Positions 1 to 40,717 of a stretch of 40,717 nt of DNA are shown piece after piece. The notes beneath the pieces were generated by a model. The model was given only the letters and a program-made list of their open reading frames with translations. It searched no databases and had not been told where the DNA came from. The stretch is from a virus. Each line of letters starts with the position of its first letter. Positions within the stretch are counted from its first letter, which is position 1. A program made the translations under genes and the position numbers. Location of the stretch: the IMG/VR virus record IMGVR_UViG_3300045988_164919, positions 64,001 through 104,717 of that record. One strand, given 5' to 3'.

Positions 1-1011
1 AGCAATATCAGTACCATCAACAGCAATAGTGCCATTAGCAGTACCAGATTCGACCTTCTGAATAGCAGAAGAAGCTAAAGCGAGCTTATCGGTAACAGCT
101 TTTGCTAGTTTAGCTTCAGTGATGCTACCGTCAGTAATTTTTGCTGTTACCTTATGAGTCTTAGGATCAATATTGATGAATACCATATCATCTGCAGCAG
201 AACCAGAGGTGACATATTCAATTAAATCATTGACTCTAATATATAATTTATCATTAGTAGTATTAGCTAGAACTAATACAATATATGTACCAGCCTCAGT
301 AACACCAGCGGGTACTTCACCAGCTGCAAATGTCTGAACAGAACCAGACTTAACAACCATGTCTTTTGGAATGTCGATAACTGCACCAATAGCTGTGCCA
401 TCCTTAGTTAGCTGATAAGATGCGGACATGCCCTCAGTAGCGGCATCCAGCTTCTTCATGCTATATTCAGGCACTGTCACTTCAGGAATAACAACCTTCA
501 GACCATCAGCTGCAAGTGAAAGAGCATTATCCTCACCAGATGCAATAGCTACCTTAACAGTAGGCTCAGTAGCATTGCCACCAACCATAATGGACTTATC
601 AGCTGCCTTAACAGAAGCAACCTTGCCATTAGCAATAGCTAGAACATTAGCAATTTCTTTATATAGACCAGTAGCTGCGACTTCACCATCAGCTGCTTTA
701 CCAACCTTAGAAATAAGATTTGTAACTTGACCTTGTAGAGTAGCAACATCGCCAGCAAGGTCACCAGAGGTAGTTGTAGAAGCTAGTTTAATTAATGTAC
801 CAGCTTCATTAGAAATCATATAAGCTTCGCACTTATTATCGGCGCATAATGTTAGAATCTGACCAACATATGCAGTAGCACCAGAAGCTGCATACTTATT
901 TAGTTCAGTTTTATCGTACCATACAGCAGTAGTATCAAGAGGGATAGGATTACCACGCTTGATATTCATAGGAAGAGCCATATAGGCAGCATCTTTTAAA
1001 ATAGTAGCCAT
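1..1011 (-). CDS. Putative virion structural protein. The N-terminal part is in the window and the gene runs off the window edge.
   Basis: ATG at 1011-1009 preceded by a strong SD (minus strand AAAGGAGGAATAATATA-ATG). Hand translation begins MATILKDAAYMALPMNIKRGNPIPLDTTAVWYDKTELNKY... and continues open to position 1. It is Ala/Thr/Gly/Val-rich like its structural neighbours. The + strand ORF 428..730 is antisense to it. Confidence 0.5.
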   Translation of the reverse strand, partial: MATILKDAAYMALPMNIKRGNPIPLDTTAVWYDKTELNKYAASGATAYVGQILTLCADNKCEAYMISNEAGTLIKLASTTTSGDLAGDVATLQGQVTNLISKVGKAADGEVAATGLYKEIANVLAIANGKVASVKAADKSIMVGGNATEPTVKVAIASGEDNALSLAADGLKVVIPEVTVPEYSMKKLDAATEGMSASYQLTKDGTAIGAVIDIPKDMVVKSGSVQTFAAGEVPAGVTEAGTYIVLVLANTTNDKLYIRVNDLIEYVTSGSAADDMVFINIDPKTHKVTAKITDGSITEAKLAKAVTDKLALASSAIQKVESGTANGTIAVDGTDIA

Positions 1012-1044
1012 ATTATATTATTCCTCCTTTATAAATTAACCAAT

Positions 1045-2253
1045 TGTGACAGCATAAGTTTCAGTACTATCAATTGCAGCAGGCTAATATACCCAAATAG
1101 TATAAGGAGCTGCAGTATATCCTTCAGCGCCCTCAACATTAACAGTACCAGCTTGCTTTACAAAATTAGCAGTAGCATCAGCATTCATAGCACTAGGCAT
1201 AAGAACCTTACTTACATTATATCCAGCAGGACAAGCAATAACAACTTTCTTTGCTCCAGCACCTGCACCAAATGTAGTAATAGGCTTTTTACTAGCAGCT
1301 TCATGTTTTAATCCACGAATAGTAGTACTATCAAGAGCTGCATCAGTAGTTATAGGACCATAGAACATATGACGGACACCCTAAAGGACATTGCTATCTT
1401 TAGATGCTGAGCCTGCCTTAATCTGGCTAGCAGGATAAGAATTACCTAGATTGGTCTTAGGAATAGTGCCGTAGCCATAAGTTGCGGTTGCAGTAATTTT
1501 TTTAGCTGTTGCTTCAGCAACAACATTATCGAAAGAACCAGTAGCAGTAGCAAGGACATCTTCAACACCAGTGCATTTTACACTCCAACTCTGAGCTGTA
1601 ATACCAGTAGCTGGACCATAAGTATAACTACCAGCAGATAGAGCTGCTGTATATGTTAAATTCTTCTTCGTGCCAATTTCAAATGTACCAAGTCCGCTAG
1701 TAGAGCTGAAACTAACAGCAGGATCAGACTTAGAAGGATTAGCTTCCTTGGCCATTAAGGTAGAAAGGACCTGTTCAACGCTCTTACCTTTAGCTGCAAA
1801 TTTAGCAGAACCAGATGGTTTAGCTAAAGTGCCAATAGCAACAGTATAAGTAATGTCATCATCAAAATAAACATTATCAGCACGATAATTGCCATCCATA
1901 GCTTTCCATTCACCGTCATATACGTAAGCAGTATAAGAAGTCTTATCGCCAGTAATAACACGCTTTACAATAGCAGTATCGCCATTGTGAAGCTCTGCAG
2001 AAGCTACAATACGAGTAATAGCCTGAACGTCAGTTTCTTCACCTGTTGGAATAGCTTCAAAATTTTGAGCGGCTTCGCCACCAAAATATTTTAAGTTTTC
2101 AAGAGTAGTAGTACCATCACCGATTTTCATTTTACGAGTATCGTTCTCGTAAACAATTTCACCAGCTTTTGGGACTGCACTACCTTTTGCTTTAAGAGCT
2201 TCAGCCGTATCATTTAATACTTGAATGCGAGTATTAAGAATATTTTCAGCCAT
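1045..2253 (-). CDS. Tail-fibre / receptor-binding-like protein, about 402 aa, with two in-frame TAG codons read through.
   Basis: Track ORFs 1381..2253 and 1084..1368 are in the same frame. They are separated only by TAG at 1381-1383 and TAG at 1084-1086, and the frame then continues to TAA at 1045-1047. The N-terminus has the Mtd_N-type motif GEIVYENDTRKMKIGDGTTTLENLKYFGG. SD is AGGAGGAAAATAATTT-ATG. Confidence 0.65.
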
Positions 2254-2275
2254 AAATTATTTTCCTCCTATAAAA

Positions 2276-2791
2276 TTAATTAAGAGTATTTGCGTTGCCG
2301 CCATTAAGAATATCATAATGATCTTCTCCATATTGAATAGGTACAAGATTATTATTTACATCTACAATATAAGGCAACCATTTATTATTCTAAAAAATAG
2401 ATACAATTTGACCAACACAATTATGCTAAGTAATATAGTTAATTGCATCTACTAAAGAATTGAAAGAATTTTGTGCTGAAGAAGAAGTTTCTGTAGTTGT
2501 CCATTTACCATCGTAAATATATAATTTACCATCATAAATACACATTTCTCCATCTTCAGCAGTAGCTGGAAGTGCATCAACTGTGCCTAAAAATTCCATT
2601 ACATTATCAGGAAGATCAATTGTACCACTTTCGCCACCGATATATGGTAAATCATTCCATAAGGTTTTACCATCACCAATTTTCAGTTTATGAGTATCTA
2701 ATTCAAATCCAGGCTCGCCATCCTTAAGCAATAAGTTCTTTTCACGCCATGTAGTTGATCGACCTCTTTTGAACTTGATGATATCAGCCAT
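2276..2791 (-). CDS. Tail-fibre N-terminal-domain protein, about 171 aa, with one TAG read through.
   Basis: ORF 2426..2791 carries the motif FELDTHKLKIGDGKTLWNDLPYIGG (Mtd_N-like). It ends at TAG (2426-2428). The frame continues as protein-like sequence (HNCVGQIVSIFQNNKWLPYIVDVNNNLVPIQYGEDHYDILNGGNANTLN) to TAA at 2276-2278. SD is AAAGGAGAACACGAG-ATG. Confidence 0.55.
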
Positions 2792-2808
2792 CTCGTGTTC
2801 TCCTTTCT

Positions 2809-2922
2809 TTAATCATCATCTATAGAGCCGCCATCCCAGCCGCCTGTTGACTTGGAAGTATCTTCTTTGTCAATATCGCCGCCATCTTTGCCGCCCTTAT
2901 ATGAAAGAATAAACATTTTCAT
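2809..2922 (-). CDS. Small Gly/Asp-rich protein, 37 aa.
   Basis: ATG at 2922-2920 with a strong SD (minus AAGGAGAAGGACAAT-ATG). It translates as MKMFILSYKGGKDGGDIDKEDTSKSTGGWDGGSIDDD with stop TAA at 2809-2811. It is below the length cut-off of the ORF track. Confidence 0.3.
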   Translation of the reverse strand: MKMFILSYKGGKDGGDIDKEDTSKSTGGWDGGSIDDD

Positions 2923-3074
2923 ATTGTCCTTCTCCTTTCATATTTAAAATTATTTTATATTGCTCTATACCTGTTGGACCGAAAATTTCTTAAATGGAAT
3001 TTTAATTTAAGCATTCGGTTTTAATGGTCCAAGCCGGCCCGAGCAATCTATAACCTACTGTCTTTAAAATATAT

Positions 3075-3115
3075 AAAAAAAAAGATGGACTGATTAATCT
3101 AATCAGTCCATCTTT
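3075..3115 (-). terminator. Rho-independent terminator.
   Basis: A perfect stem of about 15 bp (aaagatggactgatt / aatcagtccatcttt, 3081-3115) is preceded on + by an A9 run. On the minus strand this reads as a hairpin followed by a T9 run. It lies downstream of tRNA-Ser(TGA). Confidence 0.6.
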
Positions 3116-3154
3116 ATAGAAAGGATGAAATGCAATGAACGAATTTGAAACGAG

Positions 3155-3243
3155 TGGCGCGGAACTGAGGTGTCGATCCCCATCCCTATCACAGGACCAC
3201 TTGTTTTCAAGACAAGGCTTACCGCCGGGCAAGTTAATTCCGC
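3155..3243 (-). tRNA. tRNA-Ser(TGA), type II, CCA encoded, with an atypical T-loop.
   Basis: Minus strand: GCGGAAT-TA-...-CTTGT-CTTGAAA-ACAAG-(long variable arm TGGTCCTGTGATAGGGA)-TGGGG-ATCGACA-CCTCA-GTTCCGC-G-CCA. The acceptor stem is 7 bp and the anticodon stem 5 bp. The loop CUUGAAA gives anticodon UGA. The T-loop is ATCGACA rather than TTCGAAT. Track ORF 3002..3250 is an artefact of this RNA gene. Confidence 0.5.
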
Positions 3244-3648
3244 ATATCATAATTGGCTATAGACCCTTAACTATCTATGATTTAAATACGCCACAATTAC
3301 CATGAAGCTTAGCGATACCAATTATTTTAAAAACAAGACTCATTGAAAAGCCAAAATAAAAACGCGGAATTTAGCTTACTAAACCAGCTAAAAAGAAAAA
3401 ACTTTTCAAAATATACTTTATTTTCTTTATTATACTTTTTCATCTATTATTTGATAAGTAAGTATTGTAGAGCCTTTGTAGGCAAAAGTTTGCTGAAAAT
3501 GAGTCTTAATATATGAGGGGCGGAAAGGAATACCTTGTTGTCTTTGCCCTCGACAAGGTTTAACCGTATTATACGAAAGTAGGGGTATGTTAATGTAAGA
3601 TTAGTTTAAACATCATCGCCACGGGAAGGCTCTTACTTGATAACGCAT

Positions 3649-3728
3649 AGGAGCAAGGGATTCGAACCCTGGACGTGTAGCTACAATTAGTTTTGGAGAC
3701 TAACCCAATCGACCACTCTGGCACTCCT
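3649..3728 (-). tRNA. tRNA with a Trp-type anticodon loop (CCA) and an unusually long variable region.
   Basis: T-arm CCAGG-GTTCGAATC-CCTTG. Anticodon stem TTAGT/ACTAA with loop CTCCAAA, which is identical to the E. coli tRNA-Trp loop. It is followed by 14 nt (TTGTAGCTACACGT). Acceptor AGGAGTG/TGCTCCT with G-U pairs. No CCA is encoded. Confidence 0.4.
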
Positions 3729-3736
3729 ACATATAA

Positions 3737-3828
3737 TGGCGTTGGGTAAAGGATTTGAACCTTTGGTCCCCGTTTCCAGGGACAACTGCTTAGCAGGCAG
3801 CCGCTATCGACCTCTCAGCCAACCCAAC
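3737..3828 (-). tRNA. tRNA-Ser(GCT), type II, CCA encoded.
   Basis: Acceptor GTTGGGT/ACCCAAC, discriminator G, CCA. Anticodon stem GCTGC/GCAGT with loop CTGCTAA gives anticodon GCU. Long variable arm TGTCCCTGGAAACGGGGAC. T-arm AAAGG-TTCAAAT-CCTTT. Confidence 0.6.
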
Positions 3829-3987
3829 AGATATAGAAAAATAGATAGTAAAAAACAAGCATTGCGCCAAGGCGTAAAAACTCTATCTATTGTATAGTTT
3901 TTGTTCCTTACATATTTAAATATATAAGAAAGGATTACCGGTAGCCTGCCGCCTAATGACAGGATTTCCTATAACCGGACTTTATAT

Positions 3988-4173
3988 TCACACCGTGGCC
4001 TCGGTGGAACGAACTCTTACAAAATGTTCAGCCAGATGTTTCGGCATCCAAATCAAAGTGCCATCATAAAATCTGAAAAGATAAGTCATAAAATTATCTT
4101 TATTATCAGCCTTGCGGCACTTACCCTTACCGTACCTCTTACACCAGACCTTATCTCCTGGATTAAACTTCAT
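3988..4173 (-). CDS. Small basic protein, 61 aa.
   Basis: Track ORF with a strong SD (AAGGAGAAAATA-ATG). Protein is MKFNPGDKVWCKRYGKGKCRKADNKDNFMTYLFRF... Stop is TGA. The + strand ORF 4024..4272 is antisense to it. Confidence 0.55.
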   Translation of the reverse strand: MKFNPGDKVWCKRYGKGKCRKADNKDNFMTYLFRFYDGTLIWMPKHLAEHFVRVRSTEATV

Positions 4174-4374
4174 TATTTTCTCCTTAACAATTTTAACAAA
4201 GCCCTAAAATCATTTGCTGGATTTGAACCAACTCTAAAAAATTTTTGCAGAATTTCTTATTTATCCTATTAAAAGTTGCTGTGTGGGCTTTTCATAAAAC
4301 ATTATTAATTATACTCATTTAATCAATTAGCATTACCCAAGATACGCCCCGTGGAGGCTTGATTAATGTATCTC

Positions 4375-4447
4375 TTGCGGGAGTGGGATTCGAACCCACG
4401 ATAACCAGTTTATGAGGCTGGTGTCTTAACCACTTGACGATCCCGCA
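4375..4447 (-). tRNA. tRNA-Met(CAT) elongator-type, or Ile2-type.
   Basis: Acceptor UGCGGGA/UCCCGCA (7 bp, U1-A72). Anticodon stem CCAG/CUGG with loop region CCUCAUAAA centred on CAU. T-arm GTGGG-TTCGAAT-CCCAC. No CCA encoded. Confidence 0.5.
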
Positions 4448-4505
4448 ATATTAACAAGACAATTTTTATACGTTGCGCTACCAATTACGCTATATCCGAT
4501 CTTCG

Positions 4506-4575
4506 ACCAGACAGTAGGACTCGAACCTACAACACACGGCTCCCAAAGCAAATTTATAATTGCTGTATTGTCTTT
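4506..4575 (-). tRNA. Non-canonical tRNA-like gene. The anticodon loop is 8 nt (UUAUAAAU) and the acceptor is weak.
   Basis: A good T-arm (GTAGG-TTCGAGT-CCTAC) and a 3' acceptor strand TGTCTGG are present. Anticodon stem AGCAA/TTGCT encloses an 8-nt loop. The 5' acceptor (AAAGACA) pairs only 5 of 7. Confidence 0.3.
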
Positions 4576-4581
4576 CATAAA

Positions 4582-4655
4582 TGGTGGAGCCAGAGGGAAT
4601 CGCACCCTCGACTTTGAATTAAATTCAACGTTTTCCTACCATAAACTATGTCCCC
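4582..4655 (-). tRNA. tRNA with a candidate UUA anticodon (ochre/amber-suppressor-like), CCA encoded.
   Basis: GGGGACA-TA-GTTT-ATGGTAGG-AAAC-G-TTGAA/TTCAA arm, with central loop A-U-UUA-A-U if folded as a 4-5 bp stem and 7-nt loop. Variable GTC. T-arm GAGGG-TGCGATT-CCCTC. Acceptor 3' TGGCTCC-A-CCA. The palindromic loop makes the anticodon assignment uncertain. Confidence 0.4.
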
Positions 4656-4660
4656 AAATA

Positions 4661-4725
4661 TGATGGTTATAAAACTTAATCTAATGCAGGCATCAGACTA
4701 ATAGAACGCTCCATCAAGTTCTATG
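4661..4725 (-). repeat. Upstream repeat copy 1 (about 55 nt) 5' of the tRNA at 4582-4655. Candidate tRNA promoter or processing element.
   Basis: ttataaaacttaatctaat...cagactaatagaacgctccatcaagttctat is nearly identical to 4985-5045. It contains the inverted repeat atagaac/gttctat. It ends about 5-10 nt upstream of the tRNA 5' end on the transcribed strand. Confidence 0.5.
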
Positions 4726-4759
4726 CACCAGTTGAGTTGTATGTTTTCCGCGAGTGCGG

Positions 4760-4834
4760 TGGCGGGAAACCAAGGAATTGAACCTTGCTTGGCGGATTAA
4801 CAGTCCGCTGCCTGAACCACTAGGCTAGTCTCCC
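4760..4834 (-). tRNA. tRNA-Asn(GTT), CCA encoded.
   Basis: Acceptor GGGAGAC/GTTTCCC, G, CCA. Anticodon stem GCGGA/TCCGC with loop CTGTTAA gives GUU. T-arm CAAGG-TTCAATT-CCTTG. Confidence 0.6.
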
Positions 4835-4906
4835 ATATTCATAGGGAAGGCTTCTAGAAAACCCGTGCGCTTACCACCCTACGTGTTTGGAATATATCAC
4901 ACTTAA

Positions 4907-4982
4907 TGGTGGAACTTGCGAGAGTCGAACTCGCTACCTCCTGCTTGCAAGGCAGGCGCTCTCCCAGTTGAGCTAAAGTCCC
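4907..4982 (-). tRNA. tRNA-Ala(TGC), CCA encoded.
   Basis: Acceptor GGGACTT/AAGTTCC. Anticodon stem CCTGC/GCAGG with loop CTTGCAA gives UGC. T-arm GCGAG-TTCGACT-CTCGC. Track ORF 4854..5036 is an artefact spanning this tRNA. Confidence 0.6.
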
Positions 4983-4984
4983 AT

Positions 4985-5045
4985 ATTTGATAGTTATAAA
5001 ACTTAATCTAATCAGATTAATAGAACGCTCTATCAAGTTCTATAC
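4985..5045 (-). repeat. Upstream repeat copy 2, 5' of tRNA-Ala.
   Basis: ttataaaacttaatctaatcagattaatagaacgctctatcaagttctat matches the element at 4661-4725 apart from an 8-nt indel and 2-3 substitutions. Confidence 0.5.
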
Positions 5046-5075
5046 TTTAAAATTGTTTACATAGGAAAAAGCATG

Positions 5076-5152
5076 TGGCGATGCTAAGGGGACTCGAACC
5101 CCTGACCTTCGGAGAGACAGTCCGACATTCTAGCCAACTGAACTATAGCACC
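5076..5152 (-). tRNA. tRNA-Asp(GTC), CCA encoded.
   Basis: Acceptor GGTGCTA/TAGCATC. Anticodon stem TCGGA/TCCGA with loop CTGTCTC gives GUC. T-arm CAGGG-GTTCGAGTC-CCCTT. Confidence 0.6.
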
Positions 5153-5155
5153 ATA

Positions 5156-5231
5156 TGGTCGAGCTGCTGGGATTCGAACCCAGGTTTGAAGCGTGAAAGG
5201 CTTCTGAATTAGCCAATTACTCTACAGCCCG
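5156..5231 (-). tRNA. tRNA-Glu(TTC), CCA encoded.
   Basis: Acceptor CGGGCTG/CAGCTCG. Anticodon stem GAAGC/GCTTC with loop CTTTCAC gives UUC. T-arm CCTGG-GTTCGAATC-CCAGC. It is 3 nt from tRNA-Asp. Confidence 0.55.
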
Positions 5232-5326
5232 ATAAATGTCAGCCTGAAAACTACTCACTGACCGTTGGACGCAACTCCAAAGTTATTAGTATGCGTTATA
5301 TAAATTCTCGAAAAGAGACACCCGAT

Positions 5327-5494
5327 TTATTCATCAGAAATCATTTTTTCAGATTTCTCTTTTTCTTTCGCCCTATCATATTCCATACCCTTACCTTTTT
5401 TGGCCGGAACAATAGATCTACGACGGCGGAACAGAAGATACTCGTTCAACTCTGTGCTATCCATTTTAATTGCAGGTTTCTTAGTAGTTGCCAT
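5327..5494 (-). CDS. Small basic protein, 55 aa.
   Basis: Strong SD (AAAGGAGATATTTGAA-ATG). Protein is MATTKKPAIKMDSTELNEYLLFRRRRSIVPAKKGKGMEYDRAKEKEKSEKMISDE with stop TAA. It is below the track length cut-off. The + strand ORF 5291..5578 is antisense. Confidence 0.4.
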   Translation of the reverse strand: MATTKKPAIKMDSTELNEYLLFRRRRSIVPAKKGKGMEYDRAKEKEKSEKMISDE

Positions 5495-5548
5495 TTCAAA
5501 TATCTCCTTTATTATTATATAATATTTTTTTTAAATTTTCAAATTTAT

Positions 5549-5625
5549 TGGTGCAGGATATTGGATTTGAACCAATGACCTCTTGGGTGTAAACCAAACG
5601 CTCTAACCAGCTGAGCTAATCCCGC
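5549..5625 (-). tRNA. tRNA-Val(TAC), CCA encoded.
   Basis: Acceptor GCGGGAT/ATCCTGC. D-arm GCTC-AGCTGGTTA-GAGC. Anticodon stem TTTGG/CCAAG with loop TTTACAC gives UAC. T-arm ATTGG-TTCAAAT-CCAAT. Confidence 0.6.
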
Positions 5626-5947
5626 ATATAGTCTATTTAATTAAGCTGCCAAGAAAAATTAAATAGACTTTTATAAAAATCCTCACTGGGTATGGAGGGC
5701 ATATTAGACTGGCTATTACAGTAGGGCTAATAAGGTAGACTCGCTTGAATTTCACAATATTTGGTTCAACACCAAATTAAATAAAACTATATACATAATT
5801 TCTCATGATATAATCTTATTCCATTACTCTTTAAGGTTCTCTAATGGATGAACTACGAGAATTTTGCTATCTTATACTAATTGCGCGTTTTCATATAAGA
5901 ACCATTTAACGTCAGCGATGCTCTATGAAATTTCTCAAACTTGACCT

Positions 5948-6080
5948 GGTGCGCCAGGCGGGGATCGAACCCGCGTTGCCCTGCTTATGGTGCGGAATAT
6001 TGGATTTGAACCAATACATTAAAATGCTACTTACATCAATCCCACAAAGGCAGGTGCCATACCACTTGGCCACTGGCGCA
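5948..6080 (-). tRNA. Interrupted tRNA. The host is tRNA-Lys(UUU)-like (loop CUUU|UAA) and carries a 58-nt nested mini-tRNA-like insertion in the anticodon loop.
   Basis: Minus strand: GCGCCAG-TG-GCCA-AGTGGTA-TGGC-A-CCTGC-CTTT[insert]TAA-GCAGG-GCAAC-GCGGG-TTCGATC-CCCGC-CTGGCGC-A-CCA. The acceptor, D, anticodon and T stems are all perfect only across the insert. Confidence 0.45.
5989..6046 (-). other. Nested mini-tRNA-like element inside the anticodon loop of the tRNA at 5948-6080.
   Basis: GTGGGAT-TG-...-ATTGG-TTCAAAT-CCAAT-ATTCCGC-A-CCA. It has its own 7-bp acceptor (with G-U pairs), a T-arm and a 3' ACCA. Its T-arm and 3' end are near-identical to those of tRNA-Val at 5549-5625. It has no D or anticodon arms. 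Confidence 0.4.
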
Positions 6081-6430
6081 TATACGCATTTTAGAGGTTC
6101 CGGACCCTCTTGAGCAGCATCACTCAAATAAGATTTTGTCACCTAATTTTAAAAATCTTATTAAAAACAAACCGGTTTTATAGCTAAACCTTTAACTCCC
6201 TTTCCGTTTTTACTTATATGTCAAGAAACAACCAAAGAGTAAGTATAAAAAGACAACATATGAAGAATTTGTTTATAGACAAGCTTCAAACACTCGTCTT
6301 GCGGTCATGTTATTTTATAATCAAGTAAGTAATAACTTCAACCGCGTTTCTTTAACTTAAATAACCTTTAATAATAGTCCTATATTAAATAATTAGTTAT
6401 GGGCGACTATTATTTCCCAGCTTTAATTAA

Positions 6431-6505
6431 TCCTTCTATTGGAATTGAACCAATACCTCCGCCTCTTTCAGGCAGCATGCTTCCATTACACCAAGAAGTA
6501 ATATA
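6431..6505 (-). tRNA. Non-canonical tRNA-like gene. The anticodon arm is aberrant (loop UGAAAGA, no U33).
   Basis: T-arm ATTGG-TTCAATT-CCAAT. Acceptor TACTTCT/AGAAGGA (6 of 7 pairs). The CTGCC/GGCGG stem encloses TGAAAGA. This may be a pseudogene or specialised RNA. Confidence 0.25.
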
Positions 6506-6582
6506 TATGGCTTATTTATATAACGATGGAGCCACCAACCACCGAGCCTTGATTATAGTGAATATAGCTACTACTTCACTGT

Positions 6583-6658
6583 TGGTACCGGTGAAAGGAC
6601 TCGAACCTTCAGATTAATGATCCTAAATCATTCGCCTATGCCATTCGGCTACACCGGC
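6583..6658 (-). tRNA. tRNA with anticodon UAG (Leu-type decoding of CUN) but a class-I (short variable arm) structure. CCA encoded.
   Basis: GCCGGTG-TA-GCCG-AATGGCATA-GGCG-AATGA-TTTAGGA-TCATT-AATCT-GAAGG-TTCGAGT-CCTTT-CACCGGT-A-CCA. All four stems are canonical. Confidence 0.5.
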
Positions 6659-6660
6659 AT

Positions 6661-6725
6661 ATGGTGGAAAGAAGTATTTCACCTTTTATAGCGCGCTTCT
6701 CCCCGTTCCCGCGCTACCCCTCTCC
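6661..6725 (-). ncRNA. GC-rich hairpin element ending in ...CTTTCC-A-CCA, 3 nt upstream of a tRNA. Possible tRNA-like minihelix or processing element.
   Basis: A 7-bp GC stem TAGCGCG/CGCGCTA (loop GGAACGGGGAGAA) sits in an otherwise AT-rich region. The 3' end is ACCA. It has no T-loop consensus. The function is speculative. Confidence 0.2.
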
Positions 6726-6909
6726 CAATTAGCTTGATTACAAGAGGATTTTACTATGAAGTTCATCATAGCTAACTATAAAATTTCTTTATAGCTATAC
6801 ATTAAAACCCGATTTCCCTTTGCCTCAGTTTATTTTTAATTGGTCTATTGCCAACGGCAGGTGACTAATCTGCCTAGTTCAAATCGGAAACCCCATGTAT
6901 AAGACCAAT

Positions 6910-6986
6910 TGGTGGGACAGGGAGGTATCGAGCCTCCATCCTTTGGTTTTTCAGACCAATGCTCCGACCTCGTAAGCTACTGTCCC
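6910..6986 (-). tRNA. tRNA-Phe(GAA), CCA encoded.
   Basis: Acceptor GGGACAG/CTGTCCC. Anticodon stem TTGGT/ACCAA with loop CTGAAAA gives GAA. T-arm GGAGG-CTCGATA-CCTCC. Confidence 0.6.
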
Positions 6987-7015
6987 ATACAAATGAGAAT
7001 TTATTTCTCATTTAT

Positions 7016-7060
7016 TTTGTATATATATTTTATAATATTTTTTTTAATTTTTCAATTAAA
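7016..7060 (-). promoter_or_regulatory. Conserved AT-rich promoter motif (class B: TTGAAA-N17-TAAAAT-ATATATA) upstream of tRNA-Phe.
   Basis: Minus strand reads GTTTAATTGAAAAATTAAAAAAAATATTATAAAATATATATACAA. It is a member of a motif family of more than 15 copies. Confidence 0.5.
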
Positions 7061-7295
7061 CTTCAGGGTGACGAACAAAAAATTCAATAAACAAACCTTC
7101 ATCTTGCTTACTATCACAGAAAAGTTCCAATTCATCACCATGCTGACCAAGTAATGCGCCAAGCGCGATATACTGTGAAAGTGCAGATTTCATATTATAT
7201 CTATCACCTTGTGGACTAACCAGCCATACATTACTATGTGCGCGATTAACTGCTGCGATAAAATCTTCAACCTGCTTAATATTTGTCAACTTCAT
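7056..7295 (-). CDS. Hypothetical protein (79 aa) embedded in the tRNA array.
   Basis: Track ORF with SD AAAGGAATTAAAATA-ATG. Protein is MKLTNIKQVEDFIAAVNRAHSNVWLVSPQGDRYNMKSALSQYIALGALLGQHGDELELFCDSKQDEGLFIEFFVRHPEV. Confidence 0.5.
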   Translation of the reverse strand: MKLTNIKQVEDFIAAVNRAHSNVWLVSPQGDRYNMKSALSQYIALGALLGQHGDELELFCDSKQDEGLFIEFFVRHPEV

Positions 7296-7311
7296 TATTT
7301 TAATTCCTTTC

Positions 7312-7460
7312 TATTGGAATATGGTGCTCCCGTCGGGATTTGAACCCACATCTGGCGATTTGGCCCAAGATGTTAGATTTGAACTTACATCTTTCTTGCG
7401 CATAGACTATTTTGCCATTTAAACTAATCTTGGATAAGTCGCCGGCTCTGACCAATTGAG
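7312..7460 (-). tRNA. Interrupted tRNA. The host is tRNA-Ile(UAU)-like (loop CUUAU|AA) and carries a 73-nt nested tRNA-like insertion in the anticodon loop.
   Basis: GCTCTCG-TA-GCTC-AATTGGTCA-GAGC-C-GGCGA-CTTAT[insert]AA-TCGCC-AGATG-TGGG-TTCAAAT-CCCG-ACGGGAGC-A-CCA. The anticodon stem GGCGA/TCGCC pairs only across the insert. Confidence 0.45.
7351..7423 (-). other. Nested tRNA-like element (73 nt, with its own acceptor and CCA) inside the tRNA at 7312-7460.
   Basis: CCAAGAT-TA-GTTT-AAATGGCA-AAAT-...-GTAAG-TTCAAAT-CTAAC-ATCTTGG-G-CCA. It has a perfect 7-bp acceptor, a D-arm-like stem, a T-arm and G-CCA. There is no convincing anticodon arm. Precise excision of this unit leaves a perfect 7-nt host loop CUUAUAA. 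Confidence 0.4.
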
Positions 7461-7484
7461 CTACGAGAGCATTTATTTGATTTC

Positions 7485-7526
7485 TTATTGATTACTTATA
7501 TATTATATTATATTTTTTTAATTTTT
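7485..7526 (-). promoter_or_regulatory. Conserved promoter motif copy upstream of the interrupted tRNA at 7312-7460.
   Basis: Plus strand cttatatattatattatatttttttaattttttcaaattaag. Minus strand reads CTTAATTTGAAAAAATTAAAAAAATATAATATAATATATAAG. Confidence 0.45.
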
Positions 7527-7561
7527 TCAAATTAAGAAATTTACCCAAGACTTTTTATACT

Positions 7562-7636
7562 TGGCTCCAAGGAAGGAATTCGAATCCTTATTTTCAGAAT
7601 TAACTCTGATGAATTATCCAGTTATTCGACCACGGA
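7562..7636 (-). tRNA. tRNA-like gene with an ambiguous UUAA-centred anticodon loop (6 or 8 nt). CCA encoded.
   Basis: T-arm AAGGA-TTCGAAT-TCCTT. Acceptor TCCGTGG/CCTTGGA (one mismatch), G, CCA. D-arm GAAT/ATTC. Anticodon region TCAGA-GTTAAT-TCTGA. Confidence 0.35.
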
Positions 7637-7664
7637 AAAAAGTTTAAGTTGCTGTAAAAGTCTT

Positions 7665-7712
7665 TTTATATAAATATTATATAATATTTTTTATTAAAAA
7701 TCAAATAATTAT
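7665..7712 (-). promoter_or_regulatory. Conserved promoter motif copy.
   Basis: Plus strand tatataaatattatataatattttttattaaaaatcaaataattatttta, a family member upstream of the tRNA at 7562-7636. Confidence 0.4.
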
Positions 7713-7741
7713 TTTATTCAAACAAGACTTATTTGGTTTGG

Positions 7742-7830
7742 TTCCGCTGGGTTTAACCGCTTCCCTACCTCCGCCATATAATGGTGGGGAGGGCAGGATT
7801 CGAACCTGCGTAGCATTCGCGACGGATTTA
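7742..7830 (-). tRNA. Permuted or fragmented tRNA locus. The T-arm, 3' acceptor and CCA segment lies upstream of an acceptor-5' plus D-arm segment.
   Basis: In minus-strand transcript order: ...TCCGT-CGCGAATGCTACG-CAGG-TTCGAAT-CCTG-CCTCCCC-A-CCA then a TTATAT linker then G-GCGGAGG-TA-GGG-AAGCGGTTAAA-CCC-A-GCGGA-AC... GCGGAGG pairs 6 of 7 with CCTCCCC. GCGGA pairs with the upstream TCCGT. Confidence 0.3.
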
Positions 7831-7869
7831 CTGTCCATTTTTTGCTGTTAAAGTCTTTATTTTCTTTAT

Positions 7870-7912
7870 TTTGTATATATATTATATATTAATTTTTATT
7901 AAATATCAAATT
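7870..7912 (-). promoter_or_regulatory. Conserved promoter motif copy.
   Basis: Plus strand ttgtatatatattatatattaatttttattaaatatcaaattt, immediately upstream of the 7742-7830 tRNA locus. Confidence 0.4.
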
Positions 7913-8600
7913 TATAAATTTTTTCTTGTGAATGATTATCAATAATTTCAATTAATTCATTAAGATAATTTTTATTTTCTGCAACTTTATCAATTTCAAT
8001 AGCTAAATTTAAAGCTGTATAACTAAAAGAGAGCTATTCTTTAATTCCAAGAATTTTTTTTATTTCTTCAGTAAATTGCTATAAATTACTTTTATTCAAA
8101 TAAAAATTTCCCAACAATAAAAATAAATTAGTTTTACCATTAATTAAAAAATAAATCTAATCTAAAATTTTCCAAAATTGTTTATCTATTTTTTTAAAAT
8201 TATTAAATAGCAATTTTAAACAATAATTTATATAACTAATATTTTGTTCAAAATTAAAATTATTAAAATCAGTGTATATTAACTAATTATCAAAATTATA
8301 ATTATTATTAATAATCTACAATAATAATTTATATCTATTAATAAAAATTTTATCTTGAATTTCCATAATTTTATATAATTCTATACCTTTATATTGTTTT
8401 AATATATCCTTATGTAAAATATATTTTTGACATAAATATTCATAAACAGATAAAATCTAAATATCCATATTATATTTTTGAAAATTTATATTCTTATAAT
8501 TACTTATACAAAATAAAATATTATCTTGTATAAGATACATATAATATATCTTACAGTTATATGTATTTTCGATAAATATTTTTAAATTATAATGGTTCAT
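7890..8600 (-). CDS. Asn/Ile/Lys/Tyr-rich hypothetical protein (about 236 aa) with at least 5 in-frame TAG codons. It is the last gene of the radical-SAM module.
   Basis: Hand translation of the minus strand gives continuous protein-like sequence: MNHYNLKIFIENTYNCKIYYMYLIQDNILFCISNYKNINFQKYNMDI-Q-ILSVYEYLCQKYILHKDILKQYKGIELYKIMEIQDKIF...WKILDLDLFLINGKTNLFLLLGNFYLNKSNLQQFTEEIKKILGIKEQLSFSYTALNLAIEIDKVAENKNYLNELIEIIDNHSQEKIYKFDI. It is interrupted only by TAG (for example at 8457-8459) and ends at TAA TAA (7890-7892). The ORF track shows this region as ORF-free. Confidence 0.5.
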
Positions 8601-9237
8601 TTCTACTTGTGCCACTACATGTGCCAGTACAGCTTGTACATAAACCTGAACAACTTCCTCCACACAATCCAGTACAATCGTTAGCACAATGTCTTGTACA
8701 GCTACCACTGCATCCACTACATCCTGTATAGCATCCACCTGAGCAAGAACCACTACATCCGCTACAGCTACCACTACAACTGCTTCGACATCCGCCTCTG
8801 CAAGTGTTTTGACAGCCTCCTTGGCAAGTATTCTTACAACTACCTAAACAAGTTCCCTAACATTGTACTCCACAACTTTCGCTACAACTGGTAGAACATA
8901 ATCCAGTGCAATAAGCTGAACATCCAGTATTCGAATCAGTTAATCCCATAGCTTGATAAGCTGTAATTTTTGCCTCTAATGTACTTAAATCATCATCTTT
9001 AATAACATTTATATTTTCATTCTGATTTTCAATATTTATTGCCGCCATAGGTTCTACCAGTTTTGTTATGTGTTCTTTTGAAATAACTTTTCCATTATCA
9101 GGCTAAGTAGTATAATCATAAGAAGTCCCTCCATATGAACTTACACTACCGGTATATTTACGACGTAAACATTCAGCCTTTATTTTTTTCTTTAATTCAT
9201 TGAATCTATCAGAAGTTATTGTCGTTCCTATTTTCAT
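8587..9237 (-). CDS. Cys-repeat precursor-like peptide (about 216 aa with two TAG codons) with a C-terminal (C-x3)n run of about 30 cysteines. An alternative internal start lies at 9048.
   Basis: ATG at 9237-9235 with SD AAAGGAGACAATGACAA-ATG, 28 nt after the radical SAM stop. Frame: MKIGTTITSDRFNELKKKIKAECLRRKYTGSVSSYGGTSYDYTT-Q(TAG 9103-9105)-PDNGKVISKEHITKLVEPMAAINIENQNENINVIKDDDLSTLEAKITAYQAMGLTDSNTGCSAYCTGLCSTSCSESCGVQC-Q(TAG 8857-8859)-GTCLGSCKNTCQGGCQNTCRGGCRSSCSGSCSGCSSGSCSGGCYTGCSGCSGSCTRHCANDCTGLCGGSCSGLCTSCTGTCSGTSRNEPL, then TAA at 8587-8589. Track ORF 8857..9048 is the middle fragment. Track ORF 8457..8774 is partly the wrong frame over the Cys repeats. Confidence 0.6.
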
Positions 9238-9265
9238 TTGTCATTGTCTCCTTTATTATATTATA

Positions 9266-10549
9266 TTCATCCTAAGAGATAATTTTTAATGCTTTTTCCA
9301 TATCTCCATTAAATTTAAATCGTTTATTCGAGTTTATTTTTTTTAAAATAGAATTTAAATAATATAAAGAAGCTAGAACTGTAGCATAATGCATATCACA
9401 AATATAAGTAACTCTTTTATTAACATTACCTGTTTCTTGATAATTATAAGCTGTACACCAAGAGCATCCTCCAGAAATTTCACAATCTAAACATTCTTGA
9501 GGAGATTGACTAATAACTGTTATTTCAGATAAATCTTTTAATCTATTGATGGTTAAATTATCTTGGCCTATTCCCTAATAAATATCTCCAATATAATATT
9601 CTGGCTGATTACTTATGCTATCTTCCATATAACGTAAACATGGATAATATTTACCTTTCCAATTTAAGGCTAACATACGACCATTCCCGCCACACCAATT
9701 ATCATTAGATAAATTTTTACTTCCATCATTAATATAAAAAATAGATAAATAAACTTTATCCCACAAATCATTATTTAATAAATAATCAGCAATTTTTTTT
9801 AACTAATAATATAATGTAGTGGCATGGTTAAGTTCCCAACCTTTTTCATACACACAATTTAGATTGATTTGACTATAACCATTGTTTATCATTTCTAAAA
9901 CAGCGTCATATAAATAATCTATATTAAATGGAGAGATAGTCATTTTACTCCCAATCCATTTATTATAATTATGGCTATAATGTAATGCGGCAGACAATGC
10001 TTTATCATAACTACCACTACCATCAGGGAAAACTCTACAAGCGTCATGTAATTTTTTATTTCCATCAATAGAAATTGATAAACTTAAATTTTCATTATTT
10101 TTTTTAATATACTCTTGTACTTTTTGTTCAAAATATAAAATACCATTAGAACTAATTGAAATTTTATATTTAGTAGCCCAGGGATGCCGCAATTCAATCA
10201 TTTTATTAATAAAATAATCAGTAATCTAATCAATTAATTCAATTTCTAAAAATGGCTCTCCACCTATAAATTCTATTATTACTCCTGGTATTTTATAAGA
10301 ATCAATATAACCAATAATTTTATTATCTCTGGTTAATATCTAATCAATCATCTGTTTAGCTGTTTCAAAAGATAATTTATGTTTACCTTTATGCCCTTGA
10401 TAACAATAAGTACAATTTAAACAACAATCATCTGTAACCTAAAATGTTAATGTAAATACAGACTAAGAATTTAAACAATCTTCAGGATATAAACGACCTA
10501 TAAAATCAGAAAATTCTTCAGGAATGTGGCTTATTTTAGGAAATAACAT
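9266..10549 (-). CDS. Radical SAM enzyme with a C-terminal SPASM domain (AnSME/peptide-maturase family), 427 aa, with 7 in-frame TAG codons.
   Basis: ATG at 10549-10547. The N-terminus has the CxxxCxxC radical SAM motif (VTDDCCLNCTYCYQG) and a GGEP motif (EFIGGEPF). The middle has SISIDGNKKLHDACRVFPDGSGSYDKAL (AnSME-like). The C-terminus has a SPASM Cys cluster (QECLDCEISGGCSWCTAYNYQ...YICDMHY). Track ORFs 9803..10201 and 9575..9766 are fragments. In-frame TAGs at 10463, 10439, 10340, 10247, 10226, 9803 and 9575 lie inside otherwise conserved sequence. Terminal stop is TGA at 9266-9268. Confidence 0.7.
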
Positions 10550-10817
10550 CAATAATTACCTCATTTGTATAAAAATCTAAATTCCAATTGCAAGTTTGAT
10601 TCCCAATTTCTGGTTTGATATAATTATTTTCTAATTCTAATTTAGCTAATTCATATTCAGCAAATAATTCTATATACTCATTATGATAATCATCAAAAGC
10701 TTTATTTCTAATATTTTGTCTAATTAAAAATTGACATAAATTTTTTCTAGCTTCAATTTCATAATTTAATTTCTAAAGATAATTTACTTCTTCTTGAGGA
10801 ATTATAATCTTCTTCAT
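10536..10817 (-). CDS. Small protein (93 aa, one TAG) immediately upstream of, and overlapping, the radical SAM gene.
   Basis: ATG at 10817-10815 with SD AGAAAGGAATAAAAAT-ATG. Protein is MKKIIIPQEEVNYL-Q-KLNYEIEARKNLCQFLIRQNIRNKAFDDYHNEYIELFAEYELAKLELENNYIKPEIGNQTCNWNLDFYTNEVIIDVIS with stop TAA. It overlaps the radical SAM start by 14 nt. Confidence 0.45.
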
Positions 10818-10899
10818 ATTTTTATTCCTTTCTTATATAAGAAATTTAATTATTTAATTAATATAATATGCCCTATATAAATAATTATAACATAAAAAT

Positions 10900-10926
10900 A
10901 AGAGAAAGTCAATTTGACTTTCTCTT
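10900..10926 (-). terminator. Terminator hairpin downstream of gene 10925..11233, followed by the promoter region of the radical-SAM module.
   Basis: aagagaaagtcaatttgactttctctt is a perfect 11-bp stem. On the minus strand it is followed by ATTTTTAT. Confidence 0.5.
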
Positions 10927-11233
10927 ATAAACCAAGCTTTTCAATTAAAGCTTTTAAATTTTCTTCTTCTTCTGGACTAATTTCTGTAGCCTTCTTTACA
11001 GACTGAATTGTTGCTCCATTTTCAAAATTAAGTTCATTATTACCAAAATCCATAGAACCAAAATTTTCTACAGGAGTTTTCGGACACGTTAGACTAATTG
11101 CAATCTGAATATATTGTCCATTTTCTTTAGCTCGCACATAATACTTTTTATCATAAGATCCGAGGAAATCTTCACCAAATGCTTCTGCAATTTTTTCTAC
11201 AACAGCATCTTTAGCAATACTACCTTTTGCCAT
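10925..11233 (-). CDS. Hypothetical protein, 102 aa.
   Basis: Track ORF. Protein is MAKGSIAKDAVVEKIAEAFGEDFLGSYDKKYYVRAKENGQYIQIAISLTCPKTPVENFGSMDFGNNELNFENGATIQSVKKATEISPEEEENLKALIEKLGL. Confidence 0.55.
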   Translation of the reverse strand: MAKGSIAKDAVVEKIAEAFGEDFLGSYDKKYYVRAKENGQYIQIAISLTCPKTPVENFGSMDFGNNELNFENGATIQSVKKATEISPEEEENLKALIEKLGL

Positions 11234-11352
11234 TATTCATTCTCCCTATCAAATAAAATTTCATCATAACAAGCTTCACAATAGTAAGCATTGTTTTCTT
11301 CATCATAAATTAAATCTTTTTTATCATAATACATATTACAATTATCACATAT

Positions 11353-12555
11353 CTAATAATTGTCTCCGCAACTACGGCATACATAACCATCATCATCATC
11401 TAATGATATTGCTTCAGGAATATAAATACGTCTACCGCATTCTCTACAGAAAGTAAAATCTTCTGTTTCTTCTGTACCATATTTAAGTTCACAATCAATA
11501 CAAAGCATCGTATCTGTTAAAACACAATCATTTTTACCACAAATACAACATTTTACATCATGTCCTATATTAACTTTAGTAGTGGTACGAGTTCTTGGAA
11601 GAATTAATTTATCTTGCGGAATACCTTCTTCATGCCAATAAGGTTCACTATAAGCAATACTAAACCAATAGTCATATACAGTAGAATGAAGAGGGTCATT
11701 ATAATGTAAAGGATTTTTTGGGTCAACAATAACCTTAATATCTGGGGTCATCATATACCCAGTAGGTAATAAACGAACTTCATTAGAAAAGATTTTATCA
11801 TTTATTGTAAATGTATTATATTTTTCATGACACCAATCGGTAAACCGATATCCTTGCCCGAAAAATGTTTCATACAGTTCAAGAGCAAAATCTTGTAATC
11901 CTTTACTTTCATAAGGATAATGCCGACCTGAAATAACCATAGTATCATCATCAGATACATGAAGAAGCATACGCCACTTCTTATCTGCCCATGGTACATC
12001 ATCTGGAAATCTAGGTAAAACCGCATCATGTTCACTCTTAATATAACATATAATCGTACAATTATCTGCCATATAAGATAAATTACCAGCACGATATTCT
12101 CCATCAAGAGCATGACATGACCGCCAATTATGCGTATTTTCACTTAAACTAAGATAATCCAATGGATGAACTGACATACAAAAATATCCACTAATTTTTG
12201 TATTTTGAATAAGCATACTAGCTTTATCTTGTATTTCAGTAAGAATTTCCTTATCTTCTACAAAATATTTAAATGCTTTAATTATTTTCATTCCTTTTGG
12301 AATGATAGTTCCATTATTCATTGAATAATCTTCGCTTAAAATATTATTATAAAAATTTTTTCTATTATTTTCAACAAAATCTCTTAATTCAAATAAGCCA
12401 TAACGCCAACGAATGTTGTCAATAAAACAATCTAATTCAGCTTTTTTATCATCTTCTGAAATAGACATTGTAATAGGTGCATGACTTTGATAAATTAATT
12501 TATTACCAGGAAGTCTGCTATAAAATTTGCATTTATTCTCTTCCCAATCATTCAT
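11353..12555 (-). CDS. Paralog A (400 aa) of a three-member family with a conserved HPLDY...SxN..W.SC...YRxG core and a C-terminal CxxC zinc-ribbon cluster.
   Basis: The long ORF has SVHPLDYLSLSENTHNWRSCHALDGEYRAGNLSYMADN, matching SIHPLDYMTMSDNANCWESCMNWTQGPGSYRAGTIEMMNSP in 15150..16808 and SIHPLDYLTMSDNACDWESCMNWYQGGDYRLGTVEMMNSP in 21796..23460. The C-terminus is CCICGKNDC...CIDC...CREC...CRSCG. A possible N-terminal extension to 12660 runs through the TAG at 12592-12594. Confidence 0.7.
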   Translation of the reverse strand: MNDWEENKCKFYSRLPGNKLIYQSHAPITMSISEDDKKAELDCFIDNIRWRYGLFELRDFVENNRKNFYNNILSEDYSMNNGTIIPKGMKIIKAFKYFVEDKEILTEIQDKASMLIQNTKISGYFCMSVHPLDYLSLSENTHNWRSCHALDGEYRAGNLSYMADNCTIICYIKSEHDAVLPRFPDDVPWADKKWRMLLHVSDDDTMVISGRHYPYESKGLQDFALELYETFFGQGYRFTDWCHEKYNTFTINDKIFSNEVRLLPTGYMMTPDIKVIVDPKNPLHYNDPLHSTVYDYWFSIAYSEPYWHEEGIPQDKLILPRTRTTTKVNIGHDVKCCICGKNDCVLTDTMLCIDCELKYGTEETEDFTFCRECGRRIYIPEAISLDDDDGYVCRSCGDNY

Positions 12556-12635
12556 TAATTTATCAATATTTAAAAGGTTAATGTCCAGTCCCTATGAATA
12601 GGCAATAACCTTCTTTACTTGTTCTTTAATTTCAT

Positions 12636-13634
12636 TTAAATTACAACAGGGACTCGACATTTATCACATACTCTTTCTTTCATATTATTTGAATAAAATA
12701 AATTATAGCACCTTTCACATTGATGAATATTAGGATCAAGTGCCAAACATTCAGGGCATACATGAACCTTTACTCCATCAATATCAAGAGGAAAATCTTC
12801 CCACTCATAATACAACTGATTACAAAAACTACAATTAATAAGTTTATCATCATCAAAATCATAAGGCATATGATATTTATTAGTCAATGTAATCCACTGA
12901 AGATATTCCTTGCTGGGGATAAATTTATATTTATCTGCATTTTCAATATCATCAAGCATTTTACATACTTTATTAATTGTATTATACAATGTTCTAATAT
13001 GCAAATCTTCATTTTGAGTATGTTCATGATGATAGCCAACTGATAAATTTACTCCGGCAATTTCCCATTCAGGCATAATAATACTAATATCTGTAAATGA
13101 TCCAATTGCTTGTCTAAAACCAAAACTTTCAACATAATCTATAAATGTAAAATTTTCACACTCATAGAAGACACAATCTCTTTCACCAGCTCTATCAAGC
13201 TCAATCATGTACTTAATATTTGGAGCTACTGGATGTGCTTCAACAAATATATGCGCACCATAGCCACCCATTTCTTCATCCGTTGTAAAAAGAACATAAG
13301 GTCTATACTTTTTGCGTAAAATCTGAATAATCGCAAAAACACCTGCTCTATCGTCTGCTCCAAGACCTTCCTTGCCTTTATAAACAGCTCTTTTCTCATT
13401 ATAAGTAAATTGACGAATTGGTTGTCTAAATACAGTATCTACATGTGCAATAAGCATAACAGGAATATTACCTTCAGCATATACATAATCTTCTGTAATC
13501 TCTACATTAGAATATTTATTAGATACAAAATCACCGAGAGCTTTCAAAAGACCTACTTCACTAATCTTGAATAACCCTTCCAAGAGCCCTCTACAATTTT
13601 CAGTAAAATCAGGAACTAAAACTTTTTTACCCAT
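12636..13634 (-). CDS. M42/M28-like zinc metallopeptidase domain fused to a C-terminal zinc ribbon, 332 aa.
   Basis: It has the motifs IAHVDTV (HxD), DDRAGV (DDRxG) and TTDEEMGGYGA (EE catalytic pair), then a C-terminal CSFCN...CPEC...CERC...CDKC cluster. Confidence 0.6.
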   Translation of the reverse strand: MGKKVLVPDFTENCRGLLEGLFKISEVGLLKALGDFVSNKYSNVEITEDYVYAEGNIPVMLIAHVDTVFRQPIRQFTYNEKRAVYKGKEGLGADDRAGVFAIIQILRKKYRPYVLFTTDEEMGGYGAHIFVEAHPVAPNIKYMIELDRAGERDCVFYECENFTFIDYVESFGFRQAIGSFTDISIIMPEWEIAGVNLSVGYHHEHTQNEDLHIRTLYNTINKVCKMLDDIENADKYKFIPSKEYLQWITLTNKYHMPYDFDDDKLINCSFCNQLYYEWEDFPLDIDGVKVHVCPECLALDPNIHQCERCYNLFYSNNMKERVCDKCRVPVVI

Positions 13635-13648
13635 TTCTTATTCCCTTC

Positions 13649-13699
13649 TATTATTATATAAATATTATATAATAATTTTATTAAATAATCAATTAGGGC
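13649..13699 (-). promoter_or_regulatory. Conserved promoter motif copy upstream of the peptidase gene.
   Basis: Plus strand ctattattatataaatattatataataattttattaaataatcaattaggg. Confidence 0.45.
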
Positions 13700-14516
13700 T
13701 TATCTGTTCTTGGTCTTCTCCCTCATGTTCGGCAATATACTCCTTGGCCCATTGACGTCCGGCCCGTTCAAAATACAATACTTTATCACACATTTGGCAA
13801 TAAGGTTTAGGTGTTTCACATACTTGTCTACAATTAAGACGCATTTCATCAAGACCTTCATACACCAATCTATCATCAATATTAGTATTAAGTCCAAAAA
13901 TTAATGAATTCATGTCATTGGGCCAAGACTTATCTTCAAAATAAATGCGGTAGAAGGCTCGTTCTTGTGTAGGTCCATCATTTTCAAATTCACAAACATC
14001 AAAATATGGTTTATAAATATCAAGTTTTTCTGGACGAACCCAAGTGCCATGTAAGCCACTCATTTGTGGAATATGCCCTTGAATATATGCGCGATTTGGC
14101 ACAAGTCTTAATGGAATATCTATTTTTTTTACTTCATTTAAATCAAAGAAAATAGGAGCATCAATATAAGCATATGATACACCTAATTTTTTTAGATTAT
14201 ACAGCTCATAATATGTTTTTGCTGGTTCACTATAAAAAAATTTAAGATCATATTTCTCCATCCAGCGTAATGTAAGCAAAGGATTTAAATCATGCAACCG
14301 AACATAGAAGGTGCGGCCCTAATGTAGGCCGGCCTTACAAGTGGCTATACTTTTCCAATCCATTGGTTTGCCTTTTGGAGCATCTATGACAAAATCTTTA
14401 TCAGGATATTTTTCTACTAAATCAAGAAGATGGTCAATATATGCCCATTTAACCTCAACCTATTCTGCCTTTTGGAGATATTGTTCTTCTTGATTATGTC
14501 TTAAACAAACTTTCAT
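13689..14516 (-). CDS. Hypothetical protein (about 275 aa, two TAG codons) with a C-terminal zinc ribbon.
   Basis: Track ORF 13689..14297 extends 5' through TAGs at 14311-14313 and 14401-14403 to an ATG at 14516-14514. This gives MKVCLRHNQEEQYLQKAE-Q-VEVKWAYIDHLLDLVEKYPDKDFVIDAPKGKPMDWKSIATCKAGLH-Q-GRTFYVRLHDLNPLL... SD is AAAAGGAGTAGATAAAA-ATG. The C-terminus is CRQVCETPKPYCQMCDK. Confidence 0.55.
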
Positions 14517-14654
14517 TTTTATCTACTCCTTTTTATATTATTTTATCATATTATTAACATTTAGTCAAGAAAATTCTTAAATCACTTTTTAATTTAGGCG
14601 TTCGGTATAGACGCTTGACCTTGGCCGGAGCAGCACCTTAAAATGGCAAAACAA

Positions 14655-14677
14655 AAGGGTCGGTTTCCCGACCCTTC
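14655..14677 (-). terminator. Terminator hairpin downstream of the GC-rich moron gene.
   Basis: aagggtcgg-tttc-ccgaccctt is a perfect 9-bp GC-rich stem. On the minus strand it is followed by TTTTGTTTTG. Confidence 0.55.
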
Positions 14678-14682
14678 ATTTA

Positions 14683-15078
14683 TTAAGCTCTTGCGTAGCA
14701 CATTGCGTGGCGTGCCTTCTCACCCTCGCCGCCAGGAACCTTCATCTCCTGCTTCTTCACCAGACCATCGCGGACAAGACCTGCAAGACGATGACGAACC
14801 TTACCCAGAGTAATCTCTTCATCATCAACAAGGTTATGAATTGCATCAGCAGTACGGAACTGCTCATCAATTACTGCAAACACCTTCTCGCGTGCAACAT
14901 CAGGCTCAGCCTTCTTGGCTTCACGCTTCTCACGGTCCTTGGCATTGCGCTGGTCAATACGGTCAATCTCTGTCTGACAAAAATCAACCAGAGTCTGTGC
15001 ATCAACTTCAACCTCTTCACCGCACAGCTTGCCAATCAGAGCATCGTACAGCTCACGCTTCGTAAACTTCTTTTCCAT
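14683..15078 (-). CDS. GC-rich moron gene: a 131-aa acidic/basic protein with a probable C-terminal winged-helix DNA-binding region.
   Basis: Local GC content (about 50%) and GC3-rich codon usage (ctg, cgc, gcc) contrast sharply with the flanks. It has its own promoter motif (15109-15158) and terminator (14655-14677). Protein is MEKKFTKRELYDALIGKLCGEEVEVDAQTLVDFCQTEIDRIDQRNAKDREKREAKKAEPDVAREKVFAVIDEQFRTADAIHNLVDDEEITLGKVRHRLAGLVRDGLVKKQEMK... The + strand ORFs 14707..15153 and 14841..15065 are antisense. Confidence 0.6.
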   Translation of the reverse strand: MEKKFTKRELYDALIGKLCGEEVEVDAQTLVDFCQTEIDRIDQRNAKDREKREAKKAEPDVAREKVFAVIDEQFRTADAIHNLVDDEEITLGKVRHRLAGLVRDGLVKKQEMKVPGGEGEKARHAMCYARA

Positions 15079-15108
15079 AATTTAATAACTCCTTTTATTT
15101 TTCCTTTA

Positions 15109-15158
15109 TTTTATGTATATATTATATTATTTTATTTTAAAAATTTCAATTAAATCGC
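15109..15158 (-). promoter_or_regulatory. Conserved promoter motif copy (class B, TTGAAA-type) upstream of the moron gene.
   Basis: Minus strand CGATTTAATTGAAATTTTTAAAATAAAATAATATAATATATACATAAAA. Confidence 0.45.
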
Positions 15159-16808
15159 GATTGACATACTGCTATCATAAAAACGTTCAGGATAATGGGA
15201 AATCTTATAATTATGATTACTAATTATAGTAGAATAAGGGTCATTAGCAATTATTCTTTTAGCTTCTACGTTTAAATCATCTTCTTCAATTAAGAGAGCT
15301 GCTACACCATAGTAAGGACTACCATCCAATCGAATTGTTTTAGCTCTAATATTAGTATCTCCAAGATACTTTAAATATTCTTTATTAGCAAGACATTCAC
15401 TACAAATATAATGTTCATCATAATCAATATTAATAGTATCAATATTAATAGTTTGATTTCCAATATGTCCAACAAACATAAGAGTTAAATCATCATCAAA
15501 ATGGGCATCCTCACAACACATGCATCTATGTAAATCATTATAACAATCTTCACAAACCCATTCGCCGTCTACTTCAATTGCATCATTTGCATTAACTCGT
15601 TCACCACAGCAATAGCAATAAGTAGATGGATCACAGTCTTCACAAATCACCATTTCAGTGTCGTCAGACAAATAACCATCCTCGCCGCAGCACATACAAG
15701 TCATTAAACCAGAATAATTAATTGTAAATGTACGATATTTATTGTTTGGTGGATTAATTGAAAAAATTCCATAATTCTCTGTATTACCAAAATCATTATA
15801 CATTTCATTTGTTGCAAAATCCAACAGAAAATGATTATCCTTATCTTCTTTATCTTGCCAAGCTCCAATATAAGAGCAACTTTCCAAACTCTCTTGTGGC
15901 TTTTTTCTGTTATAACGCCATTCAGTTTTTTCTTCAACCAAATCAACAAGCCAATTTACAAGAGCTTTATCAAATGCAATATTGTAATAAGGATAAGATT
16001 TTACAGAACAAATAGCATTCGGATGGACAATGATTAATTCTCTCCAACTTTTGGAAGTCCATTCAATAGAAGTATTTTCTGGATAGTAAGGTTTAGTAGT
16101 AATATATGCTACAACAACTAATGGACTATTCATCATCTCAATAGTACCTGCACGATAGCTTCCTGGCCCTTGAGTCCAATTCATACAACTTTCCCAGCAA
16201 TTTGCATTATCGCTCATAGTCATATAATCCAAGGGATGAATAGACAGAGTAAATTTAATTTTAGATTTGCGTACTTCAGTAATACGTGAAACATGATTGC
16301 GAAAAATTTCAAAATCAGGCAAATCAAATTCTTTAGCCATTTTCTGAAGAACTTTCATTACCTTAGCTCCTTCTGGAACTTTAACTACTTTACCATCTTT
16401 ATTGTGATAAGCAAATCCTTTAACAACTCTATTAGTAAAAAGTTGATAAGCTTGAGTTAAATTATATATGGCATGTCTTGTTGCATAACTATTTTCAAAA
16501 TAAGTAGTATCAGATTCAAATAATCTACGAAGATTTGTAATAAAATTGATACCAGGATTAGTGCTATAGAGATACTCATTAACTTCTCTTACTTTTTTGT
16601 TATCTCCATCTTCAACCTGGATTTCCTTCTCCAGCATTAACTTTTCGCCAAAAATATTAAATAGAGTTTGTTTACTCTTATTCCATTCTCGAAGGATATA
16701 ATCAAGAGATGCTTTGAGTTTAATAGGGGAATTAACACCACCCCATGTTTCAATATATTCAGTAATATATTTCTTATCTTGTGCCGTTAATGCTTCATAA
16801 GGCGTCAT
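15150..16808 (-). CDS. Paralog B (552 aa) of the HPLDY/zinc-ribbon family.
   Basis: Uninterrupted ORF with SD AGGGAGTAAATAATC-ATG. It has the conserved core SIHPLDYMTMSDNANCWESCMNWTQGPGSYRAGTIEMMNSP and multiple C-terminal CxxC pairs (CMCCGEDG...CEDCD...CYCCGE...CEDCYNDLHRCMCCED...CSECL). Stop is TAA. Confidence 0.75.
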   Translation of the reverse strand: MTPYEALTAQDKKYITEYIETWGGVNSPIKLKASLDYILREWNKSKQTLFNIFGEKLMLEKEIQVEDGDNKKVREVNEYLYSTNPGINFITNLRRLFESDTTYFENSYATRHAIYNLTQAYQLFTNRVVKGFAYHNKDGKVVKVPEGAKVMKVLQKMAKEFDLPDFEIFRNHVSRITEVRKSKIKFTLSIHPLDYMTMSDNANCWESCMNWTQGPGSYRAGTIEMMNSPLVVVAYITTKPYYPENTSIEWTSKSWRELIIVHPNAICSVKSYPYYNIAFDKALVNWLVDLVEEKTEWRYNRKKPQESLESCSYIGAWQDKEDKDNHFLLDFATNEMYNDFGNTENYGIFSINPPNNKYRTFTINYSGLMTCMCCGEDGYLSDDTEMVICEDCDPSTYCYCCGERVNANDAIEVDGEWVCEDCYNDLHRCMCCEDAHFDDDLTLMFVGHIGNQTINIDTINIDYDEHYICSECLANKEYLKYLGDTNIRAKTIRLDGSPYYGVAALLIEEDDLNVEAKRIIANDPYSTIISNHNYKISHYPERFYDSSMSIAI

Positions 16809-16830
16809 GATTATTTACTCCCTTTATTTT

Positions 16831-16875
16831 TTCTATAAATATTTTATAATATTTTTTTATAAAAATAAAAAAGGG
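16831..16875 (-). promoter_or_regulatory. Conserved promoter motif copy (class A) upstream of paralog B.
   Basis: Plus strand ttctataaatattttataatatttttttataaaaataaaaaaggg. Confidence 0.5.
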
Positions 16876-16903
16876 ATAAAGAATCAAATCTTTATCCCTT
16901 TTT
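16866..16903 (-). terminator. Rho-independent terminator downstream of the HslV-like gene.
   Basis: The stem aagggataaaga/tctttatccctt is flanked by an A-run and a T-run. On the minus strand it reads as a hairpin followed by TTTTTTATTTTT. Confidence 0.6.
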
Positions 16904-16911
16904 ATCTATGT

Positions 16912-17412
16912 TTAATTATCTTTTTTCTGATTATATGTCACAATAGGTTCACAAACAAAGCAACACATAGCACAAGAAACTTTAACAGCTTCTTCTGAAT
17001 CATGTCCAAGATGAAGTGCTGTCAAAGCATAAGGAGCGCCAGCACCGATAGCATAATAATCTTTAATTTCTCTAACTAAGTATCCACAAATCTGAAAAAG
17101 ATGACCTTCAAAAGCCATTAAATAACTATTCCTAATCTCACGAGTATTAGAAATCTCGCCTTTCCATTTACCAAATTCAGTAAAATAATTAAGAATTTCT
17201 CTTTCTGTAGCATTAAGCGGTTGATGATTTTCCATATACAGCCACATAAGACTACATTCATCCGCATTACCAACACTACCAACAATCATATCATTTAAAG
17301 AAATAATTTTAGTAAAGTTAGTATTAGGGTCTTTTTCCCATCCATTAGTTAAAATACTGTCCGCAGACATTTGAATATTATTATCATATACCTTCGCGGC
17401 AACTACGCTCAT
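16912..17412 (-). CDS. HslV/proteasome-beta-like Ntn-hydrolase peptidase homologue, 166 aa.
   Basis: The N-terminus MSVVAAKVYDNNIQMSADSILTNG aligns with proteasome/HslV [23 protein letters not shown] (mature N-terminal Ser/Thr nucleophile). The YAIGAGAPYALTALHLG segment resembles the HslV AIGSGGNYALAAARAL segment. Confidence 0.55.
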   Translation of the reverse strand: MSVVAAKVYDNNIQMSADSILTNGWEKDPNTNFTKIISLNDMIVGSVGNADECSLMWLYMENHQPLNATEREILNYFTEFGKWKGEISNTREIRNSYLMAFEGHLFQICGYLVREIKDYYAIGAGAPYALTALHLGHDSEEAVKVSCAMCCFVCEPIVTYNQKKDN

Positions 17413-17438
17413 TTTATATTACCTCATTTAATATTATT

Positions 17439-18026
17439 TTATTTATAAATTGTTCCTTTTAACAAATCAGGTAATTCATTATTAAGAACTTCTTTCCACC
17501 CAATTATATTACCTTCAAAACCTTCAAGGTCTTTGAAATTACCAGTTGGGCAAGTTTGACTAATCTTACTATCTACAACAAGCTCAATTAATTCATCACA
17601 AATAATACCATGAATTAAATCCCAGTTTTTTGTATGGCGGTCTTGCTTTTCATCAGCTTTAACGACCTTAATCTCTGAACCATCTTCACAAATAAAAATC
17701 CATTTTGAACCAATCTTACCGAAATACCTTCCAAGAGCACAAGCAGTATAGCCATCATCAGTAGCTAATGTGCCGTTCTCCTAAATGGTTAAATAATTAT
17801 GAATTAAATCCCATTGAGGACTATCAGTAGATGTAATATCAGTCCACCATTCAAAGGGTTTATTAGTATGGTCGATTCCGCAATTACAATATTCTGTAGG
17901 ACCGTATTCGATTTCTGACCTGCTTCCGCCATCAGCACTATAACTTTTTATGTTAAAAGCATTTACTGGCATCATCATTAAAGCAACCATAGCGATTACA
18001 AGAATGACATTTAAGAATTTTCGCAT
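17439..18026 (-). CDS. Secreted protein (about 195 aa, one TAG) with internal WDLIH(N/G) repeats.
   Basis: Track ORF 17781..18026 has the signal peptide MRKFLNVILVIAMVALMMMPVNA. It ends at TAG (17781-17783). The frame continues as ENGTLATDDGYTACALGRYFGKIGSKWIFICEDGSEIKVVKADEKQDRHTKNWDLIHGIICDELIELVVDSKISQTCPTGNFKDLEGFEGNIIGWKEVLNNELPDLLKGTIYK to TAA at 17439-17441. Repetition of the WDLIH motif on both sides of the TAG supports read-through. Confidence 0.5.
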
Positions 18027-18119
18027 ATTAATTCTCCTTCAATATAAAATAAATAACTAGTAAATAATACTATATTTCATATGAAAAGTCAAATTTAATA
18101 GCTAAAAAGAATTGACCAC

Positions 18120-18899
18120 TTAAAAGCGGTCAATGTTATTTACAGCATCATCCATTTTATCATGCCAGAGAAAAATATCCTCCAAAGGGTCAATACAATT
18201 AAAAAAGATAATATTATGCTTATTAATAAATCTATCACAATGATAATGACCAAAGAGCCATACATCATATGTAATCATATTCTTAATTTCTTCAAGCCAT
18301 TCTTCCATAGAGGTATCTACAGTAGATTGATCTACTACTGAAAGAAATTTATCAACTGGCCTAAGAGAATAAGGGCAGGTGTGTGATAGTACAAGATCAA
18401 AATGCTTATTAGTTTGTCGAATAAGCATTTCAGCATCAACTTTTTCTTTATCACTTAATTGTTCATCTTCCCACCAAAGCAGATTGTTTTTAAGACGATA
18501 ATATTTATCAACAGAATAAGCACCACCAATAACTAATGTACGATATTCTCTATCTTCGGTTTTAAGATAATAAATCCCGTAATTATCAAAATATCTAATC
18601 AGAGGGTGAGTCGGCTCATACCATACATTAGCCTGAACATTGCTATCCCAAATACGCTCTATACCTTCAACATTTTCAGGACGTACTTCATGATTGCCAT
18701 GCACGCAATAAATAAAATATCCAAACTGGCTTGCATATTCTTTCTTCATATTATCTCTGAATGCACTACCAGTATTAAAACCGCAGTCTCCAAGGATAAT
18801 AATTGCATAGTCTTTTGGATTTAAAATTCTAAACATTCTTGCATTAAGCCATGTGAAATCACCATGACAATCGCCTCTAATCAGATAGTCCTTGAACAT
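18120..18899 (-). CDS. Calcineurin-like metallophosphoesterase (lambda-phosphatase / 2',3'-cyclic phosphodiesterase superfamily), 259 aa.
   Basis: It has the motifs GDCHGD (GDxHG), ILGDCGFNTG (GDxxDRG-like) and GNHE, in canonical order. Confidence 0.65.
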   Translation of the reverse strand: MFKDYLIRGDCHGDFTWLNARMFRILNPKDYAIIILGDCGFNTGSAFRDNMKKEYASQFGYFIYCVHGNHEVRPENVEGIERIWDSNVQANVWYEPTHPLIRYFDNYGIYYLKTEDREYRTLVIGGAYSVDKYYRLKNNLLWWEDEQLSDKEKVDAEMLIRQTNKHFDLVLSHTCPYSLRPVDKFLSVVDQSTVDTSMEEWLEEIKNMITYDVWLFGHYHCDRFINKHNIIFFNCIDPLEDIFLWHDKMDDAVNNIDRF

Positions 18900-18912
18900 T
18901 GAAGTTCCCTCC

Positions 18913-19104
18913 TTACGTATTTTCTTCTTTAGCCAGCTCTTCCTTTAATTCTTCTACTTTTTCTATAACTGCACTAAGCACAACAGCTTGAGCCCCAAAA
19001 CTGGTAAAATGTTCAGTCAACCATTTACCAAGATCATCAAAATTGTTTTCAATTTCTTCAATATCTCGACTATCAATTTCAATAGTCATATTATCTTCAG
19101 ACAT
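18913..19104 (-). CDS. Small acidic protein, 63 aa.
   Basis: Track ORF MSEDNMTIEIDSRDIEEIENNFDDLGKWLTEHFTSFGAQAVVLSAVIEKVEELKEELAKEENT. Confidence 0.45.
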   Translation of the reverse strand: MSEDNMTIEIDSRDIEEIENNFDDLGKWLTEHFTSFGAQAVVLSAVIEKVEELKEELAKEENT

Positions 19105-19912
19105 TTAACATTTCCTTTACAATTCTTTTTTTCATAGTAAGATAAACAATCTTATTCATAAAATCTTCAAGTTCTTCATTACCTTCATCCTTGGTCTTAG
19201 AACAATAATCATCAGCTACTCTTGTAATATTATTAATAGCAGTATTTGCTACAATTCGTGCAGTTTCAAGATCATAGTGATAATTTTTTACATCAAGAAG
19301 ATAATCACCCATTGGAGCCTGAAGGCAATCTGCATATTTAACCCCATCAATATAACGTCCAAGATACTGTTCAATACGAAGCAAATGCATAAGCTGCTTA
19401 CTATCATAACCATATGTATCAATCAGATGAGTTTTAGTAGGATATCTATGTTCCATTGCATGATATTTTTCCATAGCAATACCCTTCATTGTCTTAACTG
19501 CCTTGTAAGGATTATAACGTGCAATAGCTTCACGCTCATTAAGCAGTGCCTGCCACTCATTCCAATACACGCTTGATGCCATTTTATAAGGTGTGAAGAT
19601 ACATTCAAGATATGCCATATTCTGTTTCTTCAAACAATCAATGAACAAACGAATATCTTTAAAATCAATGTGTTCATCATTAGGAAGAATCTTGGTATAA
19701 GATACTGGCTTCTTATTTAGTACAATATCTTCAAATGAAGGAAGAACAATAAGTCGGGTATCTACATCAGACGATTGAGTATCAAGACCATAGTTCTGGC
19801 TACCATAAGCCATTAAACTAACCCAATTTTCTCCTTTAACATTAGCTGCTTCTAAATGAGTTTCTACCTTATCCATAACCCATTTATCTGAATGGTAATT
19901 CATAATTATCAC
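19097..19912 (-). CDS. Pol-beta-superfamily (minimal/kanamycin-type) nucleotidyltransferase, 271 aa.
   Basis: It has the motif AYGSQNYGLDTQSSDVDTRLIV (hG[GS]x9-13Dh[DE]h). Confidence 0.55.
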   Translation of the reverse strand: MIIMNYHSDKWVMDKVETHLEAANVKGENWVSLMAYGSQNYGLDTQSSDVDTRLIVLPSFEDIVLNKKPVSYTKILPNDEHIDFKDIRLFIDCLKKQNMAYLECIFTPYKMASSVYWNEWQALLNEREAIARYNPYKAVKTMKGIAMEKYHAMEHRYPTKTHLIDTYGYDSKQLMHLLRIEQYLGRYIDGVKYADCLQAPMGDYLLDVKNYHYDLETARIVANTAINNITRVADDYCSKTKDEGNEELEDFMNKIVYLTMKKRIVKEMLNV

Positions 19913-20148
19913 TCTCCATACATGATTTCAATTAAATCTCTAGTCAAAGACGCTTCATTTTCAAGGCTATTAACCTTATTCATATATCCATCAGCATCCC
20001 AATCCAAATCTCTGGCTCTGGTACGAAGCTGAACAGGTGTCATATTCAGAAGTTCAGGATGCTCTTTAACCAAATCGAGAATATCTTCTTTATGATATTT
20101 ATTCCAATCAGTTTTTTCAACCAGTTTAATCAATTCTGCTATATTCAT
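19909..20148 (-). CDS. Hypothetical protein, about 79 aa.
   Basis: The C-terminal part of track ORF 19909..20307 is in frame from an internal Met (MNIAELIKLVEKTDWNKYHKEDILDLVKEHPELLNMTPVQLRTRARDLDWDADGYMNKVNSLENEASLTRDLIEIMYGE). The N-terminal part of that track ORF overlaps 20126..20374 in another frame and is probably spurious. Confidence 0.4.
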   Translation of the reverse strand: MNIAELIKLVEKTDWNKYHKEDILDLVKEHPELLNMTPVQLRTRARDLDWDADGYMNKVNSLENEASLTRDLIEIMYGE

Positions 20149-20374
20149 CGTCTTCAAAAATCCCCTCATATACAAATCCAATAGTATCAGAATAAACATT
20201 ATCAATAGCATCATACTCTCGCACGTGTGAATAGCCCCAATAATATCTACTCTCTCCTGCGGCTTTACGAATAATTTGATTAGCATGTTCAGCATCAAGG
20301 GCAGCAATCAGACTAAATCCATGCCAGCCTATCTGCGGTTCAATCACATATACTTTACATTTATATTCAGTCAT
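20126..20374 (-). CDS. Hypothetical protein, 82 aa.
   Basis: Track ORF MTEYKCKVYVIEPQIGWHGFSLIAALDAEHANQIIRKAAGESRYYWGYSHVREYDAIDNVYSDTIGFVYEGIFEDDEYSRID. Confidence 0.5.
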   Translation of the reverse strand: MTEYKCKVYVIEPQIGWHGFSLIAALDAEHANQIIRKAAGESRYYWGYSHVREYDAIDNVYSDTIGFVYEGIFEDDEYSRID

Positions 20375-20639
20375 CAGCGAACTCCTTTACAACCCAATCA
20401 TCTTTATTATCTTCAGTTGCATTTACGCAATGAAAATCTTTACAATACCCACAATTTTTAGCAATCCTTTGATGCTTTTTATCTTTGTGAAGAGAACATC
20501 CATTAGGCCCGCCATTCACAATCTGCATATTTCCATCTTTATCTTCACTAAAAAAATAATCCTGAATAACATACCTACAAAAGTCGCAACAGGCGAAGCG
20601 GAGACATTCTTCTGAACATGCAATCATTTTATGAATCAT
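20367..20639 (-). CDS. Cys-rich small protein, 90 aa.
   Basis: Internal start with a strong SD (TATAAGGAGAAAAAAA-ATG). Protein is MIHKMIACSEECLRFACCDFCRYVIQDYFFSEDKDGNMQIVNGGPNGCSLHKDKKHQRIAKNCGYCKDFHCVNATEDNKDDWVVKEFADD. Confidence 0.45.
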   Translation of the reverse strand: MIHKMIACSEECLRFACCDFCRYVIQDYFFSEDKDGNMQIVNGGPNGCSLHKDKKHQRIAKNCGYCKDFHCVNATEDNKDDWVVKEFADD

Positions 20640-20799
20640 TTTTTTTCTCCTTATAATAAGGGCATTTTGAACAAGTCCAAGAAAAAATTTCTTTTTTCTT
20701 TTCATTCTTTAAACAATAATACTCATAATCAGGATGGTCGAATACATCACCATGCCAAGGAGTTGTATCTTCATACCTAAAATAGATACATTCAGCCAT
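20629..20799 (-). CDS. Small Cys/His-containing protein, 56 aa.
   Basis: ATG at 20799-20797 with SD GTAGAGGAATAAAC-ATG. Protein is MAECIYFRYEDTTPWHGDVFDHPDYEYYCLKNEKKKEIFSWTCSKCPYYKEKKNDS with stop TAA at 20629-20631. Confidence 0.35.
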   Translation of the reverse strand: MAECIYFRYEDTTPWHGDVFDHPDYEYYCLKNEKKKEIFSWTCSKCPYYKEKKNDS

Positions 20800-20801
20800 G
20801 T

Positions 20802-21032
20802 TTATTCCTCTACAAAATGAATAATTAAATCATAACCTTCTTCCGTTTCAACCATTTCATATGGATGATGAAGATCAATTTTATATCCATCTCGCTTTTG
20901 AATTTCAACGCCTTGAGAGCCAATAGCATCAGGGAAAATACGAATCCTATTAGAAGTATAATTCCAAGAGGAAATAAGAATCATCCCGGCAACTATAACC
21001 AATAGGATTGTTATAATACACTTTTTAATCAT
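20802..21032 (-). CDS. Small membrane-anchored protein, 76 aa.
   Basis: Track ORF MIKKCIITILLVIVAGMILISSWNY... has an N-terminal TM helix. Confidence 0.45.
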   Translation of the reverse strand: MIKKCIITILLVIVAGMILISSWNYTSNRIRIFPDAIGSQGVEIQKRDGYKIDLHHPYEMVETEEGYDLIIHFVEE

Positions 21033-21270
21033 TTGCCATTATATCCTTCCATGTACAAGTATTAAGCCAGTATCGCGTCTGATTGCTGCCATCTTTAGAA
21101 CTTGCCGCCAACCCCTGACCGATAAGGCCACGCATGACACCTGAAGCACCCTGTGGTGTAATATCAAAATCATACTTACGCTTTGCGAATGCTGAAATTT
21201 GCTTGGCAGTAAGAGTGCCACTTTCTTTAAGGATTTTAATTACCATTTCTTTCTTTTCCATTACATCCAA
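21025..21270 (-). CDS. Hypothetical protein, 81 aa.
   Basis: Track ORF MDVMEKKEMVIKILKESGTLTAKQISAFAKRKYDFDITPQGASGVMRGLIGQGLAASSKDG... may be a wHTH-like protein. Confidence 0.45.
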   Translation of the reverse strand: MDVMEKKEMVIKILKESGTLTAKQISAFAKRKYDFDITPQGASGVMRGLIGQGLAASSKDGSNQTRYWLNTCTWKDIMAND

Positions 21271-21716
21271 TCCTCGCTTACCCTTTCATTAACCGGTTTA
21301 ACTATATTAAGTTCAATAGGTTCCCAATTATAATCAGTCCAATGAAGCCAATCAGTTGCTGTCCATTTATCACATTCTTCAAGTAACTTATCTATTTTCT
21401 TTATCTGCCGTTTACAATCAATAACAGCTCGTTCATATTTTCTGTATTCTTTTTTAGTTTCTTTATATTTAGGATTTGTCTTGCCGTCTTGAAGGATAGG
21501 AAGACATTTATTCATATCTTGAACAATATGATGCCGTTGAGTTTCATATGCCATTTTTTGCACTTTAAGAGTTTCAATATGGCTACGAATACTACTCTGA
21601 ATTAGAGCAGAATTAAACAACTCTTCAAGGTAATCATTCAACTTATCTTCAGTAAGATAACCAAGTTCCTGCTCTTCATATTCAGGACCATATGTCAATC
21701 TATAAATACGTTCCAT
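21261..21716 (-). CDS. Hypothetical protein, 151 aa.
   Basis: Track ORF MERIYRLTYGPEYEEQELGYLTEDKLNDYLEELFNSALIQSSIRSHIETLKVQKMAYETQRHHIVQDMNK... Confidence 0.5.
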   Translation of the reverse strand: MERIYRLTYGPEYEEQELGYLTEDKLNDYLEELFNSALIQSSIRSHIETLKVQKMAYETQRHHIVQDMNKCLPILQDGKTNPKYKETKKEYRKYERAVIDCKRQIKKIDKLLEECDKWTATDWLHWTDYNWEPIELNIVKPVNERVSEDWM

Positions 21717-21732
21717 CTCTCTCCCATCCTTT

Positions 21733-21770
21733 CTATATATATTATATCAAATTTTTTATAAATTTTCGAG
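21733..21770 (-). promoter_or_regulatory. Conserved promoter motif copy (variant).
   Basis: Plus strand ctatatatattatatcaaattttttataaattttcgag, upstream of 21261..21716. Confidence 0.35.
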
Positions 21771-21795
21771 TATTCAATTTTGGCAAGAATTTAAA

Positions 21796-23460
21796 CTAAA
21801 CATAATCATCAGGGTAAATTGCCTTTAGCCGCACCTTGGCATTAGCAATTCTTTCAAGGGACAGAAATGGCTCCCATACCTTCTTATCTACCTTGTCAAC
21901 ATCAATATACTGAAAATCGCCCCACAAGTCTAGCTCCTTCGGCACATCATCGAAATCATAATCTTCATAACAATCATCACAAACATCAATAGGATTTCCA
22001 ACATCTCGACGATGCTTACCATTAGGAGTTTTTATCTCAAACATGTAGGGAAGAGTCTGTTTCTTGAAATCATAATCAAGCCATTTAGTTTCTCCGCAGC
22101 AGCTACAAACCTGGGTGCGGCCCTCTGCACACCAGCTGCAATAAGTTGCACCATCTTCACTACAAAACCAAGCGTCTTCACTATCAATCCAAGCACCGCA
22201 ATCATCACACTGGACTTTACCTTCACAGGTTGCACATACAACTTTATCACATTCTACAAATGCGTCTACATTTCCACTCGGGTCAGCTTCATAGCCTTTA
22301 CCGCAACACATACATTCAGCCACACCAGAATAGCAAACTTCTACTTCTTTTACTTCTGGATTAATATAAGCATAATGATTATCATAATAATCATTATACA
22401 TAGCTCCAGTCCTCATGCGGATATAAACCTGACCAAAATCAGTTTTATTGCTCTGATTCTGCCAAACCTCATACATTTTATCATCATAATGCCAGCCCAT
22501 ATTTTGTTCAGCCAACTGCTTAATCTTATTCAGCACATAATCACGCAGATAAATGTTATTATAAGGATACTGCTTAATTTCAGTAATGATATCCTTATTA
22601 ACAATATAGAGACACCGCCAACGCTTATTGCTCCAAGTTCTGGTATCACGGTCAATAGGATGATAAGGATGTTCAGATTCAACATATGCTTCAAGGATGA
22701 CAGGAGAATTCATCATTTCGACAGTACCAAGACGATAATCACCACCCTGATACCAATTCATGCAGCTCTCCCAGTCACAAGCATTATCACTCATAGTAAG
22801 ATAGTCAAGCGGATGAATAGACAGTACAATATCAGCATTAATCATACGGTCATTCAAAACACGCGAATGAAGAATACGAAACTGCTCAAATGCTTCTTTA
22901 TCCAGCTCAAACCAATCGACAATTTTAGCCATCATTCGCATCAGCTTCATATCACTTTTCAGTTCAAGTGGCTTCGAAGTATCTGCATGTGGACCTCGGC
23001 GAATAGTGACAGATTTGGTACCCCAATCAAACATATACAAATTTTTATTGGCTACAAGAGATTCAGTATCAAGGCAATGTTCAATCATACTACAACACAT
23101 AGCCCGTTCATCCTTGTCAAGAGTGGCATCCATCCAAGAATAATAAATATTAGTAATCTGCTCGTAAGAGTCAATGAATTTTTTAACGTTTGCTAATTCA
23201 GGATTATTATAAATTTCTTCATACATTGCATTGAATTTATCCATCAAATCATCCCCAGATGCCTGATAGGAAATATGATCTTCGACCATCAAATTATTAC
23301 CAAGCAACTCATACAGGTCAAGCTTTTCAGCAGCCCAAAACCGTAGAAGATGATTGATTTCATCTACTGTACAGTAATTATCAGAATGAAGGTACTCTTT
23401 AATATAATCATGCAGCAGATTCTTTTCTTCTTCTGGAATAAGAGTCCTCAAATCCGTCAT
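21796..23460 (-). CDS. Paralog C (554 aa) of the HPLDY/zinc-ribbon family.
   Basis: Uninterrupted ORF with the core SIHPLDYLTMSDNACDWESCMNWYQGGDYRLGTVEMMNSP and a C-terminal cluster of at least 8 CxxC pairs (CMCCGKG...CATCEG...CDDCG...CSWC...CSCCGE...CDDCYEDYD). The + strand ORFs 22012..23196 and 22146..22364 are antisense. Confidence 0.75.
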   Translation of the reverse strand: MTDLRTLIPEEEKNLLHDYIKEYLHSDNYCTVDEINHLLRFWAAEKLDLYELLGNNLMVEDHISYQASGDDLMDKFNAMYEEIYNNPELANVKKFIDSYEQITNIYYSWMDATLDKDERAMCCSMIEHCLDTESLVANKNLYMFDWGTKSVTIRRGPHADTSKPLELKSDMKLMRMMAKIVDWFELDKEAFEQFRILHSRVLNDRMINADIVLSIHPLDYLTMSDNACDWESCMNWYQGGDYRLGTVEMMNSPVILEAYVESEHPYHPIDRDTRTWSNKRWRCLYIVNKDIITEIKQYPYNNIYLRDYVLNKIKQLAEQNMGWHYDDKMYEVWQNQSNKTDFGQVYIRMRTGAMYNDYYDNHYAYINPEVKEVEVCYSGVAECMCCGKGYEADPSGNVDAFVECDKVVCATCEGKVQCDDCGAWIDSEDAWFCSEDGATYCSWCAEGRTQVCSCCGETKWLDYDFKKQTLPYMFEIKTPNGKHRRDVGNPIDVCDDCYEDYDFDDVPKELDLWGDFQYIDVDKVDKKVWEPFLSLERIANAKVRLKAIYPDDYV

Positions 23461-23485
23461 TTTAATTCACCTTTTCCCTTTAATT

Positions 23486-23529
23486 TATATATATATTTTA
23501 TAATATTTTTTTATAAAAATAAAATAAGG
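23486..23529 (-). promoter_or_regulatory. Conserved promoter motif copy (class A core) upstream of paralog C.
   Basis: Plus strand tatatatatattttataatatttttttataaaaataaaataagg. Confidence 0.5.
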
Positions 23530-23548
23530 AGCCTTTAACAAGGCTCCT
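23527..23548 (-). terminator. Terminator hairpin downstream of the endonuclease-like gene.
   Basis: aggagccttt-aaca-aggctcct is a perfect 8-9 bp stem. On the minus strand it is followed by T-rich sequence. Confidence 0.5.
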
Positions 23549-24458
23549 ATAAAAGTAAATCATCTATTGTTAAATCTTTATATTTCGTATATGGTATTCT
23601 GATTAATGGGATATTATTATCTTTGCACCATTGAGTTTTTATATTATCTCTATATTGTAAATCATCTATAGACTCTCCCCAATTCTTCATAGGAGTATCT
23701 ACAGAATGTTGTATTCCATCATATTCAATTAAATATTTATTATCAACAAAAAAATCAAATCTTAATTTTTTATTAGTTTTAGGATTAATACAACTATCAA
23801 AACTTTTTTCTCTTATAAATGGTATATTATATTCTTTTAATATCTATTGTATTTTTAATTCTCCATGAGACATTTTCATACATCCACAAGATTGAGTATC
23901 ACCACTATTTAAATTAGTTCCTCTTACTGAAACTATATTACCACAATCGCATTGACAAATCCAATATTTAATTTTAGGTATTGATTTCTATGTATCTAAT
24001 TTTAAAACAGTTAATAACCCAAATCTTTTACCTACTAAATTAACAGTAGATGCTTCAGAAGTTCTCTCTTTCTAATAGCATCCACAAGATTTAGTATGTC
24101 CTGCATTTAAATGATTTGTATTTACTATTATCTTATTGCCGCATTTACATTGACATTCCCATAAAGCACTATTAGGCATACGTCGTAAAACAGTCAAATA
24201 TCCATAAACTTTTCCAGTTAAATCTTCAGACTAATTAGCTTCTCTTGTTTTTTCTCTTTGCAAACAACCACAAGACTATGTTGGTTTACTCCTATTTAAA
24301 GAAGCACTAGATATATCAAGTTCATTACCGCAATCACATTTGCAATGCCATAAAATACGATTATAGCTATTTTTTTTACCAGTATCATATTCTACTAATA
24401 ATCTACCAAACCTTTTTCCAGTTAAATCTTTCTTTGCTGGCATATAAAAATCCTTCAT
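23540..24458 (-). CDS. Free-standing homing-endonuclease-like protein (about 305 aa, at least 5 TAG codons) with four or five zinc-finger repeats and a C-terminal DUF559/Vsr-like PD-(D/E)XK nuclease domain.
   Basis: Track ORF 24276..24458 ([55 protein letters not shown]) ends at TAG. The frame continues through further TAGs with the same repeat unit (GKxFGxLTVL...W.C.C.CGN...V....L..G.T.SCGC) four more times. It ends with [72 protein letters not shown], an (R)FDF...IEYDG.QH motif of DUF559-type endonuclease domains. Confidence 0.55.
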
Positions 24459-24510
24459 AGTTAAAAAGTAAAATTATCTTCTACACTTTTTAACTATGGA
24501 GATAAATTAA

Positions 24511-26109
24511 TTAATTAGTCTTGCCCGAAAAATTATTCATCATAAGCATCGGCAGAAGCCAATCCTTATCGCTATCAGTTTTATCTGACATAAAATAAAG
24601 CATCATAGGATTAAAGCCATTCATACCATTTGCACCATTCATAAGCATCATCATAGGAAGGAGGTCTTTCATAGACTTATTATCGTCATCAAGAAGGGCA
24701 AACATCCACATATTTCCCAGAGGATTATCCTTGGACGGAGTAGCCATCATATTATCAAAAAGACTTACAATTTTAGTAATAAAACTAAAATTACCAAATG
24801 GCGATTTTGACGGAAGAATAGTCTTCTTCTCACCCATTGCAATATCAATTGCAATTACATCACCCTGCTCGGAGAAACCGAAGACAAAACACGGACGTCT
24901 ATTGAAAATAATTACATCGCCGGCTTCAATTGCATCAATACCAACAGGCATCTTGAAGAACATATTATCTGCCTTGAAGTTGAAAACATCAACATCCATA
25001 ATTTCGCCGTTCTTCTTATCATATGCCTGATATGTGCCATTAACGTTCTTAACAGCCAGACCATACGGCGACATACGAACAGCATCATTATCCTTAATCG
25101 GACCAAAATCAAAATTAAACATCTTCATATTATTTCCTTTACCTTTCACATCATCATTGTTTGTTTCAAGTTTATTAATTCTTTCTTCCATTGTATCAAT
25201 ACGGCTAGTTAAACTATCACAGATTGAAATAGTTGTTGCATATGAACCATCATTGCCAATTTTAATAGTATTTTCCGCAACGCCTCCGCCAGCAATGGGA
25301 TTGGCCATAGAAGCAGTAGTTGTACGATATCCCCAATCTATACTAGAAGAAGCAGTAGAAGCTGTTTCATCTTTAGTATTTAATTTGGTTGGGTCAATAG
25401 GACTAACATTAATAGTTGTATTATCAGAATATGCGACATTTATTACTTTATCTAAATCATCATATACTTTATTAAGCCATTCCTTATTTTTGTTTTTAAT
25501 ATAACAATTATTAAGAATTTTAGTAGTCTTATCAAACTCGCAATTAAGTTTCTTTATATCTTTTTTTACATCACTAAAAATCACTTGACCAGTTGTATCC
25601 TCCACCGCGGGATTAAGTGCCCAATTAATAGCACGCCAACCGATACTATCCTCTGAATTAATTGCTCCTAAATCCGCTAAACCAAATAGCCTATAATCAT
25701 CTGTTTTTTCATTAACTACCGCTAAATCAAAATAATCATAGAATAGCATATCGGCCAGATATGTACCAAATGAATAATCATCTTTAGAAGTATTATACTT
25801 CTTATCAGTACCTACCATTCTAAAATTATCTGAATCTTTTAAATACTTAAATTCCTGAATATGGACTATAGTAGGAGCAAGATAGGTATTATCAATCTCA
25901 AACCATACTACCTTATAGTCTCCATCCATTAAATGAAGAACTTTCCAATCAGTATAAAGCAGTTTATTATAAGCTCCGGTTTTAACACTTTCGTTAAAAT
26001 CATCTAGTAGCTTTTCCCAAGTTTCTTTATTATAAATTTTGGCATCATAGACTGGACTATAAGTTCTTTTCTTGTCCATTGGCCATGTGTCTTTTAAATA
26101 AGCTCTCAT
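24511..26109 (-). CDS. Large hypothetical protein (532 aa), possibly structural or injected, with a Met-rich C-terminus.
   Basis: Uninterrupted track ORF. The C-terminal 60 aa are unusually Met/Asn/Gly-rich (LPMMMLMNGANGMNGFNPMMLYFMSD...LLPMLMMNNFSGKTN). The + strand ORFs 24731..25030 and 25034..25504 are antisense. Confidence 0.65.
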   Translation of the reverse strand: MRAYLKDTWPMDKKRTYSPVYDAKIYNKETWEKLLDDFNESVKTGAYNKLLYTDWKVLHLMDGDYKVVWFEIDNTYLAPTIVHIQEFKYLKDSDNFRMVGTDKKYNTSKDDYSFGTYLADMLFYDYFDLAVVNEKTDDYRLFGLADLGAINSEDSIGWRAINWALNPAVEDTTGQVIFSDVKKDIKKLNCEFDKTTKILNNCYIKNKNKEWLNKVYDDLDKVINVAYSDNTTINVSPIDPTKLNTKDETASTASSSIDWGYRTTTASMANPIAGGGVAENTIKIGNDGSYATTISICDSLTSRIDTMEERINKLETNNDDVKGKGNNMKMFNFDFGPIKDNDAVRMSPYGLAVKNVNGTYQAYDKKNGEIMDVDVFNFKADNMFFKMPVGIDAIEAGDVIIFNRRPCFVFGFSEQGDVIAIDIAMGEKKTILPSKSPFGNFSFITKIVSLFDNMMATPSKDNPLGNMWMFALLDDDNKSMKDLLPMMMLMNGANGMNGFNPMMLYFMSDKTDSDKDWLLPMLMMNNFSGKTN

Positions 26110-26330
26110 CCTCGACTATACATCTCCCATACCATATCTTCTTCGGCAGGTGTGATATCCTCAATCCCGCACTCTTCACACATAATATTAAAATTTTCCT
26201 CAACATACCATCGAGGATTTTCCTGCATCTTATGTACCAGAGTATTAATACATCCAGTACGAGTGTTTACCATTCCAGTACCCTCTGCTTCATTCATGAA
26301 CAGAAAATAACTATCATCAAAACCAAACAT
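26106..26330 (-). CDS. Small protein (74 aa) with a CxxC pair.
   Basis: Track ORF MFGFDDSYFLFMNEAEGTGMVNTRTGCINTLVHKMQENPRWYVEENFNIMCEECGIEDITPAEEDMVWEMYSRG. Confidence 0.5.
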   Translation of the reverse strand: MFGFDDSYFLFMNEAEGTGMVNTRTGCINTLVHKMQENPRWYVEENFNIMCEECGIEDITPAEEDMVWEMYSRG

Positions 26331-26348
26331 ATTAATTACTCCTTATCT

Positions 26349-26398
26349 TTTATATAAATATTATATAATATTTTTTTATTTTTTTCAAATTTACAAAC
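26349..26398 (-). promoter_or_regulatory. Conserved promoter motif copy (class B).
   Basis: Plus strand ttttatataaatattatataatatttttttatttttttcaaatttacaaac. Minus strand reads GTTTGTAAATTTGAAAAAAATAAAAAAATATTATATAATATTTATATAAAA. Confidence 0.45.
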
Positions 26399-26987
26399 AA
26401 GAAATAGAACCTTCCGGCTGCTCACTCAATTGTGCAGTTTTAGTACAATCATATTTAACAAGTTCAACAGTGCCATCTTTATTAACTACACACTTATAAA
26501 TATGTTTAAGTTCAGCATCATTTTCAACTGTTTGCTTAATAAGTTGGGCACTACTAATTGCCGCCTTACGAATTGCCTCTTGGCTTTCTTCTTTAAGTGC
26601 CTGGCAATCTTCTCTCATAAGATTGCAGAATTCAAGACCCTTAAGCAGTTCTGCTTCCTGTTTTGCTTTAGTCTTTTTATTTGTCCACCATTGAATAAAT
26701 TTACGGTATTCCTTATAAGAACCAAAATACACATAAAATCTGCTTTCGCCAATAATATTTTTTTTATCAATTTGATAAGAAATGCTACTACCATTAATAC
26801 ACCATTTATCAGGCTTAATAGCAGAATATTTCATTACTTCATCGAAGGTAAGTTCAACAGTTTTTTCATGCCATTTAATAGCCTCTTCTTTAAAACCTTG
26901 ATAATTTTCCCAGTCTTTGAAATAGCTAAATACTGTAAAACAGATAATAGCAAATACAACAAAAATACCTAAAACAATCAAAAACAT
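26391..26987 (-). CDS. Membrane-anchored protein, 198 aa.
   Basis: Track ORF with an N-terminal TM helix (MFLIVLGIFVVFAIICFTVFSYF) and a soluble C-terminal domain. Confidence 0.55.
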   Translation of the reverse strand: MFLIVLGIFVVFAIICFTVFSYFKDWENYQGFKEEAIKWHEKTVELTFDEVMKYSAIKPDKWCINGSSISYQIDKKNIIGESRFYVYFGSYKEYRKFIQWWTNKKTKAKQEAELLKGLEFCNLMREDCQALKEESQEAIRKAAISSAQLIKQTVENDAELKHIYKCVVNKDGTVELVKYDCTKTAQLSEQPEGSISCL

Positions 26988-27532
26988 TATTTATTATCCT
27001 CCTTCTCCTGTCGCAAGTCATGGTCTTCGCCATCATAGATTTCACGATATTTAGTAAACAGAGAACCATCATTGTAATAATATCTAATATTATTCCAACC
27101 ATTATAATGGTCAGTCAAATTAGGCCAGTCTACAATACGTGCCTGCCGTTCAAGTTCCTGCTGCGGCACTACTCTATGTCTCTTGGAGTTCCATTCCTTT
27201 GAATTTTCTACGCTGGCGATAATAACCATAAGCTGATAACTATCGAAATGGGGGAAACGGCTTCTGATTTCTTCTCTCTGTCCAAGAGTCAAACAATTAG
27301 TATCAATGATAATATCTGCATTGTCCATTTCTGCACAATGTACAATCTGATATAATGTTTGCCAGACTTCAAACTTATGACGGCGGTTGCATTCATCGCC
27401 ATTAAAGACAGCGTACAATTCATCAGGGTTTACATATCGAATGTGATTCATCTTTGCGAAGGATTTCGCGAATGTAGTCTTTCCATTTGCACTCAAGCCG
27501 CACATCATATATAGAGTCGCCATCAACTTCAT
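26987..27532 (-). CDS. P-loop kinase (polynucleotide kinase / AAA-like NTPase), 181 aa. The true start may be an internal Met.
   Basis: Walker A GLSANGKTTFAKSF, and Walker-B-like IIIDTN. The first roughly 85-110 nt overlap ORF 27423..27851 in another frame. Both frames are open there. Confidence 0.6.
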   Translation of the reverse strand: MKLMATLYMMCGLSANGKTTFAKSFAKMNHIRYVNPDELYAVFNGDECNRRHKFEVWQTLYQIVHCAEMDNADIIIDTNCLTLGQREEIRSRFPHFDSYQLMVIIASVENSKEWNSKRHRVVPQQELERQARIVDWPNLTDHYNGWNNIRYYYNDGSLFTKYREIYDGEDHDLRQEKEDNK

Positions 27533-27851
27533 CTCCTCTCAGTCTGCTTGCCAATATATATTCCATATAGATAGAATCTACTGTTGGATTTTCTATTCTT
27601 TCTATACTAATTACATCTTCTTCAGTAGTAATTACAATATAAAAATCATCAAAGCATTTAATTAATGCTTTATACCATTTATGACCATGCCAACACCAAT
27701 AGTCTTCAAGAATAACTTGACCTGATTTAAGCAGAACATGGTATTTATGTAATGTGTCTTCTTTTTTAATACGACCCATTAAATAATCCATTTGATTAAA
27801 TACAAAAGGATTGCCTGGACCAGACATTACCTTGCTCATGTCAAATTCCAA
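27423..27851 (-). CDS. Hypothetical protein, 142 aa.
   Basis: Track ORF MEFDMSKVMSGPGNPFVFNQMDYLMGRIKKEDTLHKYHVLLKSGQVILEDYWCWHGHKWYKALIKCFDDFYIVITTEEDVISIERIENPTV... Confidence 0.5.
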   Translation of the reverse strand: MEFDMSKVMSGPGNPFVFNQMDYLMGRIKKEDTLHKYHVLLKSGQVILEDYWCWHGHKWYKALIKCFDDFYIVITTEEDVISIERIENPTVDSIYMEYILASRLRGDEVDGDSIYDVRLECKWKDYIREILRKDESHSICKP

Positions 27852-28117
27852 TTACTCAATTCAATCCTCTCATTATAACTTTTCTTGTCAGAAATCGGCT
27901 CACAAAAAATAACTATTCCATTACGCATCCAATCTGCATAAACCATATCATCCCAGAGGATTATACGCAAACGATAATAATTCCCATTCTCTTCACTTTG
28001 TAGATCAATAGCAATCTTGCCATATTTAAGAGCATTAAAATGCTTTTCATTAATCATATGCTGATAAACTTCTTCAGCATATGCATCAAATACATCCATC
28101 CAATTATCCAACTTCAC
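27836..28117 (-). CDS. Hypothetical protein, 93 aa.
   Basis: Track ORF MKLDNWMDVFDAYAEEVYQHMINEKHFNALKYGKIAIDLQSEENGNYYRLRIILWDDMVYADWMRNGIVIFCEPISDKKSYNERIELSNWNLT. Confidence 0.5.
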   Translation of the reverse strand: MKLDNWMDVFDAYAEEVYQHMINEKHFNALKYGKIAIDLQSEENGNYYRLRIILWDDMVYADWMRNGIVIFCEPISDKKSYNERIELSNWNLT

Positions 28118-28814
28118 TACACCTCGTCAAATAAGTAATTTTCTGCTTCTGGTAAGTTCCAAGAGACTTAATAGTTCCCTTAATAGTAAGTTCCTTACCA
28201 ATTTCCCAATTCTTGGCGGCTGTACTCCAACAGTACAGATTCTCATTGGCATCAATGAACGTCATAATATGGTTAACACCATAATAATTTTCTGCTTCAA
28301 TGTTTTTAATTACTTTTACATCACGTTCAATCTTATCGCCAACTTCACCCTGATAGCGGCTATTGCCTTCATCATAAATAAGATTTTCAACTACCTTATT
28401 AATAACAGCATTATCTTTCAGAGTGCCGTCATCATTACCTACAAGCTCCCAAGGCAGCTGCACGGGCGTAATACCTTCCGGCACATCGGCAGGAACTTCT
28501 TCTGTAGAAACAACATACCACTTAAATGTAGTGTGGAAACGGGCATTAGAATGTTCAAACCATTCAAGATTTTCATAAGTATTACCTTTAAACAGGGTAA
28601 TATATCCATTATCAAAACCAAGAATATGCTTACGATTACCAGGTTTAATAATTTTTACAGGAGGATAATAGCGGTCATACTCTGCTGTGGTATATGATTT
28701 AACACGCTTAACCTTGCCATCCTTGGTCCGCACATCACAATAACGCTTTCCATTTTCAATATAAGTATCACGGACAATTTCCAAATCCTGATAAGACTTA
28801 GCAACAAGAGCCAT
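28104..28814 (-). CDS. Hypothetical protein, 236 aa.
   Basis: Uninterrupted track ORF MALVAKSYQDLEIVRDTYIENGKRYCDVRTKDGKVKRVKSYTTAEYDRYYPPVKIIKPGNRKHILGFDNGYITLFKGNTYENLEWFEHSNARFHTTFKWYVVSTEEVPADVPEG... Confidence 0.6.
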   Translation of the reverse strand: MALVAKSYQDLEIVRDTYIENGKRYCDVRTKDGKVKRVKSYTTAEYDRYYPPVKIIKPGNRKHILGFDNGYITLFKGNTYENLEWFEHSNARFHTTFKWYVVSTEEVPADVPEGITPVQLPWELVGNDDGTLKDNAVINKVVENLIYDEGNSRYQGEVGDKIERDVKVIKNIEAENYYGVNHIMTFIDANENLYCWSTAAKNWEIGKELTIKGTIKSLGTYQKQKITYLTRCSEVG

Positions 28815-29008
28815 TATCTATCACCCTCCTCAAAAAGCTGCTTATAAAGAATATCAAGAGCCATGTCAATTTCTTCCGCTTCAGCATTGTCAATATACTC
28901 ATAATTACTTACACAGAGATCAACGACCTTATTATAAGCATTGACAACTTCTTCGTTTCTAATCTTGTCCATAGTATCGTCTCCTTTAAAATTCTTTATA
29001 TCTCTCAT
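28814..29008 (-). CDS. Small acidic protein, 64 aa.
   Basis: Track ORF MRDIKNFKGDDTMDKIRNEEVVNAYNKVVDLCVSNYEYIDNAEAEEIDMALDILYKQLFEEGDR. Confidence 0.45.
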   Translation of the reverse strand: MRDIKNFKGDDTMDKIRNEEVVNAYNKVVDLCVSNYEYIDNAEAEEIDMALDILYKQLFEEGDR

Positions 29009-29051
29009 TTCTTTATATATATATTTTATAATATTTTTTTATAAAAATAAA
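29003..29051 (-). repeat. Promoter cassette copy. A 49-nt exact repeat occurs also at 34334-34382, and near-copies at 23486-23529 and 37065-37120.
   Basis: tctcatttctttatatatatattttataatatttttttataaaaataaa appears identical at both loci by manual comparison. It is followed by a terminator hairpin at 29052-29078. Confidence 0.55.
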
Positions 29052-29078
29052 AGAGGAGTCTCTTATCAAGACTCCTCT
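29052..29078 (-). terminator. Terminator hairpin.
   Basis: agaggagtct-cttatcaag-actcctct is a 9-bp stem with a T-rich tail on the minus strand. Confidence 0.5.
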
Positions 29079-29476
29079 GTATAATCAATCAATTCAATTT
29101 CTGACCAAAATGGCTGCTCATACCAACTTGTCCAAGGATTAGTCCTGAAAAACTGATGAATACGCACTTTTTCATTAAACTCTTTCACTTGAGTATAATA
29201 CAATTCATTTACACCAACTCTTGAAGTTTCAAGGAAACTATCATGATGCTCTACCTGATAAACAATAACATCACGTTCAGCTTCTATATTAGCACGGTCA
29301 ATAGATGCAGTTGCTCCCTGACTAATGAAAACAATTGTACTAATAAATACTACAAGAACAAGTAAACAGCCAATAGTGAATGGAAGAGCACTCCAATAAC
29401 TAAAATTATCACTCAAACATTTTGCAATGATAAAACAAATTACACCGATAACAATAGCCAACAAATACAATAACAT
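29066..29476 (-). CDS. Membrane protein, 136 aa.
   Basis: Track ORF with two predicted TM helices (MLLYLLAIVIGVICFIIAK...FTIGCLLVLVVFISTIVFI). Confidence 0.5.
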   Translation of the reverse strand: MLLYLLAIVIGVICFIIAKCLSDNFSYWSALPFTIGCLLVLVVFISTIVFISQGATASIDRANIEAERDVIVYQVEHHDSFLETSRVGVNELYYTQVKEFNEKVRIHQFFRTNPWTSWYEQPFWSEIELIDYTEES

Positions 29477-29478
29477 AA

Positions 29479-29775
29479 TTATTCCTCCACTGTTCTGTAG
29501 CCTTCAACATCTACATCAGCCATATCGCTAATGTCGAAATCATCATCATCTTCTGGAACATTATAGTCTGCCTTGGCAGCATCAATAAAATCTCCAATAG
29601 AGTCTCCATACCACGTCCAGTTGTCCACTCCTGCGACCTCTAGTGCTTGGAGCTTCAAACTATCATAGAGCAAATCTTTTAATTCATCTTTTGGAACAAG
29701 GCAATAAATCATATTAATATTTAGTCCCTTTCTTATAGTTATAAAAATACAATCCGCCAATGATAACAATAGCAA
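29479..29775 (-). CDS. Small acidic protein, 98 aa.
   Basis: Track ORF MLLLSLADCIFITIRKGLNINMIYCLVPKDELKDLLYDSLKLQALEVAGVDNWTWYGDSIGDFIDAAKADYNVPEDDDDFDISDMADVDVEGYRTVEE. Confidence 0.45.
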   Translation of the reverse strand: MLLLSLADCIFITIRKGLNINMIYCLVPKDELKDLLYDSLKLQALEVAGVDNWTWYGDSIGDFIDAAKADYNVPEDDDDFDISDMADVDVEGYRTVEE

Positions 29776-29801
29776 TAACCAGAATAATTACGGGGTCCAT
29801 A

Positions 29802-30959
29802 TTAGTTCTCCTTTTTAAAATCAAAAATTATTTTTAATTCTTCTACTTTATCGAGCTGTTCCCAAGGGCTATTACATTCAATGCGACCAAAATGACCGAA
29901 GCAAGCATAGGGTAAATAGCGAGTATGCTTTAAATCAAATTTATGAATAATACTACGCGGTGCAAAATCAAATGTCTGATTAACTGCTTCAAGAATTTCA
30001 GCGATAGGTTTCTTTTCTGTGCCAAAACAATTAATATCAATAGATGCAGGTTCTGTCTGCCCAATAATATAAGCAACTTGAATCATACATTTATCACAAA
30101 CACCAGAAGCTACAAGATTTTTAGCTACATAACGTGCCATATAAGCACCAGATCTATCTACTTTAGAACTATCTTTACCGCTAAATGCTCCGCCACCATG
30201 TGGTGCATAACCACCATATGTATCTACAACGATTTTACGTCCTGTTAATCCGGTATCAGCCGCAGGTCCGCCCTTTACAAACTTACCTGTTGGGTTAATA
30301 TAAAATTTACAATCTTTTTTAATGGCATAACCTTGAAGGGCAATATTACAAATGTTCGTAATATCGGGCGTTATTTCCTTAATACTATACTTGTCTTTGT
30401 GTTGGGCCGATACGACAATTGTATCTACCCCTTCAAAGTTGCCATCATCATCGTATTGGACAGTTATCTGACATTTGCCGTCAGGTAACGCCCAAGGTAG
30501 CAAATCATTTTTATACTTACTAAACATAATGACCGAGATATTGTTAGCAAGCTGCTGGGCAATAGGCATATAATTTTCTGTTTCGTTAGTTGCATAACCA
30601 AACATCATGCCTTGATCTCCAGCACCATCTCTATCGACACCCGCAGCGATGTCAGGGGATTGATTTACTACATTAATAATATATGAACAAGTGTCGCAGT
30701 TAAATCCTGCTTCATCATTGTCATAACCAATAAACCTTAAAGTCTCTCTTGCAATTTCCTGATAAGGAATAGATTGTTCTGTTTTAGCTGTAATCTCTCC
30801 CATTATGTGGAAAAGACCTGGACTAATAGTACATTCACAAGCTACTCGGGCATCAGGATCAAGCTGGAGGACATAATCCAGAATAGCATCACTTACCTAA
30901 TCACAAACCTTATCAGGATGACCGGCAAAAACGCTCTCACTGGTAAATAAATAACTCAT
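29802..30959 (-). CDS. metK: S-adenosylmethionine synthetase MetK (about 385 aa) with one in-frame TAG at a conserved Gln position.
   Basis: Track ORF 29802..30803 has the MetK signatures GAGDQGMMFGYATNETENYMP, GGGAFSGKDSSKVDRSGAY and INPTGKFVKGGPAADTGLTGRKIVVDTYGG. Reading 5' of it through TAG (30897-30899) gives MSYLFTSESVFAGHPDKVCD-[TAG]-VSDAILDYVLQLDPDARVACECTISPGLFHIMGEITAK. This aligns with E. coli MetK [27 protein letters not shown], with TAG falling on the Q. SD is AAGGAGGAAATATTAT-ATG and the ATG is at 30959-30957. Confidence 0.8.
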
Positions 30960-30975
30960 ATAATATTTCCTCCTT

Positions 30976-31022
30976 TATTATATAAATATTATATAATATT
31001 ATTTTTTATTTTTCAATTTTTT
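30976..31022 (-). promoter_or_regulatory. Conserved promoter motif copy (class B) upstream of metK.
   Basis: Plus strand ttattatataaatattatataatattattttttatttttcaatttttt. Confidence 0.45.
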
Positions 31023-31431
31023 CTGCCGACACTAAATAACAATATTTATCAACATATTCTTGTTCACTCATATCTGTTGGTTTATGAATAAATGCTAAAT
31101 AATGTTTTAGCCAATCAATAGTTTTATCTAAATTAAAATCTTCAGTAGCAAGATAACTTTCTGTTTCAGTATTACCTTGATGGTCGGCAACGATAATATT
31201 CCAGTATTCTTTTTTTCTGTTTTGATTTACTTTCTCTTTAGTATAATAGCAATGCTCTAAATAATTAACCATTGCCGCAGAATTATCATACTTATGTCCG
31301 AAAAAATTTTCAGCAATATCCAATAGAATACGATTAATAAATGATTGAGTTATGGTATCTTTATCTATAAAAACTTCTTTTACCATTTCATCTTTTGGTG
31401 TATAGAAGTTTAAAATATAATAATTCATCAT
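31006..31431 (-). CDS. Hypothetical protein, 141 aa.
   Basis: Track ORF MMNYYILNFYTPKDEMVKEVFIDKDTITQSFINRILLDIAENFFGHKYDNSAAMVNYLEHCYYTKEK... Confidence 0.5.
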   Translation of the reverse strand: MMNYYILNFYTPKDEMVKEVFIDKDTITQSFINRILLDIAENFFGHKYDNSAAMVNYLEHCYYTKEKVNQNRKKEYWNIIVADHQGNTETESYLATEDFNLDKTIDWLKHYLAFIHKPTDMSEQEYVDKYCYLVSAEKIEK

Positions 31432-31865
31432 TTTACAGGTTCCACCTTACAATAGCAAGCATTATAAAAATCTTCTTTTTCATCGTATTCATCACGATGT
31501 TCCGGCCACCATTCTACTGTTAATTCTGTTTTCATTCCATGTTCAAATTGTTCTATATTATCAGACCCATTCGCTACAATCCAGGTATTAGATTCGCCAT
31601 AAGGTGTATAACCAATTAGTCTAAAACAATCTTCATCTTTCTTGTCACGTGCTTCATCTGTAATAAGAGTTCTATTATAATAACATTTACTTAATACATC
31701 AGCTACATTACGATATTCCATATAATGCTCATGATAACAATCGCAAGCTACTTCCATTAACATCTGACCAGTAATATCATACCTTCGTGCTTCGGCAGGT
31801 GTTGCACGCACTTTCCTATAATCGCCTTCTGGCGACCAAAATTCATATAAATAGTCCTATGACAT
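31428..31865 (-). CDS. Hypothetical protein (about 145 aa, one TAG) with CxH/CxxC motifs.
   Basis: Track ORF 31428..31811 extends 5' to an ATG at 31865-31863 with a strong SD (AAGGAGGACAAT-ATG), through TAG at 31857-31859: MS-Q-DYLYEFWSPEGDYRKVRATPAEARRYDITGQMLMEVACDCYHEHYMEYRN... Confidence 0.5.
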
Positions 31866-31923
31866 ATTGTCCTCCTTTGCCCAAAATGGCTTGACATAAT
31901 TAAAATTTTTTTGTATAATATAT

Positions 31924-32376
31924 TTAGAAAATAGTTCTATCCAAACTGTTTAAATAGAATGTTGTAATAATATCTTTACCAAATTCAATACCGAACCACC
32001 AAGGTGTAGTGAATGGGACAAAATTTTTATAGATAATATTAACTACGTGTGGCGTTTTATCTGTTAATTCAAAATTAGTATAATAATCCAGATGATTTAT
32101 TGCCAAGCCTGTTTCTCTAGTATTATATACAATATTTCCGTTCCGAGTATACCAAATATAATTATCTTCGTCAAGTTTCAATAATTCATAATCTTCTATA
32201 ATATGCTCTCGTGTTTCTTGGTTCGGCACAACAAATGCACCAATTACACCGCCAACAAGTAGAGGAAGAATAATGCAAATAATTGCAAATAAACAAACAA
32301 CTTCTTTAATAGTGGGGTTAGAAGAAATACAAAGGCATACAATGAAAAATACAAAACCAATAGCTAACCAAATCAT
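31924..32376 (-). CDS. Membrane protein, 150 aa.
   Basis: Track ORF with two N-terminal TM helices (MIWLAIGFVFFIVCLCISS...CLFAIICIILPLLVGGVIGAFVV). Confidence 0.5.
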   Translation of the reverse strand: MIWLAIGFVFFIVCLCISSNPTIKEVVCLFAIICIILPLLVGGVIGAFVVPNQETREHIIEDYELLKLDEDNYIWYTRNGNIVYNTRETGLAINHLDYYTNFELTDKTPHVVNIIYKNFVPFTTPWWFGIEFGKDIITTFYLNSLDRTIF

Positions 32377-32486
32377 ATTAATTCTCCAAATGTAACCGCA
32401 AATAAATAGCTACTCCTAATAGGATTAGACCCGGAATGAGAAACCATAACGGGTCTAATGTAGAATGAATAATTGCCAACATTAAT

Positions 32487-32948
32487 TTAATGACCAAAAT
32501 ACAACCACCACTTTGCCGTAGATACTTCTGCAAGGGCAAGTTTACAATTTTTAATGCTCACTAAATAATTATTGTAAATTTCCAACTGCCGTTTAACTAA
32601 TTCACTACTGGACAATTCAGGATAAATAGATGCGAAGATAACAGCATTTTCAGGAGTCAATGCAGCATATGTATCTTTTTCGTGATCAAGATAATTAGCG
32701 ACCACATCATTAATTGTCACTTGGATGGTTTGCATTTCAGTTTCATATACTTCAATTTTCTTATTGTATTCAGGCACTTTACTAATTGATACAGCACAAA
32801 CGATAATGCCAACAGCTGCAACAAATGCGAGGATGCCGCCAATTGCTACCCAGCCTACACCTTTTCCTTCATAAAAGCCATATCTTAAATTAAGCATGAC
32901 ACCAACAATAATGAGAATAATGCCAATAACAAAAGCCACAATAGTCAT
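32487..32948 (-). CDS. Membrane protein, 153 aa.
   Basis: Track ORF with two TM helices (MTIVAFVIGIILIIVGVMLNL...WVAIGGILAFVAAVGIIVCAV). Confidence 0.5.
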   Translation of the reverse strand: MTIVAFVIGIILIIVGVMLNLRYGFYEGKGVGWVAIGGILAFVAAVGIIVCAVSISKVPEYNKKIEVYETEMQTIQVTINDVVANYLDHEKDTYAALTPENAVIFASIYPELSSSELVKRQLEIYNNYLVSIKNCKLALAEVSTAKWWLYFGH

Positions 32949-33302
32949 TTATTTATCCTCCATAATACAATCACAGACGAATTGATTTACCCATTCCCAG
33001 AAATGATAACCATTGAACATAGTAAAATCAAGGTCATCAAATCTCTTACTGTCAAGCAGTTTCTTTTCTTTATCCCAAATAGTCAGATATACAACAGCAT
33101 AATTACCGCTGCCATCTTCATAATTGCCATGAAAAATATCATCACAATGAATTACAAATCTGCCCTTCCACAGAGGGTCGTCATGCAGATTCTTGTTCAT
33201 CTTCTTAATACGGTTAACAACCTTACGTTTCAGATTCTTCTTACTATTGGAACTGTGAGAACTTTCCCAATACTTATCATTCTTATCCATTACTTCTTCC
33301 AC
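32949..33302 (-). CDS. Hypothetical protein, 117 aa.
   Basis: Track ORF MEEVMDKNDKYWESSHSSNSKKNLKRKVVNRIKKMNKNLHDDPLWKGRFVIHCDDIFHGNYEDGSGNYAVVYLTIWDKEKKLLDSKRFDDLDFTMFNGYHFWEWVNQFVCDCIMEDK. Confidence 0.5.
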   Translation of the reverse strand: MEEVMDKNDKYWESSHSSNSKKNLKRKVVNRIKKMNKNLHDDPLWKGRFVIHCDDIFHGNYEDGSGNYAVVYLTIWDKEKKLLDSKRFDDLDFTMFNGYHFWEWVNQFVCDCIMEDK

Positions 33303-33625
33303 TCCTTAATTCTGTACTGATACATACCTTTAGAATAATCTGTCGGGTTTTTCACTACAACGAAAATTGCATCATAATAAGGCGGATTGTCAATAACGGT
33401 ATAATCAATATCTTTATGATAACCGCATCTATCAAGTGCAATCTTAACTGTCTGTACCATGCCTTCACGTACAATCCAAATACTATGAGTATTGGCTAGA
33501 TTTGCCTGTACCATCAAGGCGCTATCAGGAATAGATTTCAATGCCTTATAAATAACTCTACTCGCGCAATCCTTTTCGCCGATTACGCCTTCTGCAATCA
33601 GTCTTTCTTCATCAGTCTTTACCAT
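33290..33625 (-). CDS. Hypothetical protein, 111 aa.
   Basis: Track ORF MVKTDEERLIAEGVIGEKDCASRVIYKALKSIPDSALMVQANLANTHSIWIVREGMVQTVKIALDRCGYHKDIDYTVIDNPPYYDAIFVVVKNPTDYSKGMYQYRIKEWKK. Confidence 0.5.
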   Translation of the reverse strand: MVKTDEERLIAEGVIGEKDCASRVIYKALKSIPDSALMVQANLANTHSIWIVREGMVQTVKIALDRCGYHKDIDYTVIDNPPYYDAIFVVVKNPTDYSKGMYQYRIKEWKK

Positions 33626-33951
33626 TGTTTTACATCCTCCACATAAATAAATTCAAGGTATTTGTCTACATAAGACATAAATGCCAATTTGCCTTCGCCC
33701 AAGAGACAAGAAGTTTCATAGAGGAACCACTGTTCTGTTGCTTCCAGACTTGTTTCATACATTTGCTTTTGGATGTAATAGATAAGTTCATCTGCTACAT
33801 CTTCTACAACTGCCCGCCGCACTTCTTCAATTTCGGCAAATGTCTCTTTCCATGTTGGTTTGCGTCCAAGAGCAATGAAATCATAGGTGTCCATAAAATC
33901 ATAATTGCCTTCGTCAAGCGGCAAATGATTAATAACAATTAAGCCATCCAT
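33619..33951 (-). CDS. Hypothetical protein, 110 aa.
   Basis: Track ORF MDGLIVINHLPLDEGNYDFMDTYDFIALGRKPTWKETFAEIEEVRRAVVEDVADELIYYIQKQMYETSLEATEQWFLYETSCLLGEGKLAFMSYVDKYLEFIYVEDVKQW. Confidence 0.5.
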   Translation of the reverse strand: MDGLIVINHLPLDEGNYDFMDTYDFIALGRKPTWKETFAEIEEVRRAVVEDVADELIYYIQKQMYETSLEATEQWFLYETSCLLGEGKLAFMSYVDKYLEFIYVEDVKQW

Positions 33952-34304
33952 TAATATGCCCTCTCTACAATATAATTGCTAAAAATCGGCGGGTATTCGC
34001 CAAATACTTCATTAAATTTCTTTTCCATTTCATGCTCTTTATTTACATCAATTTCAAAATGGTTAAGACGATTATAATTAAATGACGAATCAAGGTCAAT
34101 ACTAAAAAGGCGATAACCAAAAAAGATATGGTCTAGCCAATCATAGCCATAGCAATCAGAAATTACAAGGTCATCTTCTTGAAGAATTTCAAATGCTTCA
34201 TTCGGGTCAATCTTTGCTCGTTCACAGTATTCTTTAAATGTAGGAACATTATCTTCACCAAACATAAAACCGCGGCCTACAAATGCTTCATACTCAACAC
34301 TCAT
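33951..34304 (-). CDS. Hypothetical protein, 117 aa.
   Basis: Track ORF MSVEYEAFVGRGFMFGEDNVPTFKEYCERAKIDPNEAFEILQEDDLVISDCYGYDWLDHIFFGYRLFSIDLDSSFNYNRLNHFEIDVNKEHEMEKKFNEVFGEYPPIFSNYIVERAY. Confidence 0.5.
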   Translation of the reverse strand: MSVEYEAFVGRGFMFGEDNVPTFKEYCERAKIDPNEAFEILQEDDLVISDCYGYDWLDHIFFGYRLFSIDLDSSFNYNRLNHFEIDVNKEHEMEKKFNEVFGEYPPIFSNYIVERAY

Positions 34305-34333
34305 GATATATCCTCCTTGACAATTTTTTTATT

Positions 34334-34382
34334 TCTCATTTCTTTATATATATATTTTATAATATTTTTTTATAAAAATAAA
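34334..34382 (-). repeat. Promoter cassette copy (49-nt exact repeat of 29003-29051).
   Basis: tctcatttctttatatatatattttataatatttttttataaaaataaa. Confidence 0.55.
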
Positions 34383-34383
34383 T

Positions 34384-34412
34384 AAGGCCGATTGGGCTAA
34401 CCAACCGACCTT
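34384..34412 (-). terminator. Strand-specific terminator hairpin.
   Basis: aaggccgattgg-gctaa-ccaaccgacctt. The two mismatches on the + strand (C.A and A.C) become G.U wobbles on the minus-strand RNA, so the 12-bp stem only forms in the minus transcript. Confidence 0.5.
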
Positions 34413-34908
34413 ATGTAATAGGTTTATAAATTCCAGGAGGAAGTGTAATAAATGTTTCATCACTAAGGGCATTCCAGAGACAGAGCCATTGACGGTAATC
34501 ATTATATTTTGTGTAATTAATTGTTTTTACATTAGGTGTTTCGTCATCTGTACAAGTTTTAATGAATGTTGAAACATTATCAAGGTTATATGTCTGATAA
34601 TACCCATTATCTAAAAGAACAACAATAGAATTATCTGCACCCCACTGAACATATGTATCTTCAGTAAATGGCTTAAGCTCATGATAGTTTTCTATTTCAA
34701 TTATTGAATGTTCTTTGCTGCTTGGAACTTCACAATAAATAACAGCTAATAGTCCACTAATCATAAGAGCAACCGCACAAGTGGCAAATGCCATCCACAG
34801 GAATTCGGCCTTAAACCAGTCCCAAATTTCTGAAAAACTATAGTATTTAATATATTGATGAATACTATAAATAATGGTAATGGCAGCGGCAATCAAGAAA
34901 AAAATCAT
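34411..34908 (-). CDS. Membrane protein, 165 aa.
   Basis: Track ORF with two N-terminal TM helices (MIFFLIAAAITIIYSI...FLWMAFATCAVALMISGLLAVIY). Confidence 0.5.
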   Translation of the reverse strand: MIFFLIAAAITIIYSIHQYIKYYSFSEIWDWFKAEFLWMAFATCAVALMISGLLAVIYCEVPSSKEHSIIEIENYHELKPFTEDTYVQWGADNSIVVLLDNGYYQTYNLDNVSTFIKTCTDDETPNVKTINYTKYNDYRQWLCLWNALSDETFITLPPGIYKPIT

Positions 34909-35120
34909 TCTTCTACTTTTCCTCCCATAAATTCAATAAAATCGCGGTTTTCGAGAGCATTAATAGTAAAATACCAATGATGGAGAGTCTCATCTGGGGT
35001 CCCAACGATAGCCAATTCATACCAATTTCTTTTCATTTTGCGAATATACATAATAGGAATAAGATCTGCGTTAACACGGACAGGGTATTCATATCCTTCA
35101 ATTTTAAGTTTATAAATCAT
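34905..35120 (-). CDS. Small protein, 71 aa.
   Basis: Track ORF MIYKLKIEGYEYPVRVNADLIPIMYIRKMKRNWYELAIVGTPDETLHHWYFTINALENRDFIEFMGGKVEE. Confidence 0.45.
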   Translation of the reverse strand: MIYKLKIEGYEYPVRVNADLIPIMYIRKMKRNWYELAIVGTPDETLHHWYFTINALENRDFIEFMGGKVEE

Positions 35121-35332
35121 ATATTACTCCCACAATTTTTACAATAAATTTTATCATCTACAATAAGGACTTGATTATTTTGAAGGATAGCACCGCACCT
35201 GGTACAATGCGGTGGGTTAGAGCAGAAGAATTTGCAGCCTGGGTCTTCATCATCGACACGCAAGCCAGAGACAATGCGGCATTGGCCTTGGACACGATAG
35301 CCGCATCTGCCGCATCGACGCAAATTTACCAC
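35117..35332 (-). CDS. Zinc-ribbon protein, 71 aa.
   Basis: Track ORF MVNLRRCGRCGYRVQGQCRIVSGLRVDDEDPGCKFFCSNPPHCTRCGAILQNNQVLIVDDKIYCKNCGSNI has four CxxC pairs. Confidence 0.5.
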   Translation of the reverse strand: MVNLRRCGRCGYRVQGQCRIVSGLRVDDEDPGCKFFCSNPPHCTRCGAILQNNQVLIVDDKIYCKNCGSNI

Positions 35333-35556
35333 AGTACGTTCTCCTGAATTGCATCAAGTGCTTCGGCACTTACTTCAAGACAATCATCAGGAGCGAATGC
35401 TTCAAGCTCTACCTTATTGATGCTATCAAAATACTGACAAATCTTTTCCATAGCATCAGTATATCCTTCATCAACGTCATTATCAGAATACACAAGTCCT
35501 GTCTCATCTTTTGACTTGTCATCAAAATTCCAGTTTACTTTATATCTAAAATACAT
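35326..35556 (-). CDS. Small acidic protein, 76 aa.
   Basis: Track ORF MYFRYKVNWNFDDKSKDETGLVYSDNDVDEGYTDAMEKICQYFDSINKVELEAFAPDDCLEVSAEALDAIQENVLW. Confidence 0.45.
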   Translation of the reverse strand: MYFRYKVNWNFDDKSKDETGLVYSDNDVDEGYTDAMEKICQYFDSINKVELEAFAPDDCLEVSAEALDAIQENVLW

Positions 35557-35558
35557 AT

Positions 35559-35834
35559 TTAATCCTCCAAACTTGGAATAGCTCTAATGTAGTAATTAAT
35601 TCCGCCAAAGAAAAGAGTAATACATTCATTACTGCAATGATATTTCTTCCACCAATCACGTAATGTATCTGTATATTCTTCAAGAGTATCGGCATCATCA
35701 AGTTTGTTAATGCCATAATTATATTCGATAAATGCTTCTTCTTCAGCAATAGATAGAACAAGTTCTTCGGCAGAAGCTCGGCTATTACAGCAAATTAAAT
35801 CATCATTGCAGCTATTCCAAACAACGTATTTCAT
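35559..35834 (-). CDS. Tandem paralog 1 of 5 (91 aa) in a small acidic protein family.
   Basis: It shares the motif ...(R/D)A(S/Q/E)AEE(L/F)(V/I)LS(I/C)AEEE(A)... with its four neighbours: SRASAEELVLSIAEEEAF. Confidence 0.5.
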   Translation of the reverse strand: MKYVVWNSCNDDLICCNSRASAEELVLSIAEEEAFIEYNYGINKLDDADTLEEYTDTLRDWWKKYHCSNECITLFFGGINYYIRAIPSLED

Positions 35835-36128
35835 TTAGTTAAGCTCACTTTCATAAATTCCATTTAAATTATATCCACCCTTATAAAGCATATAACCTTC
35901 AAGAGTTTTATTATATTTGGAAGCTAACCTTTTCCATTCTGTTAAAACATTTTCTTCAGTGTAAATAGATATTAAATAATTATATGTATTTACGCTTTCT
36001 TGTTCTACACATGAAAGAACAAATTCTTGTGCATCATTAAGGTTTTTAAAAGAATATACTTCATAATCATTACCATAATTATTAATTTCACCATAATCAT
36101 TACTATCTATAACTATATAAGTTTTCAT
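35835..36128 (-). CDS. Tandem paralog 2 of 5 (97 aa).
   Basis: LNDAQEFVLSCVEQESV. Confidence 0.5.
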   Translation of the reverse strand: MKTYIVIDSNDYGEINNYGNDYEVYSFKNLNDAQEFVLSCVEQESVNTYNYLISIYTEENVLTEWKRLASKYNKTLEGYMLYKGGYNLNGIYESELN

Positions 36129-36153
36129 CTTAAATTTCCTTTAATATATTTCA

Positions 36154-36441
36154 TTAATCAGGCACTTCACTTTCAAAAATTTTATTAAGAAATAGGACAG
36201 AACCTTCATTTAAAATATAATGTTCAAGACTTTTATGCCGAAGGGCGGCCATTTCTTTCCATTCATGCAAGACATATGCGCCACTAAGGACAGGAGCCCA
36301 TGTAATATTATTATTAAACCAATTTAAAGCACCTTCTTCGGCACATGAGAGAATAAATTCTTCTGCATCACCACGAGTTTTAAAAGAGTAAGTATTAAAG
36401 ACAAGTTCATAATCGGCTTCAACAACTGTATAAATTTTCAT
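36154..36441 (-). CDS. Tandem paralog 3 of 5 (95 aa).
   Basis: TRGDAEEFILSCAEEGAL. Confidence 0.5.
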   Translation of the reverse strand: MKIYTVVEADYELVFNTYSFKTRGDAEEFILSCAEEGALNWFNNNITWAPVLSGAYVLHEWKEMAALRHKSLEHYILNEGSVLFLNKIFESEVPD

Positions 36442-36443
36442 AA

Positions 36444-36719
36444 TTAATATTCTCCTAATTCGTCAATAATAAATCGGCCACTCATAAACCAAAGAGCTGT
36501 GCCGTAATGAGTTTTGCATTTCACTTCTGGATGTCTTGATTTTCTAAATTCAAAACTGTTATTGAAGAAGTCATTTACACCTTCATACATTGCTTGATAA
36601 TATACATCTTCTTCAGTTAATGCAAGGATAGCTTCTTCGGCGTCTGCCCGAGTGTTACAAATATATCGAGGGATTTCGCAACAAGCATCATCATCAATTT
36701 CAGAAATTAAATATTTCAT
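36444..36719 (-). CDS. Tandem paralog 4 of 5 (91 aa).
   Basis: TRADAEEAILALTEEDVY. Confidence 0.5.
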   Translation of the reverse strand: MKYLISEIDDDACCEIPRYICNTRADAEEAILALTEEDVYYQAMYEGVNDFFNNSFEFRKSRHPEVKCKTHYGTALWFMSGRFIIDELGEY

Positions 36720-36721
36720 TT

Positions 36722-37054
36722 TTAATACTCCTCTCCGATAGAATAATTATAATATTCACCAGCCATAAGAAGGGTCCAACCATAGAAAGAAATATTTTTA
36801 TCATCAAATGGAAATCTAAATTTATTATACTCTTTCCATTCAAGAATTTTATCATTGAGATAAACTTCCATGGGATTTTCACCAGGCTCTACTGTAATTC
36901 CTGTTTCATCATAATAATAATCATCAAGGAATGCACTATATGCTTCTTCTTCGGCGGCGGCAAGAATCAGTTCCTGCACATCAGCTTCAGTATCGCAAAT
37001 ACCAAGAATACCGGGATAAAAGTTATCAAAATAATCATAAGCAATATACTTCAT
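36722..37054 (-). CDS. Tandem paralog 5 of 5 (110 aa).
   Basis: TEADVQELILAAAEEEAY. The + strand ORF 36700..36882 is antisense. Confidence 0.5.
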   Translation of the reverse strand: MKYIAYDYFDNFYPGILGICDTEADVQELILAAAEEEAYSAFLDDYYYDETGITVEPGENPMEVYLNDKILEWKEYNKFRFPFDDKNISFYGWTLLMAGEYYNYSIGEEY

Positions 37055-37064
37055 AATTTATTTT

Positions 37065-37120
37065 CTCCCTCATTTTTATATATATATTTTAACAAATTTT
37101 TTTATAAAAATAAAAGAGCC
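37065..37120 (-). promoter_or_regulatory. Conserved promoter motif copy (variant of the 49-nt cassette) upstream of the paralog array.
   Basis: Plus strand ctccctcatttttatatatatattttaacaaatttttttataaaaataaaagagcc. Confidence 0.45.
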
Positions 37121-37137
37121 AGATTTGCTCTGGCTCT
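37115..37137 (-). terminator. Terminator hairpin.
   Basis: agagccag-atttgc-tctggctct is an 8-bp stem with a T-rich tail on the minus strand. Confidence 0.45.
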
Positions 37138-37141
37138 TTAG

Positions 37142-37444
37142 TTATTTATTTACTTCTTCAACGATTACAATAGCATTATGAATTACAATACGATTACCAT
37201 TATAATCAAAGAATGTTTCATTTTCTGACTCGCTAATATCAATCATTGCCGGACCATATTCCCGTAAAAGATTACCATTGTAATCATAGACAGACACAAT
37301 ACGATAAAGGCCGCCAGTGTAATTGCTTCTCCAACTCTTAATAGTTCGCTGAAAATTCGCACCATTGAAAGTAAGAACCAAAAGACCAATTACAAGAATA
37401 ATTACAACAAGAATTACTGCAACACTACCACTTCTACTTCTCAT
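37142..37444 (-). CDS. Membrane-anchored protein, 100 aa.
   Basis: Track ORF MRSRSGSVAVILVVIILVIGLLVLTFNG... has an N-terminal TM helix. Confidence 0.5.
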   Translation of the reverse strand: MRSRSGSVAVILVVIILVIGLLVLTFNGANFQRTIKSWRSNYTGGLYRIVSVYDYNGNLLREYGPAMIDISESENETFFDYNGNRIVIHNAIVIVEEVNK

Positions 37445-37667
37445 ATTAATTCTCCTTATAAATCATTTGTTTTACAAAATAAATACATTACGAATGCAAT
37501 GATTACAAAACCAAAAATAAGTATTTTAATCATTGTACAAACTGCCAAGAGCATAAAAGATAAGACAAATAAAAATGGTTAAGAAAAATAGTCCCATTAA
37601 TCAGTAGCCCTCGCTAATACAATTCCCATGATTATGCCAATTACGGCACAAATTACTACAATTACCA

Positions 37668-39017
37668 TTACAGTTCCTCCGCGATCGTTTCATCTACTGG
37701 AGTAGTATCAGCAACCGCAATGCCTTCAATGCACTTGAAGGAGAAATTCTTGATCTTATATGCCGTGAAAGAGGGCTTATCAACCAGACGCACAACGACA
37801 CCTTCACGCACATGTCGCGGATCAATCGGTTCAGGACCATCATAATACTGTTCTGCCTTATTCATAATCCATTCGCCTGCGGTGATAGTATCATCATTTT
37901 CAGATGCCGGATGCTCGGGGATATAGCCACGCCATTCAACAGGAACGAATTTTACGCCCATCTGTTCACAACGATACCGAGTATATTCAGGAGAATATTC
38001 CACAGTATAACCATCATGAGTAGTTAGAGTCATACGATAAACATAAAAATCGTTCTTCGGAGCAGTAACACCAGTAGGGTCGCAGCCATAAGAGAAGGTA
38101 GTCATATCGCCATATTGCTTAATGAATGCCTTATCGTTGGTTTTCTTATTGGAAACAGAACCCATAATCGGCACGCCATCATCAGTAAAACCAATAATTT
38201 CAGCATAACAGGTTTCGCCTTCATGCAGCTTGCCTTTAATTGCTTCATGGAAATGCTTACGGAATTCATTAGAACCATAGAAGCCGCCATCATAGCTGAC
38301 TAGCAGAGTGCGGCGAGTGCCGTCAATGTAATCATACTGATAGATAGGTTTGCCATCTTTACGAGTAATCTTATCCCACAGAGTACGCTTATAGCCCTTG
38401 AGAACAGGTAGATAGCCGATTCGTGCAGAAGTACCATGGAGCTTACGAGTAATTTCAATAAGGTCGCCAGGCTTGAATGCATTAAGGTTATAAGCAAGCT
38501 GGGCAGTATCAATATGCTCTTTGAACAGAGGAGCAATCGGATCCTTATGCTTGCGAGTCTTGCTCACATTAGAGTTATTGGTATTATTCTGCTTTCTAGT
38601 ACGCGGAATATACTTATTGCAGATAGGATGACCATTAACTTCGTTAATAATGTCGCCCACCTTTAGATAAGCACTTGCATTATCGTCATAGCAATAATTG
38701 AAACAGCTAATCGGCAGATACAGACCATCGGAACGTTCGCCACGCAGTCTGATAGCAGTAATATTACGCTTATCTACTTCCATATAACCAGTGTCAGCAG
38801 TCCCATCGGGAAGCTTGCGGCACAGATGATTGGCGATGCAAAATTCGAGGGAAAGCTGGAGGTCGCAGGGGAAGTAGACACCAATATCGCCAACCTGCGT
38901 ATCAATGGAAACGCAAGTATCATTGCCGAAGAAAGTTGCGATGTAGAGCTTGTCTGCATTAGGGTGTGCCCGCAGCTCTTTAACTTTTACAATATAACCA
39001 CAGTGATTAATATCCAT
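37668..39017 (-). CDS. ATP-dependent RNA ligase (Rnl2/Rnl5-like nucleotidyltransferase) with an N-terminal tRNA-binding-like OB domain, 449 aa.
   Basis: N-terminus GYIVKVKELRAHPNADKLYIATFFGNDT resembles Myf/EMAP/Trbp111 tRNA-binding OB domains (HPNADKLYV consensus). The ligase motif I is LIEITRKLHGTSARIGY (KxHG lysine-adenylate motif as in T4 Rnl2 EKIHGTN). The + strand ORFs 37812..38027, 38115..38303, 38436..38666 and 38826..39062 are antisense. Confidence 0.65.
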   Translation of the reverse strand: MDINHCGYIVKVKELRAHPNADKLYIATFFGNDTCVSIDTQVGDIGVYFPCDLQLSLEFCIANHLCRKLPDGTADTGYMEVDKRNITAIRLRGERSDGLYLPISCFNYCYDDNASAYLKVGDIINEVNGHPICNKYIPRTRKQNNTNNSNVSKTRKHKDPIAPLFKEHIDTAQLAYNLNAFKPGDLIEITRKLHGTSARIGYLPVLKGYKRTLWDKITRKDGKPIYQYDYIDGTRRTLLVSYDGGFYGSNEFRKHFHEAIKGKLHEGETCYAEIIGFTDDGVPIMGSVSNKKTNDKAFIKQYGDMTTFSYGCDPTGVTAPKNDFYVYRMTLTTHDGYTVEYSPEYTRYRCEQMGVKFVPVEWRGYIPEHPASENDDTITAGEWIMNKAEQYYDGPEPIDPRHVREGVVVRLVDKPSFTAYKIKNFSFKCIEGIAVADTTPVDETIAEEL

Positions 39018-39197
39018 TGTATTCTTCCTTTCTTAATTTTAATTAGTTTTCTGCTGGAGTAAAAAAGTCAAGGCTTTCGGTTTGCCATCTATTTGCTTCG
39101 GGGTCAAAATAAAGGACACGGAAATATCCTGTATCGTCTCGGAAGATTTGTGCAATCGTGTAAGTCTTACCGGAGACAACGTTTTTCATTCTCATAA

Positions 39198-39473
39198 TTA
39201 AATCCTTTCGTTGTATGGAATGCGGCTATAGCCCATAATCATAGGCCATACCATTTTGATTAAATCTGGATAAGAAGTTAGAGTGCTTAAATATTCTATC
39301 TTCTTTTCTTCTACTATTGGTGTATATGCGGGACGAGAATATTCTTTTTTGAGTTCTACCAAGTTTTTTGCCAATTGAACTCTTTCGTCCAAAAGGCGTA
39401 CTATCTTCTCATCATATACGGCAATCTCGTTTCGCATTTCAGTTGCACGGTCAAGATATTCATCAAGATTCAT
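39198..39473 (-). CDS. Chorismate-mutase-like (AroQ class) small protein, 91 aa.
   Basis: LDEYLDRATEMRNEIAVYDEKIVRLLDERVQLAKNLVELKKEY fits the AroQ pattern R..ID.iD..iv.LL.eR..la..v...K. Confidence 0.4.
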   Translation of the reverse strand: MNLDEYLDRATEMRNEIAVYDEKIVRLLDERVQLAKNLVELKKEYSRPAYTPIVEEKKIEYLSTLTSYPDLIKMVWPMIMGYSRIPYNERI

Positions 39474-39756
39474 TCGGACGCCACCTTACAATCATCGTAT
39501 TATTGGTAAAACAAGTTGTAAACTTATTAGAATTAAGAATTTCTTGAAGTTTCTTGACGGTATAATTGCTTGACGACGGAGTATCATCGGGAGAAATGAC
39601 AATGGTATAGGCATATGCACCATTTGTTGCCGCTTGTAGCATTGCCGGCGTATTATTTGTGATGATTTCTTCTGCTCTTTCAGTTGCCACACGTTCCTTA
39701 TTAGCTTCTGCTTCAGAGGTAAGAGTAGTAAGTTTAGCAAATAAATTTTTATCCAT
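39463..39756 (-). CDS. Hypothetical protein, 97 aa.
   Basis: Track ORF MDKNLFAKLTTLTSEAEANKERVATERAEEIITNNTPAMLQAATNGAYAYTIVISPDDTPSSSNYTVKKLQEILNSNKFTTCFTNNTMIVRWRPNES. Confidence 0.5.
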   Translation of the reverse strand: MDKNLFAKLTTLTSEAEANKERVATERAEEIITNNTPAMLQAATNGAYAYTIVISPDDTPSSSNYTVKKLQEILNSNKFTTCFTNNTMIVRWRPNES

Positions 39757-39774
39757 TTTTTATTTTTCCTCTAT

Positions 39775-39826
39775 TGTTTATATATATATTTTATAATATT
39801 TTTATTTATTTTTCAATTAAAACGGA
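39775..39826 (-). promoter_or_regulatory. Conserved promoter motif copy (class B).
   Basis: Minus strand CCGTTTTAATTGAAAAATAAATAAAAATATTATAAAATATATATAAACAA. Confidence 0.45.
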
Positions 39827-39830
39827 TAAG

Positions 39831-40017
39831 CAATGTATTCGCGTAGTTTTTTATATGCGGCACGGCAATATTCTTCATCATCAAATTTAATAGTCTCTTT
39901 TTAATTATTCCAATAGTAGAGATTAATGGTACATTTAGTAGGCTGGAAACCGATAGCTCGAATGTCTGTTGTCTTGATACGCTTTTGGCGTTGAAGGCCT
40001 GTGTAAATTTTTACCAT
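39831..40017 (-). CDS. Small ORF interrupted by an in-frame TAA. It is either two tiny genes or a pseudogene, or TAA is read through (unresolved).
   Basis: ATG at 40017-40015 (ATGGTAA overlaps the stop of 40011..40307). It translates MVKIYTGLQRQKRIKTTDIRAIGFQPTKCTINLYYWNN-TAA-KETIKFDDEEYCRAAYKKLREYIAYPF-TAA. Both halves look protein-like. Confidence 0.3.
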
Positions 40018-40307
40018 GGGTCAACATCTCCATAGCTACCATAATATTTCATATTGGTGTTATTTACTGCTTCATTGCGTGCGGCTCTCATAATATCCAT
40101 CCATTTGTCTTGTGCCGCTTCCCAATATTTCTTGTCTTTGAAGGAATAAACAGCTATAGTCTCTTCTGTGGTATCTCCTACAGTTTGAATTTGCATTTTA
40201 TATTTTTCATTTGGGTCTGTATAAAAACTAATATAGAGAATAGCTGATGTTTTATAGCAGCATAGATTTTTATTATCTGTTGTAAATGTGAAATATGGAT
40301 TAATCAT
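40011..40307 (-). CDS. Hypothetical protein, 98 aa.
   Basis: Track ORF MINPYFTFTTDNKNLCCYKTSAILYISFYTDPNEKYKMQIQTVGDTTEETIAVYSFKDKKYWEAAQDKWMDIMRAARNEAVNNTNMKYYGSYGDVDPW. Confidence 0.5.
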   Translation of the reverse strand: MINPYFTFTTDNKNLCCYKTSAILYISFYTDPNEKYKMQIQTVGDTTEETIAVYSFKDKKYWEAAQDKWMDIMRAARNEAVNNTNMKYYGSYGDVDPW

Positions 40308-40504
40308 TGCAGACTCCTAAATGATTTCACTGCTGTTTCAAAAGCATCATAAGAATCAAAATCAAAAGTTTCAGAACCCTTATATTTAGTTGTAATAGTC
40401 ATATGATAGGATTCATCTTTATAACATCTTACACATACAATACCTTCAGGATTGTAATAATACATATTATCATCATTAGTGGCGAAAACAAAAAATTTAC
40501 TCAT
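40304..40504 (-). CDS. Small protein, 66 aa.
   Basis: Track ORF MSKFFVFATNDDNMYYYNPEGIVCVRCYKDESYHMTITTKYKGSETFDFDSYDAFETAVKSFRSLQ. Confidence 0.45.
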   Translation of the reverse strand: MSKFFVFATNDDNMYYYNPEGIVCVRCYKDESYHMTITTKYKGSETFDFDSYDAFETAVKSFRSLQ

Positions 40505-40717
40505 GCAAGAGCCTCCAGATATGCGTCTACCGTTTTAGTATAATCGGCATAATTAATTTTTGTATTCCAAGAGCGGATTTCTGAAAGAATATCATCGATT
40601 GCCGCGGTTGCATCAGGGTTTCTAGAAATATCTGTTGCAGGGGCAGATTTGTTGGTGATTGCGAATTTTTCGCACGCTGCAATATTTTTCTTGAAATTCA
40701 CTTTTCCATAATTGCCT
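40501..40717 (-). CDS. Hypothetical protein, partial (the 5' end lies beyond the window).
   Basis: Track ORF 40501..40701. The frame stays open upstream to the window edge (..GNYGKVNFKKNIAACEKFAITNKSAPATD...). Confidence 0.4.
   Translation of the reverse strand, partial: GNYGKVNFKKNIAACEKFAITNKSAPATDISRNPDATAAIDDILSEIRSWNTKINYADYTKTVDAYLEALA

What the first reader, a model, noticed from the sequence alone, without database searches (positions are those of the whole stretch)
5948..6080. Two tRNA genes are split in the anticodon loop by nested mini-tRNA-like elements that carry their own acceptor stem, T-arm and CCA
At 5948-6080 the acceptor (GCGCCAG/CTGGCGC), D stem, anticodon stem (CCTGC/GCAGG) and T stem of a tRNA pair perfectly only across a 58-nt insert (5989-6046). 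The insert is itself a minimal tRNA-like RNA (GTGGGAT...ATTGG-TTCAAAT-CCAAT-ATTCCGC-A-CCA). Its 3' half is almost identical to the 3' half of the neighbouring tRNA-Val. At 7312-7460 a second tRNA (GCTCTCG.../...CGGGAGC-A-CCA) has its anticodon stem GGCGA/TCGCC separated by a 73-nt insert (7351-7423). That insert is a complete tRNA-shaped unit (CCAAGAT-TA-GTTT...-GTAAG-TTCAAAT-CTAAC-ATCTTGG-G-CCA). If each insert is excised exactly as a tRNA unit (acceptor 5' end through CCA), the host loops become perfect 7-mers with U33 and A37: CUUUUAA (Lys, UUU) and CUUAUAA (Ile, UAU). At 58-73 nt the inserts are far too small for group I introns. Their tRNA-like shape suggests release by RNase P and RNase Z or CCA-end processing, followed by exon ligation. 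An RNA ligase with a tRNA-binding domain is encoded in the same window. I know of no described bacterial or phage tRNA intron that is itself a tRNA-like minigene.
Basis: seen in the sequence. Interest (0 to 1): 0.85.

Follow-up and report, generated by a model that had tools for sequence, protein, structure and literature searches.

The report
tRNA-shaped mobile introns in phage tRNAs
Two transfer-RNA genes of this gut phage are each split inside the anticodon by a small insert that is itself tRNA-shaped; related phages show that these inserts come and go precisely and sometimes carry a homing endonuclease gene, so they look like a little-known, uncharacterised kind of mobile intron that probably exploits the cell's tRNA-trimming enzymes.

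Summary
On the minus strand, tRNA-Lys(UUU) (6079->5947) holds a 58-nt insert (6045->5988) and tRNA-Ile(UAU) (7470->7322) holds a 73-nt insert (7433->7361).

Each insert has a 7-bp acceptor stem, a D arm, a T arm and NCCA, but no working anticodon arm. Removing the unit from +1 through CCA restores loops CUUUUAA and CUUAUAA.

Sister phages carry uninterrupted alleles at the same loci. The insert stems covary.

In about 100 related gut and rumen phage loci, 14 distinct CCA-type inserts were found in Lys, Ile, Glu and Gln tRNAs. Leu, amber-suppressor, Asn and Asp tRNAs hold further cases. All obey the same rule. CCA-less phages carry CCA-less inserts. Longer relatives carry an HNH endonuclease ORF where the anticodon arm would be.

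These are therefore mobile tRNA-like introns, not group I and not BHB introns.

Excision by RNase P plus a 3'-end nuclease, followed by ligation, is plausible but untested. The window encodes an RNA ligase, a kinase and a phosphoesterase.

There is a precedent: the "enigmatic" tRNA introns of Lak megaphages (Devoto 2019). No mechanism has been published.

The parts
5947..6079 (-). Interrupted tRNA-Lys(UUU) gene (host 1). The 5' exon is 6079->6046 and the 3' exon is 5987->5947, including the encoded CCA.
   Evidence: ARAGORN with introns allowed reports c[5947,6079] with a 58-nt insert. After in-silico excision the anticodon arm CCTGC-CTTTTAA-GCAGG equals that of the uninterrupted Lys(UUU) allele at the same locus in L003. 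The exons are identical between the window and L001 while the flanks diverge.
5988..6045 (-). Insert 1, a 58-nt tRNA-like unit. It has a 7-bp acceptor stem (GTGGGAT/ATTCCGC), a D arm (ATGT-AAGTA-GCAT), an 8-nt linker in place of the anticodon arm, a T arm (ATTGG-TTCAAAT-CCAAT), discriminator A and CCA. It lies between anticodon positions 35 and 36.
   Evidence: The Rfam tRNA model scores it 30.4 bits on its own, with the anticodon arm absent. The covariance model R1 scores it 81.9 bits. In the family alignment A5, 16 pairs are 100% paired and 9 of them have changes on both sides. Its acceptor and T arm are paralogous to tRNA-Val.
7322..7470 (-). Interrupted tRNA-Ile(UAU) gene (host 2). The 5' exon is 7470->7434 and the 3' exon is 7360->7322.
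   Evidence: ARAGORN with introns allowed reports c[7322,7470] with a 73-nt insert. The Rfam tRNA model gives 42.7 bits across the insert. An intron-less allele with loop CTTATAA sits at the same locus in L023 9900-9974. The host anticodon stem pairs across the insert in 11/11 sequences, with one compensatory change.
7361..7433 (-). Insert 2, a 73-nt tRNA-like unit. It has an acceptor stem (CCAAGAT/ATCTTGG), a D arm (GTTT..AAAT), a degenerate 3-bp anticodon-like hairpin, a T arm (GTAAG-TTCAAAT-CTAAC), discriminator G and CCA. It lies between positions 36 and 37.
   Evidence: The Rfam tRNA model scores it 33.1 bits on its own. Its acceptor helix is 100% paired in 11 sequences, and 3 of the 7 pairs are changed on both sides: C-G/U-A, G-C/G-U/A-U and U-A/C-G.
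7502..7530 (-). Sigma-70-like promoter, TTGAAA-17 nt-TATAAT, 31 nt upstream of host 2.
   Evidence: The promoter scan gives 11 of 12 consensus matches. This is a consensus match only, not evidence of function.
5549..5625 (-). tRNA-Val(UAC), whose acceptor and T arm are the closest paralogue of insert 1.
   Evidence: ARAGORN and Rfam call it. It matches insert 1 at 26/29 bases at the 3' end and 7/9 at the 5' end. The three differences that fall in the acceptor stem all keep pairing (and reading of the sequence).
5076..5152 (-). tRNA-Asp(GUC). This is the empty (intron-less) allele of a site that in a sister phage (L024 4207-5159) holds an 876-nt tRNA-like insert with an HNH ORF.
   Evidence: In-silico excision of the L024 insert gives a sequence identical to this gene at 77/77 bases.
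37668..39017 (-). RNA ligase (449 aa), the candidate enzyme for sealing the exons.
   Evidence: It matches Pfam RNA_ligase PF09414 at 32.7 bits against a cut-off of 27 and phrog_968 'RNA ligase' at 216.8 bits over the full length. TIGR02306 (DRB0094 family) scores only 35.6 bits, below its cut-off. It has 7729 homologues, many on 150-200 kb contigs. Homologues also lie on the IMG/VR contigs of L002, L007, L010, L011 and L012.
26987..27532 (-). P-loop kinase (AAA_33), a possible polynucleotide 5'-kinase for end healing.
   Evidence: It matches PF13671 at 48.5 bits and, weakly, phrog_505 'polynucleotide kinase' at 34.3 bits.
18120..18899 (-). Metallophosphoesterase, a possible 2',3'-phosphate end-healing enzyme.
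   Evidence: It matches PF00149 at 46.7 bits and phrog_1649 at 81.7 bits. The role is inferred.
19097..19912 (-). RlaP-type nucleotidyltransferase of the 'RNA repair pathway' Pol-beta family.
   Evidence: It matches PF10127 at 29.7 bits and phrog_388 at 76.9 bits.

Best explanation
The two loci are working phage tRNA genes, Lys-UUU and Ile-UAU. Each is interrupted within the anticodon by a member of a family of mobile, tRNA-shaped intervening sequences.

At the DNA level, the family spreads among the tRNA arrays of a group of roughly 150-200 kb gut and rumen phages, some of them TAG-recoded. Full-length members carry an HNH homing endonuclease ORF where the anticodon arm would be. The window's 58- and 73-nt copies are ORF-less derivatives.

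At the RNA level, I infer that the insert is read by the cell as a tRNA:
1. RNase P cuts at its +1 nucleotide, leaving a 3'-OH on the 5' exon.
2. The nuclease that makes tRNA 3' ends cuts after the insert's CCA. In phages whose tRNA genes lack CCA, it cuts 1-2 nt after the acceptor stem.
3. The two exons are still held together by the host acceptor, D, T and anticodon stems. They are joined across the nicked anticodon loop by an RNA ligase. The window encodes a ligase together with a kinase and a phosphoesterase that could heal other end chemistries.

Shown here: the architecture, the boundaries, the mobility, the selection on structure, the HNH-bearing relatives and the presence of repair genes.

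Inferred: that splicing happens at all, and which enzymes do each step.
For: 1. Exact boundaries.
- In 12 hand-curated CCA-type inserts and in the 14 distinct units of a blind scan, two overlapping sets, the unit '7-bp helix ... helix + N + CCA' leaves exactly 7 loop nucleotides, with U33 and a sensible anticodon.

2. Empty alleles. In-silico excision matches uninterrupted genes at the same loci:
- L004 against L003: 74/75.
- L033 against L005: 72/77.
- L047 against L062: 71/72.
- L024 against the window's own tRNA-Asp: 77/77.
- L023 holds the intron-less Ile-UAU allele.

3. Selection on the insert's structure.
- In alignment A4, the insert acceptor stem is 100% paired and 3 of 7 pairs are changed on both sides. 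The host anticodon stem is 100% paired across the insert, with one compensatory change.
- In alignment A5, 16 pairs are 100% paired, 9 are changed on both sides, and 0 of 500 shuffles reach the observed value.

4. The exons are conserved while the insert and the flanks change.

5. The 3' end of the insert follows the phage's own tRNA style.
- Phages in which most free-standing tRNA genes encode CCA (29-94% per locus, at least 50% in all but one) have NCCA inserts.
- Phages with about 5-29% have CCA-less inserts.

6. Every insert keeps the 12-bp acceptor/T-arm stack, the T loop and the D arm. From established knowledge, that is the part of a tRNA that RNase P and the 3'-end enzymes recognise. 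The anticodon arm is dispensable, and in HNH-bearing copies it is replaced by the ORF.

7. The window encodes a ligase, an AAA_33 kinase, a metallophosphoesterase and an RlaP nucleotidyltransferase. Ligase homologues also lie on other intron-bearing contigs.

8. A consensus promoter lies 31 nt upstream of host 2.

9. There is no other Lys-UUU or Ile-UAU gene in the window. AAA is a frequent codon, at 46 per 1000.
Against: - There are no RNA data, so splicing is inferred from evolution only.
- From my own knowledge, only a few bacterial enzymes are reported to cut exactly 3' of an encoded CCA (Thermotoga RNase Z; E. coli RNase BN on some substrates). The usual route is a downstream cut followed by exonucleolytic trimming, which would not leave a defined 5' end on the 3' exon.
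- In CCA-less phages the tail after the acceptor stem is 1 nt in L010 and 2 nt in L047, so it is not uniform.
- One insert ends in TCA rather than CCA (L034 Asn), and one has two U-U mismatches in its acceptor stem (L041).
- The ligase belongs to the Rnl2/DraRnl-like superfamily, which is known for sealing nicks in duplexes, not to the Rnl1 family that repairs anticodon loops.
- The Lak introns have an extra 5' hairpin before the tRNA-like module, so RNase P alone cannot define their 5' splice site.
- In a cultured Enterococcus phage, an HNH ORF interrupts a tRNA anticodon loop with no RNA structure at all. HNH insertion therefore does not require splicing.
- The MFE fold of insert 2 alone prefers a different pairing.
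Confidence: 0.5

Rival explanations
1. The genes are dead. The inserts are selfish DNA, made up of HNH cassettes and their remnants, that landed in tRNA anticodon loops. The interrupted genes are never spliced, and the phage lives on host tRNAs.
For: HNH endonucleases of the same PHROG families are common free-standing residents of phage tRNA arrays. In Enterococcus phage PEf771 an HNH ORF sits in a tRNA anticodon loop with no structured RNA around it. Some inserts look decayed, such as the TCA end and the U-U mismatches. There are no RNA data.
Against: - The insert stems covary and remain 100% paired across diverged copies, including ORF-less ones where no protein needs them.
- The host exons stay intact, and their anticodon stem shows compensatory change across the insert.
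- Every insert leaves exactly 7 loop nucleotides.
- The 3' ends of the inserts track the phage's tRNA 3'-end style.
- The interrupted genes are the only Lys-UUU and Ile-UAU genes in the window.
Confidence: 0.2
2. The insert is the payload. The host tRNA serves as a transcription and processing scaffold that releases a stable mini-tRNA, made of acceptor, D and T arms plus CCA, with a job of its own. That job could be as a decoy for tRNA-targeting defence nucleases or for tRNA-binding enzymes. Rejoining of the exons would be secondary or absent.
For: There is strong selection on the insert's tRNA-like fold and on the NCCA end. Each insert alone passes the Rfam tRNA threshold. The window also carries another tRNA-mimicking RNA, the YrlA-like element at 4455-4580.
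Against: - No convincing free-standing copy of the 58-73 nt families turned up in about 1.27 Mb of related loci. The strong hits lie inside tRNA anticodon loops, and the few weak short hits that were inspected were the 3' ends of ORF-bearing inserts or other tRNA-like RNAs.
- HNH-bearing versions of 600-880 nt would not give a mini-tRNA.
- Empty alleles are common, so the RNA is dispensable.
- This reading does not explain the 7-nt rule.
Confidence: 0.1
3. The inserts are spliced, but by other means: a dedicated phage or host endoribonuclease that recognises the tRNA-like shape and leaves 2',3'-cyclic-phosphate and 5'-OH ends, followed by healing and sealing, or an unrecognised self-cleaving activity.
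For: The window encodes a kinase and a phosphoesterase as well as the ligase. These would be unnecessary for RNase P and RNase Z products. No common bacterial enzyme is known to cut right after CCA. The Lak introns need a 5' cut that does not fall at a tRNA +1 position. A second class of small inserts, at position 26/27, exists in the same phages and cannot use RNase P logic.
Against: - The 5' boundary coincides with +1 of the 7-bp helix in every CCA-type case.
- The 3' boundary tracks the encoded-CCA style of the phage.
- No Rfam ribozyme or intron family matches.
- The insert families differ in T-loop sequence (TTCAAAT against GGCAGNA), so there is no shared catalytic core.
Confidence: 0.18
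4. It is an artefact or a chance arrangement: two adjacent or overlapping tRNA fragments, or a mis-assembly.
For: The arrays contain several odd tRNA fragments. In the whole-region scan, Rfam gives for locus 1 a chimeric hit of host 5' half plus insert 3' half at 31.1 bits.
Against: The same nested genes occur on many independent assemblies from different samples. They carry covariation and have precise empty alleles.
Confidence: 0.02

Closest known systems
Conserved 'enigmatic' tRNA introns of Lak megaphages (Devoto et al. 2019, Nat Microbiol, PMC6784885)
   Same: They are phage tRNA genes interrupted in the anticodon loop by short conserved inserts. Presence/absence polymorphism occurs between related phages. 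One insert was noted as possibly encoding a tRNA. In their Table S6, the Tyr and Phe introns end in an acceptor/T-arm minihelix.
   Different: The Lak inserts are 79-114 nt and have an extra 5' hairpin and linker before the tRNA-like module. Their tRNA genes lack CCA. No rule for the boundaries, no covariation, no HNH-bearing forms and no mechanism were reported. Here the insert is exactly one tRNA unit, from +1 to CCA.
Group I introns in bacterial, organellar and phage tRNA anticodon loops (own knowledge; for example tRNA-Leu(UAA))
   Same: They sit in the anticodon loop. They are mobile elements with optional homing-endonuclease ORFs and ORF-less derivatives. Empty alleles occur in relatives.
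   Different: The inserts here have no group I core. They are 47-77 nt without the ORF, against roughly 200 nt or more for group I. They lie inside the anticodon (34/35 to 36/37). They are tRNA-shaped and give no Rfam intron hit.
Archaeal and eukaryal protein-spliced (bulge-helix-bulge) tRNA introns
   Same: They are small introns removed, on this model, by protein or RNP endonucleases plus an RNA ligase. The exons are held together by the tRNA body.
   Different: There is no bulge-helix-bulge here: the two junctions are separated by a 7-bp helix plus NCCA. The position is not 37/38. These are bacterial phages, whose hosts lack the splicing endonuclease (own knowledge).
Phage T4 anticodon-loop repair (PrrC nuclease against Pnkp and Rnl1; own knowledge)
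   Same: A phage-encoded kinase/phosphatase and RNA ligase reseal a break in the anticodon loop of tRNA-Lys. The window has analogous genes.
   Different: That is repair of damage, not removal of an insert. The window's ligase belongs to the PF09414 (Rnl2/DraRnl-like) family, not to the Rnl1 family.
tRNA-like structures used as RNase P / RNase Z cleavage signals (mitochondrial 'tRNA punctuation', MALAT1 mascRNA, plant t-elements; own knowledge)
   Same: A tRNA-shaped element inside a longer transcript defines precise cuts at its own 5' and 3' ends.
   Different: In those cases the flanks are not re-ligated, and none lies inside another tRNA.
Free-standing HNH homing endonucleases in phage tRNA gene clusters (T5 F-Tfl enzymes, T4 SegB; annotated hegA in Enterococcus phage Bop)
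   Same: They belong to the same HNH PHROG families and live in tRNA arrays.
   Different: They lie between tRNA genes. They are not inside an anticodon loop wrapped in a tRNA-like RNA.

Membership tests
Group I intron | A conserved P1-P9 catalytic core, detectable by covariance model, typically 200 nt or more | tested here: not met
   The inserts are 58 and 73 nt. Rfam gives no intron family at E<=1 over 3000-9000 or at E<=10 on the inserts alone. None appears at gathering score in six related loci that include the ORF-bearing inserts.
Bulge-helix-bulge (archaeal/eukaryal) tRNA intron | Two 3-nt bulges separated by a 4-bp helix at the splice sites, with canonical position 37/38 | tested here: not met
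   Reading the sequence, the 5' junction abuts a 7-bp helix and the 3' junction lies 4 nt after it. The positions are 35/36 and 36/37.
Bulge-helix-bulge (archaeal/eukaryal) tRNA intron | A splicing endonuclease (EndA/Sen) present in the host | not testable with these tools
   The host is unknown. The sigma-70-type promoters point to a bacterial host, and bacteria lack EndA (own knowledge).
tRNA (Rfam RF00005), applied to the inserts themselves | Acceptor stem, D arm and T arm with a TψC-type loop | tested here: met
   The inserts score 33.1 and 30.4 bits against a gathering score of 29. There is covariation in all three helices.
tRNA (Rfam RF00005), applied to the inserts themselves | An anticodon arm with a 5-bp stem and a 7-nt loop | tested here: not met
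   In the CM alignments the arm is replaced by 1 nt in insert 1 and by 11 nt in insert 2. The inserts are therefore tRNA-like, not tRNAs.
Lak-type phage tRNA introns (Devoto 2019) | A short conserved insert in the anticodon loop of a phage tRNA gene, present or absent between close relatives, with a tRNA-like module | tested here: met
   See for this family, and for the Lak description and sequences.
Homing-endonuclease-driven mobile intron | An endonuclease ORF inside the intervening sequence | tested here: not met
   The window's two copies have no ORF. Relatives at the same or equivalent sites do: L004, L022 and L034 (Lys), L025, L032 and L037 (Glu) and L024 (Asp). Their ORFs match HNH families (phrog_10822 at 151.9 and 134.5 bits; Pfam HNH_2 at 25.1 bits). 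The family meets this feature; these two copies are ORF-less derivatives.
Homing-endonuclease-driven mobile intron | Filled and empty alleles of the same site, and the same insert in different host alleles | tested here: met
   The insert-2 family sits in two different Ile bodies. The insert-1 family and the HNH insert sit in different Lys bodies.
Homing-endonuclease-driven mobile intron | Removal at the RNA level (splicing) | not testable with these tools
   No transcript data are available.
Bacterial RNase P substrate | A 12-bp acceptor/T-arm stack, a T loop, a single-stranded 5' leader and a 3' NCCA | tested here: met
   The sequence and covariation show this. The nucleotide at -1 is U at both window loci. 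Actual cleavage was not tested.
DraRnl (DRB0094, Rnl5) RNA ligase family, applied to ORF 37668-39017 | An N-terminal OB-like module plus an adenylyltransferase domain, scoring above the family cut-off | tested here: inconclusive
   TIGR02306 gives 35.6 bits against a cut-off of 151, covering residues 10-203. PF09414 passes its cut-off. phrog_968 matches over the full length. There is no PDB sequence hit, and the AlphaFold model is unusable.

The most novel reading that the evidence does not exclude
These are members of a third mechanistic class of tRNA intron, alongside self-splicing group I introns and BHB introns cut by a splicing endonuclease. The intron is a tRNA mimic. It is excised by the universal tRNA end-processing enzymes, RNase P at its 5' end and the CCA/3'-end nuclease at its 3' end, and it is removed cleanly because a phage RNA-repair ligase seals the resulting nick in the anticodon loop. 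It spreads at the DNA level with an HNH homing endonuclease housed where its anticodon arm would be. In effect it is a selfish element that parasitises both tRNA maturation and the phage's anti-defence tRNA repair pathway.
Probability: 0.45. Interest if true: 0.92.

Novelty: new variant of a known kind. Interest (0 to 1): 0.82.

Why it matters
If these inserts are spliced as proposed, bacteria and their phages have a protein/RNP-dependent tRNA splicing pathway. That has so far been thought confined to archaea and eukaryotes. It would be built from RNase P, a 3'-end nuclease and an RNA-repair ligase.

It would explain the "enigmatic" tRNA introns seen in megaphages. It would give a physiological substrate for the RNA ligases that are enriched in gut phages. 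It would also show a new way for a homing-endonuclease element to be tolerated, by mimicking a tRNA instead of carrying a ribozyme.

In practice, standard tRNA finders miss these genes. In the related loci, 75 of 1053 ARAGORN calls carried inserts of up to 300 nt, though not all of these are of this class. Phage tRNA repertoires, including suppressor tRNAs that drive stop-codon recoding, are therefore under-counted.

One interrupted gene, in L015, is an amber suppressor. Splicing could thus gate the switch of genetic code.

The system is directly testable with a few purified enzymes.

Tried and rejected
- Close relatives in cultured or GenBank phages: blastn found only short tRNA hits.
- Searching IMG/VR for an uninterrupted copy of host 1 with the exact body sequence gave 0 hits. 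The empty alleles have other bodies and were found through synteny instead.
- The core pattern of insert 2 gave one chance hit in a coding sequence, L019.
- ARAGORN with introns up to 3000 nt mostly joins halves of neighbouring tRNAs. Only candidates whose exon ends pair and that match empty alleles were kept.
- A first permissive blind scan for nested units was swamped by chance stems in AT-rich flanks. It was repeated with stricter rules.
- Alternative boundary choices were considered: ARAGORN's Met-CAU and Trp-CCA readings, and Gln-UUG for host 1 on the basis of its D arm. They were rejected because the empty alleles have CTTTTAA and CTTATAA.
- I considered an origin by RNA-level mis-ligation of a mature tRNA followed by reverse transcription. 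It is disfavoured because CCA-less phages carry CCA-less inserts and because HNH-bearing forms exist.
- The HNH homologues in cultured phages and in a 595-kb uncultured phage are free-standing, not nested.
- A ligase search with a single sequence found one IMG/VR contig.
- The structure prediction of the ligase failed (pLDDT 37), so no fold search was run.
- A PDB sequence search with the ligase found nothing.
- Literature searches found no mechanistic description.
Full report
**What is there**

The window carries a minus-strand tRNA array at about 3645-7830. Default ARAGORN tRNAs and skips both loci of the finding.

I read the minus strand directly.

Locus 1:
- The host tRNA runs 6079->5947.
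- Its sequence is GCGCCAG-TG-GCCA-AGTGGTA-TGGC-A-CCTGC-CTTT | insert | TAA-GCAGG-GCAAC-GCGGG-TTCGATC-CCCGC-CTGGCGC-A-CCA.
- The insert runs 6045->5988 (58 nt).

Locus 2:
- The host tRNA runs 7470->7322.
- Its sequence is GCTCTCG-TA-GCTC-AATTGGTCA-GAGC-C-GGCGA-CTTAT | insert | AA-TCGCC-...-CGGGAGC-A-CCA.
- The insert runs 7433->7361 (73 nt).

Several tools agree on the nested reading:
- ARAGORN with introns allowed finds both genes, with inserts of exactly 58 and 73 nt. It places the boundaries differently and so calls Met-CAU and Trp-CCA.
- The Rfam tRNA model spans locus 2 across its insert at 42.7 bits.
- Each insert alone passes the tRNA gathering score (33.1 and 30.4 bits against 29). The acceptor, D and T arms align, and the anticodon arm is replaced by 11 nt and 1 nt respectively.
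- MFE folds keep the host acceptor, anticodon and T stems across the inserts.
- Insert 1's acceptor and T arm are close to those of the neighbouring tRNA-Val: 26/29 bases at the 3' end and 7/9 at the 5' end. The three differences that fall in the acceptor stem all preserve pairing.

**Relatives**

GenBank phages have no close relative. I used a 79-aa ORF that lies inside the array (7056-7295) as an anchor. It fetched 15 IMG/VR loci and 80 metagenome loci. They come from human-gut and rumen assemblies, on contigs of mostly 140-200 kb where long.

Several of these phages read TAG as a sense codon. TAG replaces Gln in the anchor ORF of L003 and L007. In the window, several ORFs lengthen if TAG is read through.

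ARAGORN with introns of up to 300 nt reports inserts in 75 of 1053 tRNA calls. These make up 55 distinct sequences.

**Boundaries and host identity**

Sister phages hold uninterrupted genes at the same loci, with the same flanks.
- For locus 1, L003 has Lys-UUU with the same anticodon arm, CCTGC-CTTTTAA-GCAGG. L005 has another Lys-UUU body.
- For locus 2, L023 9900-9974 is an uninterrupted Ile-UAU (GACAA-CTTATAA-TTGTC) in the body that carries the insert in L003.

Removing inserts in silico gives near-identity to real empty alleles:

| Filled allele | Empty allele | Identity |
|---|---|---|
| L004 | L003 | 74/75 |
| L022 | L003 | 73/75 |
| L033 | L005 | 72/77 |
| L047 | L062 | 71/72 |
| L024 (876-nt insert) | window tRNA-Asp 5076-5152 | 77/77 |

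**A general rule**

I curated 12 CCA-type inserts by hand. In all of them the unit '7-bp helix ... helix + N + CCA' is flanked by exactly 7 loop nucleotides, with U33.

The hosts and positions are:
- Lys-UUU at 35/36 and at 34/35
- Ile-UAU at 36/37 and at 34/35
- Glu-UUC at 36/37
- Gln-UUG at 35/36
- Leu-UAA at 34/35
- an amber suppressor (CUA) at 35/36
- Asn-GUU and Asp-GUC in further cases

A blind scan of about 1.27 Mb recovered 14 distinct nested units. It required 7 of 7 acceptor pairs and an insert of at most 100 nt, so it missed the Leu and suppressor cases. All 14 units have a flank sum of 7. Hits with other sums are register artefacts of the same units or unrelated sequences.

The 3' end of the insert follows the phage's own tRNA style:
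- Where most free-standing tRNA genes encode CCA (29-94% per locus, at least 50% in all but one), the inserts end in NCCA.
- Where few do (about 5-29%), the inserts lack CCA.
- In those phages the insert ends 1 nt (L010) or 2 nt (L047) after the acceptor stem. The L047 boundary is fixed by the empty allele in L062.

**Selection**

Between the window and L001 the exons are identical while the flanks diverge. Insert 2 has four changes, two of which form a compensatory pair.

Across 11 distinct full-length sequences of the insert-2 family, which occupy two different Ile bodies:
- The insert's acceptor helix is 100% paired.
- Three of its seven pairs are changed on both sides.
- The host anticodon stem is 100% paired across the insert, with one compensatory change.

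Across seven members of the 58-65 nt family, found in Lys, Glu and Asn hosts:
- All 16 pairs of the acceptor, D and T helices are paired in every sequence.
- Nine pairs are changed on both sides.
- 0 of 500 shuffles reach this value, and slid controls fall to 34-47% paired.

The inserts are thus structured RNAs under selection: tRNAs without an anticodon arm.

**Mobility**

A covariance model of the family also hit isolated 3' modules, each a T arm plus acceptor 3' strand plus ACCA. These proved to be the ends of long inserts.
- L034 12794-13604 and L004/L022 (735 nt) lie in Lys-UUU at the same CTTT|TAA site.
- L025 (863 nt) and L032/L037 (about 604 nt) lie in Glu-UUC.
- L024 (876 nt) lies in Asp-GUC.

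Each long insert starts with an acceptor 5' strand and a D arm. For example, GATTTAA-TA-GCAT-AAGTA-ATGC has the same AAGTA D loop as insert 1. An ORF then occupies the place of the anticodon arm. The insert ends with a T arm, the acceptor 3' strand and ACCA.

With TAG read as Gln, the ORFs are HNH endonucleases. They match phrog_10822 at 151.9 and 134.5 bits and Pfam HNH_2 at 25.1 bits, and they carry the motif DHINGxNxDD..NLRWVCPNCN.

L041 carries a 69-nt ORF-less derivative of the Lys element.

The pattern is that of a homing-endonuclease element:
- There are filled and empty sites.
- The same insert occurs in different host alleles.
- There are ORF-bearing and ORF-less forms.

Homologous HNH genes in cultured phages lie between tRNA genes. 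In Enterococcus phage PEf771, one sits in a tRNA anticodon loop without any tRNA-like wrapping.

**How it most likely works**

Shown: the architecture, the boundaries, the selection and the mobility.

Inferred: the RNA is processed as a tRNA.

The inserts conserve what RNase P and the tRNA 3'-end enzymes recognise, namely the 12-bp acceptor/T stack, the T loop, the D arm and NCCA (established knowledge). They dispense with the anticodon arm.

A cut at +1 and a cut after CCA would leave a nick in a 7-nt anticodon loop of an otherwise intact tRNA. Phage RNA-repair ligases seal that kind of substrate; the T4 Pnkp/Rnl1 paradigm is an example (own knowledge).

The window encodes the following:
- an RNA ligase (PF09414; phrog_968; a distant DraRnl-type match below its cut-off)
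- an AAA_33 kinase
- a metallophosphoesterase
- an RlaP nucleotidyltransferase

Ligase homologues are very common on similar contigs. They occur on the IMG/VR contigs of L002, L007, L010, L011 and L012.

A consensus promoter lies 31 nt upstream of host 2.

The weak points are these:
- There are no RNA data.
- No common bacterial nuclease is known to cut exactly after CCA.
- The tails in CCA-less phages vary.
- The ligase is not of the Rnl1 type.
- The Lak introns have an extra 5' hairpin.

I put about 0.9 on 'real interrupted genes with mobile tRNA-like inserts', about 0.65 on 'spliced to working tRNAs', and about 0.45-0.5 on the RNase P / 3'-nuclease / ligase route.

**Comparison with what is known**

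The inserts are not group I introns: they are too small, they lack the core, and Rfam gives no hit. They are not BHB introns: the geometry and the position are wrong.

The nearest precedent is the report of conserved 'enigmatic' introns in Lak megaphage tRNAs, one of which 'itself may encode a tRNA' (PMC6784885). Their Table S6 sequences do end in acceptor/T-arm minihelices.

I found no paper giving boundaries, covariation, HNH-bearing forms or a mechanism. The paper on theta ribozymes notes that DRB0094-type ligases are enriched in gut phages rich in tRNA-linked ribozymes, but it does not mention introns.

**Verdict**

The thing is a new variant of a reported but unexplained kind, and it may prove to be a distinct mechanistic class of intron.

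Noticed in passing
window 4455-4580 (-): A roughly 125-nt RNA folds as a tRNA mimic with a closed acceptor end. It has a T arm (GTAGG-TTCGAGT-CCTAC), a 9-bp stem capped by GAA, a D arm (GCGT-AATTGGTA-GCGC) and a closing stem (GACAAT/ATTGTC). Rfam gives a weak YrlA (Y-RNA-like) hit of 29 bits against a gathering score of 69. It is about 73% identical over 120 nt to unannotated DNA in Enterococcus Schiekvirus phages.
   Followed up: partly
window 4585-4655 (-): A tRNA scoring 48.5 bits in Rfam is not called by default ARAGORN. Its anticodon region reads either as a 5-nt loop TTTAA or as a 4-bp stem with loop ATTTAAT. The second reading gives anticodon UUA, a possible ochre suppressor.
   Followed up: no
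window 7562-7636 (-) and 7785-7830 (-): The first is an odd tRNA-like gene with a 6-nt anticodon loop, conserved in L023. The second is a lone piece consisting of a T arm, an acceptor 3' strand and CCA.
   Followed up: no
L046, L047, L060-L065, L072 (for example L047 148-268); L013, L075, L077, L084 (for example L013 5362-5613); L040, L042, L044: A second class of small inserts (33-52 nt in ARAGORN's calls) occurs in several of these tRNAs. They lie between the D arm and an intact anticodon arm (position 26/27) and share motifs such as GTCTTGAAAAAG...GCGGCAAG or AACAGCAAGTTT. Hosts include tRNAs with anticodon UUA. No Rfam family matches them.
   Followed up: partly
L080 6772-7080; L064 and L072 6413-7297: L080 has a 224-nt insert in tRNA-Leu(UAA). 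L064 and L072 have an ORF-bearing insert of about 812 nt in tRNA-Pro(UGG), without a tRNA-like 3' module. Neither gets an Rfam group I hit at gathering score.
   Followed up: partly
Enterococcus phage PEf771, MN241318.1, about 70.65-71.5 kb (L104): In a cultured phage, an annotated HNH endonuclease ORF lies inside the anticodon loop of a tRNA-Lys(CUU)-like gene (ATCTCCT..CCTGA-CTCTT | ORF | AA-TCAGG..AGGGGAT). There is no tRNA-like RNA around it, and the tRNA is not annotated.
   Followed up: partly
window 9209-10552, 7899-8873, 23535-24458, 1036-2253, 29802-30959 (-): A subset of ORFs has in-frame TAG codons (1-7 each) and lengthens if TAG is read as sense. They include a radical-SAM protein and a free-standing HNH/homing endonuclease at 23535-24458. 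Most other ORFs have none, so recoding is partial. No tRNA(CUA) lies in the window.
   Followed up: partly
window 18120-18899, 19097-19912, 26987-27532, 37668-39017 (-): The window carries a dispersed RNA-repair gene set: a metallophosphoesterase, an RlaP nucleotidyltransferase, an AAA_33 kinase and an RNA ligase.
   Followed up: partly
same locus in the window, L003, L005, L023, L033, L046 and L062: At one syntenic position, sister phages carry quite different bodies for the same isoacceptor: two or three Lys-UUU bodies, two Ile-UAU bodies and two Gln-UUG bodies. tRNA alleles are therefore swapped frequently, independently of the inserts.
   Followed up: partly
window 3645-3730 (-): tRNA-Trp(CCA) has a long extra arm and is 86 nt long. 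Its best Rfam match is tRNA-Sec at 38.8 bits, below that family's gathering score.
   Followed up: no
window 5514-5542, 7502-7530, 7881-7909 (-): Near-consensus promoters of the form TTGAAA/TTGATA-17 nt-TATAAT recur between tRNA genes and small ORFs of the array.
   Followed up: no

Follow-up and report, generated by a model that had tools for sequence, protein, structure and literature searches.

A conserved, circularly permuted tRNA-Tyr-like RNA gene in phage tRNA arrays, probably a Y RNA that works with a Ro60-like protein

Introduction

Can a tRNA-like sequence whose 3′ half is encoded ahead of its 5′ half be a functional gene of a bacterial virus and, if so, what kind of RNA does it produce? 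The question is raised by a locus in a 40,717-nt stretch of a viral genome record (IMG/VR IMGVR_UViG_3300045988_164919, positions 64,001 to 104,717), hereafter called the window, to which all coordinates refer. The window is a phage fragment with every gene on the minus strand. Its PHROG and Pfam matches include a tail fibre, an RNA ligase, an RlaP nucleotidyltransferase, a metallophosphoesterase, an AAA_33 kinase and a SAM synthetase; the RNA ligase combines PF09414 with an OB domain, and a PDB sequence search aimed at its class returned no match. A tRNA array extends from approximately 3.6 to 7.9 kb on the minus strand. The original prediction, made from the letters alone, proposed inside this array either a permuted tRNA gene of the kind described in Cyanidioschyzon or a tRNA gene broken by rearrangement.

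Results

Organization of the permuted unit

On the minus strand the 3′ half does precede the 5′ half, and the layout extends further on both sides than had been recognized. The whole permuted tRNA-Tyr-like RNA gene, delimited by sequence inspection and called here unit A, spans positions 7857–7724. It is preceded by a sigma-70-like promoter, TTGATA-17-TATAAT (7909–7881, 11 of 12 matches); the same type of promoter is also found upstream of a second unit of the array (unit B, see below) and of the tRNA-Ile gene. The unit opens with a leader strand, AAGACTT (AAGACUU in the RNA; 7857–7851), and ends with a trailer strand, AAGTCTT (AAGUCUU; 7730–7724), and the two pair and covary. This terminal stem, which closes the whole unit, was absent from the original prediction. 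The leader is followed by ACAGCAA (7848–7842), a single-stranded heptamer invariant in 18 of 18 aligned homologues and a predicted protein-binding element. A short A-run separates it from AUGGA (7838–7834), a leader copy of anticodon-stem positions 27–31 which could form an alternative local hairpin with 7822–7826.

A clean 7-nt anticodon loop had not been obvious at first reading, but one is present immediately 5′ of TCCGT: the anticodon-like loop CAGTAAA (CAGUAAA; 7833–7827) displays GUA, the tyrosine anticodon, with A33 instead of U33. The 3′ strand of the anticodon stem, TCCGT (UCCGU; 7826–7822), pairs with 7743–7747. It is followed by a long, class II variable arm (7821–7810), the T arm GCAGG-TTCGAAT-CCTGC (7809–7793), the acceptor 3′ strand CCTCCCC (7792–7786) and ACCA (7785–7782), which corresponds to the discriminator A and an encoded CCA. 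The linker TTATAT-G (7781–7775) closes the acceptor stem; by analogy with the YrlA RNA of Mycobacterium smegmatis (PMC4201824), RNase P is predicted to cleave, and 3′ trimming to take place, here. [quoted passage not shown] After TA comes the D arm, GGG-AAGCGGTTAAA-CCC (GGG-AAGCGGUUAAA-CCC as RNA; 7765–7749), then a single A and the anticodon-stem 5′ strand GCGGA (7747–7743), all assigned by homologue parse and covariation. A 12-nt A-rich spacer (7742–7731) leads to the trailer. The consensus nucleotides of the T-loop and the D-loop are present.

Fold and covariation

In the encoded order, neither ARAGORN nor Rfam (RF00005) calls a tRNA at 7720–7860. With the 5′ half joined in silico to the 3′ half, the window sequence is recognized by ARAGORN as tRNA-Tyr(GTA), and so are 14 of 16 homologues; the remaining two inputs had been cut too short. 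Four helices were scored in an 18-sequence MAFFT alignment: the terminal stem, the anticodon stem (the strand of the 5′ half with nt 39–43), the T stem and the D stem. Together they are paired in 98.1% of the alignment cells, with two-sided changes in 10 of the 20 pairs; none of 500 shuffles was as good, and slid controls reached at most 51%. The 7-bp terminal stem is 96% paired and has two-sided changes in three pairs, covariants in homologues including AGACCUU/AAGGUCU, AAGAUGUAU/AUACAUCUU and AAGACACU/AGUGUCUU. The T arm is 100% paired, also with two-sided changes in three pairs. The anticodon stem UCCGU:GCGGA, a pairing that the original prediction had correctly drawn, is formed in 70 of 70 cells and shows compensatory changes. 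AUGGA is conserved in sequence but does not compensate changes in UCCGU (three mismatches in 14 sequences). A segment parse of 14 distinct sequences indicates that every cloverleaf stem, the acceptor stem included, is kept by compensatory changes; in all 14, CCA directly follows the discriminator.

The stem and tetraloop of the variable arm are retained in diverged homologues (L018, L022, L024 and L039). The acceptor linker varies from 1 to 7 nt among the Tyr homologues and is 63 nt long in a sibling Pro unit (L018). U33 is near-universal in tRNAs; most relatives of unit A have the loop CUGUAAA with this canonical residue, and A33 is found in the window and in several deep lineages.

Energy calculations are less telling. 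The cloverleaf (−26.8 kcal/mol) and the conformer with the leader-copy hairpin (−27.4 kcal/mol) are nearly isoenergetic, the minimum free energy is −37.5 kcal/mol, and the shuffle z-score is only −1.9. Thermodynamic folding does not favour the cloverleaf, and the case consequently rests on comparative evidence.

Distribution of the permuted layout

Comparison with related loci bore out the permuted layout. The junction pattern matched 17 IMG/VR phage contigs of 65–200 kb, and a pattern combining the leader and the anticodon region matched 24 IMG/VR contigs, 23 of them real, together with five real MAG contigs among 55 mostly chance genome matches. The same permuted Tyr arrangement is also found in cultured phages. 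This recurrence, like the covariation, is far beyond chance. Judged by the alignments, unit A is best described as a circular permutation of a complete tRNA-Tyr-like cloverleaf, conserved under selection. Compensatory changes in all stems and the recurrence of the layout mean that it is not a remnant, and the idea of a tRNA gene broken by rearrangement can be abandoned. An ordinary tRNA-Tyr gene is likewise present in the phages that have the unit.

A stem bracket with varied cargo

The terminal stem and ACAGCAA are not confined to unit A. On the minus strand of the 4.3-kb array ACAGCAA occurs four times, for 0.26 expected. When a loose cassette criterion was applied to shuffles of the whole window, a mean of 0.9 and a maximum of four cassettes were obtained, against four observed; this is a weak test, and the argument is therefore carried by the comparative data. 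Across the loci examined, 98 distinct cassettes share a common signature, 5′ (A/U)AG(A/G)C…helix…(0–2 nt)ACAGCAA … helix…G(U/C)CU(U/A)G 3′. The bracket is a plain covarying leader/trailer stem of 7–10 bp, separated from the tRNA body by 12–24 unpaired nucleotides.

Besides unit A, the array contains three such cassettes, all on the minus strand. Unit B (7664–7547) encloses a tRNA-like cargo in colinear order whose anticodon loop has 6 nt, unit C (4574–4456) a permuted tRNA-Pro(UGG)-like cargo that lacks an encoded CCA and covaries with its diverged homologue in L018, and unit D (4291–4198) a cargo with a T-arm-like hairpin only. Taken over all loci the cargo varies widely: besides the contents of units B and D, it comprises permuted Tyr, Pro(UGG) and Gly units, a Phe unit with its break in the variable region, and AT-rich sequences of 26–70 nt unrelated to tRNA. 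At two loci (L020 and L047) the tRNA-Tyr is colinear and the cassette takes the form of a hairpin inserted in its anticodon stem.

The break point is not constant either. It lies at nt 29/30 in the Pro and Gly-GCC units and at 31/32 in Gly-UCC; in the Tyr units it is ambiguous, the exact junction escaping assignment because GGA is repeated on both sides. The spacing between break point and cassette also varies from unit to unit. No UUGCUGU, the base-pairing partner expected for ACAGCAA, occurs in the non-coding part of the array. These sequence comparisons indicate that the bracket is a module of its own.

Linkage to Ro60-type genes

A blastn search of deposited phages detected an unannotated homologue in Rhizobium phage RHph_Y65, approximately 80% identical over 82 nt. 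The match covers the span from the variable arm through the T arm and acceptor to the D arm, and lies 90 nt upstream of a TROVE (Ro60) gene. The search also led to Klebsiella phage KP13-16, in which five cassettes directly follow a gene with DUF2828 and DUF7788/vWA domains, and one of them is an ACAGCAA-bracketed permuted Tyr unit. By tblastn, a DUF2828/DUF7788-vWA gene adjoins the Tyr unit in 14 related metagenomic loci. Of 80 loci centred on the DUF2828/vWA gene, 58 show one or more ACAGCAA cassettes on the strand of the gene and no further than 3 kb from it; the total around the gene is 132 same-strand cassettes, compared with 32 on the opposite strand and 26 in shuffled sequence. Cassettes, permuted tRNA-like ones included, also flank the Ro-like gene in Mycobacterium phage Snenia and in the E. 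coli Felixounavirus DE7.

The DUF2828/vWA protein itself is predicted to consist of a HEAT-repeat ring and a C-terminal vWA domain with a MIDAS motif, which is the Ro60 fold. The top 12 PDB matches of its AlphaFold (AF2) model (pLDDT 71) are all Ro60, Rsr or phage TROVE structures, aligned over the full length (530–600 columns, E from 2e-7 to 2e-3). The MIDAS motif, DxSGSM, is invariant in the family, and hhalign of the family against a TROVE protein gives E = 2e-4. The Pfam TROVE profile does not match the protein and a PDB sequence search with the Ro-like profile recovered a vWA match only, so that the kinship with Ro60 emerged by fold comparison only. Mycobacteriophage annotations name the family ‘Ro-like RNA binding protein’; of the 50,697 deposited phage records, 710 contain it.

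No TROVE or DUF2828 Ro-like gene is present within the 40.7-kb window. The contigs of its three closest relatives (L001, L003 and L007) carry a 99–100% identical copy of the gene, 42–47 kb from the unit and thus beyond the reach of the window, and we infer from them that the phage of the window also possesses the gene. The linkage could partly reflect the position of the Ro-like gene beside tRNA arrays that contain cassettes.

An association of this kind has precedents. In phage Bas63 the Ro60-like gp130, encoded directly upstream of a tRNA array, counters the Ppl defence system, and the authors proposed that Y RNAs are among the ‘tRNAs’ (bioRxiv 10.1101/2024.10.10.617714). The phiRo60 protein of Thermus phage phiLo, with its RNAs Yrl1 and Yrl2, recruits the host PNPase (PMC12135203).

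Discussion

The comparisons above establish the fold of unit A, its conservation and its genetic linkage to Ro-type genes. What the RNA does is a matter of interpretation. The locus is probably a YrlA-type phage Y RNA, a permuted tRNA-Tyr mimic that works with a Ro60-like protein. The lack of a bulge–helix–bulge (BHB) motif, the mixed cargo of the bracket, the Ro60-type neighbours, the coexistence with an ordinary tRNA-Tyr and the presence of A33 all argue for such a Y RNA and against a gene for a decoding tRNA; coexistence and the A33 lineages, in particular, fit a mimic better. Among the points against this reading, the canonical anticodon loop, the class II variable arm, A73 and the encoded CCA are conserved more strictly than a mere mimic would seem to need.

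We infer protein binding, processing by RNase P and a biological role for the unit A RNA along the following lines. The unit would be transcribed from its own promoter into a non-coding RNA of approximately 135–150 nt, in which leader and trailer would pair as a terminal stem flanked by ACAGCAA. Stem and ACAGCAA together may form a handle to which a divergent phage Ro60 protein (DUF2828 + vWA) binds. The remainder is predicted to fold as a complete permuted tRNA-Tyr cloverleaf, with ACCA-UUAUAU-G closing the acceptor stem and the anticodon stem formed between the two halves. By analogy with the YrlA RNA of M. smegmatis, RNase P probably cleaves 5′ of G1, with CCA uncovered by trimming at the 3′ end. 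The product would be a two-piece tRNA mimic held together by the acceptor, anticodon and terminal stems. Bound to Ro60, it could act as a tether or gate that directs the Ro ring to tRNA-binding enzymes or to nucleases; alternatively, it could serve as a decoy during infection.

The alternatives differ in how much of this scheme they keep. A rather unlikely one dispenses with Ro60: the cassette would be an element for processing, stability or the binding of some other protein, and the Tyr mimic a nicked-tRNA decoy for defence nucleases or sensors. Cassettes are indeed numerous within tRNA arrays and diverse in cargo, those of the window lineage lie approximately 45 kb from the Ro-like gene, and the anticodon loop is conserved, with A33 variants. 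Moreover, engineered permuted tRNAs mimic nicked tRNAs and bind the damage sensor RtcR (PMC10159003). Such an explanation leaves unaccounted for the same-strand cassettes adjoining Ro-like genes in unrelated phage families of Actinobacteria, Proteobacteria and probably Firmicutes, and an architecture that is that of the known Ro-bound YrlA RNAs.

Unlikely, too, is a genuine permuted tRNA-Tyr gene whose product decodes after splicing independent of a BHB. RNase P and 3′ trimming would free the acceptor ends while the cassette clasped and aligned the halves; the flaps of the anticodon stem would then be cut away, and the phage kinase, phosphoesterase and RNA ligase would heal and seal the nick, which lies between nt 29 and 32. 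This explanation has to be considered in view of how faithfully the anticodon loop, the identity elements and CCA are retained, and because the sibling units resemble exon junctions: in Pro and Gly(GCC), nt 27–29 come from the 5′ half and nt 30–31 from the leader. The rejoined halves make a canonical tRNA-Tyr throughout the family (GUA, 7-nt loop, A37, class II variable arm, A73, CCA); complementarity to nt 39–43 is kept by the strand of the 5′ half and not by the leader copy (L015, L022, L039); there are the colinear versions with the cassette hairpin in the anticodon stem (L020, L047); and the genes of the window include those for an RNA ligase, RlaP, a metallophosphoesterase and an AAA_33 kinase. 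These repair genes could equally well counter host anticodon nucleases. No BHB motif, splicing endonuclease or match to a known ribozyme family accompanies the unit, whose setting is a bacterial virus; junction position and cassette spacing vary, the same bracket holds colinear and non-tRNA cargo, the same phages have an ordinary tRNA-Tyr, A33 replaces U33 in the window and several deep lineages, and the units are tightly linked to Ro60-type genes. We consider it improbable that the ACAGCAA units in general are true split or permuted viral genes yielding functional tRNA-Tyr, tRNA-Pro and tRNA-Gly, with sealing perhaps chaperoned by the Ro60-like ring. If they were, eukaryotes and Archaea would no longer be the only known sources of permuted tRNA genes, and a BHB-independent pathway of tRNA splicing would come to light. 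That unit A is a non-functional remnant, either the junction of tandem tRNA-Tyr genes or a 3′ half displaced by att integration, is scarcely credible. The order 3′ half, CCA, spacer, 5′ half does resemble the boundary between tandem tRNA genes, and BLAST matches of the 3′ half in mycobacteriophages are attP sites beside integrases; yet every stem, leader/trailer included, shows compensatory changes across more than 25 diverged contigs, the unit has its own promoter and no integrase is adjacent to it in the window.

Several other identities were considered and rejected. Known ribozymes (hammerhead, twister, pistol, hatchet and HDV/theta) gave no Rfam match in permuted or colinear cassettes at E ≤ 5. 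The leader CUUUAACA matches the boxA antiterminator of rrn and lambda in unit A only, and the match is coincidental since in the other units this segment forms the helix that covaries. An integron attC and a mobile insert flanked by target-site duplications are at odds with the core sites, and an attP/attB integration remnant was set aside for a covarying unit in a window that lacks an integrase.

Ro60/Y-RNA particles are conserved from bacteria to humans. The RNA partners of Ro60 in phages have barely been charted, and the locus offers a concrete and widespread class of candidates: a short stem with ACAGCAA that carries complete, isoacceptor-specific tRNA look-alikes. The cassettes stand beside the Ro-like gene in phages of Mycobacterium, E. 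coli and Klebsiella and in many gut phages. It is already known that tRNA-mimicking Y RNAs occur beside phage Ro-like genes. Our literature search found no description of the proposed ACAGCAA handle, of permuted tRNAs that are complete and isoacceptor-like, anticodon loop and encoded CCA included, of the variety of cassette cargo or of the colinear insert forms. The cassette RNA genes also lie in a blind spot of annotation, being missed both by tRNA finders and by Rfam. In culturable phages, it becomes possible to ask how a Ro ring is directed to the tRNA machinery, whether the mimics are decoys against tRNA-cleaving immunity and whether they can be converted into working tRNAs.

Comparison with known systems

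The permuted tRNA genes of Cyanidioschyzon merolae, prasinophytes and some Archaea share with unit A a 3′ half that comes first, a short linker, a canonical cloverleaf upon rejoining, complementary leader and trailer sequences, and colinear relatives that bear an insert. Such relatives are expected if permutation arose by tandem duplication. The resemblance pointed out in the original prediction thus holds for the circularly permuted geometry, but the analogy goes no further: the junction has no BHB and the same bracket surrounds other cargo. By hand inspection of nt 29–38, no 3-nt bulge, 4-bp helix and 3-nt bulge could be drawn, and the sole leader–trailer helix sits 12–24 nt from the junction. 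Unit A further differs from the algal and archaeal genes in its encoded CCA and its Ro60-type linkage, and its break falls in the 5′ strand of the anticodon stem (nt 29–32), not at nt 37/38 or at a BHB-defined site.

The two-piece tmRNA encoded by permuted ssrA genes in alpha-proteobacteria and cyanobacteria offers another parallel, with its succession of T arm, acceptor 3′ strand with CCA, linker and acceptor 5′ strand. This tmRNA works as two base-paired pieces without ligation. Unit A, in contrast, has neither a tag reading frame nor pseudoknots and is only approximately 135 nt long. A permuted tmRNA was rejected as its identity: ARAGORN reports no tmRNA, and the Rfam model tmRNA_permuted (RF04321) reaches only 15.9 bits, its gathering score being 47.

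The Ro60 systems of phiLo and Bas63 likewise place a phage Ro60-fold protein beside small structured RNAs. The RNAs of phiLo are defined by a CGAA motif (PMC12135203), and those of Bas63 were not identified (bioRxiv 10.1101/2024.10.10.617714); neither report describes the ACAGCAA cassette or complete permuted isoacceptor-like tRNAs.

The closest parallel is provided by the YrlA RNAs (RF02553), Y RNAs of bacteria and phages whose ends pair as a Ro60-binding stem and whose body is a tRNA mimic in the order variable arm, T arm, acceptor stem-loop and D arm (PMC4201824). The Rfam YrlA model does not match unit A even at E ≤ 5. It scores 29 bits for unit C (E = 0.003) and 26–40 bits for sibling and related units, weak but specific matches of which none reaches the RF02553 gathering score of 69 bits; the weak match of unit C was the lead to the Y-RNA reading. 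YrlA RNAs carry near their 5′ end the motif GNCGAA(N0-1)G, the proposed contact with Ro60 (PMC4201824), whereas the leader of unit A lacks GNCGAA(N)G and has the invariant ACAGCAA 3′ of its leader strand instead. Unit A also retains the complete anticodon stem-loop, with an anticodon for Tyr, and its CCA is encoded rather than added. Its candidate partner, from the DUF2828 branch of Ro60, is not encoded in the window and is approximately 45 kb away in close relatives, and its type of bracket also carries Pro-, Gly- and Phe-like cargo as well as cargo unrelated to tRNA. In M. smegmatis, the YrlA RNA, whose acceptor stem has 7 bp, is a substrate of RNase P and acquires CCA (PMC4201824). Unit A, too, has a 7-bp acceptor stem, and it shares with the YrlA RNAs the pairing of its ends in a terminal stem, the permuted order of variable arm, T arm, acceptor and D arm, and the position of its relatives on the same strand near a Ro60-type gene.

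Promoters and non-coding elements of the tRNA region

The promoter block TTGAYW-17-TATAAT, contained in AAAAAATATTATATAATAT, is highly stereotyped and is repeated ahead of individual small-RNA and tRNA units on the minus strand of the window (7881–7909, 7676–7704 and 7502–7530), and comparable sites lie near 7040 and 5530. Its recurrence before individual units implies that the small-RNA/tRNA region contains numerous short, independent transcription units.

Two copies of a repeated element of ~70 nt (AUAGAACUUGAURGAGCGUUCUAUUA…UAGAUUAAGUUUUAUAACYAUCA), both on the minus strand (~4990–5060 and ~4660–4730), are each found just upstream of a tRNA. The complementary segments of this element interleave in a pseudoknot-like manner, and no Rfam family matched either copy. 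Three non-coding stretches of 250–340 nt separating tRNAs on the same strand (~5630–5950, ~6090–6430 and ~6660–6910) display a relatively high GC content and obvious local helices, with neither an ORF nor an Rfam match, and possibly represent additional structured RNAs.

Unusual tRNAs and anticodon-like loops

Two minus-strand tRNAs, Ile-UAU (7325–7470) and Gln-UUG (5950–6079), carry nested inserts of 72 and ~57 nt, respectively, directly 3' of the anticodon. Each insert is in turn folded like a miniature tRNA: a 7-bp acceptor stem (CCAAGAU/AUCUUGG and GUGGGAU/AUUCCGC, respectively) is accompanied by a T arm, a discriminator and CCA. This fold suggests that RNase P and 3' processing cut the inserts out and that ligation follows. 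Two further minus-strand calls are atypical: a 'tRNA-Phe(AAA)' at 6430–6500 has weak scores (38 bits), and the 86-nt tRNA-Trp(CCA) at 3645–3730 scores better with the tRNA-Sec model, at 38.8 bits, which is below threshold.

The colinear tRNA-like cargos of the ACAGCAA cassettes, located at 7547–7664 on the minus strand of the window and at minus-strand offset ~2200 in the phage locus L067, have 6-nt 'anticodon' loops, GUUAAU (with UUA) or AUUCAA (with UCA). Together with the CUA suppressor tRNAs and 4-base-anticodon calls present in related phages, these loops hint that stop codons are recoded in this group of phages.

RNA repair genes and neighbours in related phages

A set of four genes for RNA healing and sealing is scattered across the window, all on the minus strand: an RNA ligase with PF09414 and a PHA02142 OB domain (37668–39017), an AAA_33 P-loop kinase (26987–27532), an RlaP nucleotidyltransferase (19097–19912) and a calcineurin-type phosphoesterase (18120–18899).

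No ROOL RNA was found in the window. Full-length copies are present on the minus strand of two related phage contigs, L047 (1374–1978; 343 bits) and L020 (7982–8394; 263 bits), immediately upstream of the colinear tRNA-Tyr interrupted by the cassette. In Klebsiella phage KP13-16 (locus L082), a TnpB/IS605 OrfB-type gene with a Cas12f-like TNB domain (7532–8791) comes just after the array of tRNAs and Y-like RNAs.

Follow-up and report, generated by a model that had tools for sequence, protein, structure and literature searches.

What does a gut phage make with a radical SAM enzyme whose gene lies beside that of a protein carrying a Cys at almost every fourth residue of its C-terminal region? 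This question is raised by a locus in the IMG/VR virus record IMGVR_UViG_3300045988_164919, within a stretch of 40,717 nucleotides (positions 64,001 to 104,717 of the record; hereafter, the window) that a preliminary description had read as containing a candidate four-gene RiPP or metal-binding system.

A TAG-rich module on the minus strand

When TAG was read as a sense codon, the minus strand contained four co-directional, tightly packed genes with 16 in-frame TAGs in total, as originally claimed: g1 (10536..10817; 93 aa, one TAG), encoding an accessory protein; g2 (9209..10549; 446 aa, seven TAGs), encoding a radical SAM/SPASM enzyme; g3 (8587..9237; 216 aa, two TAGs), encoding the Cys-repeat protein; and g4 (7899..8600; six TAGs, 14% GC), whose start is uncertain, the ATG at 8600 giving 233 aa and the following one 189 aa, in place of the 236 aa first given. 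Every gene requires TAG to be read as sense, and the overlaps are 14 nt (g1/g2), 29 nt (g2/g3) and 14 nt (g3/g4). ORF calling with the standard code yielded only fragments of 132, 63, 63 and 44 aa, so that a standard ORF track misses the module. The GC content of the module is 14–26% vs ~33% elsewhere.

A terminator-like hairpin (10898..10928, minus strand; 14-bp stem and T run) closes the upstream TAG-free gene and delimits the module at its 5’ end. It is overlapped by the best promoter-like match of the region (10884..10912, minus strand; sigma-70-like TTGACT, 17 nt, TATAAT, TG-extended, 11/12), which is a consensus match only; promoter-like matches as a whole were not above chance (28 observed vs 30.5 expected). 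No terminator-like site was found within the module on its own strand. The preliminary description had placed one shared upstream terminator/promoter at 10870-10926 and had noted no internal terminator.

The module falls in the TAG-containing portion of the window, with a TAG density of 18 per 1000 codons vs 2.8 elsewhere (Fisher p = 8.5e-7). Comparative sequence evidence indicates that TAG is Gln in this phage, because near-identical phages exchange TAG and CAG and homologues carry Gln at the TAG columns (118/120, 84/120 and 62/120 homologues). With this exchange, and with TAG use clustered in a single region of the genome, the locus is a clean example of TAG-to-Gln recoding. The sole suppressor-like tRNA of the window (4585..4655, minus strand), part of the tRNA array lying downstream of the module, has the anticodon UUA (ochre-suppressor type), not CUA; it is the only candidate TAG decoder in the window, via wobble, and may serve the module in this way. 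Late expression of the module, along with the other TAG-containing genes, is plausible by analogy.

The enzyme belongs to the CXXX-repeat maturase family

The g2 protein matched the NCBIfam model TIGR04115 (radical SAM peptide maturase, CXXX-repeat target family) with 431.3 bits (E = 3.7e-129; curated cut-off, 350 bits) over profile positions 3-359 of 359, and its relative in another locus (L006) scored 433.8 bits. The three Cys of the radical SAM CxxxCxxC motif (C42, C46 and C49) and seven SPASM Cys (C286, C304, C353, C356, C362, C365 and C384) are invariant in 119-120 of 120 homologues; in Pfam, g2 scored above the cut-off for Radical_SAM and below that for SPASM (16 vs 21.5 bits). Judged by the profile match and these ten cluster Cys, g2 is a complete radical SAM/SPASM enzyme of the TIGR04115 family, which bears out the earlier reading of the merged protein as a maturase of this kind. 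Searches returned >3,700 enzyme homologues. The length of 427 aa reported before fits a stop at the last in-frame TAG; this TAG aligns with E, K or Q in homologues, which run ~12 residues further. With g2 at 446 aa, the two genes g2 and g3 share 29 nt, and g3 does not begin 28 nt 3’ of g2.

After TIGR04115, the next-best families were PapB (162 bits, second), SCIFF, CcpM and QhpD. As candidates for the identity of g2, the known sactipeptide/ranthipeptide maturases were rejected, with scores below their cut-offs (PapB, 162 vs 340 bits; SCIFF, TIGR03974, 108 vs 425 bits; CcpM, 101 vs 500 bits; RumMC, 56 vs 720 bits). The anaerobic sulfatase maturase (anSME) model TIGR03942 gave 64.7 bits against a cut-off of 349, which rules out the housekeeping anSME that had been named as a possible refutation. 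The closest solved structure was the SCIFF maturase CteB (5WGG, E = 1e-20). Since the alignment begins only at CteB residue 95, g2 lacks the N-terminal domain of CteB. Among the PADLOC defense-system models, g2 resembled only pVip, and this only through the generic radical SAM core (33 bits, residues 34-164), and g1, g3 and g4 had no matches.

The target has a conserved Cys repeat and a folded N-terminal domain

The g3 protein has 28 Cys, of which 27 lie in the last 111 residues, spaced by 4 residues 23 times and by 3 residues three times; the repeat layout described before (about 30 Cys at C-x3-C spacing in the last ~110 residues) thus stands with a count of 27-28. The 27 Cys fall in residues 106-207 (8617..8922, minus strand, one TAG), which we propose as the substrate region. 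Shuffling the tail 100,000 times never yielded as many as 23 spacings of 4. The tail is 24% Cys with small residues (Ser/Thr/Gly) in between, and the DNA encoding it is not a tandem repeat. Against TIGR04114, g3 scored 21 bits, marginally above the cut-off of 20, and its homologues carry PF27846 (tSAM_targ_Cxxx_rpt) in precomputed annotations. In the family, 15 Cys columns are invariant, 85% of 2,881 Cys-Cys spacings are 4, the unit consensus is C-[ST]-G-[STG], and the median Asp+Glu content of the repeat is 4.5%.

An alternative frame of 347 codons (8939-7899) also runs over the repeat. That the Cys-repeat frame is non-coding, or that the enzyme is a housekeeping anSME unrelated to a neighboring ORF, has nonetheless a negligible probability: the 632 g3 homologues retain the Cys columns, a 97%-identical phage differs in g3 by 21 synonymous vs 5 non-synonymous changes, g2 passes the TIGR04115 cut-off while failing that of anSME, and enzyme and target occur together in 29/30 loci. 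The pattern of substitutions indicates that the g3 frame is under purifying selection, and its coding status, as first proposed, holds.

The Cys repeat is preceded by an N-terminal region (residues 1-105; 8923..9237, minus strand, one TAG) that was predicted to be helical with pLDDT 80-90, while the Cys tail was unstructured in the predicted monomer model. This region contains the motifs LK..VKAE..RR.Y.GSV..YGG..YDY...P and EH..K...P.NAIN and shows stronger conservation than most of the Cys-repeat core. By this model and its conservation, it is a confidently folded 105-aa domain, and we propose it as a docking domain. A fold search with the domain gave no match linking it to tail proteins.

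These features bear on the view that g3 is the precursor of a classical phage RiPP, in which a 105-residue leader would be cut off, leaving the cross-linked Cys-rich core to be freed at lysis as a bioactive peptide such as a bacteriocin or signal. The enzyme does sit in the SPASM peptide-maturase radiation, as its next-best matches show, g3 is its catalogued target, and having the recognition region N-terminal and the modified region C-terminal is a RiPP-like layout. To this extent the earlier RiPP reading stands. Its "leader", however, is far longer than is typical, is confidently folded and is conserved above most of the core, and the junction between domain and repeat has neither a double-Gly nor any other obvious cleavage motif.

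The core cassette comprises three genes

The g1 model (pLDDT 96.5) consists of a strand, a long helical hairpin and two strands. A PDB fold search with it gave nothing significant, the best hits being generic helical hairpins (E > 0.4). A PqqD-type RRE was rejected as an identity for g1, the model being a helical hairpin with three strands and having no significant PDB match. Searches returned 532 clusters of the g1 family, and TIGR04116 (CXXX repeat peptide modification system protein) was the only family matched by more than one of 95 members (3/95, best E = 3e-4), with no match for g1 itself at E <= 0.1; these matches weakly suggest that the g1 family is distantly related to TIGR04116. The size, position and co-inheritance of g1 agree with TIGR04116. 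In two loci (L008 and L011), g1 forms the N-terminal part of a fusion with the enzyme, and the L008 fusion aligns to concatenated g1 and g2 with 42% identity (E = 3e-138).

The genes g1, g2 and g3 co-occur in 29/30 loci in two gene orders, and enzyme and target are adjacent or near-adjacent in 29/30. Conservation of g4 is confined to syntenic relatives, in which it corresponds to the last 175 aa of a longer protein. By this distribution the core cassette is three genes, the enzyme, the helper and the CXXX target, and g4 is lineage-specific cargo outside it, not a member of a four-gene system as first described.

The pairing also weighs on a reading in which g3 is a metal or iron-sulfur Cys protein, either metallothionein-like or forming a metal ladder in an oligomeric fiber, and the enzyme performs another modification or acts as a chaperone. 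Some phage fibers bind metals along their axis, and the g3 tail, a quarter Cys with small residues in between, would suit such a role. SPASM enzymes carry out several chemistries, of which epimerization, methylation and Cys-to-dehydroalanine/formylglycine-type oxidation would be options here, and the repeat offers few acidic acceptors of the PapB kind (PMC12373016). Against this, co-inheritance of the target with a helper and a SPASM enzyme of its own in 29/30 loci points to covalent modification of the repeat as the purpose of the system; the closest characterized relatives of g2 are all Cys-thioether formers, and g2 falls far below the anSME cut-off. We consider the metal-protein reading improbable.

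The cassette recurs among tail-fiber and baseplate genes

In 11 other phage lineages, which use the standard code, the cassette lies among baseplate, tail-fiber and lysis genes. Among 89 neighboring proteins from 11 standard-code loci, for which the 25 most often matched families were compiled, the top PHROGs were tail collar fiber, baseplate hub, tail fiber, tail protein, endolysin and the reverse transcriptase of diversity-generating retroelements (DGRs), and the top Pfam families included Collagen, Phage_tail_C, Baseplate_J, Phage_fiber_2, Gp80 and H_lectin. Two examples are a P2-like locus (L013) and a Gemmiger formicilis prophage (L010), where baseplate or tail-fiber genes lie on either side of the cassette. 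In the window, two Mtd_N tail-fiber-type genes come after the tRNA array.

No protease, leader peptidase or exporter/transporter was among these 25 families, although a rare protease or transporter may be missed because the survey covers only the most often matched ones. The classical RiPP reading would call for such genes; the most often matched families of the survey include neither a protease nor a C39/ABC exporter nor an immunity gene, and neither g1 nor g2 has a PqqD-like RRE, another trait of a strict RiPP system. Release by phage lysis would remove the need for an exporter, but the recurrent setting among tail-fiber and baseplate genes also speaks against a freed peptide, and we give this reading only a small chance.

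The stretch between tail-fiber and lysis genes is a classic slot for unrelated cargo, and the cassette could be non-virion cargo of this kind, serving host takeover or anti-defense. The distinct base composition of the module fits this proposal, as do the upstream neighbors in the lineage of the window, which are non-structural (M28 peptidase, phosphoesterase and others). Yet fiber or baseplate genes flank the cassette on both sides in four loci with several unrelated tail types (L008, L010, L013 and L014), and no defense family was matched except for the generic radical SAM core. Cargo of this sort seems to us decidedly improbable.

A proposed role in building a cross-linked virion protein

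Most likely, the cassette puts multiple Cys cross-links on a retained, probably tail-associated protein, with the chemistry argued by analogy to related enzymes and the virion role from the neighboring genes. The g3 protein would be made alongside other TAG-containing genes, presumably late. Filling the position of the RRE domain in related maturases, g1 would dock the g3 N-terminal domain, a role that we guess from the fusions and from its position. Then g2 would proceed along the repeat, as PapB and CteB suggest by analogy, forming many C-S (thioether-type) cross-links from Cys thiols at the cost of one SAM each. The product, uncut and unexported, would be a helical domain carrying a reduction-proof rod of cross-linked Cys, probably a tail- or tail-fiber-associated virion component in phages of gut anaerobes. 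Taken together, a catalogued CXXX cassette with a cross-linked, retained, tail-associated g3 and a docking role for g1 is an explanation that we favor at slightly better than even odds.

The thioether chemistry is carried over from relatives at 25-30% identity, and the rarity of acidic acceptors in the g3-family repeat counts against a PapB-like reaction. The N-terminal domain without a tail-type fold match and the non-structural upstream neighbors in the window’s own lineage count against a virion role.

More tentatively, and rather unlikely in our judgment, the cassette may be a widespread way for the phages of anaerobes to build a cross-linked virion part, with no natural-product pathway involved. 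The radical SAM enzyme, acting in a host cytoplasm free of oxygen, would stitch the every-fourth-Cys repeat of a tail- or fiber-associated protein into a thioether ladder, a reduction-proof stand-in for disulfides in the anoxic gut. To our knowledge, no structural virus protein matured by a radical SAM enzyme has been described before, and g1 would be a new recognition partner replacing the RRE.

The enzyme-target pair has been in curated models for years, and the family is large yet almost absent from GenBank phage records: the cassette occurs in 1 of 50,697, an uncultured contig, and neither a cultured phage nor a virion proteome with the cassette was found. Should the product prove to be a cross-linked part of the tail, radical SAM chemistry would join the ways of building virions, and the company of receptor-binding genes and of the DGRs that mutate such genes would be accounted for; if it is a released peptide, phages would make an unusually large poly-thioether RiPP. 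The cassette is directly testable, with three small genes and a standard-code prophage copy in an isolate, Gemmiger formicilis DFI.6.10.

Comparison with known systems

Judged by its profile matches, the phage cassette is the catalogued CXXX-repeat radical SAM maturation system (TIGR04115 enzyme, TIGR04114 target and TIGR04116-like helper), reportedly defined in silico by Haft and Basu in J Bacteriol in 2011. The preliminary description had called it "not a described system", whereas the curated models TIGR04115, TIGR04114 and, weakly, TIGR04116 name it, public annotations already name homologues after it, and phage versions are already in PHROGs 1802 and 6085. As in the system of these models and PF27846, a small protein, an enzyme and a target occur together here, with enzyme and repeat above the cut-offs; this copy differs in being phage-borne, in its in-frame TAG read as Gln, and in a g1 too divergent for TIGR04116. 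Our literature search found no biochemical study of the CXXX-repeat system and no report on its chemistry or biological role, nor did the association with tail-fiber and baseplate genes, the g1-enzyme fusions or the folded N-terminal domain of the target appear in the published literature searched. Newly documented here are the co-inheritance of g1, g2 and g3, the fusions, the finding that g1 is no PqqD-type RRE, the N-terminal domain, the tail-gene context and the non-core status of g4.

The only cultured-phage matches to g2 were SPASM-type radical SAM genes of jumbo phages (Salmonella SPN3US-like and Erwinia Ea35-70-like), whose proteins share only ~25% identity with g2; tblastn found no CXXX target in these genomes. 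CteB, the SCIFF maturase, is like g2 a SPASM enzyme and forms thioethers on a Cys-rich peptide, but its residues 1-94 form an N-terminal RRE-type domain absent from g2, and the SCIFF substrate is ~45 aa with six Cys vs 216 aa with 27 for g3. PapB, the SPASM enzyme for the ranthipeptide freyrasin, makes several small thioether rings from C-x3-acceptor repeats in PapA with an i to i+4 register, as in the g3 repeat, although g2 is well under the cut-off of its model. PapB uses Asp or Glu as acceptors, and binding of the leader to an RRE is considered the main basis of recognition (PMC12373016). In contrast to PapA, g3 has Cys at i+4, few acidic residues, a helper that is not RRE-like and a 105-aa N-terminal domain. 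QhpD differs in substrate and context, and g2 matched its model with 84 bits, far under the cut-off of 453. QhpD is a SPASM enzyme that places Cys thioethers in a retained subunit of quinohemoprotein amine dehydrogenase, and this retained-protein mode is the one that we propose for g3.

A TAG-rich gene module with glutamine at TAG codons

When TAG is taken as a sense codon, the minus strand carries four co-directional genes, namely a small helper (g1, 10817-10536, 93 aa), a radical SAM/SPASM enzyme (g2, 10549-9209, 446 aa), a Cys-repeat target (g3, 9237-8587, 216 aa) and an AT-rich ORF (g4, 8600-7899, 233 aa), which overlap by 14 nt (g1/g2), 29 nt (g2/g3) and 14 nt (g3/g4). Under the standard code only ORF fragments of 132, 63, 63 and 44 aa are recovered; as the preliminary description had pointed out, standard ORF calling misses the module. 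The genes contain 1, 7, 2 and 6 in-frame TAGs, respectively, reproducing the 16 counted earlier. Just 5' of g1, where a shared terminator and promoter had been described, lie a terminator-like hairpin with a 14-bp stem (10928-10898) and the best-scoring promoter-like sequence (10912-10884); no terminator-like site was found within the module on its strand. The module is AT-richer than its surroundings, with a GC content of only 14% in g4. The observation of the module is confirmed with minor corrections.

Alignments indicate that TAG is read as glutamine. A TGT-TAG-GGA stretch in the window and in the comparison locus L001 reads TGT-CAG-GGA in L002 and L003, and a second TAG/CAG swap, in the opposite direction, sits in g2. 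Across 120 aligned enzyme homologues, Gln predominates at three of the positions that correspond to the seven TAGs of g2, being present in 118, 84 and 62 sequences, respectively, with a background Gln frequency of 3.8%. The last g2 TAG aligns with E/K/Q, the homologues extend ~12 residues past it, and the alignment of g2 with the enzyme of locus L008 runs through it; therefore, g2 is 446 aa long and not 427 aa as first proposed, and g3 overlaps g2 instead of starting 28 nt downstream.

The density of TAG is 18 per 1000 codons in the module versus 2.8 in the remaining window (p = 8.5e-7). Almost none of the genes between 40 kb and 11 kb contains a TAG; from the module onward to the left end, no gene is free of TAG. 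Late expression of TAG-containing genes is known from recoded phages, and late expression of the module would fit this behaviour. No suppressor tRNA with a CUA anticodon was found in the window. A tRNA with the anticodon UUA, of the ochre-suppressor type, lies at 4585-4655 (-); the Rfam tRNA model gives it 48.5 bits, and ARAGORN with default settings overlooks it. TAA still stops most window genes, whereas TAG is the recoded codon. This tRNA is the candidate reader of UAG, and a CUA tRNA outside the window, in the rest of the ~188-kb genome, is the alternative. An intact enzyme ORF also requires TAG as a sense codon in several unrelated cassette-bearing phages (L004, L005, L009 and L025), of which L009 had been placed in a Mollicutes MAG by binning.

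Other tRNA-like elements of the minus strand are odd in structure. The tRNA-Trp(CCA) at 7322-7470 has a 73-nt insert in its anticodon loop, which is short for a group I intron and includes a T-arm-like hairpin (…GTTCAAATC…). At 7740-7850, the 3' half of a tRNA, with CCACCA at its end, stands directly before a segment resembling a tRNA 5' half; this element could be permuted, split or a remnant. The tRNA-like gene at 7562-7636 has a 6-nt anticodon loop, and the 86-nt 'tRNA-Trp' at 3645-3730 has a long variable arm and scores 38.8 bits with the tRNA-Sec model, under threshold. Within the otherwise TAG-free block, a gene of 27% GC at 23538-24458 (-) contains six in-frame TAGs and encodes repeated pairs of Cys; its C-terminus weakly resembles a DUF2726 nuclease, and it may be a mobile endonuclease-type insertion. 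Three large paralogues on the same strand (11236-12660, 15153-16808 and 21745-23460; 475, 552 and 572 aa) have in common the motif S[IV]HPLDY[LM][ST][LM]S[DE]N…W.SC and C-terminal CxxC zinc-ribbon-like pair clusters; only the 475-aa copy matches a PHROG (18912, function unknown).

The enzyme belongs to the CXXX-repeat maturase family

The g2 protein scores 431 bits (cut-off 350) on the NCBIfam model TIGR04115 ("radical SAM peptide maturase, CXXX-repeat target family"), and falls far under the cut-offs of all other maturase families, including PapB (162 against 340 bits) and SCIFF (108 against 425). Its catalytic apparatus is complete, since the cysteines of the CxxxCxxC motif and the seven SPASM cysteines are invariant among the 120 homologues, in line with the SPASM-type maturase proposed at the outset. 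A housekeeping anaerobic sulfatase maturase, the alternative then considered, is ruled out by a score of 65 bits against a cut-off of 349. Among solved structures, the nearest is CteB, a SCIFF maturase that forms thioethers. Because the alignment begins at CteB residue 95, g2 lacks the N-terminal recognition domain that CteB has. One homologue of 768 aa (P0165) bears intein domains (Hint_2, Intein_splicing and LAGLIDADG endonuclease). The window also encodes an S-adenosylmethionine synthetase, MetK, at 29805-30959 (-), with three of three Pfam domains matched (PHROG 1569, E = 3.9e-119); it could supply SAM to g2, for which the proposed use is one SAM per cross-link, or could have another purpose.

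The target has a folded N-domain and a regular Cys repeat

Of its 28 cysteines, g3 has 27 in the last 111 residues, and the 26 spacings between them are 4 in 23 cases and 3 in three. None of 100,000 shuffles of this tail was as regular. A tandem DNA repeat was rejected as the origin of the periodicity, as the DNA is not tandemly repeated, and the long alternative frame across the repeat is a by-product of the repeat. Between the window and the 97%-identical phage L002, g3 has 21 synonymous and five non-synonymous differences; therefore, the frame is under purifying selection, which answers the earlier concern that it might be non-coding.

The g3 protein passes TIGR04114 (21 bits, cut-off 20), and its homologues are annotated with Pfam PF27846 (tSAM_targ_Cxxx_rpt). 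Among the matches listed, all 120 homologues follow one plan: first, an N-domain with a median length of 105 residues and the conserved motifs LK..VKAE..RR.Y.GSV..YGG..YDY...P and EH..K...P.NAIN; second, an almost invariant first block, TGC.ASCTGLCST.C; and third, 13-41 further cysteines with a spacing of 4 in 85%. The consensus of the repeat unit in the family is C-[ST]-G-[STG], with sparse acidic residues. AlphaFold predicts an N-domain of three main helices (pLDDT 80-90) and gives the repeat a pLDDT below 50. The N-domain found no fold match in the PDB, and in BFVD, a set of predicted viral structures, its matches were limited to family members without annotation, which come from uncultured gut viruses of siphovirus- and podovirus-like type. 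Two CXXX-target paralogues lie near a single enzyme gene in L006 (8001-8636 and 10632-11495) and in L019.

The conserved core comprises three genes

Comparison of the loci indicates that the conserved core is g1, g2 and g3, not four genes. In 29 of the 30 loci retrieved, profile searches detected the complete trio, in the order g1-g2-g3 or g3-x-g1-g2. The g1 protein is 38% identical to a 97-aa ORF preceding the enzyme in L006, and is fused to the enzyme N-terminus in L008 and L011; the L008 fusion and the concatenated g1 and g2 share 42% identity when aligned (E = 3e-138). Clustering of the g1 family yields 532 representatives, almost all of them 88-120 aa long. Three of 95 members match TIGR04116 ("CXXX repeat peptide modification system protein"), and no other family matched more than once. 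The g1 model (pLDDT 96.5) consists of one strand, a long helical hairpin and two strands, and a fold search gave no significant PDB match. We rejected g1 as an RRE, as the fold search shows no PqqD-like winged helix.

Meanwhile, g4, which had been counted as a member of the system, has no counterpart in L006; its only match is in the syntenic phages L015-L017, to the last 175 residues of a longer ORF (33-36% identity), and no family matched it in Pfam, NCBIfam, PHROGs or PADLOC. In most loci of other lineages, a helix-rich ORF of ~170-190 aa lies 3' of the target gene. These ORFs were rejected as a conserved fourth component, showing no detectable homology to each other by BLASTP, phmmer and hhalign (best pair, 20.7% probability); none matches g4, and none matched a PHROG.

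The system is catalogued in databases

The preliminary description held that this was not a described system. At the database level this is wrong, because TIGR04115, TIGR04114 and PF27846 cover the enzyme and target, PHROGs 1802 and 6085 already contain their phage versions, and public annotations of homologues already read "radical SAM peptide maturase, CXXX-repeat target family". By these family assignments, the cassette is a member of a catalogued, uncharacterised system. Our literature searches found no experimental or descriptive paper on the CXXX-repeat radical SAM system, one mention of TIGR04115 in an unrelated pig-gut paper, only genome-mining papers for ranthipeptides with bacteriophage, and nothing relevant for SPASM or radical SAM with phage tail or tail fiber and Cys-rich protein. 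The worth of the cassette lies in its unexplored chemistry and its possible link to phage tails, and a cultivable prophage host is available.

Genomic context and distribution

A 188-kb contig of IMG/VR is almost identical to the window. Non-structural genes (M28-type peptidase, phosphoesterase and others) precede the cassette in this lineage, and it is followed by a tRNA array and then two genes for receptor-binding or tail-fibre-type proteins with the Mtd_N domain (major tropism determinant N-terminal; 1039-2253 and 2279-2791, both minus strand with two TAGs each). The association with structural genes is sharper in other lineages. In the P2-like L013, the cassette comes after tape measure, gpD-like (Phage_GPD), gpU, gpW, Baseplate J and gpI genes and before fibre-like genes and the gene of a DGR reverse transcriptase. 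A prophage of Gemmiger formicilis DFI.6.10 (L010; NZ_JANGCG010000001, ~402,500-422,900) has tape measure and baseplate genes and one fibre-like gene before the cassette and fibre-like genes after it. Phage_tail_C proteins flank the cassette on both sides in L008, in L014 it has the tape-measure region on one side and NlpC/P60 and H-lectin genes on the other, and in L012 it lies between large structural genes and a holin-amidase pair. Among 89 neighbouring proteins of 11 standard-code loci, the commonest PHROGs are tail collar fibre, baseplate hub, virion structural protein, tail fibre, tail protein, endolysin and DGR reverse transcriptase, and the commonest Pfam families include Collagen, Phage_tail_C, Baseplate_J, Phage_fiber_2, Gp80 and H_lectin. 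In L013 and in one further surveyed locus, a DGR reverse transcriptase gene (12616-13713 in L013) and the cassette are a few kb apart.

Enzyme and target occur together in only one of 50,697 GenBank phage records, an uncultured faecal contig. A scan of 185,579 species genomes returned two cassette loci, a result that depends on the search pattern and is no gauge of rarity.

A proposed role for the cassette

The interpretation given earlier, a candidate RiPP or metal-binding system, is partly supported: the module does encode a radical SAM/SPASM enzyme, other than a sulfatase maturase, together with its Cys-rich target. The undescribed status and g4 as a core gene fall away. Maturation as a classical RiPP is itself doubtful, as the supposed leader-like region is the large, conserved, folded N-domain, and the families listed for the 89 neighbours include no leader peptidase or exporter. 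These two points, together with the fibre and baseplate neighbours, favour instead a g3 that is retained as a cross-linked protein, part of or attached to the tail. This is the weakest step of the proposal, since the fibre-lysis stretch also gathers unrelated cargo and the cassette is not within a structural block in the window's own lineage. If a tail-linked g3 is correct, the thioethers would provide disulfide-like stability without oxygen for phages of strict anaerobes.

In the proposed mechanism, g1 would take the docking role that an N-terminal RRE has in relatives and bind the helical N-domain of g3, and g2 would then process the repeat, probably forming a thioether-type C-S link from each Cys. 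The rings that PapB forms lie within C-x3-Asp motifs, and PapB is considered to rely on docking between leader and RRE (PMC12373016). The acceptor in PapB is Asp (PMC12373016), whereas the g3 repeat is poor in acidic residues. The PapB register is i to i+4; the same register in g3 would join each Cys to the next repeat unit.

Follow-up and report, generated by a model that had tools for sequence, protein, structure and literature searches.

Among the described systems closest to the locus analysed here, PapB acts on a C-X3-D substrate, in which it forms small thioether rings with Asp or Glu as the acceptor. The SCIFF maturase CteB likewise forms a thioether, and SCIFF substrates are about 45 aa long with six Cys. 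The radical-SAM superfamily also carries out other reactions, such as formylglycine formation and C-C cross-linking. A CXXX-repeat radical-SAM system, made up of the maturase TIGR04115 and the substrate TIGR04114 (PF27846 in Pfam, tSAM_targ_Cxxx_rpt), is defined by sequence and neighbourhood only, and our full-text searches for the family returned nothing, including on its function or chemistry. To our knowledge, radical-SAM modification has not been described for any structural protein of a virus.

The window (the whole stretch of viral DNA analysed, 40,717 nt) carries a system of this kind on its minus strand, with the maturase and CXXX genes adjacent and overlapping. Our preferred reading, which we give about an even chance, is that the CXXX protein is a tail-associated structural protein, cross-linked by the radical-SAM enzyme and left uncut. 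The features of the cassette are as follows:

10536..10817, minus strand: small conserved cassette protein of 93 aa with one TAG, encoded immediately 5′ of the radical-SAM gene and overlapping it
9209..10549, minus strand: radical SAM/SPASM maturase of the CXXX-repeat target family (TIGR04115), seven in-frame TAG
9248..9253 (read 9253..9248), minus strand: Shine-Dalgarno sequence AAGGAG, 10 nt 5′ of the ATG at 9237, read from the sequence
8590..9237, minus strand: coding sequence of the CXXX-repeat protein, 216 codons (216 aa), ATG at 9237, stop TAA at 8587..8589, two in-frame TAG read as Gln
8923..9237, minus strand: N-terminal domain, aa 1-105, predicted helical, conserved (alignment of 94 homologues; AlphaFold2)
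9103..9105, minus strand: in-frame TAG, codon 45, sense, aligned to the Q of 'FTAQP' in L033 and of 'FTTQP' in L040
8857..8859, minus strand: in-frame TAG, codon 127, within the repeat, CAG in L001 and L002
8617..8922, minus strand: CXXX repeat, aa 106-207, 27 Cys, presumed radical-SAM substrate region (Cys spacing; dN/dS)

TAG encodes Gln in the CXXX gene of the window. P0001, a protein of 216 aa with 97 % identity to the window CXXX protein, has Q at both TAG sites. At codon 127 the window and the related locus L003 have TAG and L001 and L002 have CAG, the surrounding context being otherwise identical, and the aligned N-terminal domain runs on across the codon-45 TAG in all homologues. The idea that TAG codons mark late or structural genes was dropped, as TAG is found in many genes throughout the window. 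An earlier note on this DNA had proposed the same frame, start codon and TAG read-through, and all three were correct. The 63-codon N-terminal extension that it joined to the repeat through a TAG is conserved in homologues that have no stop there. The strong Shine-Dalgarno sequence does belong to the 9237 start, and none was seen 5′ of the internal ATG at 9048. The Val/Ala-rich open reading frame at 8457..8774, which it had dismissed as an artefact, is indeed the wrong frame: counted in the Cys frame, the differences of the repeat from that of L001, a relative at 95 % identity, are 20.5 synonymous against 4.5 non-synonymous ones.

The first 105 residues of the CXXX protein are conserved around the motif F..LK.K[IV]KAE..RR.Y.GS...Y.G..YDY...P...EH..K...P..AIN, with E22, R25 and R26 invariant in the alignment of 94 homologues. 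In the AlphaFold2 model this region is a folded domain with a confident helical fold (pLDDT 80-94; helices at residues 9-25, 54-67 and 81-95). Foldseek found nothing like it in PDB (best E 1.4), a profile search of PDB gave nothing significant, BFVD returned only uncharacterised homologues, and there was no match in GenBank phages. The substrates of the L042 group, in which the enzyme shares 48 % identity with that of the window, have no such domain at all. These observations bear on the view that the locus encodes RiPP-type cargo, with the N-terminal domain as a very long leader and the repeat cross-linked by the enzyme into a bacteriocin-like, signalling or anti-competitor product. The product, whole or trimmed, would be released at lysis or stay intracellular, and the cassette would be a moron beside the lysis genes. 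We consider this unlikely: the supposed leader would be a folded domain of 105 aa, and one that the L042 group lacks.

The whole protein contains 28 Cys, one at residue 23 and 27 within residues 106-207. The spacing within the repeat is four residues in 23 cases and three residues in the other three, so the count of about 30 Cys given by the earlier note stands and its strict four-residue periodicity has to be softened to nearly strict. The Gly/Ser/Thr matrix that it described is borne out by the composition of the repeat (26 % Cys, 21 % Gly, 20 % Ser and 11 % Thr), in which there is only one Asp and one Glu. Shuffling these residues 100,000 times gave 2.8 Cys pairs at spacing four on average and never more than 12, so that the 23 observed lie well outside chance; a comparable Cys run occurs nowhere else in any frame of the window. 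As TRF detected almost no tandem repeat in the DNA of this region, the periodicity is maintained at the protein level. The suggested comparison of repeat conservation and dN/dS in relatives gave a clear outcome: the dN/dS of the repeat against L001 is 0.05, which in this sequence comparison indicates purifying selection, and L004, whose enzyme is 68 % identical, has retained the Cys periodicity with the remaining residues diverged. Among 120 homologues, CXXXC makes up 85 % of Cys spacings, the consensus of the repeat unit is C-[ST]-G-[SGT], and the length of the repeat ranges from 13 to 86 Cys. The repeat has pLDDT below 50 in AlphaFold2, the unmodified chain being without a predicted fold.

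A stretch with 26 % Cys in a Gly/Ser/Thr matrix might also belong to a metal-binding protein, that is, a metallothionein-like sink, an Fe-S or metal store or a redox buffer in which free thiolates chelate metal. We did see a profile similarity to vanabin2, a Cys-rich vanadium-binding protein, but it was non-significant (E 0.43), and neither Pfam nor NCBIfam gave a match to a metallothionein or other metal-binding family, TIGR04114 being the sole match of the protein. The spacing is CXXXC, not the CXC, CXXC and CC clusters typical of metallothioneins. Metal binding would moreover offer no explanation for the constant linkage to a radical-SAM enzyme, for the position in tail modules or for the fusion with domains of fibre type (see below). 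Beyond the Cys content nothing supports a metal sink, and we regard it as highly improbable.

The window protein scored 21 bits against TIGR04114 (cut-off 20), a marginal match to a model that is an 18-position repeat. PF27846 is recorded on P0001 and on most of the listed homologues; in our own Pfam search no model matched the substrate, the release used predating PF27846. By these matches, and with TIGR04115 as its partner, the CXXX protein is assigned to the catalogued, unstudied family TIGR04114/PF27846. No source-given names are recorded for the homologues. The family membership had escaped the earlier note, which considered the number of Cys far above that of typical SCIFF or ranthipeptide cores. 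For the catalogued family, with its 13 to 86 Cys, the number is normal and not anomalous.

The maturase matched TIGR04115 ("radical SAM peptide maturase, CXXX-repeat target family") with 431.3 bits (cut-off 350, E 3.7e-129) over positions 3-359 of the 359 in the model. PapB came second-best among the NCBIfam models with 162 bits, followed by the SCIFF maturase (108), CcpM (101), the anaerobic sulfatase maturase (65) and CefA/CefB (52); Radical_SAM and Fer4_12 were matched in Pfam. The cluster motifs can be read in the translation, with the CX3CX2C motif as 'CCLNCTYC' and further 'C-X12-G-X4-C', 'CLDCEISGGCSWC' and a final 'YIC' (SPASM cysteines). The conserved part of the enzyme stops near 9317; with read-through of the TAG at 9272..9274, the 3′ end of its gene would run into the beginning of the CXXX gene. 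The nearest solved structure is CteB (5wgg, E 3e-21). The alignment to CteB begins at residue 95 and that to the SCIFF maturase model at position 93; the window enzyme lacks the ~90 residues with which both of these start, and with them the RRE-type (leader-binding) N-terminal region. No DNA-level relative of the window was found among GenBank phages, and close homologues of the enzyme turned up in GenBank in two unannotated faecal contigs only. The radical-SAM genes of jumbo phages (the SPN3US and Erwinia phage groups) are only ~25 % identical to it.

The constant pairing of the CXXX protein with a radical-SAM/SPASM maturase indicates that its cysteines are enzymatically modified. Thioether formation is the most likely chemistry, judged by analogy from the similarity to PapB, where the score stays below the cut-off of 340, and to CteB. 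Under another explanation the CXXX protein would be tail-associated without thioether staples, either as a disulfide-laddered fibre, for which nematocyst minicollagen and keratin-associated proteins offer comparisons, or as an assembly scaffold or chaperone, and the enzyme would do something else, e.g. convert Cys to formylglycine, create dehydro residues or introduce C-C links. It shares its tail context with our preferred reading. Since the enzyme also matches the anaerobic sulfatase maturase and cyclophane-forming maturases, the chemistry cannot be read from homology, and disulfides could form because released virions meet oxidising conditions, even though the hosts are strict anaerobes. 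However, no characterised family comes as close to the enzyme as PapB and the thioether-forming SCIFF maturase, clearly ahead of the sulfatase maturase with its 65 bits, and the target motif of the latter (anSME), C/S-X-P/A-X-R, is absent from the repeat. We therefore find this explanation distinctly unlikely. For RiPP-type cargo, the enzyme cuts both ways: it lies within the radiation of radical-SAM/SPASM peptide maturases, with PapB, the SCIFF maturase and CcpM as the next-best families and CteB as the closest structure, but it is without the RRE-type region.

Apart from the enzyme and its substrate, the 93-aa gene is the sole conserved member of the cassette. By tblastn it lies directly upstream of the radical-SAM gene in 45 loci, and a profile search yielded 89 homologues, all of them unnamed and free of Pfam domains. 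The protein itself had no match in NCBIfam, nor in Pfam or PHROGs at the thresholds used. AlphaFold2 predicts a strand, a long helical hairpin and a beta hairpin (pLDDT 94.5). Nothing significant was found among PDB folds, only generic helical hairpins, and the protein is thus not PqqD/RRE-like, which again speaks against RiPP-type cargo. Two features lie upstream of this gene:

10928..10898, minus strand: terminator-like hairpin, just upstream of the 93-aa gene, overlapping the promoter-like site
10912..10884, minus strand: promoter-like site TTGACT-17-TG-TATAAT, the best of the region in a consensus scan only, such sites not being enriched over shuffles

It is possible that the transcription unit of the cassette starts here (10884..10928).

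We found the cassette of three genes (93-aa protein, radical-SAM/SPASM enzyme and CXXX protein) in 17 genomes of Clostridia as well as in ~100 contigs of viruses. In 75 of the 81 viral or GenBank loci and in 16 of the 17 bacterial ones, the enzyme is accompanied by a same-strand CXXX-repeat ORF, the exceptions being truncated loci. Cultured carriers are Anaerolentibacter hominis CSJ-1 and Anaerobacterium chartisolvens DSM 27016, both with the cassette in prophage-like regions. By its distribution, the system largely belongs to phages and probable prophages of gut Clostridia.

Across the related loci, no conserved protease or exporter goes with the cassette. An M28-type peptidase gene (12636..13637) does lie three genes upstream in the window lineage, as would suit RiPP-type cargo, but this linkage is limited to L001-L004, L075 and L076, and the M28-type enzyme was rejected as a leader peptidase. 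The other immediate neighbours of the cassette in the window, a Zn-ribbon-rich protein and a tRNA array, are likewise non-structural. One unannotated ORF (~190 aa) and the tRNA array separate the cassette from the following genes:

1..1017, 1036..2256 and 2276..2812, minus strand: three tail-fibre-like structural genes (PHROG matches), on the same strand as the cassette

The PHROG matches in 1..2812 are tail fiber, tail spike, hyaluronidase N-terminal, phrog_38190 and phrog_35541. In relatives, the cassette usually sits between tail-fibre or baseplate genes and an endolysin gene. The commonest PHROGs among 135 neighbour proteins from 19 diverse loci were baseplate wedge, tail collar fibre, tail fibre, tail protein and endolysin; the gene just upstream encodes a tail fibre or tail protein in seven of ten loci and the gene just downstream an endolysin in five of ten. 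In L033, L079 and L095 the upstream neighbour is a short protein of the tail-collar-fibre type. The slot between tail-fibre and lysis genes commonly carries cargo genes in temperate phages, and for that reason position alone is no proof of a structural role. A compact cassette at this junction, as seen in several loci, is what RiPP-type cargo would look like, but in two loci the cassette lies inside the tail module and not at its edge. In Anaerolentibacter hominis CSJ-1 (L090) both flanks of the cassette have PHROG tail-fibre or minor-tail matches. In L099, a 170-kb contig, it is placed between fibre-like genes on one side and Dit and minor tail genes on the other, in a tail module that also contains phrog_38190 and phrog_35541.

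The L042 group provides a further argument for our preferred reading. Here the repeat (48 Cys) forms the N-terminal portion of a protein of 816 aa that also contains two glycine-rich ALK_LTK_GRD domains (E 2e-96), families labelled 'unknown function' in PHROGs, and the gene adjoins a tail-fibre-like gene and an endolysin gene. A read-through fusion of the tail-fibre-like gene (91 aa) with the CXXX-GRD gene was rejected, as a TAA stop is followed by a separate Shine-Dalgarno sequence and ATG. A repeat fused to large glycine-rich domains does not fit RiPP-type cargo, and neither does the spread in Cys number (13 to 86), which is not what one sees in a bioactive scaffold of defined structure. In the window protein itself, searches of Pfam, PHROGs and folds recognised no fibre or receptor-binding domain.

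Taken together, the folded N-terminal domain, the lack of the CteB leader-binding region, the lack of a conserved protease or exporter and the range of Cys numbers argue that this is not a classical RiPP. A short leader with an RRE (PqqD-like) in or beside the maturase was found neither in the substrate with its 105-aa domain, nor in the enzyme, its 93-aa partner or the L042 substrates, and other loci have tail, baseplate and lysis genes around the cassette instead of a linked leader peptidase or exporter. We judge a chemically cross-linked part of the virus more likely than either a metal sponge or a small peptide of antibiotic type. Of the alternatives to a RiPP core that the earlier note had listed, the virion component gains from the tail context, the L042 fusion and the missing RRE, protease and exporter, while the metal sink has no support beyond the Cys content.

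In the mechanism that we propose, the substrate of the adjacent upstream radical-SAM/SPASM enzyme would be a two-part protein, consisting of a helical N-terminal domain of ~105 aa and a Cys-X-X-X repeat of 27 units. By analogy with PapB and CteB, the enzyme would abstract hydrogen from carbon atoms of the repeat and join Cys sulfurs to these carbons. The Gly/Ser/Thr/Cys stretch would in this way become a chain of small thioether rings, forming a stiff, protease-resistant rod, and the product would remain a protein and not be trimmed to a small peptide. We infer that it is incorporated into the virion and works as a rod, i.e. that it is a structural element of the tail apparatus, either a fibre or a fibre-associated rod. 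In its strongest form, the proposal is that virions have a new kind of building block in the CXXX repeat, a rod of the tail fibre or baseplate that owes its rigidity and its resistance to proteases to dozens of radical-SAM thioether staples. This is possible but doubtful, and we put it forward tentatively. If it is true, a RiPP-like modification is used to make a material and not a small molecule, the number of repeats (13 to 86 Cys) tunes the length of fibres in phages of gut Clostridia, and structural proteins join the targets of radical-SAM peptide chemistry. There would then also be a possible answer to how the fibres of gut phages come to withstand proteases, and stapled protein rods could be produced by a genetically encoded route. 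With the loci compared here, what had been a "RiPP of unknown function" becomes a testable hypothesis, in which an enzyme hardens a virion part covalently.

Compared with known systems, the locus is closest to the catalogued CXXX-repeat radical-SAM family, as its enzyme exceeds the equivalog cut-off over the full model and a CXXX substrate adjoins it. New with respect to that family are the conserved 105-aa N-terminal domain, the 93-aa third gene, the phage tail-module context, in which tail-fibre and baseplate genes accompany the cassette and fusions to fibre-tip-like domains occur in some cases, and the TAG-recoded genome of a large phage. With PapB/freyrasin (NF047865) it shares a radical-SAM/SPASM enzyme and several Cys in a four-residue register. 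However, the cut-off of the PapB model is far above the score of the window enzyme, an Asp/Glu acceptor is not available at most units of the window repeat, and six units on a short leader-core peptide stand against 27 on a protein of 216 aa. The SCIFF maturase CteB (5wgg/5why; TIGR03974) has the same radical-SAM core and SPASM domain with auxiliary clusters, but the window enzyme is without its N-terminal leader-binding region. CefA/CefB of the Cys-every-fifth type (NF038107) and CcpM (TIGR04068) are also catalogued radical-SAM/SPASM systems with periodic Cys-rich substrates, but they differ in periodicity and substrate architecture, and the scores of 52 and 101 bits are to be set against cut-offs of 600 and 500. 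Metallothioneins resemble the window protein as small Cys-rich proteins without aromatic-rich cores, but differ in family and in Cys clusters, and the window protein is paired with a modifying enzyme. Phage tail-fibre shafts with collagen-like G-X-Y repeats and the HK97 capsid chainmail have another repeat chemistry and no sequence or fold relationship to the CXXX protein, in which a dedicated radical-SAM enzyme would install the links. They serve as functional analogies only: like the shafts, the CXXX protein has a periodic low-complexity repeat of variable length near or fused to fibre domains, and as in HK97, covalent cross-links could harden a part of the virion.

The features of the Cys-repeat gene and the two genes next to it, in window coordinates, are as follows.

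ATG 9237 to TAA 8587..8589 (-), the CXXX-repeat ORF, 216 aa with TAG read through
10 nt 5′ of ATG 9237 (-), AAGGAG, read in the sequence
9103..9105 (-), in-frame TAG at codon 45, aligned with Gln in more distant homologues
8857..8859 (-), in-frame TAG at codon 127, TAG in the window and related locus L003, CAG in loci L001 and L002, context otherwise identical
8617..8922 (-), the Cys repeat, residues 106-207, 27 Cys
9209..10549 (-), the radical-SAM (rSAM)/SPASM maturase gene (TIGR04115), directly upstream of the CXXX gene
10536..10817, a short ORF of 93 aa lying 5′ of the enzyme gene, at the same position in 45 loci

This phage uses TAG as a sense codon, read as Gln; the adjoining rSAM gene carries seven in-frame TAGs and still matches its family model over the whole length. 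The database protein P0001, 97 % identical to the CXXX protein, has Q recorded at both TAG sites, and the stop codons of the window genes are TAA (23/31) and TGA (8/31). The 63 codons 5′ of the internal ATG at 9048 are part of a domain conserved across the family; the start is therefore at 9237, behind the AAGGAG, where the earlier note had seen the only strong Shine-Dalgarno. Compared with L001, whose enzyme is 95 % identical to that of the window, the repeat read in the Cys frame has 20.5 synonymous changes and 4.5 non-synonymous ones (dN/dS 0.05). The repeat is under purifying selection and the Cys frame is therefore the coding one, which leaves the overlapping Val/Ala-rich ORF 8457..8774 as the artefact that the earlier note had called it. 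We also looked for frame-breaking indels in close relatives, which the note had named as evidence that would count against the peptide, and found the Cys register kept; in L004 (68 % enzyme identity), 25 repeat Cys are in register and the non-Cys residues have diverged. Between the window (8617..9237 (-)) and L001 (7313..7960), dS was 0.37 in the repeat and 0.047 in the gene's N-domain, and this roughly 8-fold excess suggests recombination or gene conversion inside the repeat.

No tRNA with a CUA anticodon was seen in the window, though TAG is read as Gln. At 4585..4655 (-), Rfam recognised a tRNA (48.5 bits) missed by ARAGORN; folded by hand, it has the anticodon loop AUUUAAU with anticodon UUA. 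Such a tRNA would be an ochre-type suppressor reading UAA and, by wobble, UAG, despite the TAA stops in 23/31 window genes. Two tRNA-like units at 7715..7855 (-) and 7545..7665 (-) share the flanking inverted repeat AAAGACTTT ... AAGTCTT. The former looks circularly permuted, with the anticodon arm, long variable arm, T arm and CCA-bearing 3′ acceptor strand placed ahead of a 5′ acceptor strand and D arm, from which 6 nt separate them. The latter folds as a cloverleaf whose anticodon loop has 6 nt (GUUAAU). The tRNA genes at 5947..6079 (-) and 7322..7470 (-) have apparent anticodon-loop insertions of 58 and 73 nt (ARAGORN intron mode) and Rfam scores of 31 and 43 bits.

The repeat is composed mainly of Cys (26 %), Gly (21 %), Ser (20 %) and Thr (11 %), and one extra Cys lies outside it at residue 23. 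Spacings between Cys are 4 (23 times) or 3 (3 times), and the earlier count of about 30 Cys at strict 4-residue periodicity was essentially right, the actual figure being 27 with nearly strict spacing. In 100,000 shuffles of the repeat residues, the mean number of spacing-4 pairs was 2.8 and the maximum 12, against 23 observed, and no similar Cys run occurs in any other frame across the window. Tandem Repeats Finder detected almost no DNA-level tandem repeat in the Cys region; the periodicity is therefore maintained at the protein level. Composition is the one point in favour of a metallothionein-like metal sink, raised in the earlier note. However, we obtained no metallothionein family match, similarity to Cys-rich PDB proteins was non-significant, and the spacing pattern is atypical of metallothioneins, whose Cys are spaced differently, so that we regard metal binding as highly improbable.

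The maturase scored 431 bits against the NCBIfam model TIGR04115 "radical SAM peptide maturase, CXXX-repeat target family" (cut-off 350, E 4e-129, full model), followed by PapB (162 bits), SCIFF maturase (108 bits) and CcpM (101 bits), and it contains the CX3CX2C motif and the complete SPASM cysteine set. The CXXX protein matched the "Cys-rich repeat" rSAM-target model TIGR04114 with 21 bits (cut-off 20), and the Pfam domain PF27846 "tSAM_targ_Cxxx_rpt" is found on most homologues among the matches listed, P0001 included. Judged by these matches, the two proteins are one instance of a substrate/enzyme pair listed in the databases, and we rejected an oversized SCIFF or ranthipeptide core. The family is already known but sequence-defined, without experimental characterisation, and the window element is an additional member; no publication on it was found in the full-text literature searched.

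Scanning viral contigs with the enzyme gave 102 relatives, 80 of which were kept for analysis. Species-representative genomes gave 17, all from Bacillota/Clostridia (Oscillospiraceae, Lachnospiraceae, Blautia, Eubacterium), two of them in cultured strains (Anaerolentibacter hominis CSJ-1 and Anaerobacterium chartisolvens DSM 27016). The enzyme gene has a CXXX-repeat ORF on its own strand in 75/81 viral or GenBank loci and 16/17 bacterial loci; where that ORF is missing, the sequence ends early on the relevant side. The CXXX protein itself retrieved 632 relatives; in the best 120 of these, Cys-Cys spacing is 4 in 85 % and 3 in 12 % of cases, the units follow the consensus C-[ST]-G-[SGT], and repeats hold 13-41 Cys (up to 86 among the loci, in L039). 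The 128-kb viral contig L073 (1..7524) has at least six tandem CXXX-repeat genes upstream of a 708-aa maturase version, whose N-terminal extension weakly matches an intein-containing rSAM model. In a few loci (L034 2596..3696, L087 4227..5296 and L089 2196..3409) two overlapping frames share the CXXX gene, with the break inside the repeat; errors of assembly, genuine frameshift mutations or programmed frameshifting could be the cause.

As the 93-aa gene keeps its position in 45 loci, the unit consists of three genes. They are probably co-transcribed, because they overlap or abut and the region's best promoter-like site in a consensus scan lies directly 5′ of the 93-aa gene, right after a terminator-like hairpin. 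A profile search with the 93-aa protein gave 89 homologues, none with a domain or name (0/89). Its model (pLDDT 94.5) combines a strand with a long helical hairpin and a beta hairpin; it had no significant match in the PDB and does not resemble PqqD-type recognition elements. Directly downstream of the CXXX gene, a ~190-aa ORF with six in-frame TAGs (7899..8470 (-)) is conserved in L001-L004 at 37-96 % identity and has no Pfam match. The window also encodes a SAM synthetase, MetK (29802..30974 (-)), with all three Pfam S-AdoMet_synt domains, which could supply the co-substrate for the rSAM enzyme. Three paralogous large proteins (11233..12660, 15150..16814 and 21742..23466 (-)) share the core motif HPLDY[LM][ST][LM]S[DE]N...W.SC and C-terminal CxxC zinc-ribbon-like clusters; their sole match is phrog_18912, a phage protein family (PHROG) of unknown function, and one paralogue accompanies the cassette in the window lineage (L001-L004, L075, L076).

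The genomic context of the relatives points to the tail apparatus. Among 135 neighbour proteins from 19 diverse loci, the PHROGs matched by most members were baseplate wedge subunit, tail collar fibre, tail protein, tail fibre and endolysin. Of 10 loci examined, 7 have a tail fibre, tail-collar fibre or tail protein gene immediately 5′ of the cassette, and 5 have an endolysin gene immediately downstream. In the A. hominis genome (L090), genes with tail-fibre or minor-tail matches lie on both sides, and in the 170-kb phage contig L099 the cassette sits between fibre-like genes and Dit (distal tail protein) plus minor tail genes; the fibre-like genes match phrog_38190 and phrog_35541, families shared with window genes at 1..2256. 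In the L042 group of loci, an 816-aa protein has the repeat (48 Cys) as its N-terminal 220 residues and, as its remainder, two ALK_LTK_GRD glycine-rich domains (E 2e-96), of families listed in PHROGs as "unknown function"; this fusion gene has a tail-fibre-like gene on one side and 112-aa, rSAM and endolysin genes on the other. In the window, the nearest neighbours of the cassette are non-structural genes, three tail-fibre-like genes (1..2812) lie on the cassette strand past one unannotated ORF and the tRNA array, and the CXXX protein itself has no fibre domain.

A tail-associated structural protein cross-linked by the rSAM enzyme is the reading we favour, at about an even chance; it corresponds to the virion component of the earlier note and is the best supported of its proposals, among which the metal sink is not supported. 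The observation in that note is confirmed and its interpretation borne out in part. A tail-associated protein with another chemistry or another role seems quite unlikely, and a small remainder of the probability is assigned to none of the readings. RiPP-type cargo, which we consider unlikely, would suit the tail-fibre/lysis junction, a classic site where phage cargo genes are commonly found. However, the "leader" is a 105-aa folded domain, dispensable in the large L042 group, in which the enzyme is 48 % identical and the repeat stands at the very start of the substrate. AlphaFold2 (94 homologues) predicted this N-domain as confidently helical (pLDDT 80-94) and the repeat without confident structure (pLDDT < 50); for the N-domain, PDB and BFVD gave no fold relative of known function. 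Moreover, the maturase lacks a leader-recognition (RRE-type) region, no protease or transporter conserved with the cassette was found, and repeat number ranges more than six-fold. An M28-type peptidase three genes upstream was rejected as a partner, being linked in the window's own lineage only.

For the cross-linked tail protein, we infer chemistry, virion incorporation and mechanical role, whereas family membership, the conserved cassette, purifying selection, TAG read as Gln, the missing RRE-type region, and tail context and fusion in relatives are findings of the analysis. The rSAM enzyme, to which the 93-aa protein perhaps presents the substrate, would modify the repeat, by analogy with PapB and CteB, through S-to-C thioether links from each Cys to a nearby residue, giving a string of small rings. 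The product would stay a protein rather than a peptide, attached to the tail by its N-domain, or by the fused glycine-rich domains in other phages, and may act there as a stiff, protease-resistant rod. The interest lies less in the single locus than in the family comparison, which suggests an rSAM enzyme whose dedicated substrate is a phage tail protein, a reading testable in the two cultured Clostridia strains.

A caveat is that PapB-like chemistry requires an acceptor residue, and Asp and Glu are nearly absent from the window repeat. Among solved structures, the maturase comes closest to the SCIFF thioether synthase CteB (5wgg, E 3e-21), in which the N-terminal region binds the leader; the alignment starts at CteB residue 95 and SCIFF maturase model position 93, and this leader-binding region of CteB therefore has no counterpart in the window maturase.

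Follow-up and report, generated by a model that had tools for sequence, protein, structure and literature searches.

Two Rnl5-type ATP-dependent RNA ligases, DraRnl (DRB0094) of Deinococcus radiodurans and NgrRnl of Naegleria gruberi (PDB 5cot), show the order of domains that is standard for this family, namely an OB domain followed by an adenylyltransferase domain (PMC1807946, PMC7261155), with no C-terminal appendage. The N-terminal domain of DraRnl resembles the B2 domain of PheRS and the tRNA-binding OB fold (PMC1807946), and that of NgrRnl contacts the ATP gamma-phosphate and serves adenylylation of the ligase (PMC7261155). The Rnl5 enzymes that have been characterised act as sealers of nicked duplexes, and DraRnl protects Deinococcus against radiation, the physiological substrates being unknown in all these cases (PMC5397189). 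RNA repair in phages is represented by Pnkp and Rnl1 of T4 and by the repair sets of jumbo phages, which include calcineurin-like phosphatases and RlaP (PMC7824862). RlaP, a family to which NrdC.11 of T4 belongs, extends the 3' ends of damaged RNAs by one or two nucleotides (PMC12776372). [quoted passage not shown]

We analysed a window of 40,717 nucleotides from a large gut phage (IMG/VR record IMGVR_UViG_3300045988_164919), for which a sequence-only reading had proposed a toolkit for healing and sealing RNA ends, made up of a ligase, a P-loop kinase, a metallophosphoesterase and a Pol-beta nucleotidyltransferase. All four genes are present where they had been placed, spread across 21 kb of the window, and profile and fold searches confirmed their families (Table 1). 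They probably form a kit of an already-known type that mends broken RNAs, tRNAs among them. In common with T4 Pnkp/Rnl1 and the jumbo-phage sets (PMC7824862), the phage has a 5' kinase, a 3' phosphoesterase, RlaP, an ATP-dependent ligase and a tRNA array. Unlike in those sets, the ligase belongs to Rnl5 rather than to Rnl1 or Rnl2, the kinase lacks a fused HAD or HD domain, the phosphatase role would fall to a separate calcineurin-like protein, and the genes are dispersed instead of adjacent. The kinase, metallophosphoesterase and ligase that Clostridium thermocellum Pnkp joins in one polypeptide are here three proteins, and the Hen1 methyltransferase of the Pnkp1/Rnl/Hen1 systems was not seen.

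Table 1. Features of the window that bear on RNA end repair
Feature	Coordinates	Strand	Remarks
Rnl5-family ATP-dependent RNA ligase	37668..39017	-	449 aa
Ligase N-terminal OB domain, Trbp111/EMAP/PheRS-B2 type	38610..39017	-	residues ~1-136
Ligase Lys/Asn-rich linker, partly disordered in model	38463..38609	-	residues ~137-185; pLDDT <50 at 141-157
Ligase nucleotidyltransferase domain	37671..38462	-	residues ~186-449
Stand-alone P-loop kinase, polynucleotide-kinase/PSTK clade; candidate 5'-OH RNA kinase	26987..27532	-	likely start 27523
RlaP-family Pol-beta nucleotidyltransferase	19097..19912	-	PF10127, PHROG 388; likely start ATG 19903
Calcineurin-like metallophosphoesterase; candidate 2',3'-cyclic phosphodiesterase/3'-phosphatase	18120..18899	-	PF00149, PHROG 1649
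tRNA array, 14 Rfam tRNAs, candidate substrates	3645..7470	-	two with tRNA-like inserts; CCA-less ones with HDV-like ribozyme candidates

The ligase matches PHROG 968 ("RNA ligase") over its full length with an E-value of 9e-64, which excludes chance, and PF09414 (RNA_ligase) with 32.7 bits against a cut-off of 27. The profile searches did not place it with DNA ligases or with mRNA capping enzymes lacking an OB domain, an outcome that would have contradicted the sequence-only reading. With TIGR02306 (RNA_lig_DRB0094) it reaches 35.6 bits against an equivalog cut-off of 151.15, over residues 10-203 only, and by its sequence it is a divergent, longer, phage-dominated subfamily, that of PHROG 968. 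It exceeds DraRnl and NgrRnl by about 110 residues (449 versus ~340 aa), which are accounted for by a basic linker of 50 residues and by insertions within the nucleotidyltransferase domain, and is only 22% identical to NgrRnl. The domain order is the same as in these two enzymes and there is likewise no appended C-terminal domain: 26 residues separate motif V from the C-terminus, and the structural model has nothing but a terminal helix there. Both motifs named in the sequence-only reading are found, HPNADKLYI (residues 18-26) and TRKLHGTS (residues 190-197), the latter containing motif I in the KxHG form that DraRnl also has. The catalytic residues of motifs I (K192, codon 38442..38444), III (E273), IIIa (Y327/R328), IV (E405/G406, in REGVVVR, whose EGVVV is a further similarity to the two enzymes) and V (K421/K423) do not vary in either alignment, A1 or A2, among homologues of 33-84% identity.

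The proposed fusion of the ligase to a tRNA-binding-like domain stands in so far as an OB domain of the Trbp111/EMAP/PheRS-B2 type is present at the N-terminus, comparable to the N domain of DraRnl, but it represents the standard Rnl5 layout and not a special fusion. The expected PF01588 (tRNA_bind) gave no match to the ligase at E<=1; in its place PF21189 (PHA02142 OB fold) was obtained with 17.9 bits, under its cut-off of 27. The tie to tRNA-binding domains is therefore one of fold and of the HPNADKL motif only, and to our knowledge tRNA binding has been demonstrated for no Rnl5 enzyme. In the family profile search the N domain matched NgrRnl significantly (E 1e-5), motifs I and IV being colinear with NgrRnl solely in weak, sub-threshold stretches. 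The PDB relatives were reached by the family profile and not by the single sequence, which recovered MetRS-C only (E 0.49).

The kinase bears the Walker A motif that had been noticed (GLSANGKT), matches PF13671 (AAA_33) with 48.5 bits and falls among the polynucleotide and tRNA kinases rather than the dNMP kinases, in agreement with its description as Pnk-like. Its P-loop-type fold is nearest to Pnk-type enzymes, with PSTK (Ser-tRNA kinase) as the second-best fold match, and the profile of the kinase family matches PSTK best (1.7e-15), ahead of Pnk. D37, R118 and R120 are conserved; T4 and Cth Pnk have an arginine three residues past the aspartate, which is absent here (DELY). No 3'-phosphatase of the HAD, HD or metallophosphoesterase type is fused or adjacent to this protein of 181 aa, while its farther homologues are kinase-HD fusions; a word-indexed search returned close relatives only, the wider set being obtained by an exhaustive search. 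The starts of the kinase and RlaP in Table 1 were judged likely from comparison with relatives.

In the metallophosphoesterase the GDxHG (here GDCHGD) and GNHE motifs of the sequence-only reading are part of a complete binuclear set, together with GDCG, SHTCP and GHYH, and the protein matches PF00149 (46.7 bits, E 6.6e-12) and PHROG 1649 (E 7e-23). The PDB was less informative: the best match of the family profile was PP2A, a PPP-type protein phosphatase (E 0.016), the single sequence gave no match, and the profile search revealed no specific similarity to the lambda phosphatase clade or to the phosphatase domain of CthPnkp. A homologue with 38% identity belongs to a temperate phage and has no RNA-repair genes in its neighbourhood. 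The protein is an otherwise untyped metallophosphoesterase, for which an RNA-end activity is a candidate role.

The gene 197 nt upstream of it was correctly recognised as a Pol-beta nucleotidyltransferase from its GS...SDVD motif, and belongs to the RlaP family (PF10127, 29.7 bits against a cut-off of 23; PHROG 388, E 3e-21), and shares the catalytic GSQNYG, SDVD and DFKD motifs with its relatives; a PDB search returned nothing specific. The further suggestion that the toolkit adds or repairs CCA ends is speculative, and this protein is of the RlaP family and not a CCA-adding enzyme: PF01743 gave no match, and RlaP and a weak MTPAP-like match were the only ones in Pfam.

Independent support for a toolkit comes from conserved gene order in related phages. 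Counting genes no more than 3 kb away from RlaP in 24 non-redundant neighbourhoods, we find the metallophosphoesterase in 12, the ligase in nine and a kinase in five, four of these kinases being HD-fused and one unresolved. The metallophosphoesterase is often accompanied by the ligase, and in none of the 24 do metallophosphoesterase and kinase occur together. Representative orders are RlaP-metallophosphoesterase-RNase T-like exonuclease-ligase (relative L091) and ligase-RlaP-(GIY-YIG)-kinase/HD (L047). Cultured Bacillus and Lysinibacillus phages have consecutive ligase-kinase/HD or ligase-RlaP-kinase/HD genes, and in Lysinibacillus phage LC76P1 the ligase adjoins RlaP. This recurrent clustering argues for a functional module, in which the ligase of this phage group belongs to an RlaP neighbourhood with either a metallophosphoesterase or a mostly HD-fused kinase. 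In the present genome the ligase is ~18 kb from the RlaP-metallophosphoesterase pair and ~10 kb from the kinase; the combination of an HD-less kinase with a metallophosphoesterase in one window fits the idea that the latter replaces the HD phosphatase. The pattern also predicts that the PHROG 1649 phosphoesterases are RNA 3'-end healing enzymes. The window contains neither an HD nor an RNase T-like homologue, Pfam searches with ten neighbouring ORFs identified a peptidase M28 only and no additional RNA-repair genes, and by megablast the stretch 30000..40717 has no DNA-level match in the phage collection. Scans of IMG/VR with single proteins recovered close relatives only.

From the family memberships, the intact catalytic residues and the clustering in relatives, which are directly established, we infer the enzymatic activities, the substrate of the metallophosphoesterase and tRNA as the target. 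On balance it appears fairly probable that an active Rnl5-type ligase provides the sealing step of a dispersed phage RNA end-repair module, with tRNAs as likely substrates. These would be host or phage tRNAs whose anticodon loop has been cleaved by ribonucleases of the host. The metallophosphoesterase would open 2',3'-cyclic phosphates and strip 3'-phosphates, the stand-alone Pnk-like kinase would phosphorylate 5'-OH ends, and the adjacent RlaP would replace the one or two nucleotides missing from the 3'-OH end. Judging from its family, the ligase would then react with ATP to form ligase-(Lys192)-AMP, move the AMP to the 5'-phosphate end and join this adenylylated end to the RNA 3'-OH in a base-paired context. 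The same logic has been described for T4 and the jumbo phages (PMC7824862). The duplex-like context needed by Rnl5 might be offered by the body of the tRNA, which holds the two halves together. Against this model count the distances between the ligase and its presumed partners in this genome, the nick-sealing activity of the characterised Rnl5 enzymes, the missing specific resemblance of the metallophosphoesterase to the CthPnkp or lambda phosphatases and the better match of the kinase family to PSTK than to Pnk. In addition, tRNA repair in T4 runs on Rnl1, which is not a nick-sealing ligase, and we know of no host anticodon nuclease for this uncultured phage. For the DRB0094 ligases of theta-ribozyme phages a CCA-adding or aminoacylating role has been guessed (PMC10879173); in contrast, the fold, motifs and neighbours described above (RlaP, metallophosphoesterase, kinase-HD and RNase T-like exonuclease) favor a classic strand-joining ligase in an end-repair module.

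The resemblance to these theta-ribozyme phages nevertheless raises the possibility, which is compatible with the repair model but which we regard as rather unlikely, that the healing enzymes mainly mature the phage's own tRNAs instead of repairing damage. A theta ribozyme 3' of a CCA-less tRNA would remove the trailer so that the tRNA ends in a 2',3'-cyclic phosphate, the metallophosphoesterase (in other phages the kinase-HD protein) would clear this group, and RlaP and/or the host CCA enzyme would extend the end. The phage indeed appears to use TAG as a codon for Gln, as suggested by a TAG at a conserved Gln position of MetK and seven in-frame TAGs in a radical SAM gene, a recoding that leaves the ligase, kinase, metallophosphoesterase and RlaP genes untouched. 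It shares with the described phages the ligase family, the origin from a gut metagenome, the tRNA array and the presence of CCA-less tRNAs with HDV-like ribozyme candidates behind them (PMC10879173), and thus seems to be one of the gut phages that combine TAG as a codon with theta ribozymes. Contrary to the earlier estimate that about half the tRNAs encode CCA, 11 of the 14 Rfam tRNAs do so and three do not. Directly past the discriminator base of the CCA-less tRNA-Met begins a match to the HDV-ribozyme model (4319..4374, minus strand; 20.7 bits, E 0.023), and a similar P1/P2/CUAA layout is visible by eye downstream of the CCA-less tRNA-Trp. Both of these tRNAs encode CCA in relative L014, where the ribozyme is absent behind tRNA-Met. 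The rarity of encoded CCA and the ligase enrichment in theta-ribozyme phages point the same way. However, the ribozyme matches are under the Rfam gathering score and the tRNA-Trp candidate was detected by no model; 3' trimming requires neither a 5' kinase nor a ligase; and the ligase-kinase pairing is also found in Bacillus phages and mycobacteriophages, in which theta ribozymes are unreported. A possible Y RNA (YrlA) at 4468..4558 was rejected: its score of 28-29 bits falls short of the gathering score of 69, and it shows no obvious Ro-binding stem.

The sequence-only reading also rightly pointed to two tRNA genes with nested inserts (7322..7470 and 5947..6079), and regarded the toolkit as the candidate for joining their exons. 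On this account, which we consider improbable, RNase P of the host would, together with a 3' endonuclease, cut the inner tRNA-like piece out of the anticodon loop, leaving 3'-OH and 5'-phosphate ends that an Rnl5 enzyme could seal directly. The inserts, of 73 and 58 nt, respectively, both end in CCA, and their exact removal yields tRNAs of 76 and 75 nt with the 7-nt loops CUUAUAA and CUUUUAA. The first insert alone scores as a tRNA (33.1 bits against a gathering score of 29), and its gene is identical at 145 of 149 positions in one relative, with all changes in loops, where a neighbouring protein is 68% identical. The second insert consists of acceptor stem and T arm only, which is the minimal substrate of RNase P and RNase Z. 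Lak megaphages, which encode a distant homologue of the ligase, possess a tRNA intron that "may encode a tRNA" (PMC6784885). On the other side, what comes after the full tRNA-Val of relative L014 is a lone 3' half of the outer tRNA, for which no matching 5' half was found, so the second insert-bearing tRNA may be recombination debris. Furthermore, ARAGORN offers another splice register, yielding Trp and Met, cutting exactly past an encoded CCA is not the usual bacterial route, and the ligase family is common in phages without such tRNAs. In IMG/VR, just two contigs contain the junction of the first insert-bearing tRNA in its exact form. There is only a slim chance that in TAG-recoded gut phages a CCA-ending tRNA-like "handle" is excised from candidate Ile-UAU and Lys-UUU tRNAs and the nick sealed by Rnl5; if true, this would be a route of tRNA splicing by protein enzymes in bacteria, and would account both for those tRNA introns of Lak megaphages that have been called "enigmatic" and for why DRB0094 ligases are enriched in TAG-recoded gut phages.

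It is very doubtful that the four genes are functionally unrelated, with the ligase sealing RNA-containing duplex nicks in replication or genome repair, the metallophosphoesterase dephosphorylating proteins or nucleotides and the kinase acting on a small molecule or aminoacyl-tRNA, for although their dispersal in the window, the role of DraRnl in radiation protection with substrates unknown (PMC5397189), the weak relationship of the metallophosphoesterase to PPP-type protein phosphatases as its closest solved relatives and the PSTK match of the kinase could be so read, homologues of all four recur within 3 kb in 24 divergent lineages and in cultured phages, and metallophosphoesterase and kinase (HD-fused in four of five) substitute for each other beside RlaP.

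The CCA-less tRNAs with ribozyme candidates and the insert-bearing tRNAs make this phage convenient for finding the true substrates of Rnl5 ligases. The firm family assignment concerns a gene that is common in gut phages: homologues of the ligase are found in 380 phage records, almost all with the annotation "RNA ligase", and metagenomes contain more than 100 near-identical full-length copies.

The four genes that the sequence-only reading had grouped as an RNA end-healing and sealing toolkit of the T4 Pnkp/Rnl type are best read as encoding a classic heal-and-seal pathway, with activities predicted from family membership. The observations behind that grouping were sound except for a count of CCA ends, and the core of its interpretation is supported. 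The kinase would make a 5'-phosphate, the metallophosphoesterase (MPE) would take off a 2',3'-cyclic or 3'-phosphate, the Pol-beta nucleotidyltransferase (RlaP) would restore lost 3' nucleotides, and the Rnl5 ligase would seal the 3'-OH/5'-phosphate junction in a base-paired context, for example where a tRNA has been cut within the anticodon loop. Such a pathway, including calcineurin-like phosphatases and RlaP, has been described for T4 and jumbo phages (PMC7824862), and the present system is a somewhat divergent example of already known RNA-repair sets. The caveats are that Rnl5 enzymes are nick sealers, that the genes are dispersed in the window and that the MPE is an untyped candidate.

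Coordinates of the features discussed, in the window unless a related-phage locus (L047, L091) is named
Feature	Coordinates	Strand	Position relative to neighbours
Ligase	37668..39017	-	
Kinase	26987..27532	-	
142-aa ORF	27423..27851	-	precedes kinase
RlaP	19097..19912	-	
MPE	18120..18899	-	
Five tandem small ORFs	35559..37054	-	just downstream of ligase
Chorismate mutase-like protein	39198..39473	-	just upstream of ligase
RNase T-like DEDD exonuclease, L091	4681..5580		between MPE and ligase
GIY-YIG homing endonuclease, L047	3906..4568		between RlaP and kinase-HD gene
Class-V aminotransferase (cysteine desulfurase-like) gene, L047	463..1566		upstream of ligase
First insert-bearing tRNA gene	7322..7470	-	
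Second insert-bearing tRNA gene	5947..6079	-	
tRNA missed by ARAGORN	4585..4655	-	
Permuted tRNA-like element	4468..4558	-	
Ribozyme candidate	4319..4374	-	after tRNA-Met
Similar layout	~3585..3644	-	after tRNA-Trp
TAG-recoding evidence region	29802..30974	-	
TAG-recoding evidence region (radical SAM/SPASM-like gene)	9209..10555	-	
TAG-recoding evidence region	7899..9240	-	
TAG-recoding evidence region	11233..12660	-	
Cys/Ser/Gly-rich repeat protein	8587..9240	-	beside radical SAM/SPASM-like gene
Large paralogues	11353..12555; 15150..16808; 21796..23460	-	
Peptidase M28-like protein	12636..13634	-	

The ligase ORF (449 aa) is as first delineated, with its motifs HPNADKLYI (residues 18-26) and TRKLHGTS (residues 190-197). 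It scores over the cut-off of PF09414 (RNA_ligase, 32.7 bits) and is covered end to end by PHROG 968 'RNA ligase' (E 9e-64); the expected tRNA_bind domain (PF01588) gave no match, and the PHA02142 OB fold (PF21189) matched weakly instead. With a profile of diverse homologues the best solved relative is the Naegleria gruberi RNA ligase (NgrRnl), followed by T4 Rnl2, and the proposed combination of OB and adenylyltransferase domains was therefore right; the significant match of the family profile is confined to the N-terminal domain of NgrRnl (E 1e-5), and for motifs I and IV the colinear alignment to NgrRnl is limited to weak stretches below threshold. The Rnl5 family is defined by an OB domain before the adenylyltransferase and nothing after it; this OB domain was likened to PheRS B2 already in 2007, and in NgrRnl it places the pyrophosphate of ATP for adenylylation of the lysine (PMC1807946, PMC7261155). 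The full set of catalytic motifs, with K192, E273, Y327/R328, E405/G406 and K421/K423, is invariant in homologues down to 33% identity. Compared with DraRnl and NgrRnl the protein is ~110 residues longer, the difference being made up by insertions and by a linker that is basic and in part disordered, and it scores far under the TIGR02306 equivalog cut-off; it represents a divergent phage subfamily rather than a textbook orthologue. The family is present in 380 phage records, most annotated 'RNA ligase' (closest, Bacillus phage vB_BcoS-136, 44% identity), and in thousands of metagenomic proteins. Its clear assignment to Rnl5 is a modest addition of this analysis and departs from a published guess that the role was CCA addition or aminoacylation. 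The gene is flanked by five small ORFs (91-110 aa) that look paralogous, with an MKY/MKI start and the common motif (A/E)EE(F/L)(I/V)L...EE, and by a small chorismate mutase-like protein (CM_2, from precomputed Pfam matches of a relative's gene).

The motifs previously named in the kinase, MPE and RlaP ORFs are all present. The kinase is a 181-aa AAA_33 P-loop kinase (PF13671, 48.5 bits), and a family profile built from 30 representatives matches, in order, PSTK (1.7e-15), the Clostridium thermocellum Pnkp kinase domain (2e-10), Pnkp1 (7e-9) and T4 polynucleotide kinase (7e-7), with deoxynucleoside kinases matching at the P-loop only. The protein also aligns (E 6e-11) with the kinase half of a kinase-HD protein of vB_BcoS-136, the gene for which directly follows that of the ligase. 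This ranking and alignment bear out the earlier Pnk-like call, RNA 5'-OH ends being the candidate phosphoacceptor. The protein lacks the fused phosphatase that most repair kinases have. Its ORF and the one before it share 110 nt, read in different frames; the relative L002 keeps both ORFs, and amino-acid changes in the overlap are absent only from the kinase frame, which marks it as the conserved one. The gene caller used for the L002 contig missed the kinase.

Unexpectedly, the nucleotidyltransferase scores over the cut-off of PF10127, 'RNA repair pathway DNA polymerase beta family' (RlaP), an assignment that rules out a CCA-adding enzyme. RlaP enzymes, of which T4 NrdC.11 is one, add one or two nucleotides at the 3'-OH of damaged RNAs (PMC12776372). 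The MPE matches PF00149 (46.7 bits) and has a complete metallophosphoesterase motif set; no solved or characterized close relative of it was found, and a 38%-identical homologue occurs in a temperate phage without repair genes nearby.

The main evidence that the four genes act together is their repeated clustering in distant lineages. Within the window the four lie scattered across 21 kb, RlaP and MPE being the sole adjacent pair. We searched 70 RlaP-centred IMG/VR loci with 3 kb flanks for ligase, kinase and MPE; grouped at 80% RlaP identity, the loci formed 24 clusters. The 3-kb surroundings of RlaP contain an MPE in 12 of the 24 clusters, a ligase in 9, an RNase T-like exonuclease in 6 (5 of these with MPE) and a kinase in 5 (HD-fused in 4, unresolved in 1), never together with MPE; 6 clusters have none of these partners. 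Two layouts are typical: RlaP-MPE-exonuclease-ligase, as in L091, and ligase-RlaP-(GIY-YIG homing endonuclease)-kinase/HD, as in L047. Among cultured phages, vB_BcoS-136 and PBC2 have ligase-kinase/HD and LC76P1 has ligase-RlaP-kinase/HD; in mycobacteriophages a kinase-HAD of the T4 type is located ten genes away from the ligase. The mutual exclusion of MPE and kinase-HD suggests that MPE supplies the 3'-phosphoesterase step, and the window fits this idea because its MPE is paired with an HD-less kinase. This RlaP-centred neighborhood, with MPE or kinase-HD as alternative partners, is added by the present analysis, as is the coincidence of repair genes with ribozyme-flanked and insert-bearing tRNAs.

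Two tRNA genes carry tRNA-like inserts of 73 and 58 nt in the anticodon loop, both ending in CCA; their exact removal yields an Ile(UAU)-like tRNA of 76 nt and a Lys(UUU)-like tRNA of 75 nt, whereas the ARAGORN register for the insert-bearing genes gives Trp and Met instead. It is possible that RNase P/Z excises the insert and the ligase rejoins the tRNA halves, a route with chemical appeal, since it would require no healing. Scored by itself, the first insert reaches 33.1 bits as a tRNA; its gene is 145/149 identical in the distant relative L020. Lak megaphages carry a distant homologue of the ligase; their 'enigmatic' tRNA introns are comparable (PMC6784885). In the second gene the insert is a degenerate tRNA-Val, and in the relative L014 an orphan 3' half of the outer tRNA comes after a full tRNA-Val; this second gene looks to be partly recombination debris.

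Ribozyme-cut tRNAs are another possible source of broken ends. Encoded CCA is absent from 3 of the 14 tRNAs, not from about half of them as first counted. One base past the discriminator of a CCA-less tRNA-Met begins a match to the HDV-ribozyme model RF02682 (20.7 bits, E 0.023, below gathering), with P1 AGAUAC/GUAUCU, P2 UUAAUCAA/UUGAUUAA and a GCUAA segment; a similar layout, recognized by eye only, lies directly 3' of a CCA-less tRNA-Trp. In L014 CCA is encoded by both tRNA-Met and tRNA-Trp, and the ribozyme is missing from the site after tRNA-Met. This pattern matches the 'theta ribozymes' published for gut phages with recoded TAG, among which an ORF for a 'DRB0094 family RNA ligase' shows 140-fold enrichment (PMC10879173). 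A tRNA released by ribozyme cleavage ends in a 2',3'-cyclic phosphate and would call for just this kind of end processing, of the MPE/RlaP type. The anticodon loop of the tRNA missed by ARAGORN (Rfam, 48.5 bits) is AUUUAAU; with UUA as anticodon it would recognize UAA and, through wobble, UAG, making it a possible suppressor. No CUA-anticodon tRNA is present in the window, and L020 has one. The permuted element (order T arm, acceptor-like stem, D arm) weakly matches the Y RNA-like family YrlA (28-29 bits vs gathering 69), with no Ro-binding stem evident in it and no Ro/TROVE gene seen in the window.

The source phage is uncultured, with a genome of about 186-197 kb, and is abundant, as >100 near-identical ligase copies occur in metagenomes, some on 185-197 kb contigs; megablast of positions 30000..40717 of the window against 50,697 deposited phages gave no DNA-level match. 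Nearly all window genes lie on the minus strand. TAG appears, from the sequence, to be a sense codon (Gln, genetic code 15): it falls exactly on the conserved Gln of GHPDKxCDQ in the SAM synthetase gene, the N-terminal domain of which is regained on readthrough, occurs in frame seven times in the radical SAM/SPASM-like gene, and, once read through, turns a low-GC, seemingly ORF-poor stretch (7.9-10.6 kb) into long ORFs. Stop codons among 45 long ORFs are TAA (30), TGA (9) and TAG (6). None of the four repair genes contains TAG, and their boundaries are identical under both codes.

Reading TAG as Gln reveals a 217-aa protein that has a long repeat tail rich in Cys, Ser and Gly (CSGSCSGCSGSC...) and that together with the radical SAM/SPASM-like gene resembles a peptide-maturase pair. 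Three large paralogues (400-554 aa), for which no Pfam match was found, have the common motif S(I/V)HPLDYL(T/S)(M/L)S(D/E)N...W(E/R)SC...YR(A/L)G and Cys-rich, zinc-ribbon-like C-termini. The peptidase M28-like protein has a Cys-rich tail.
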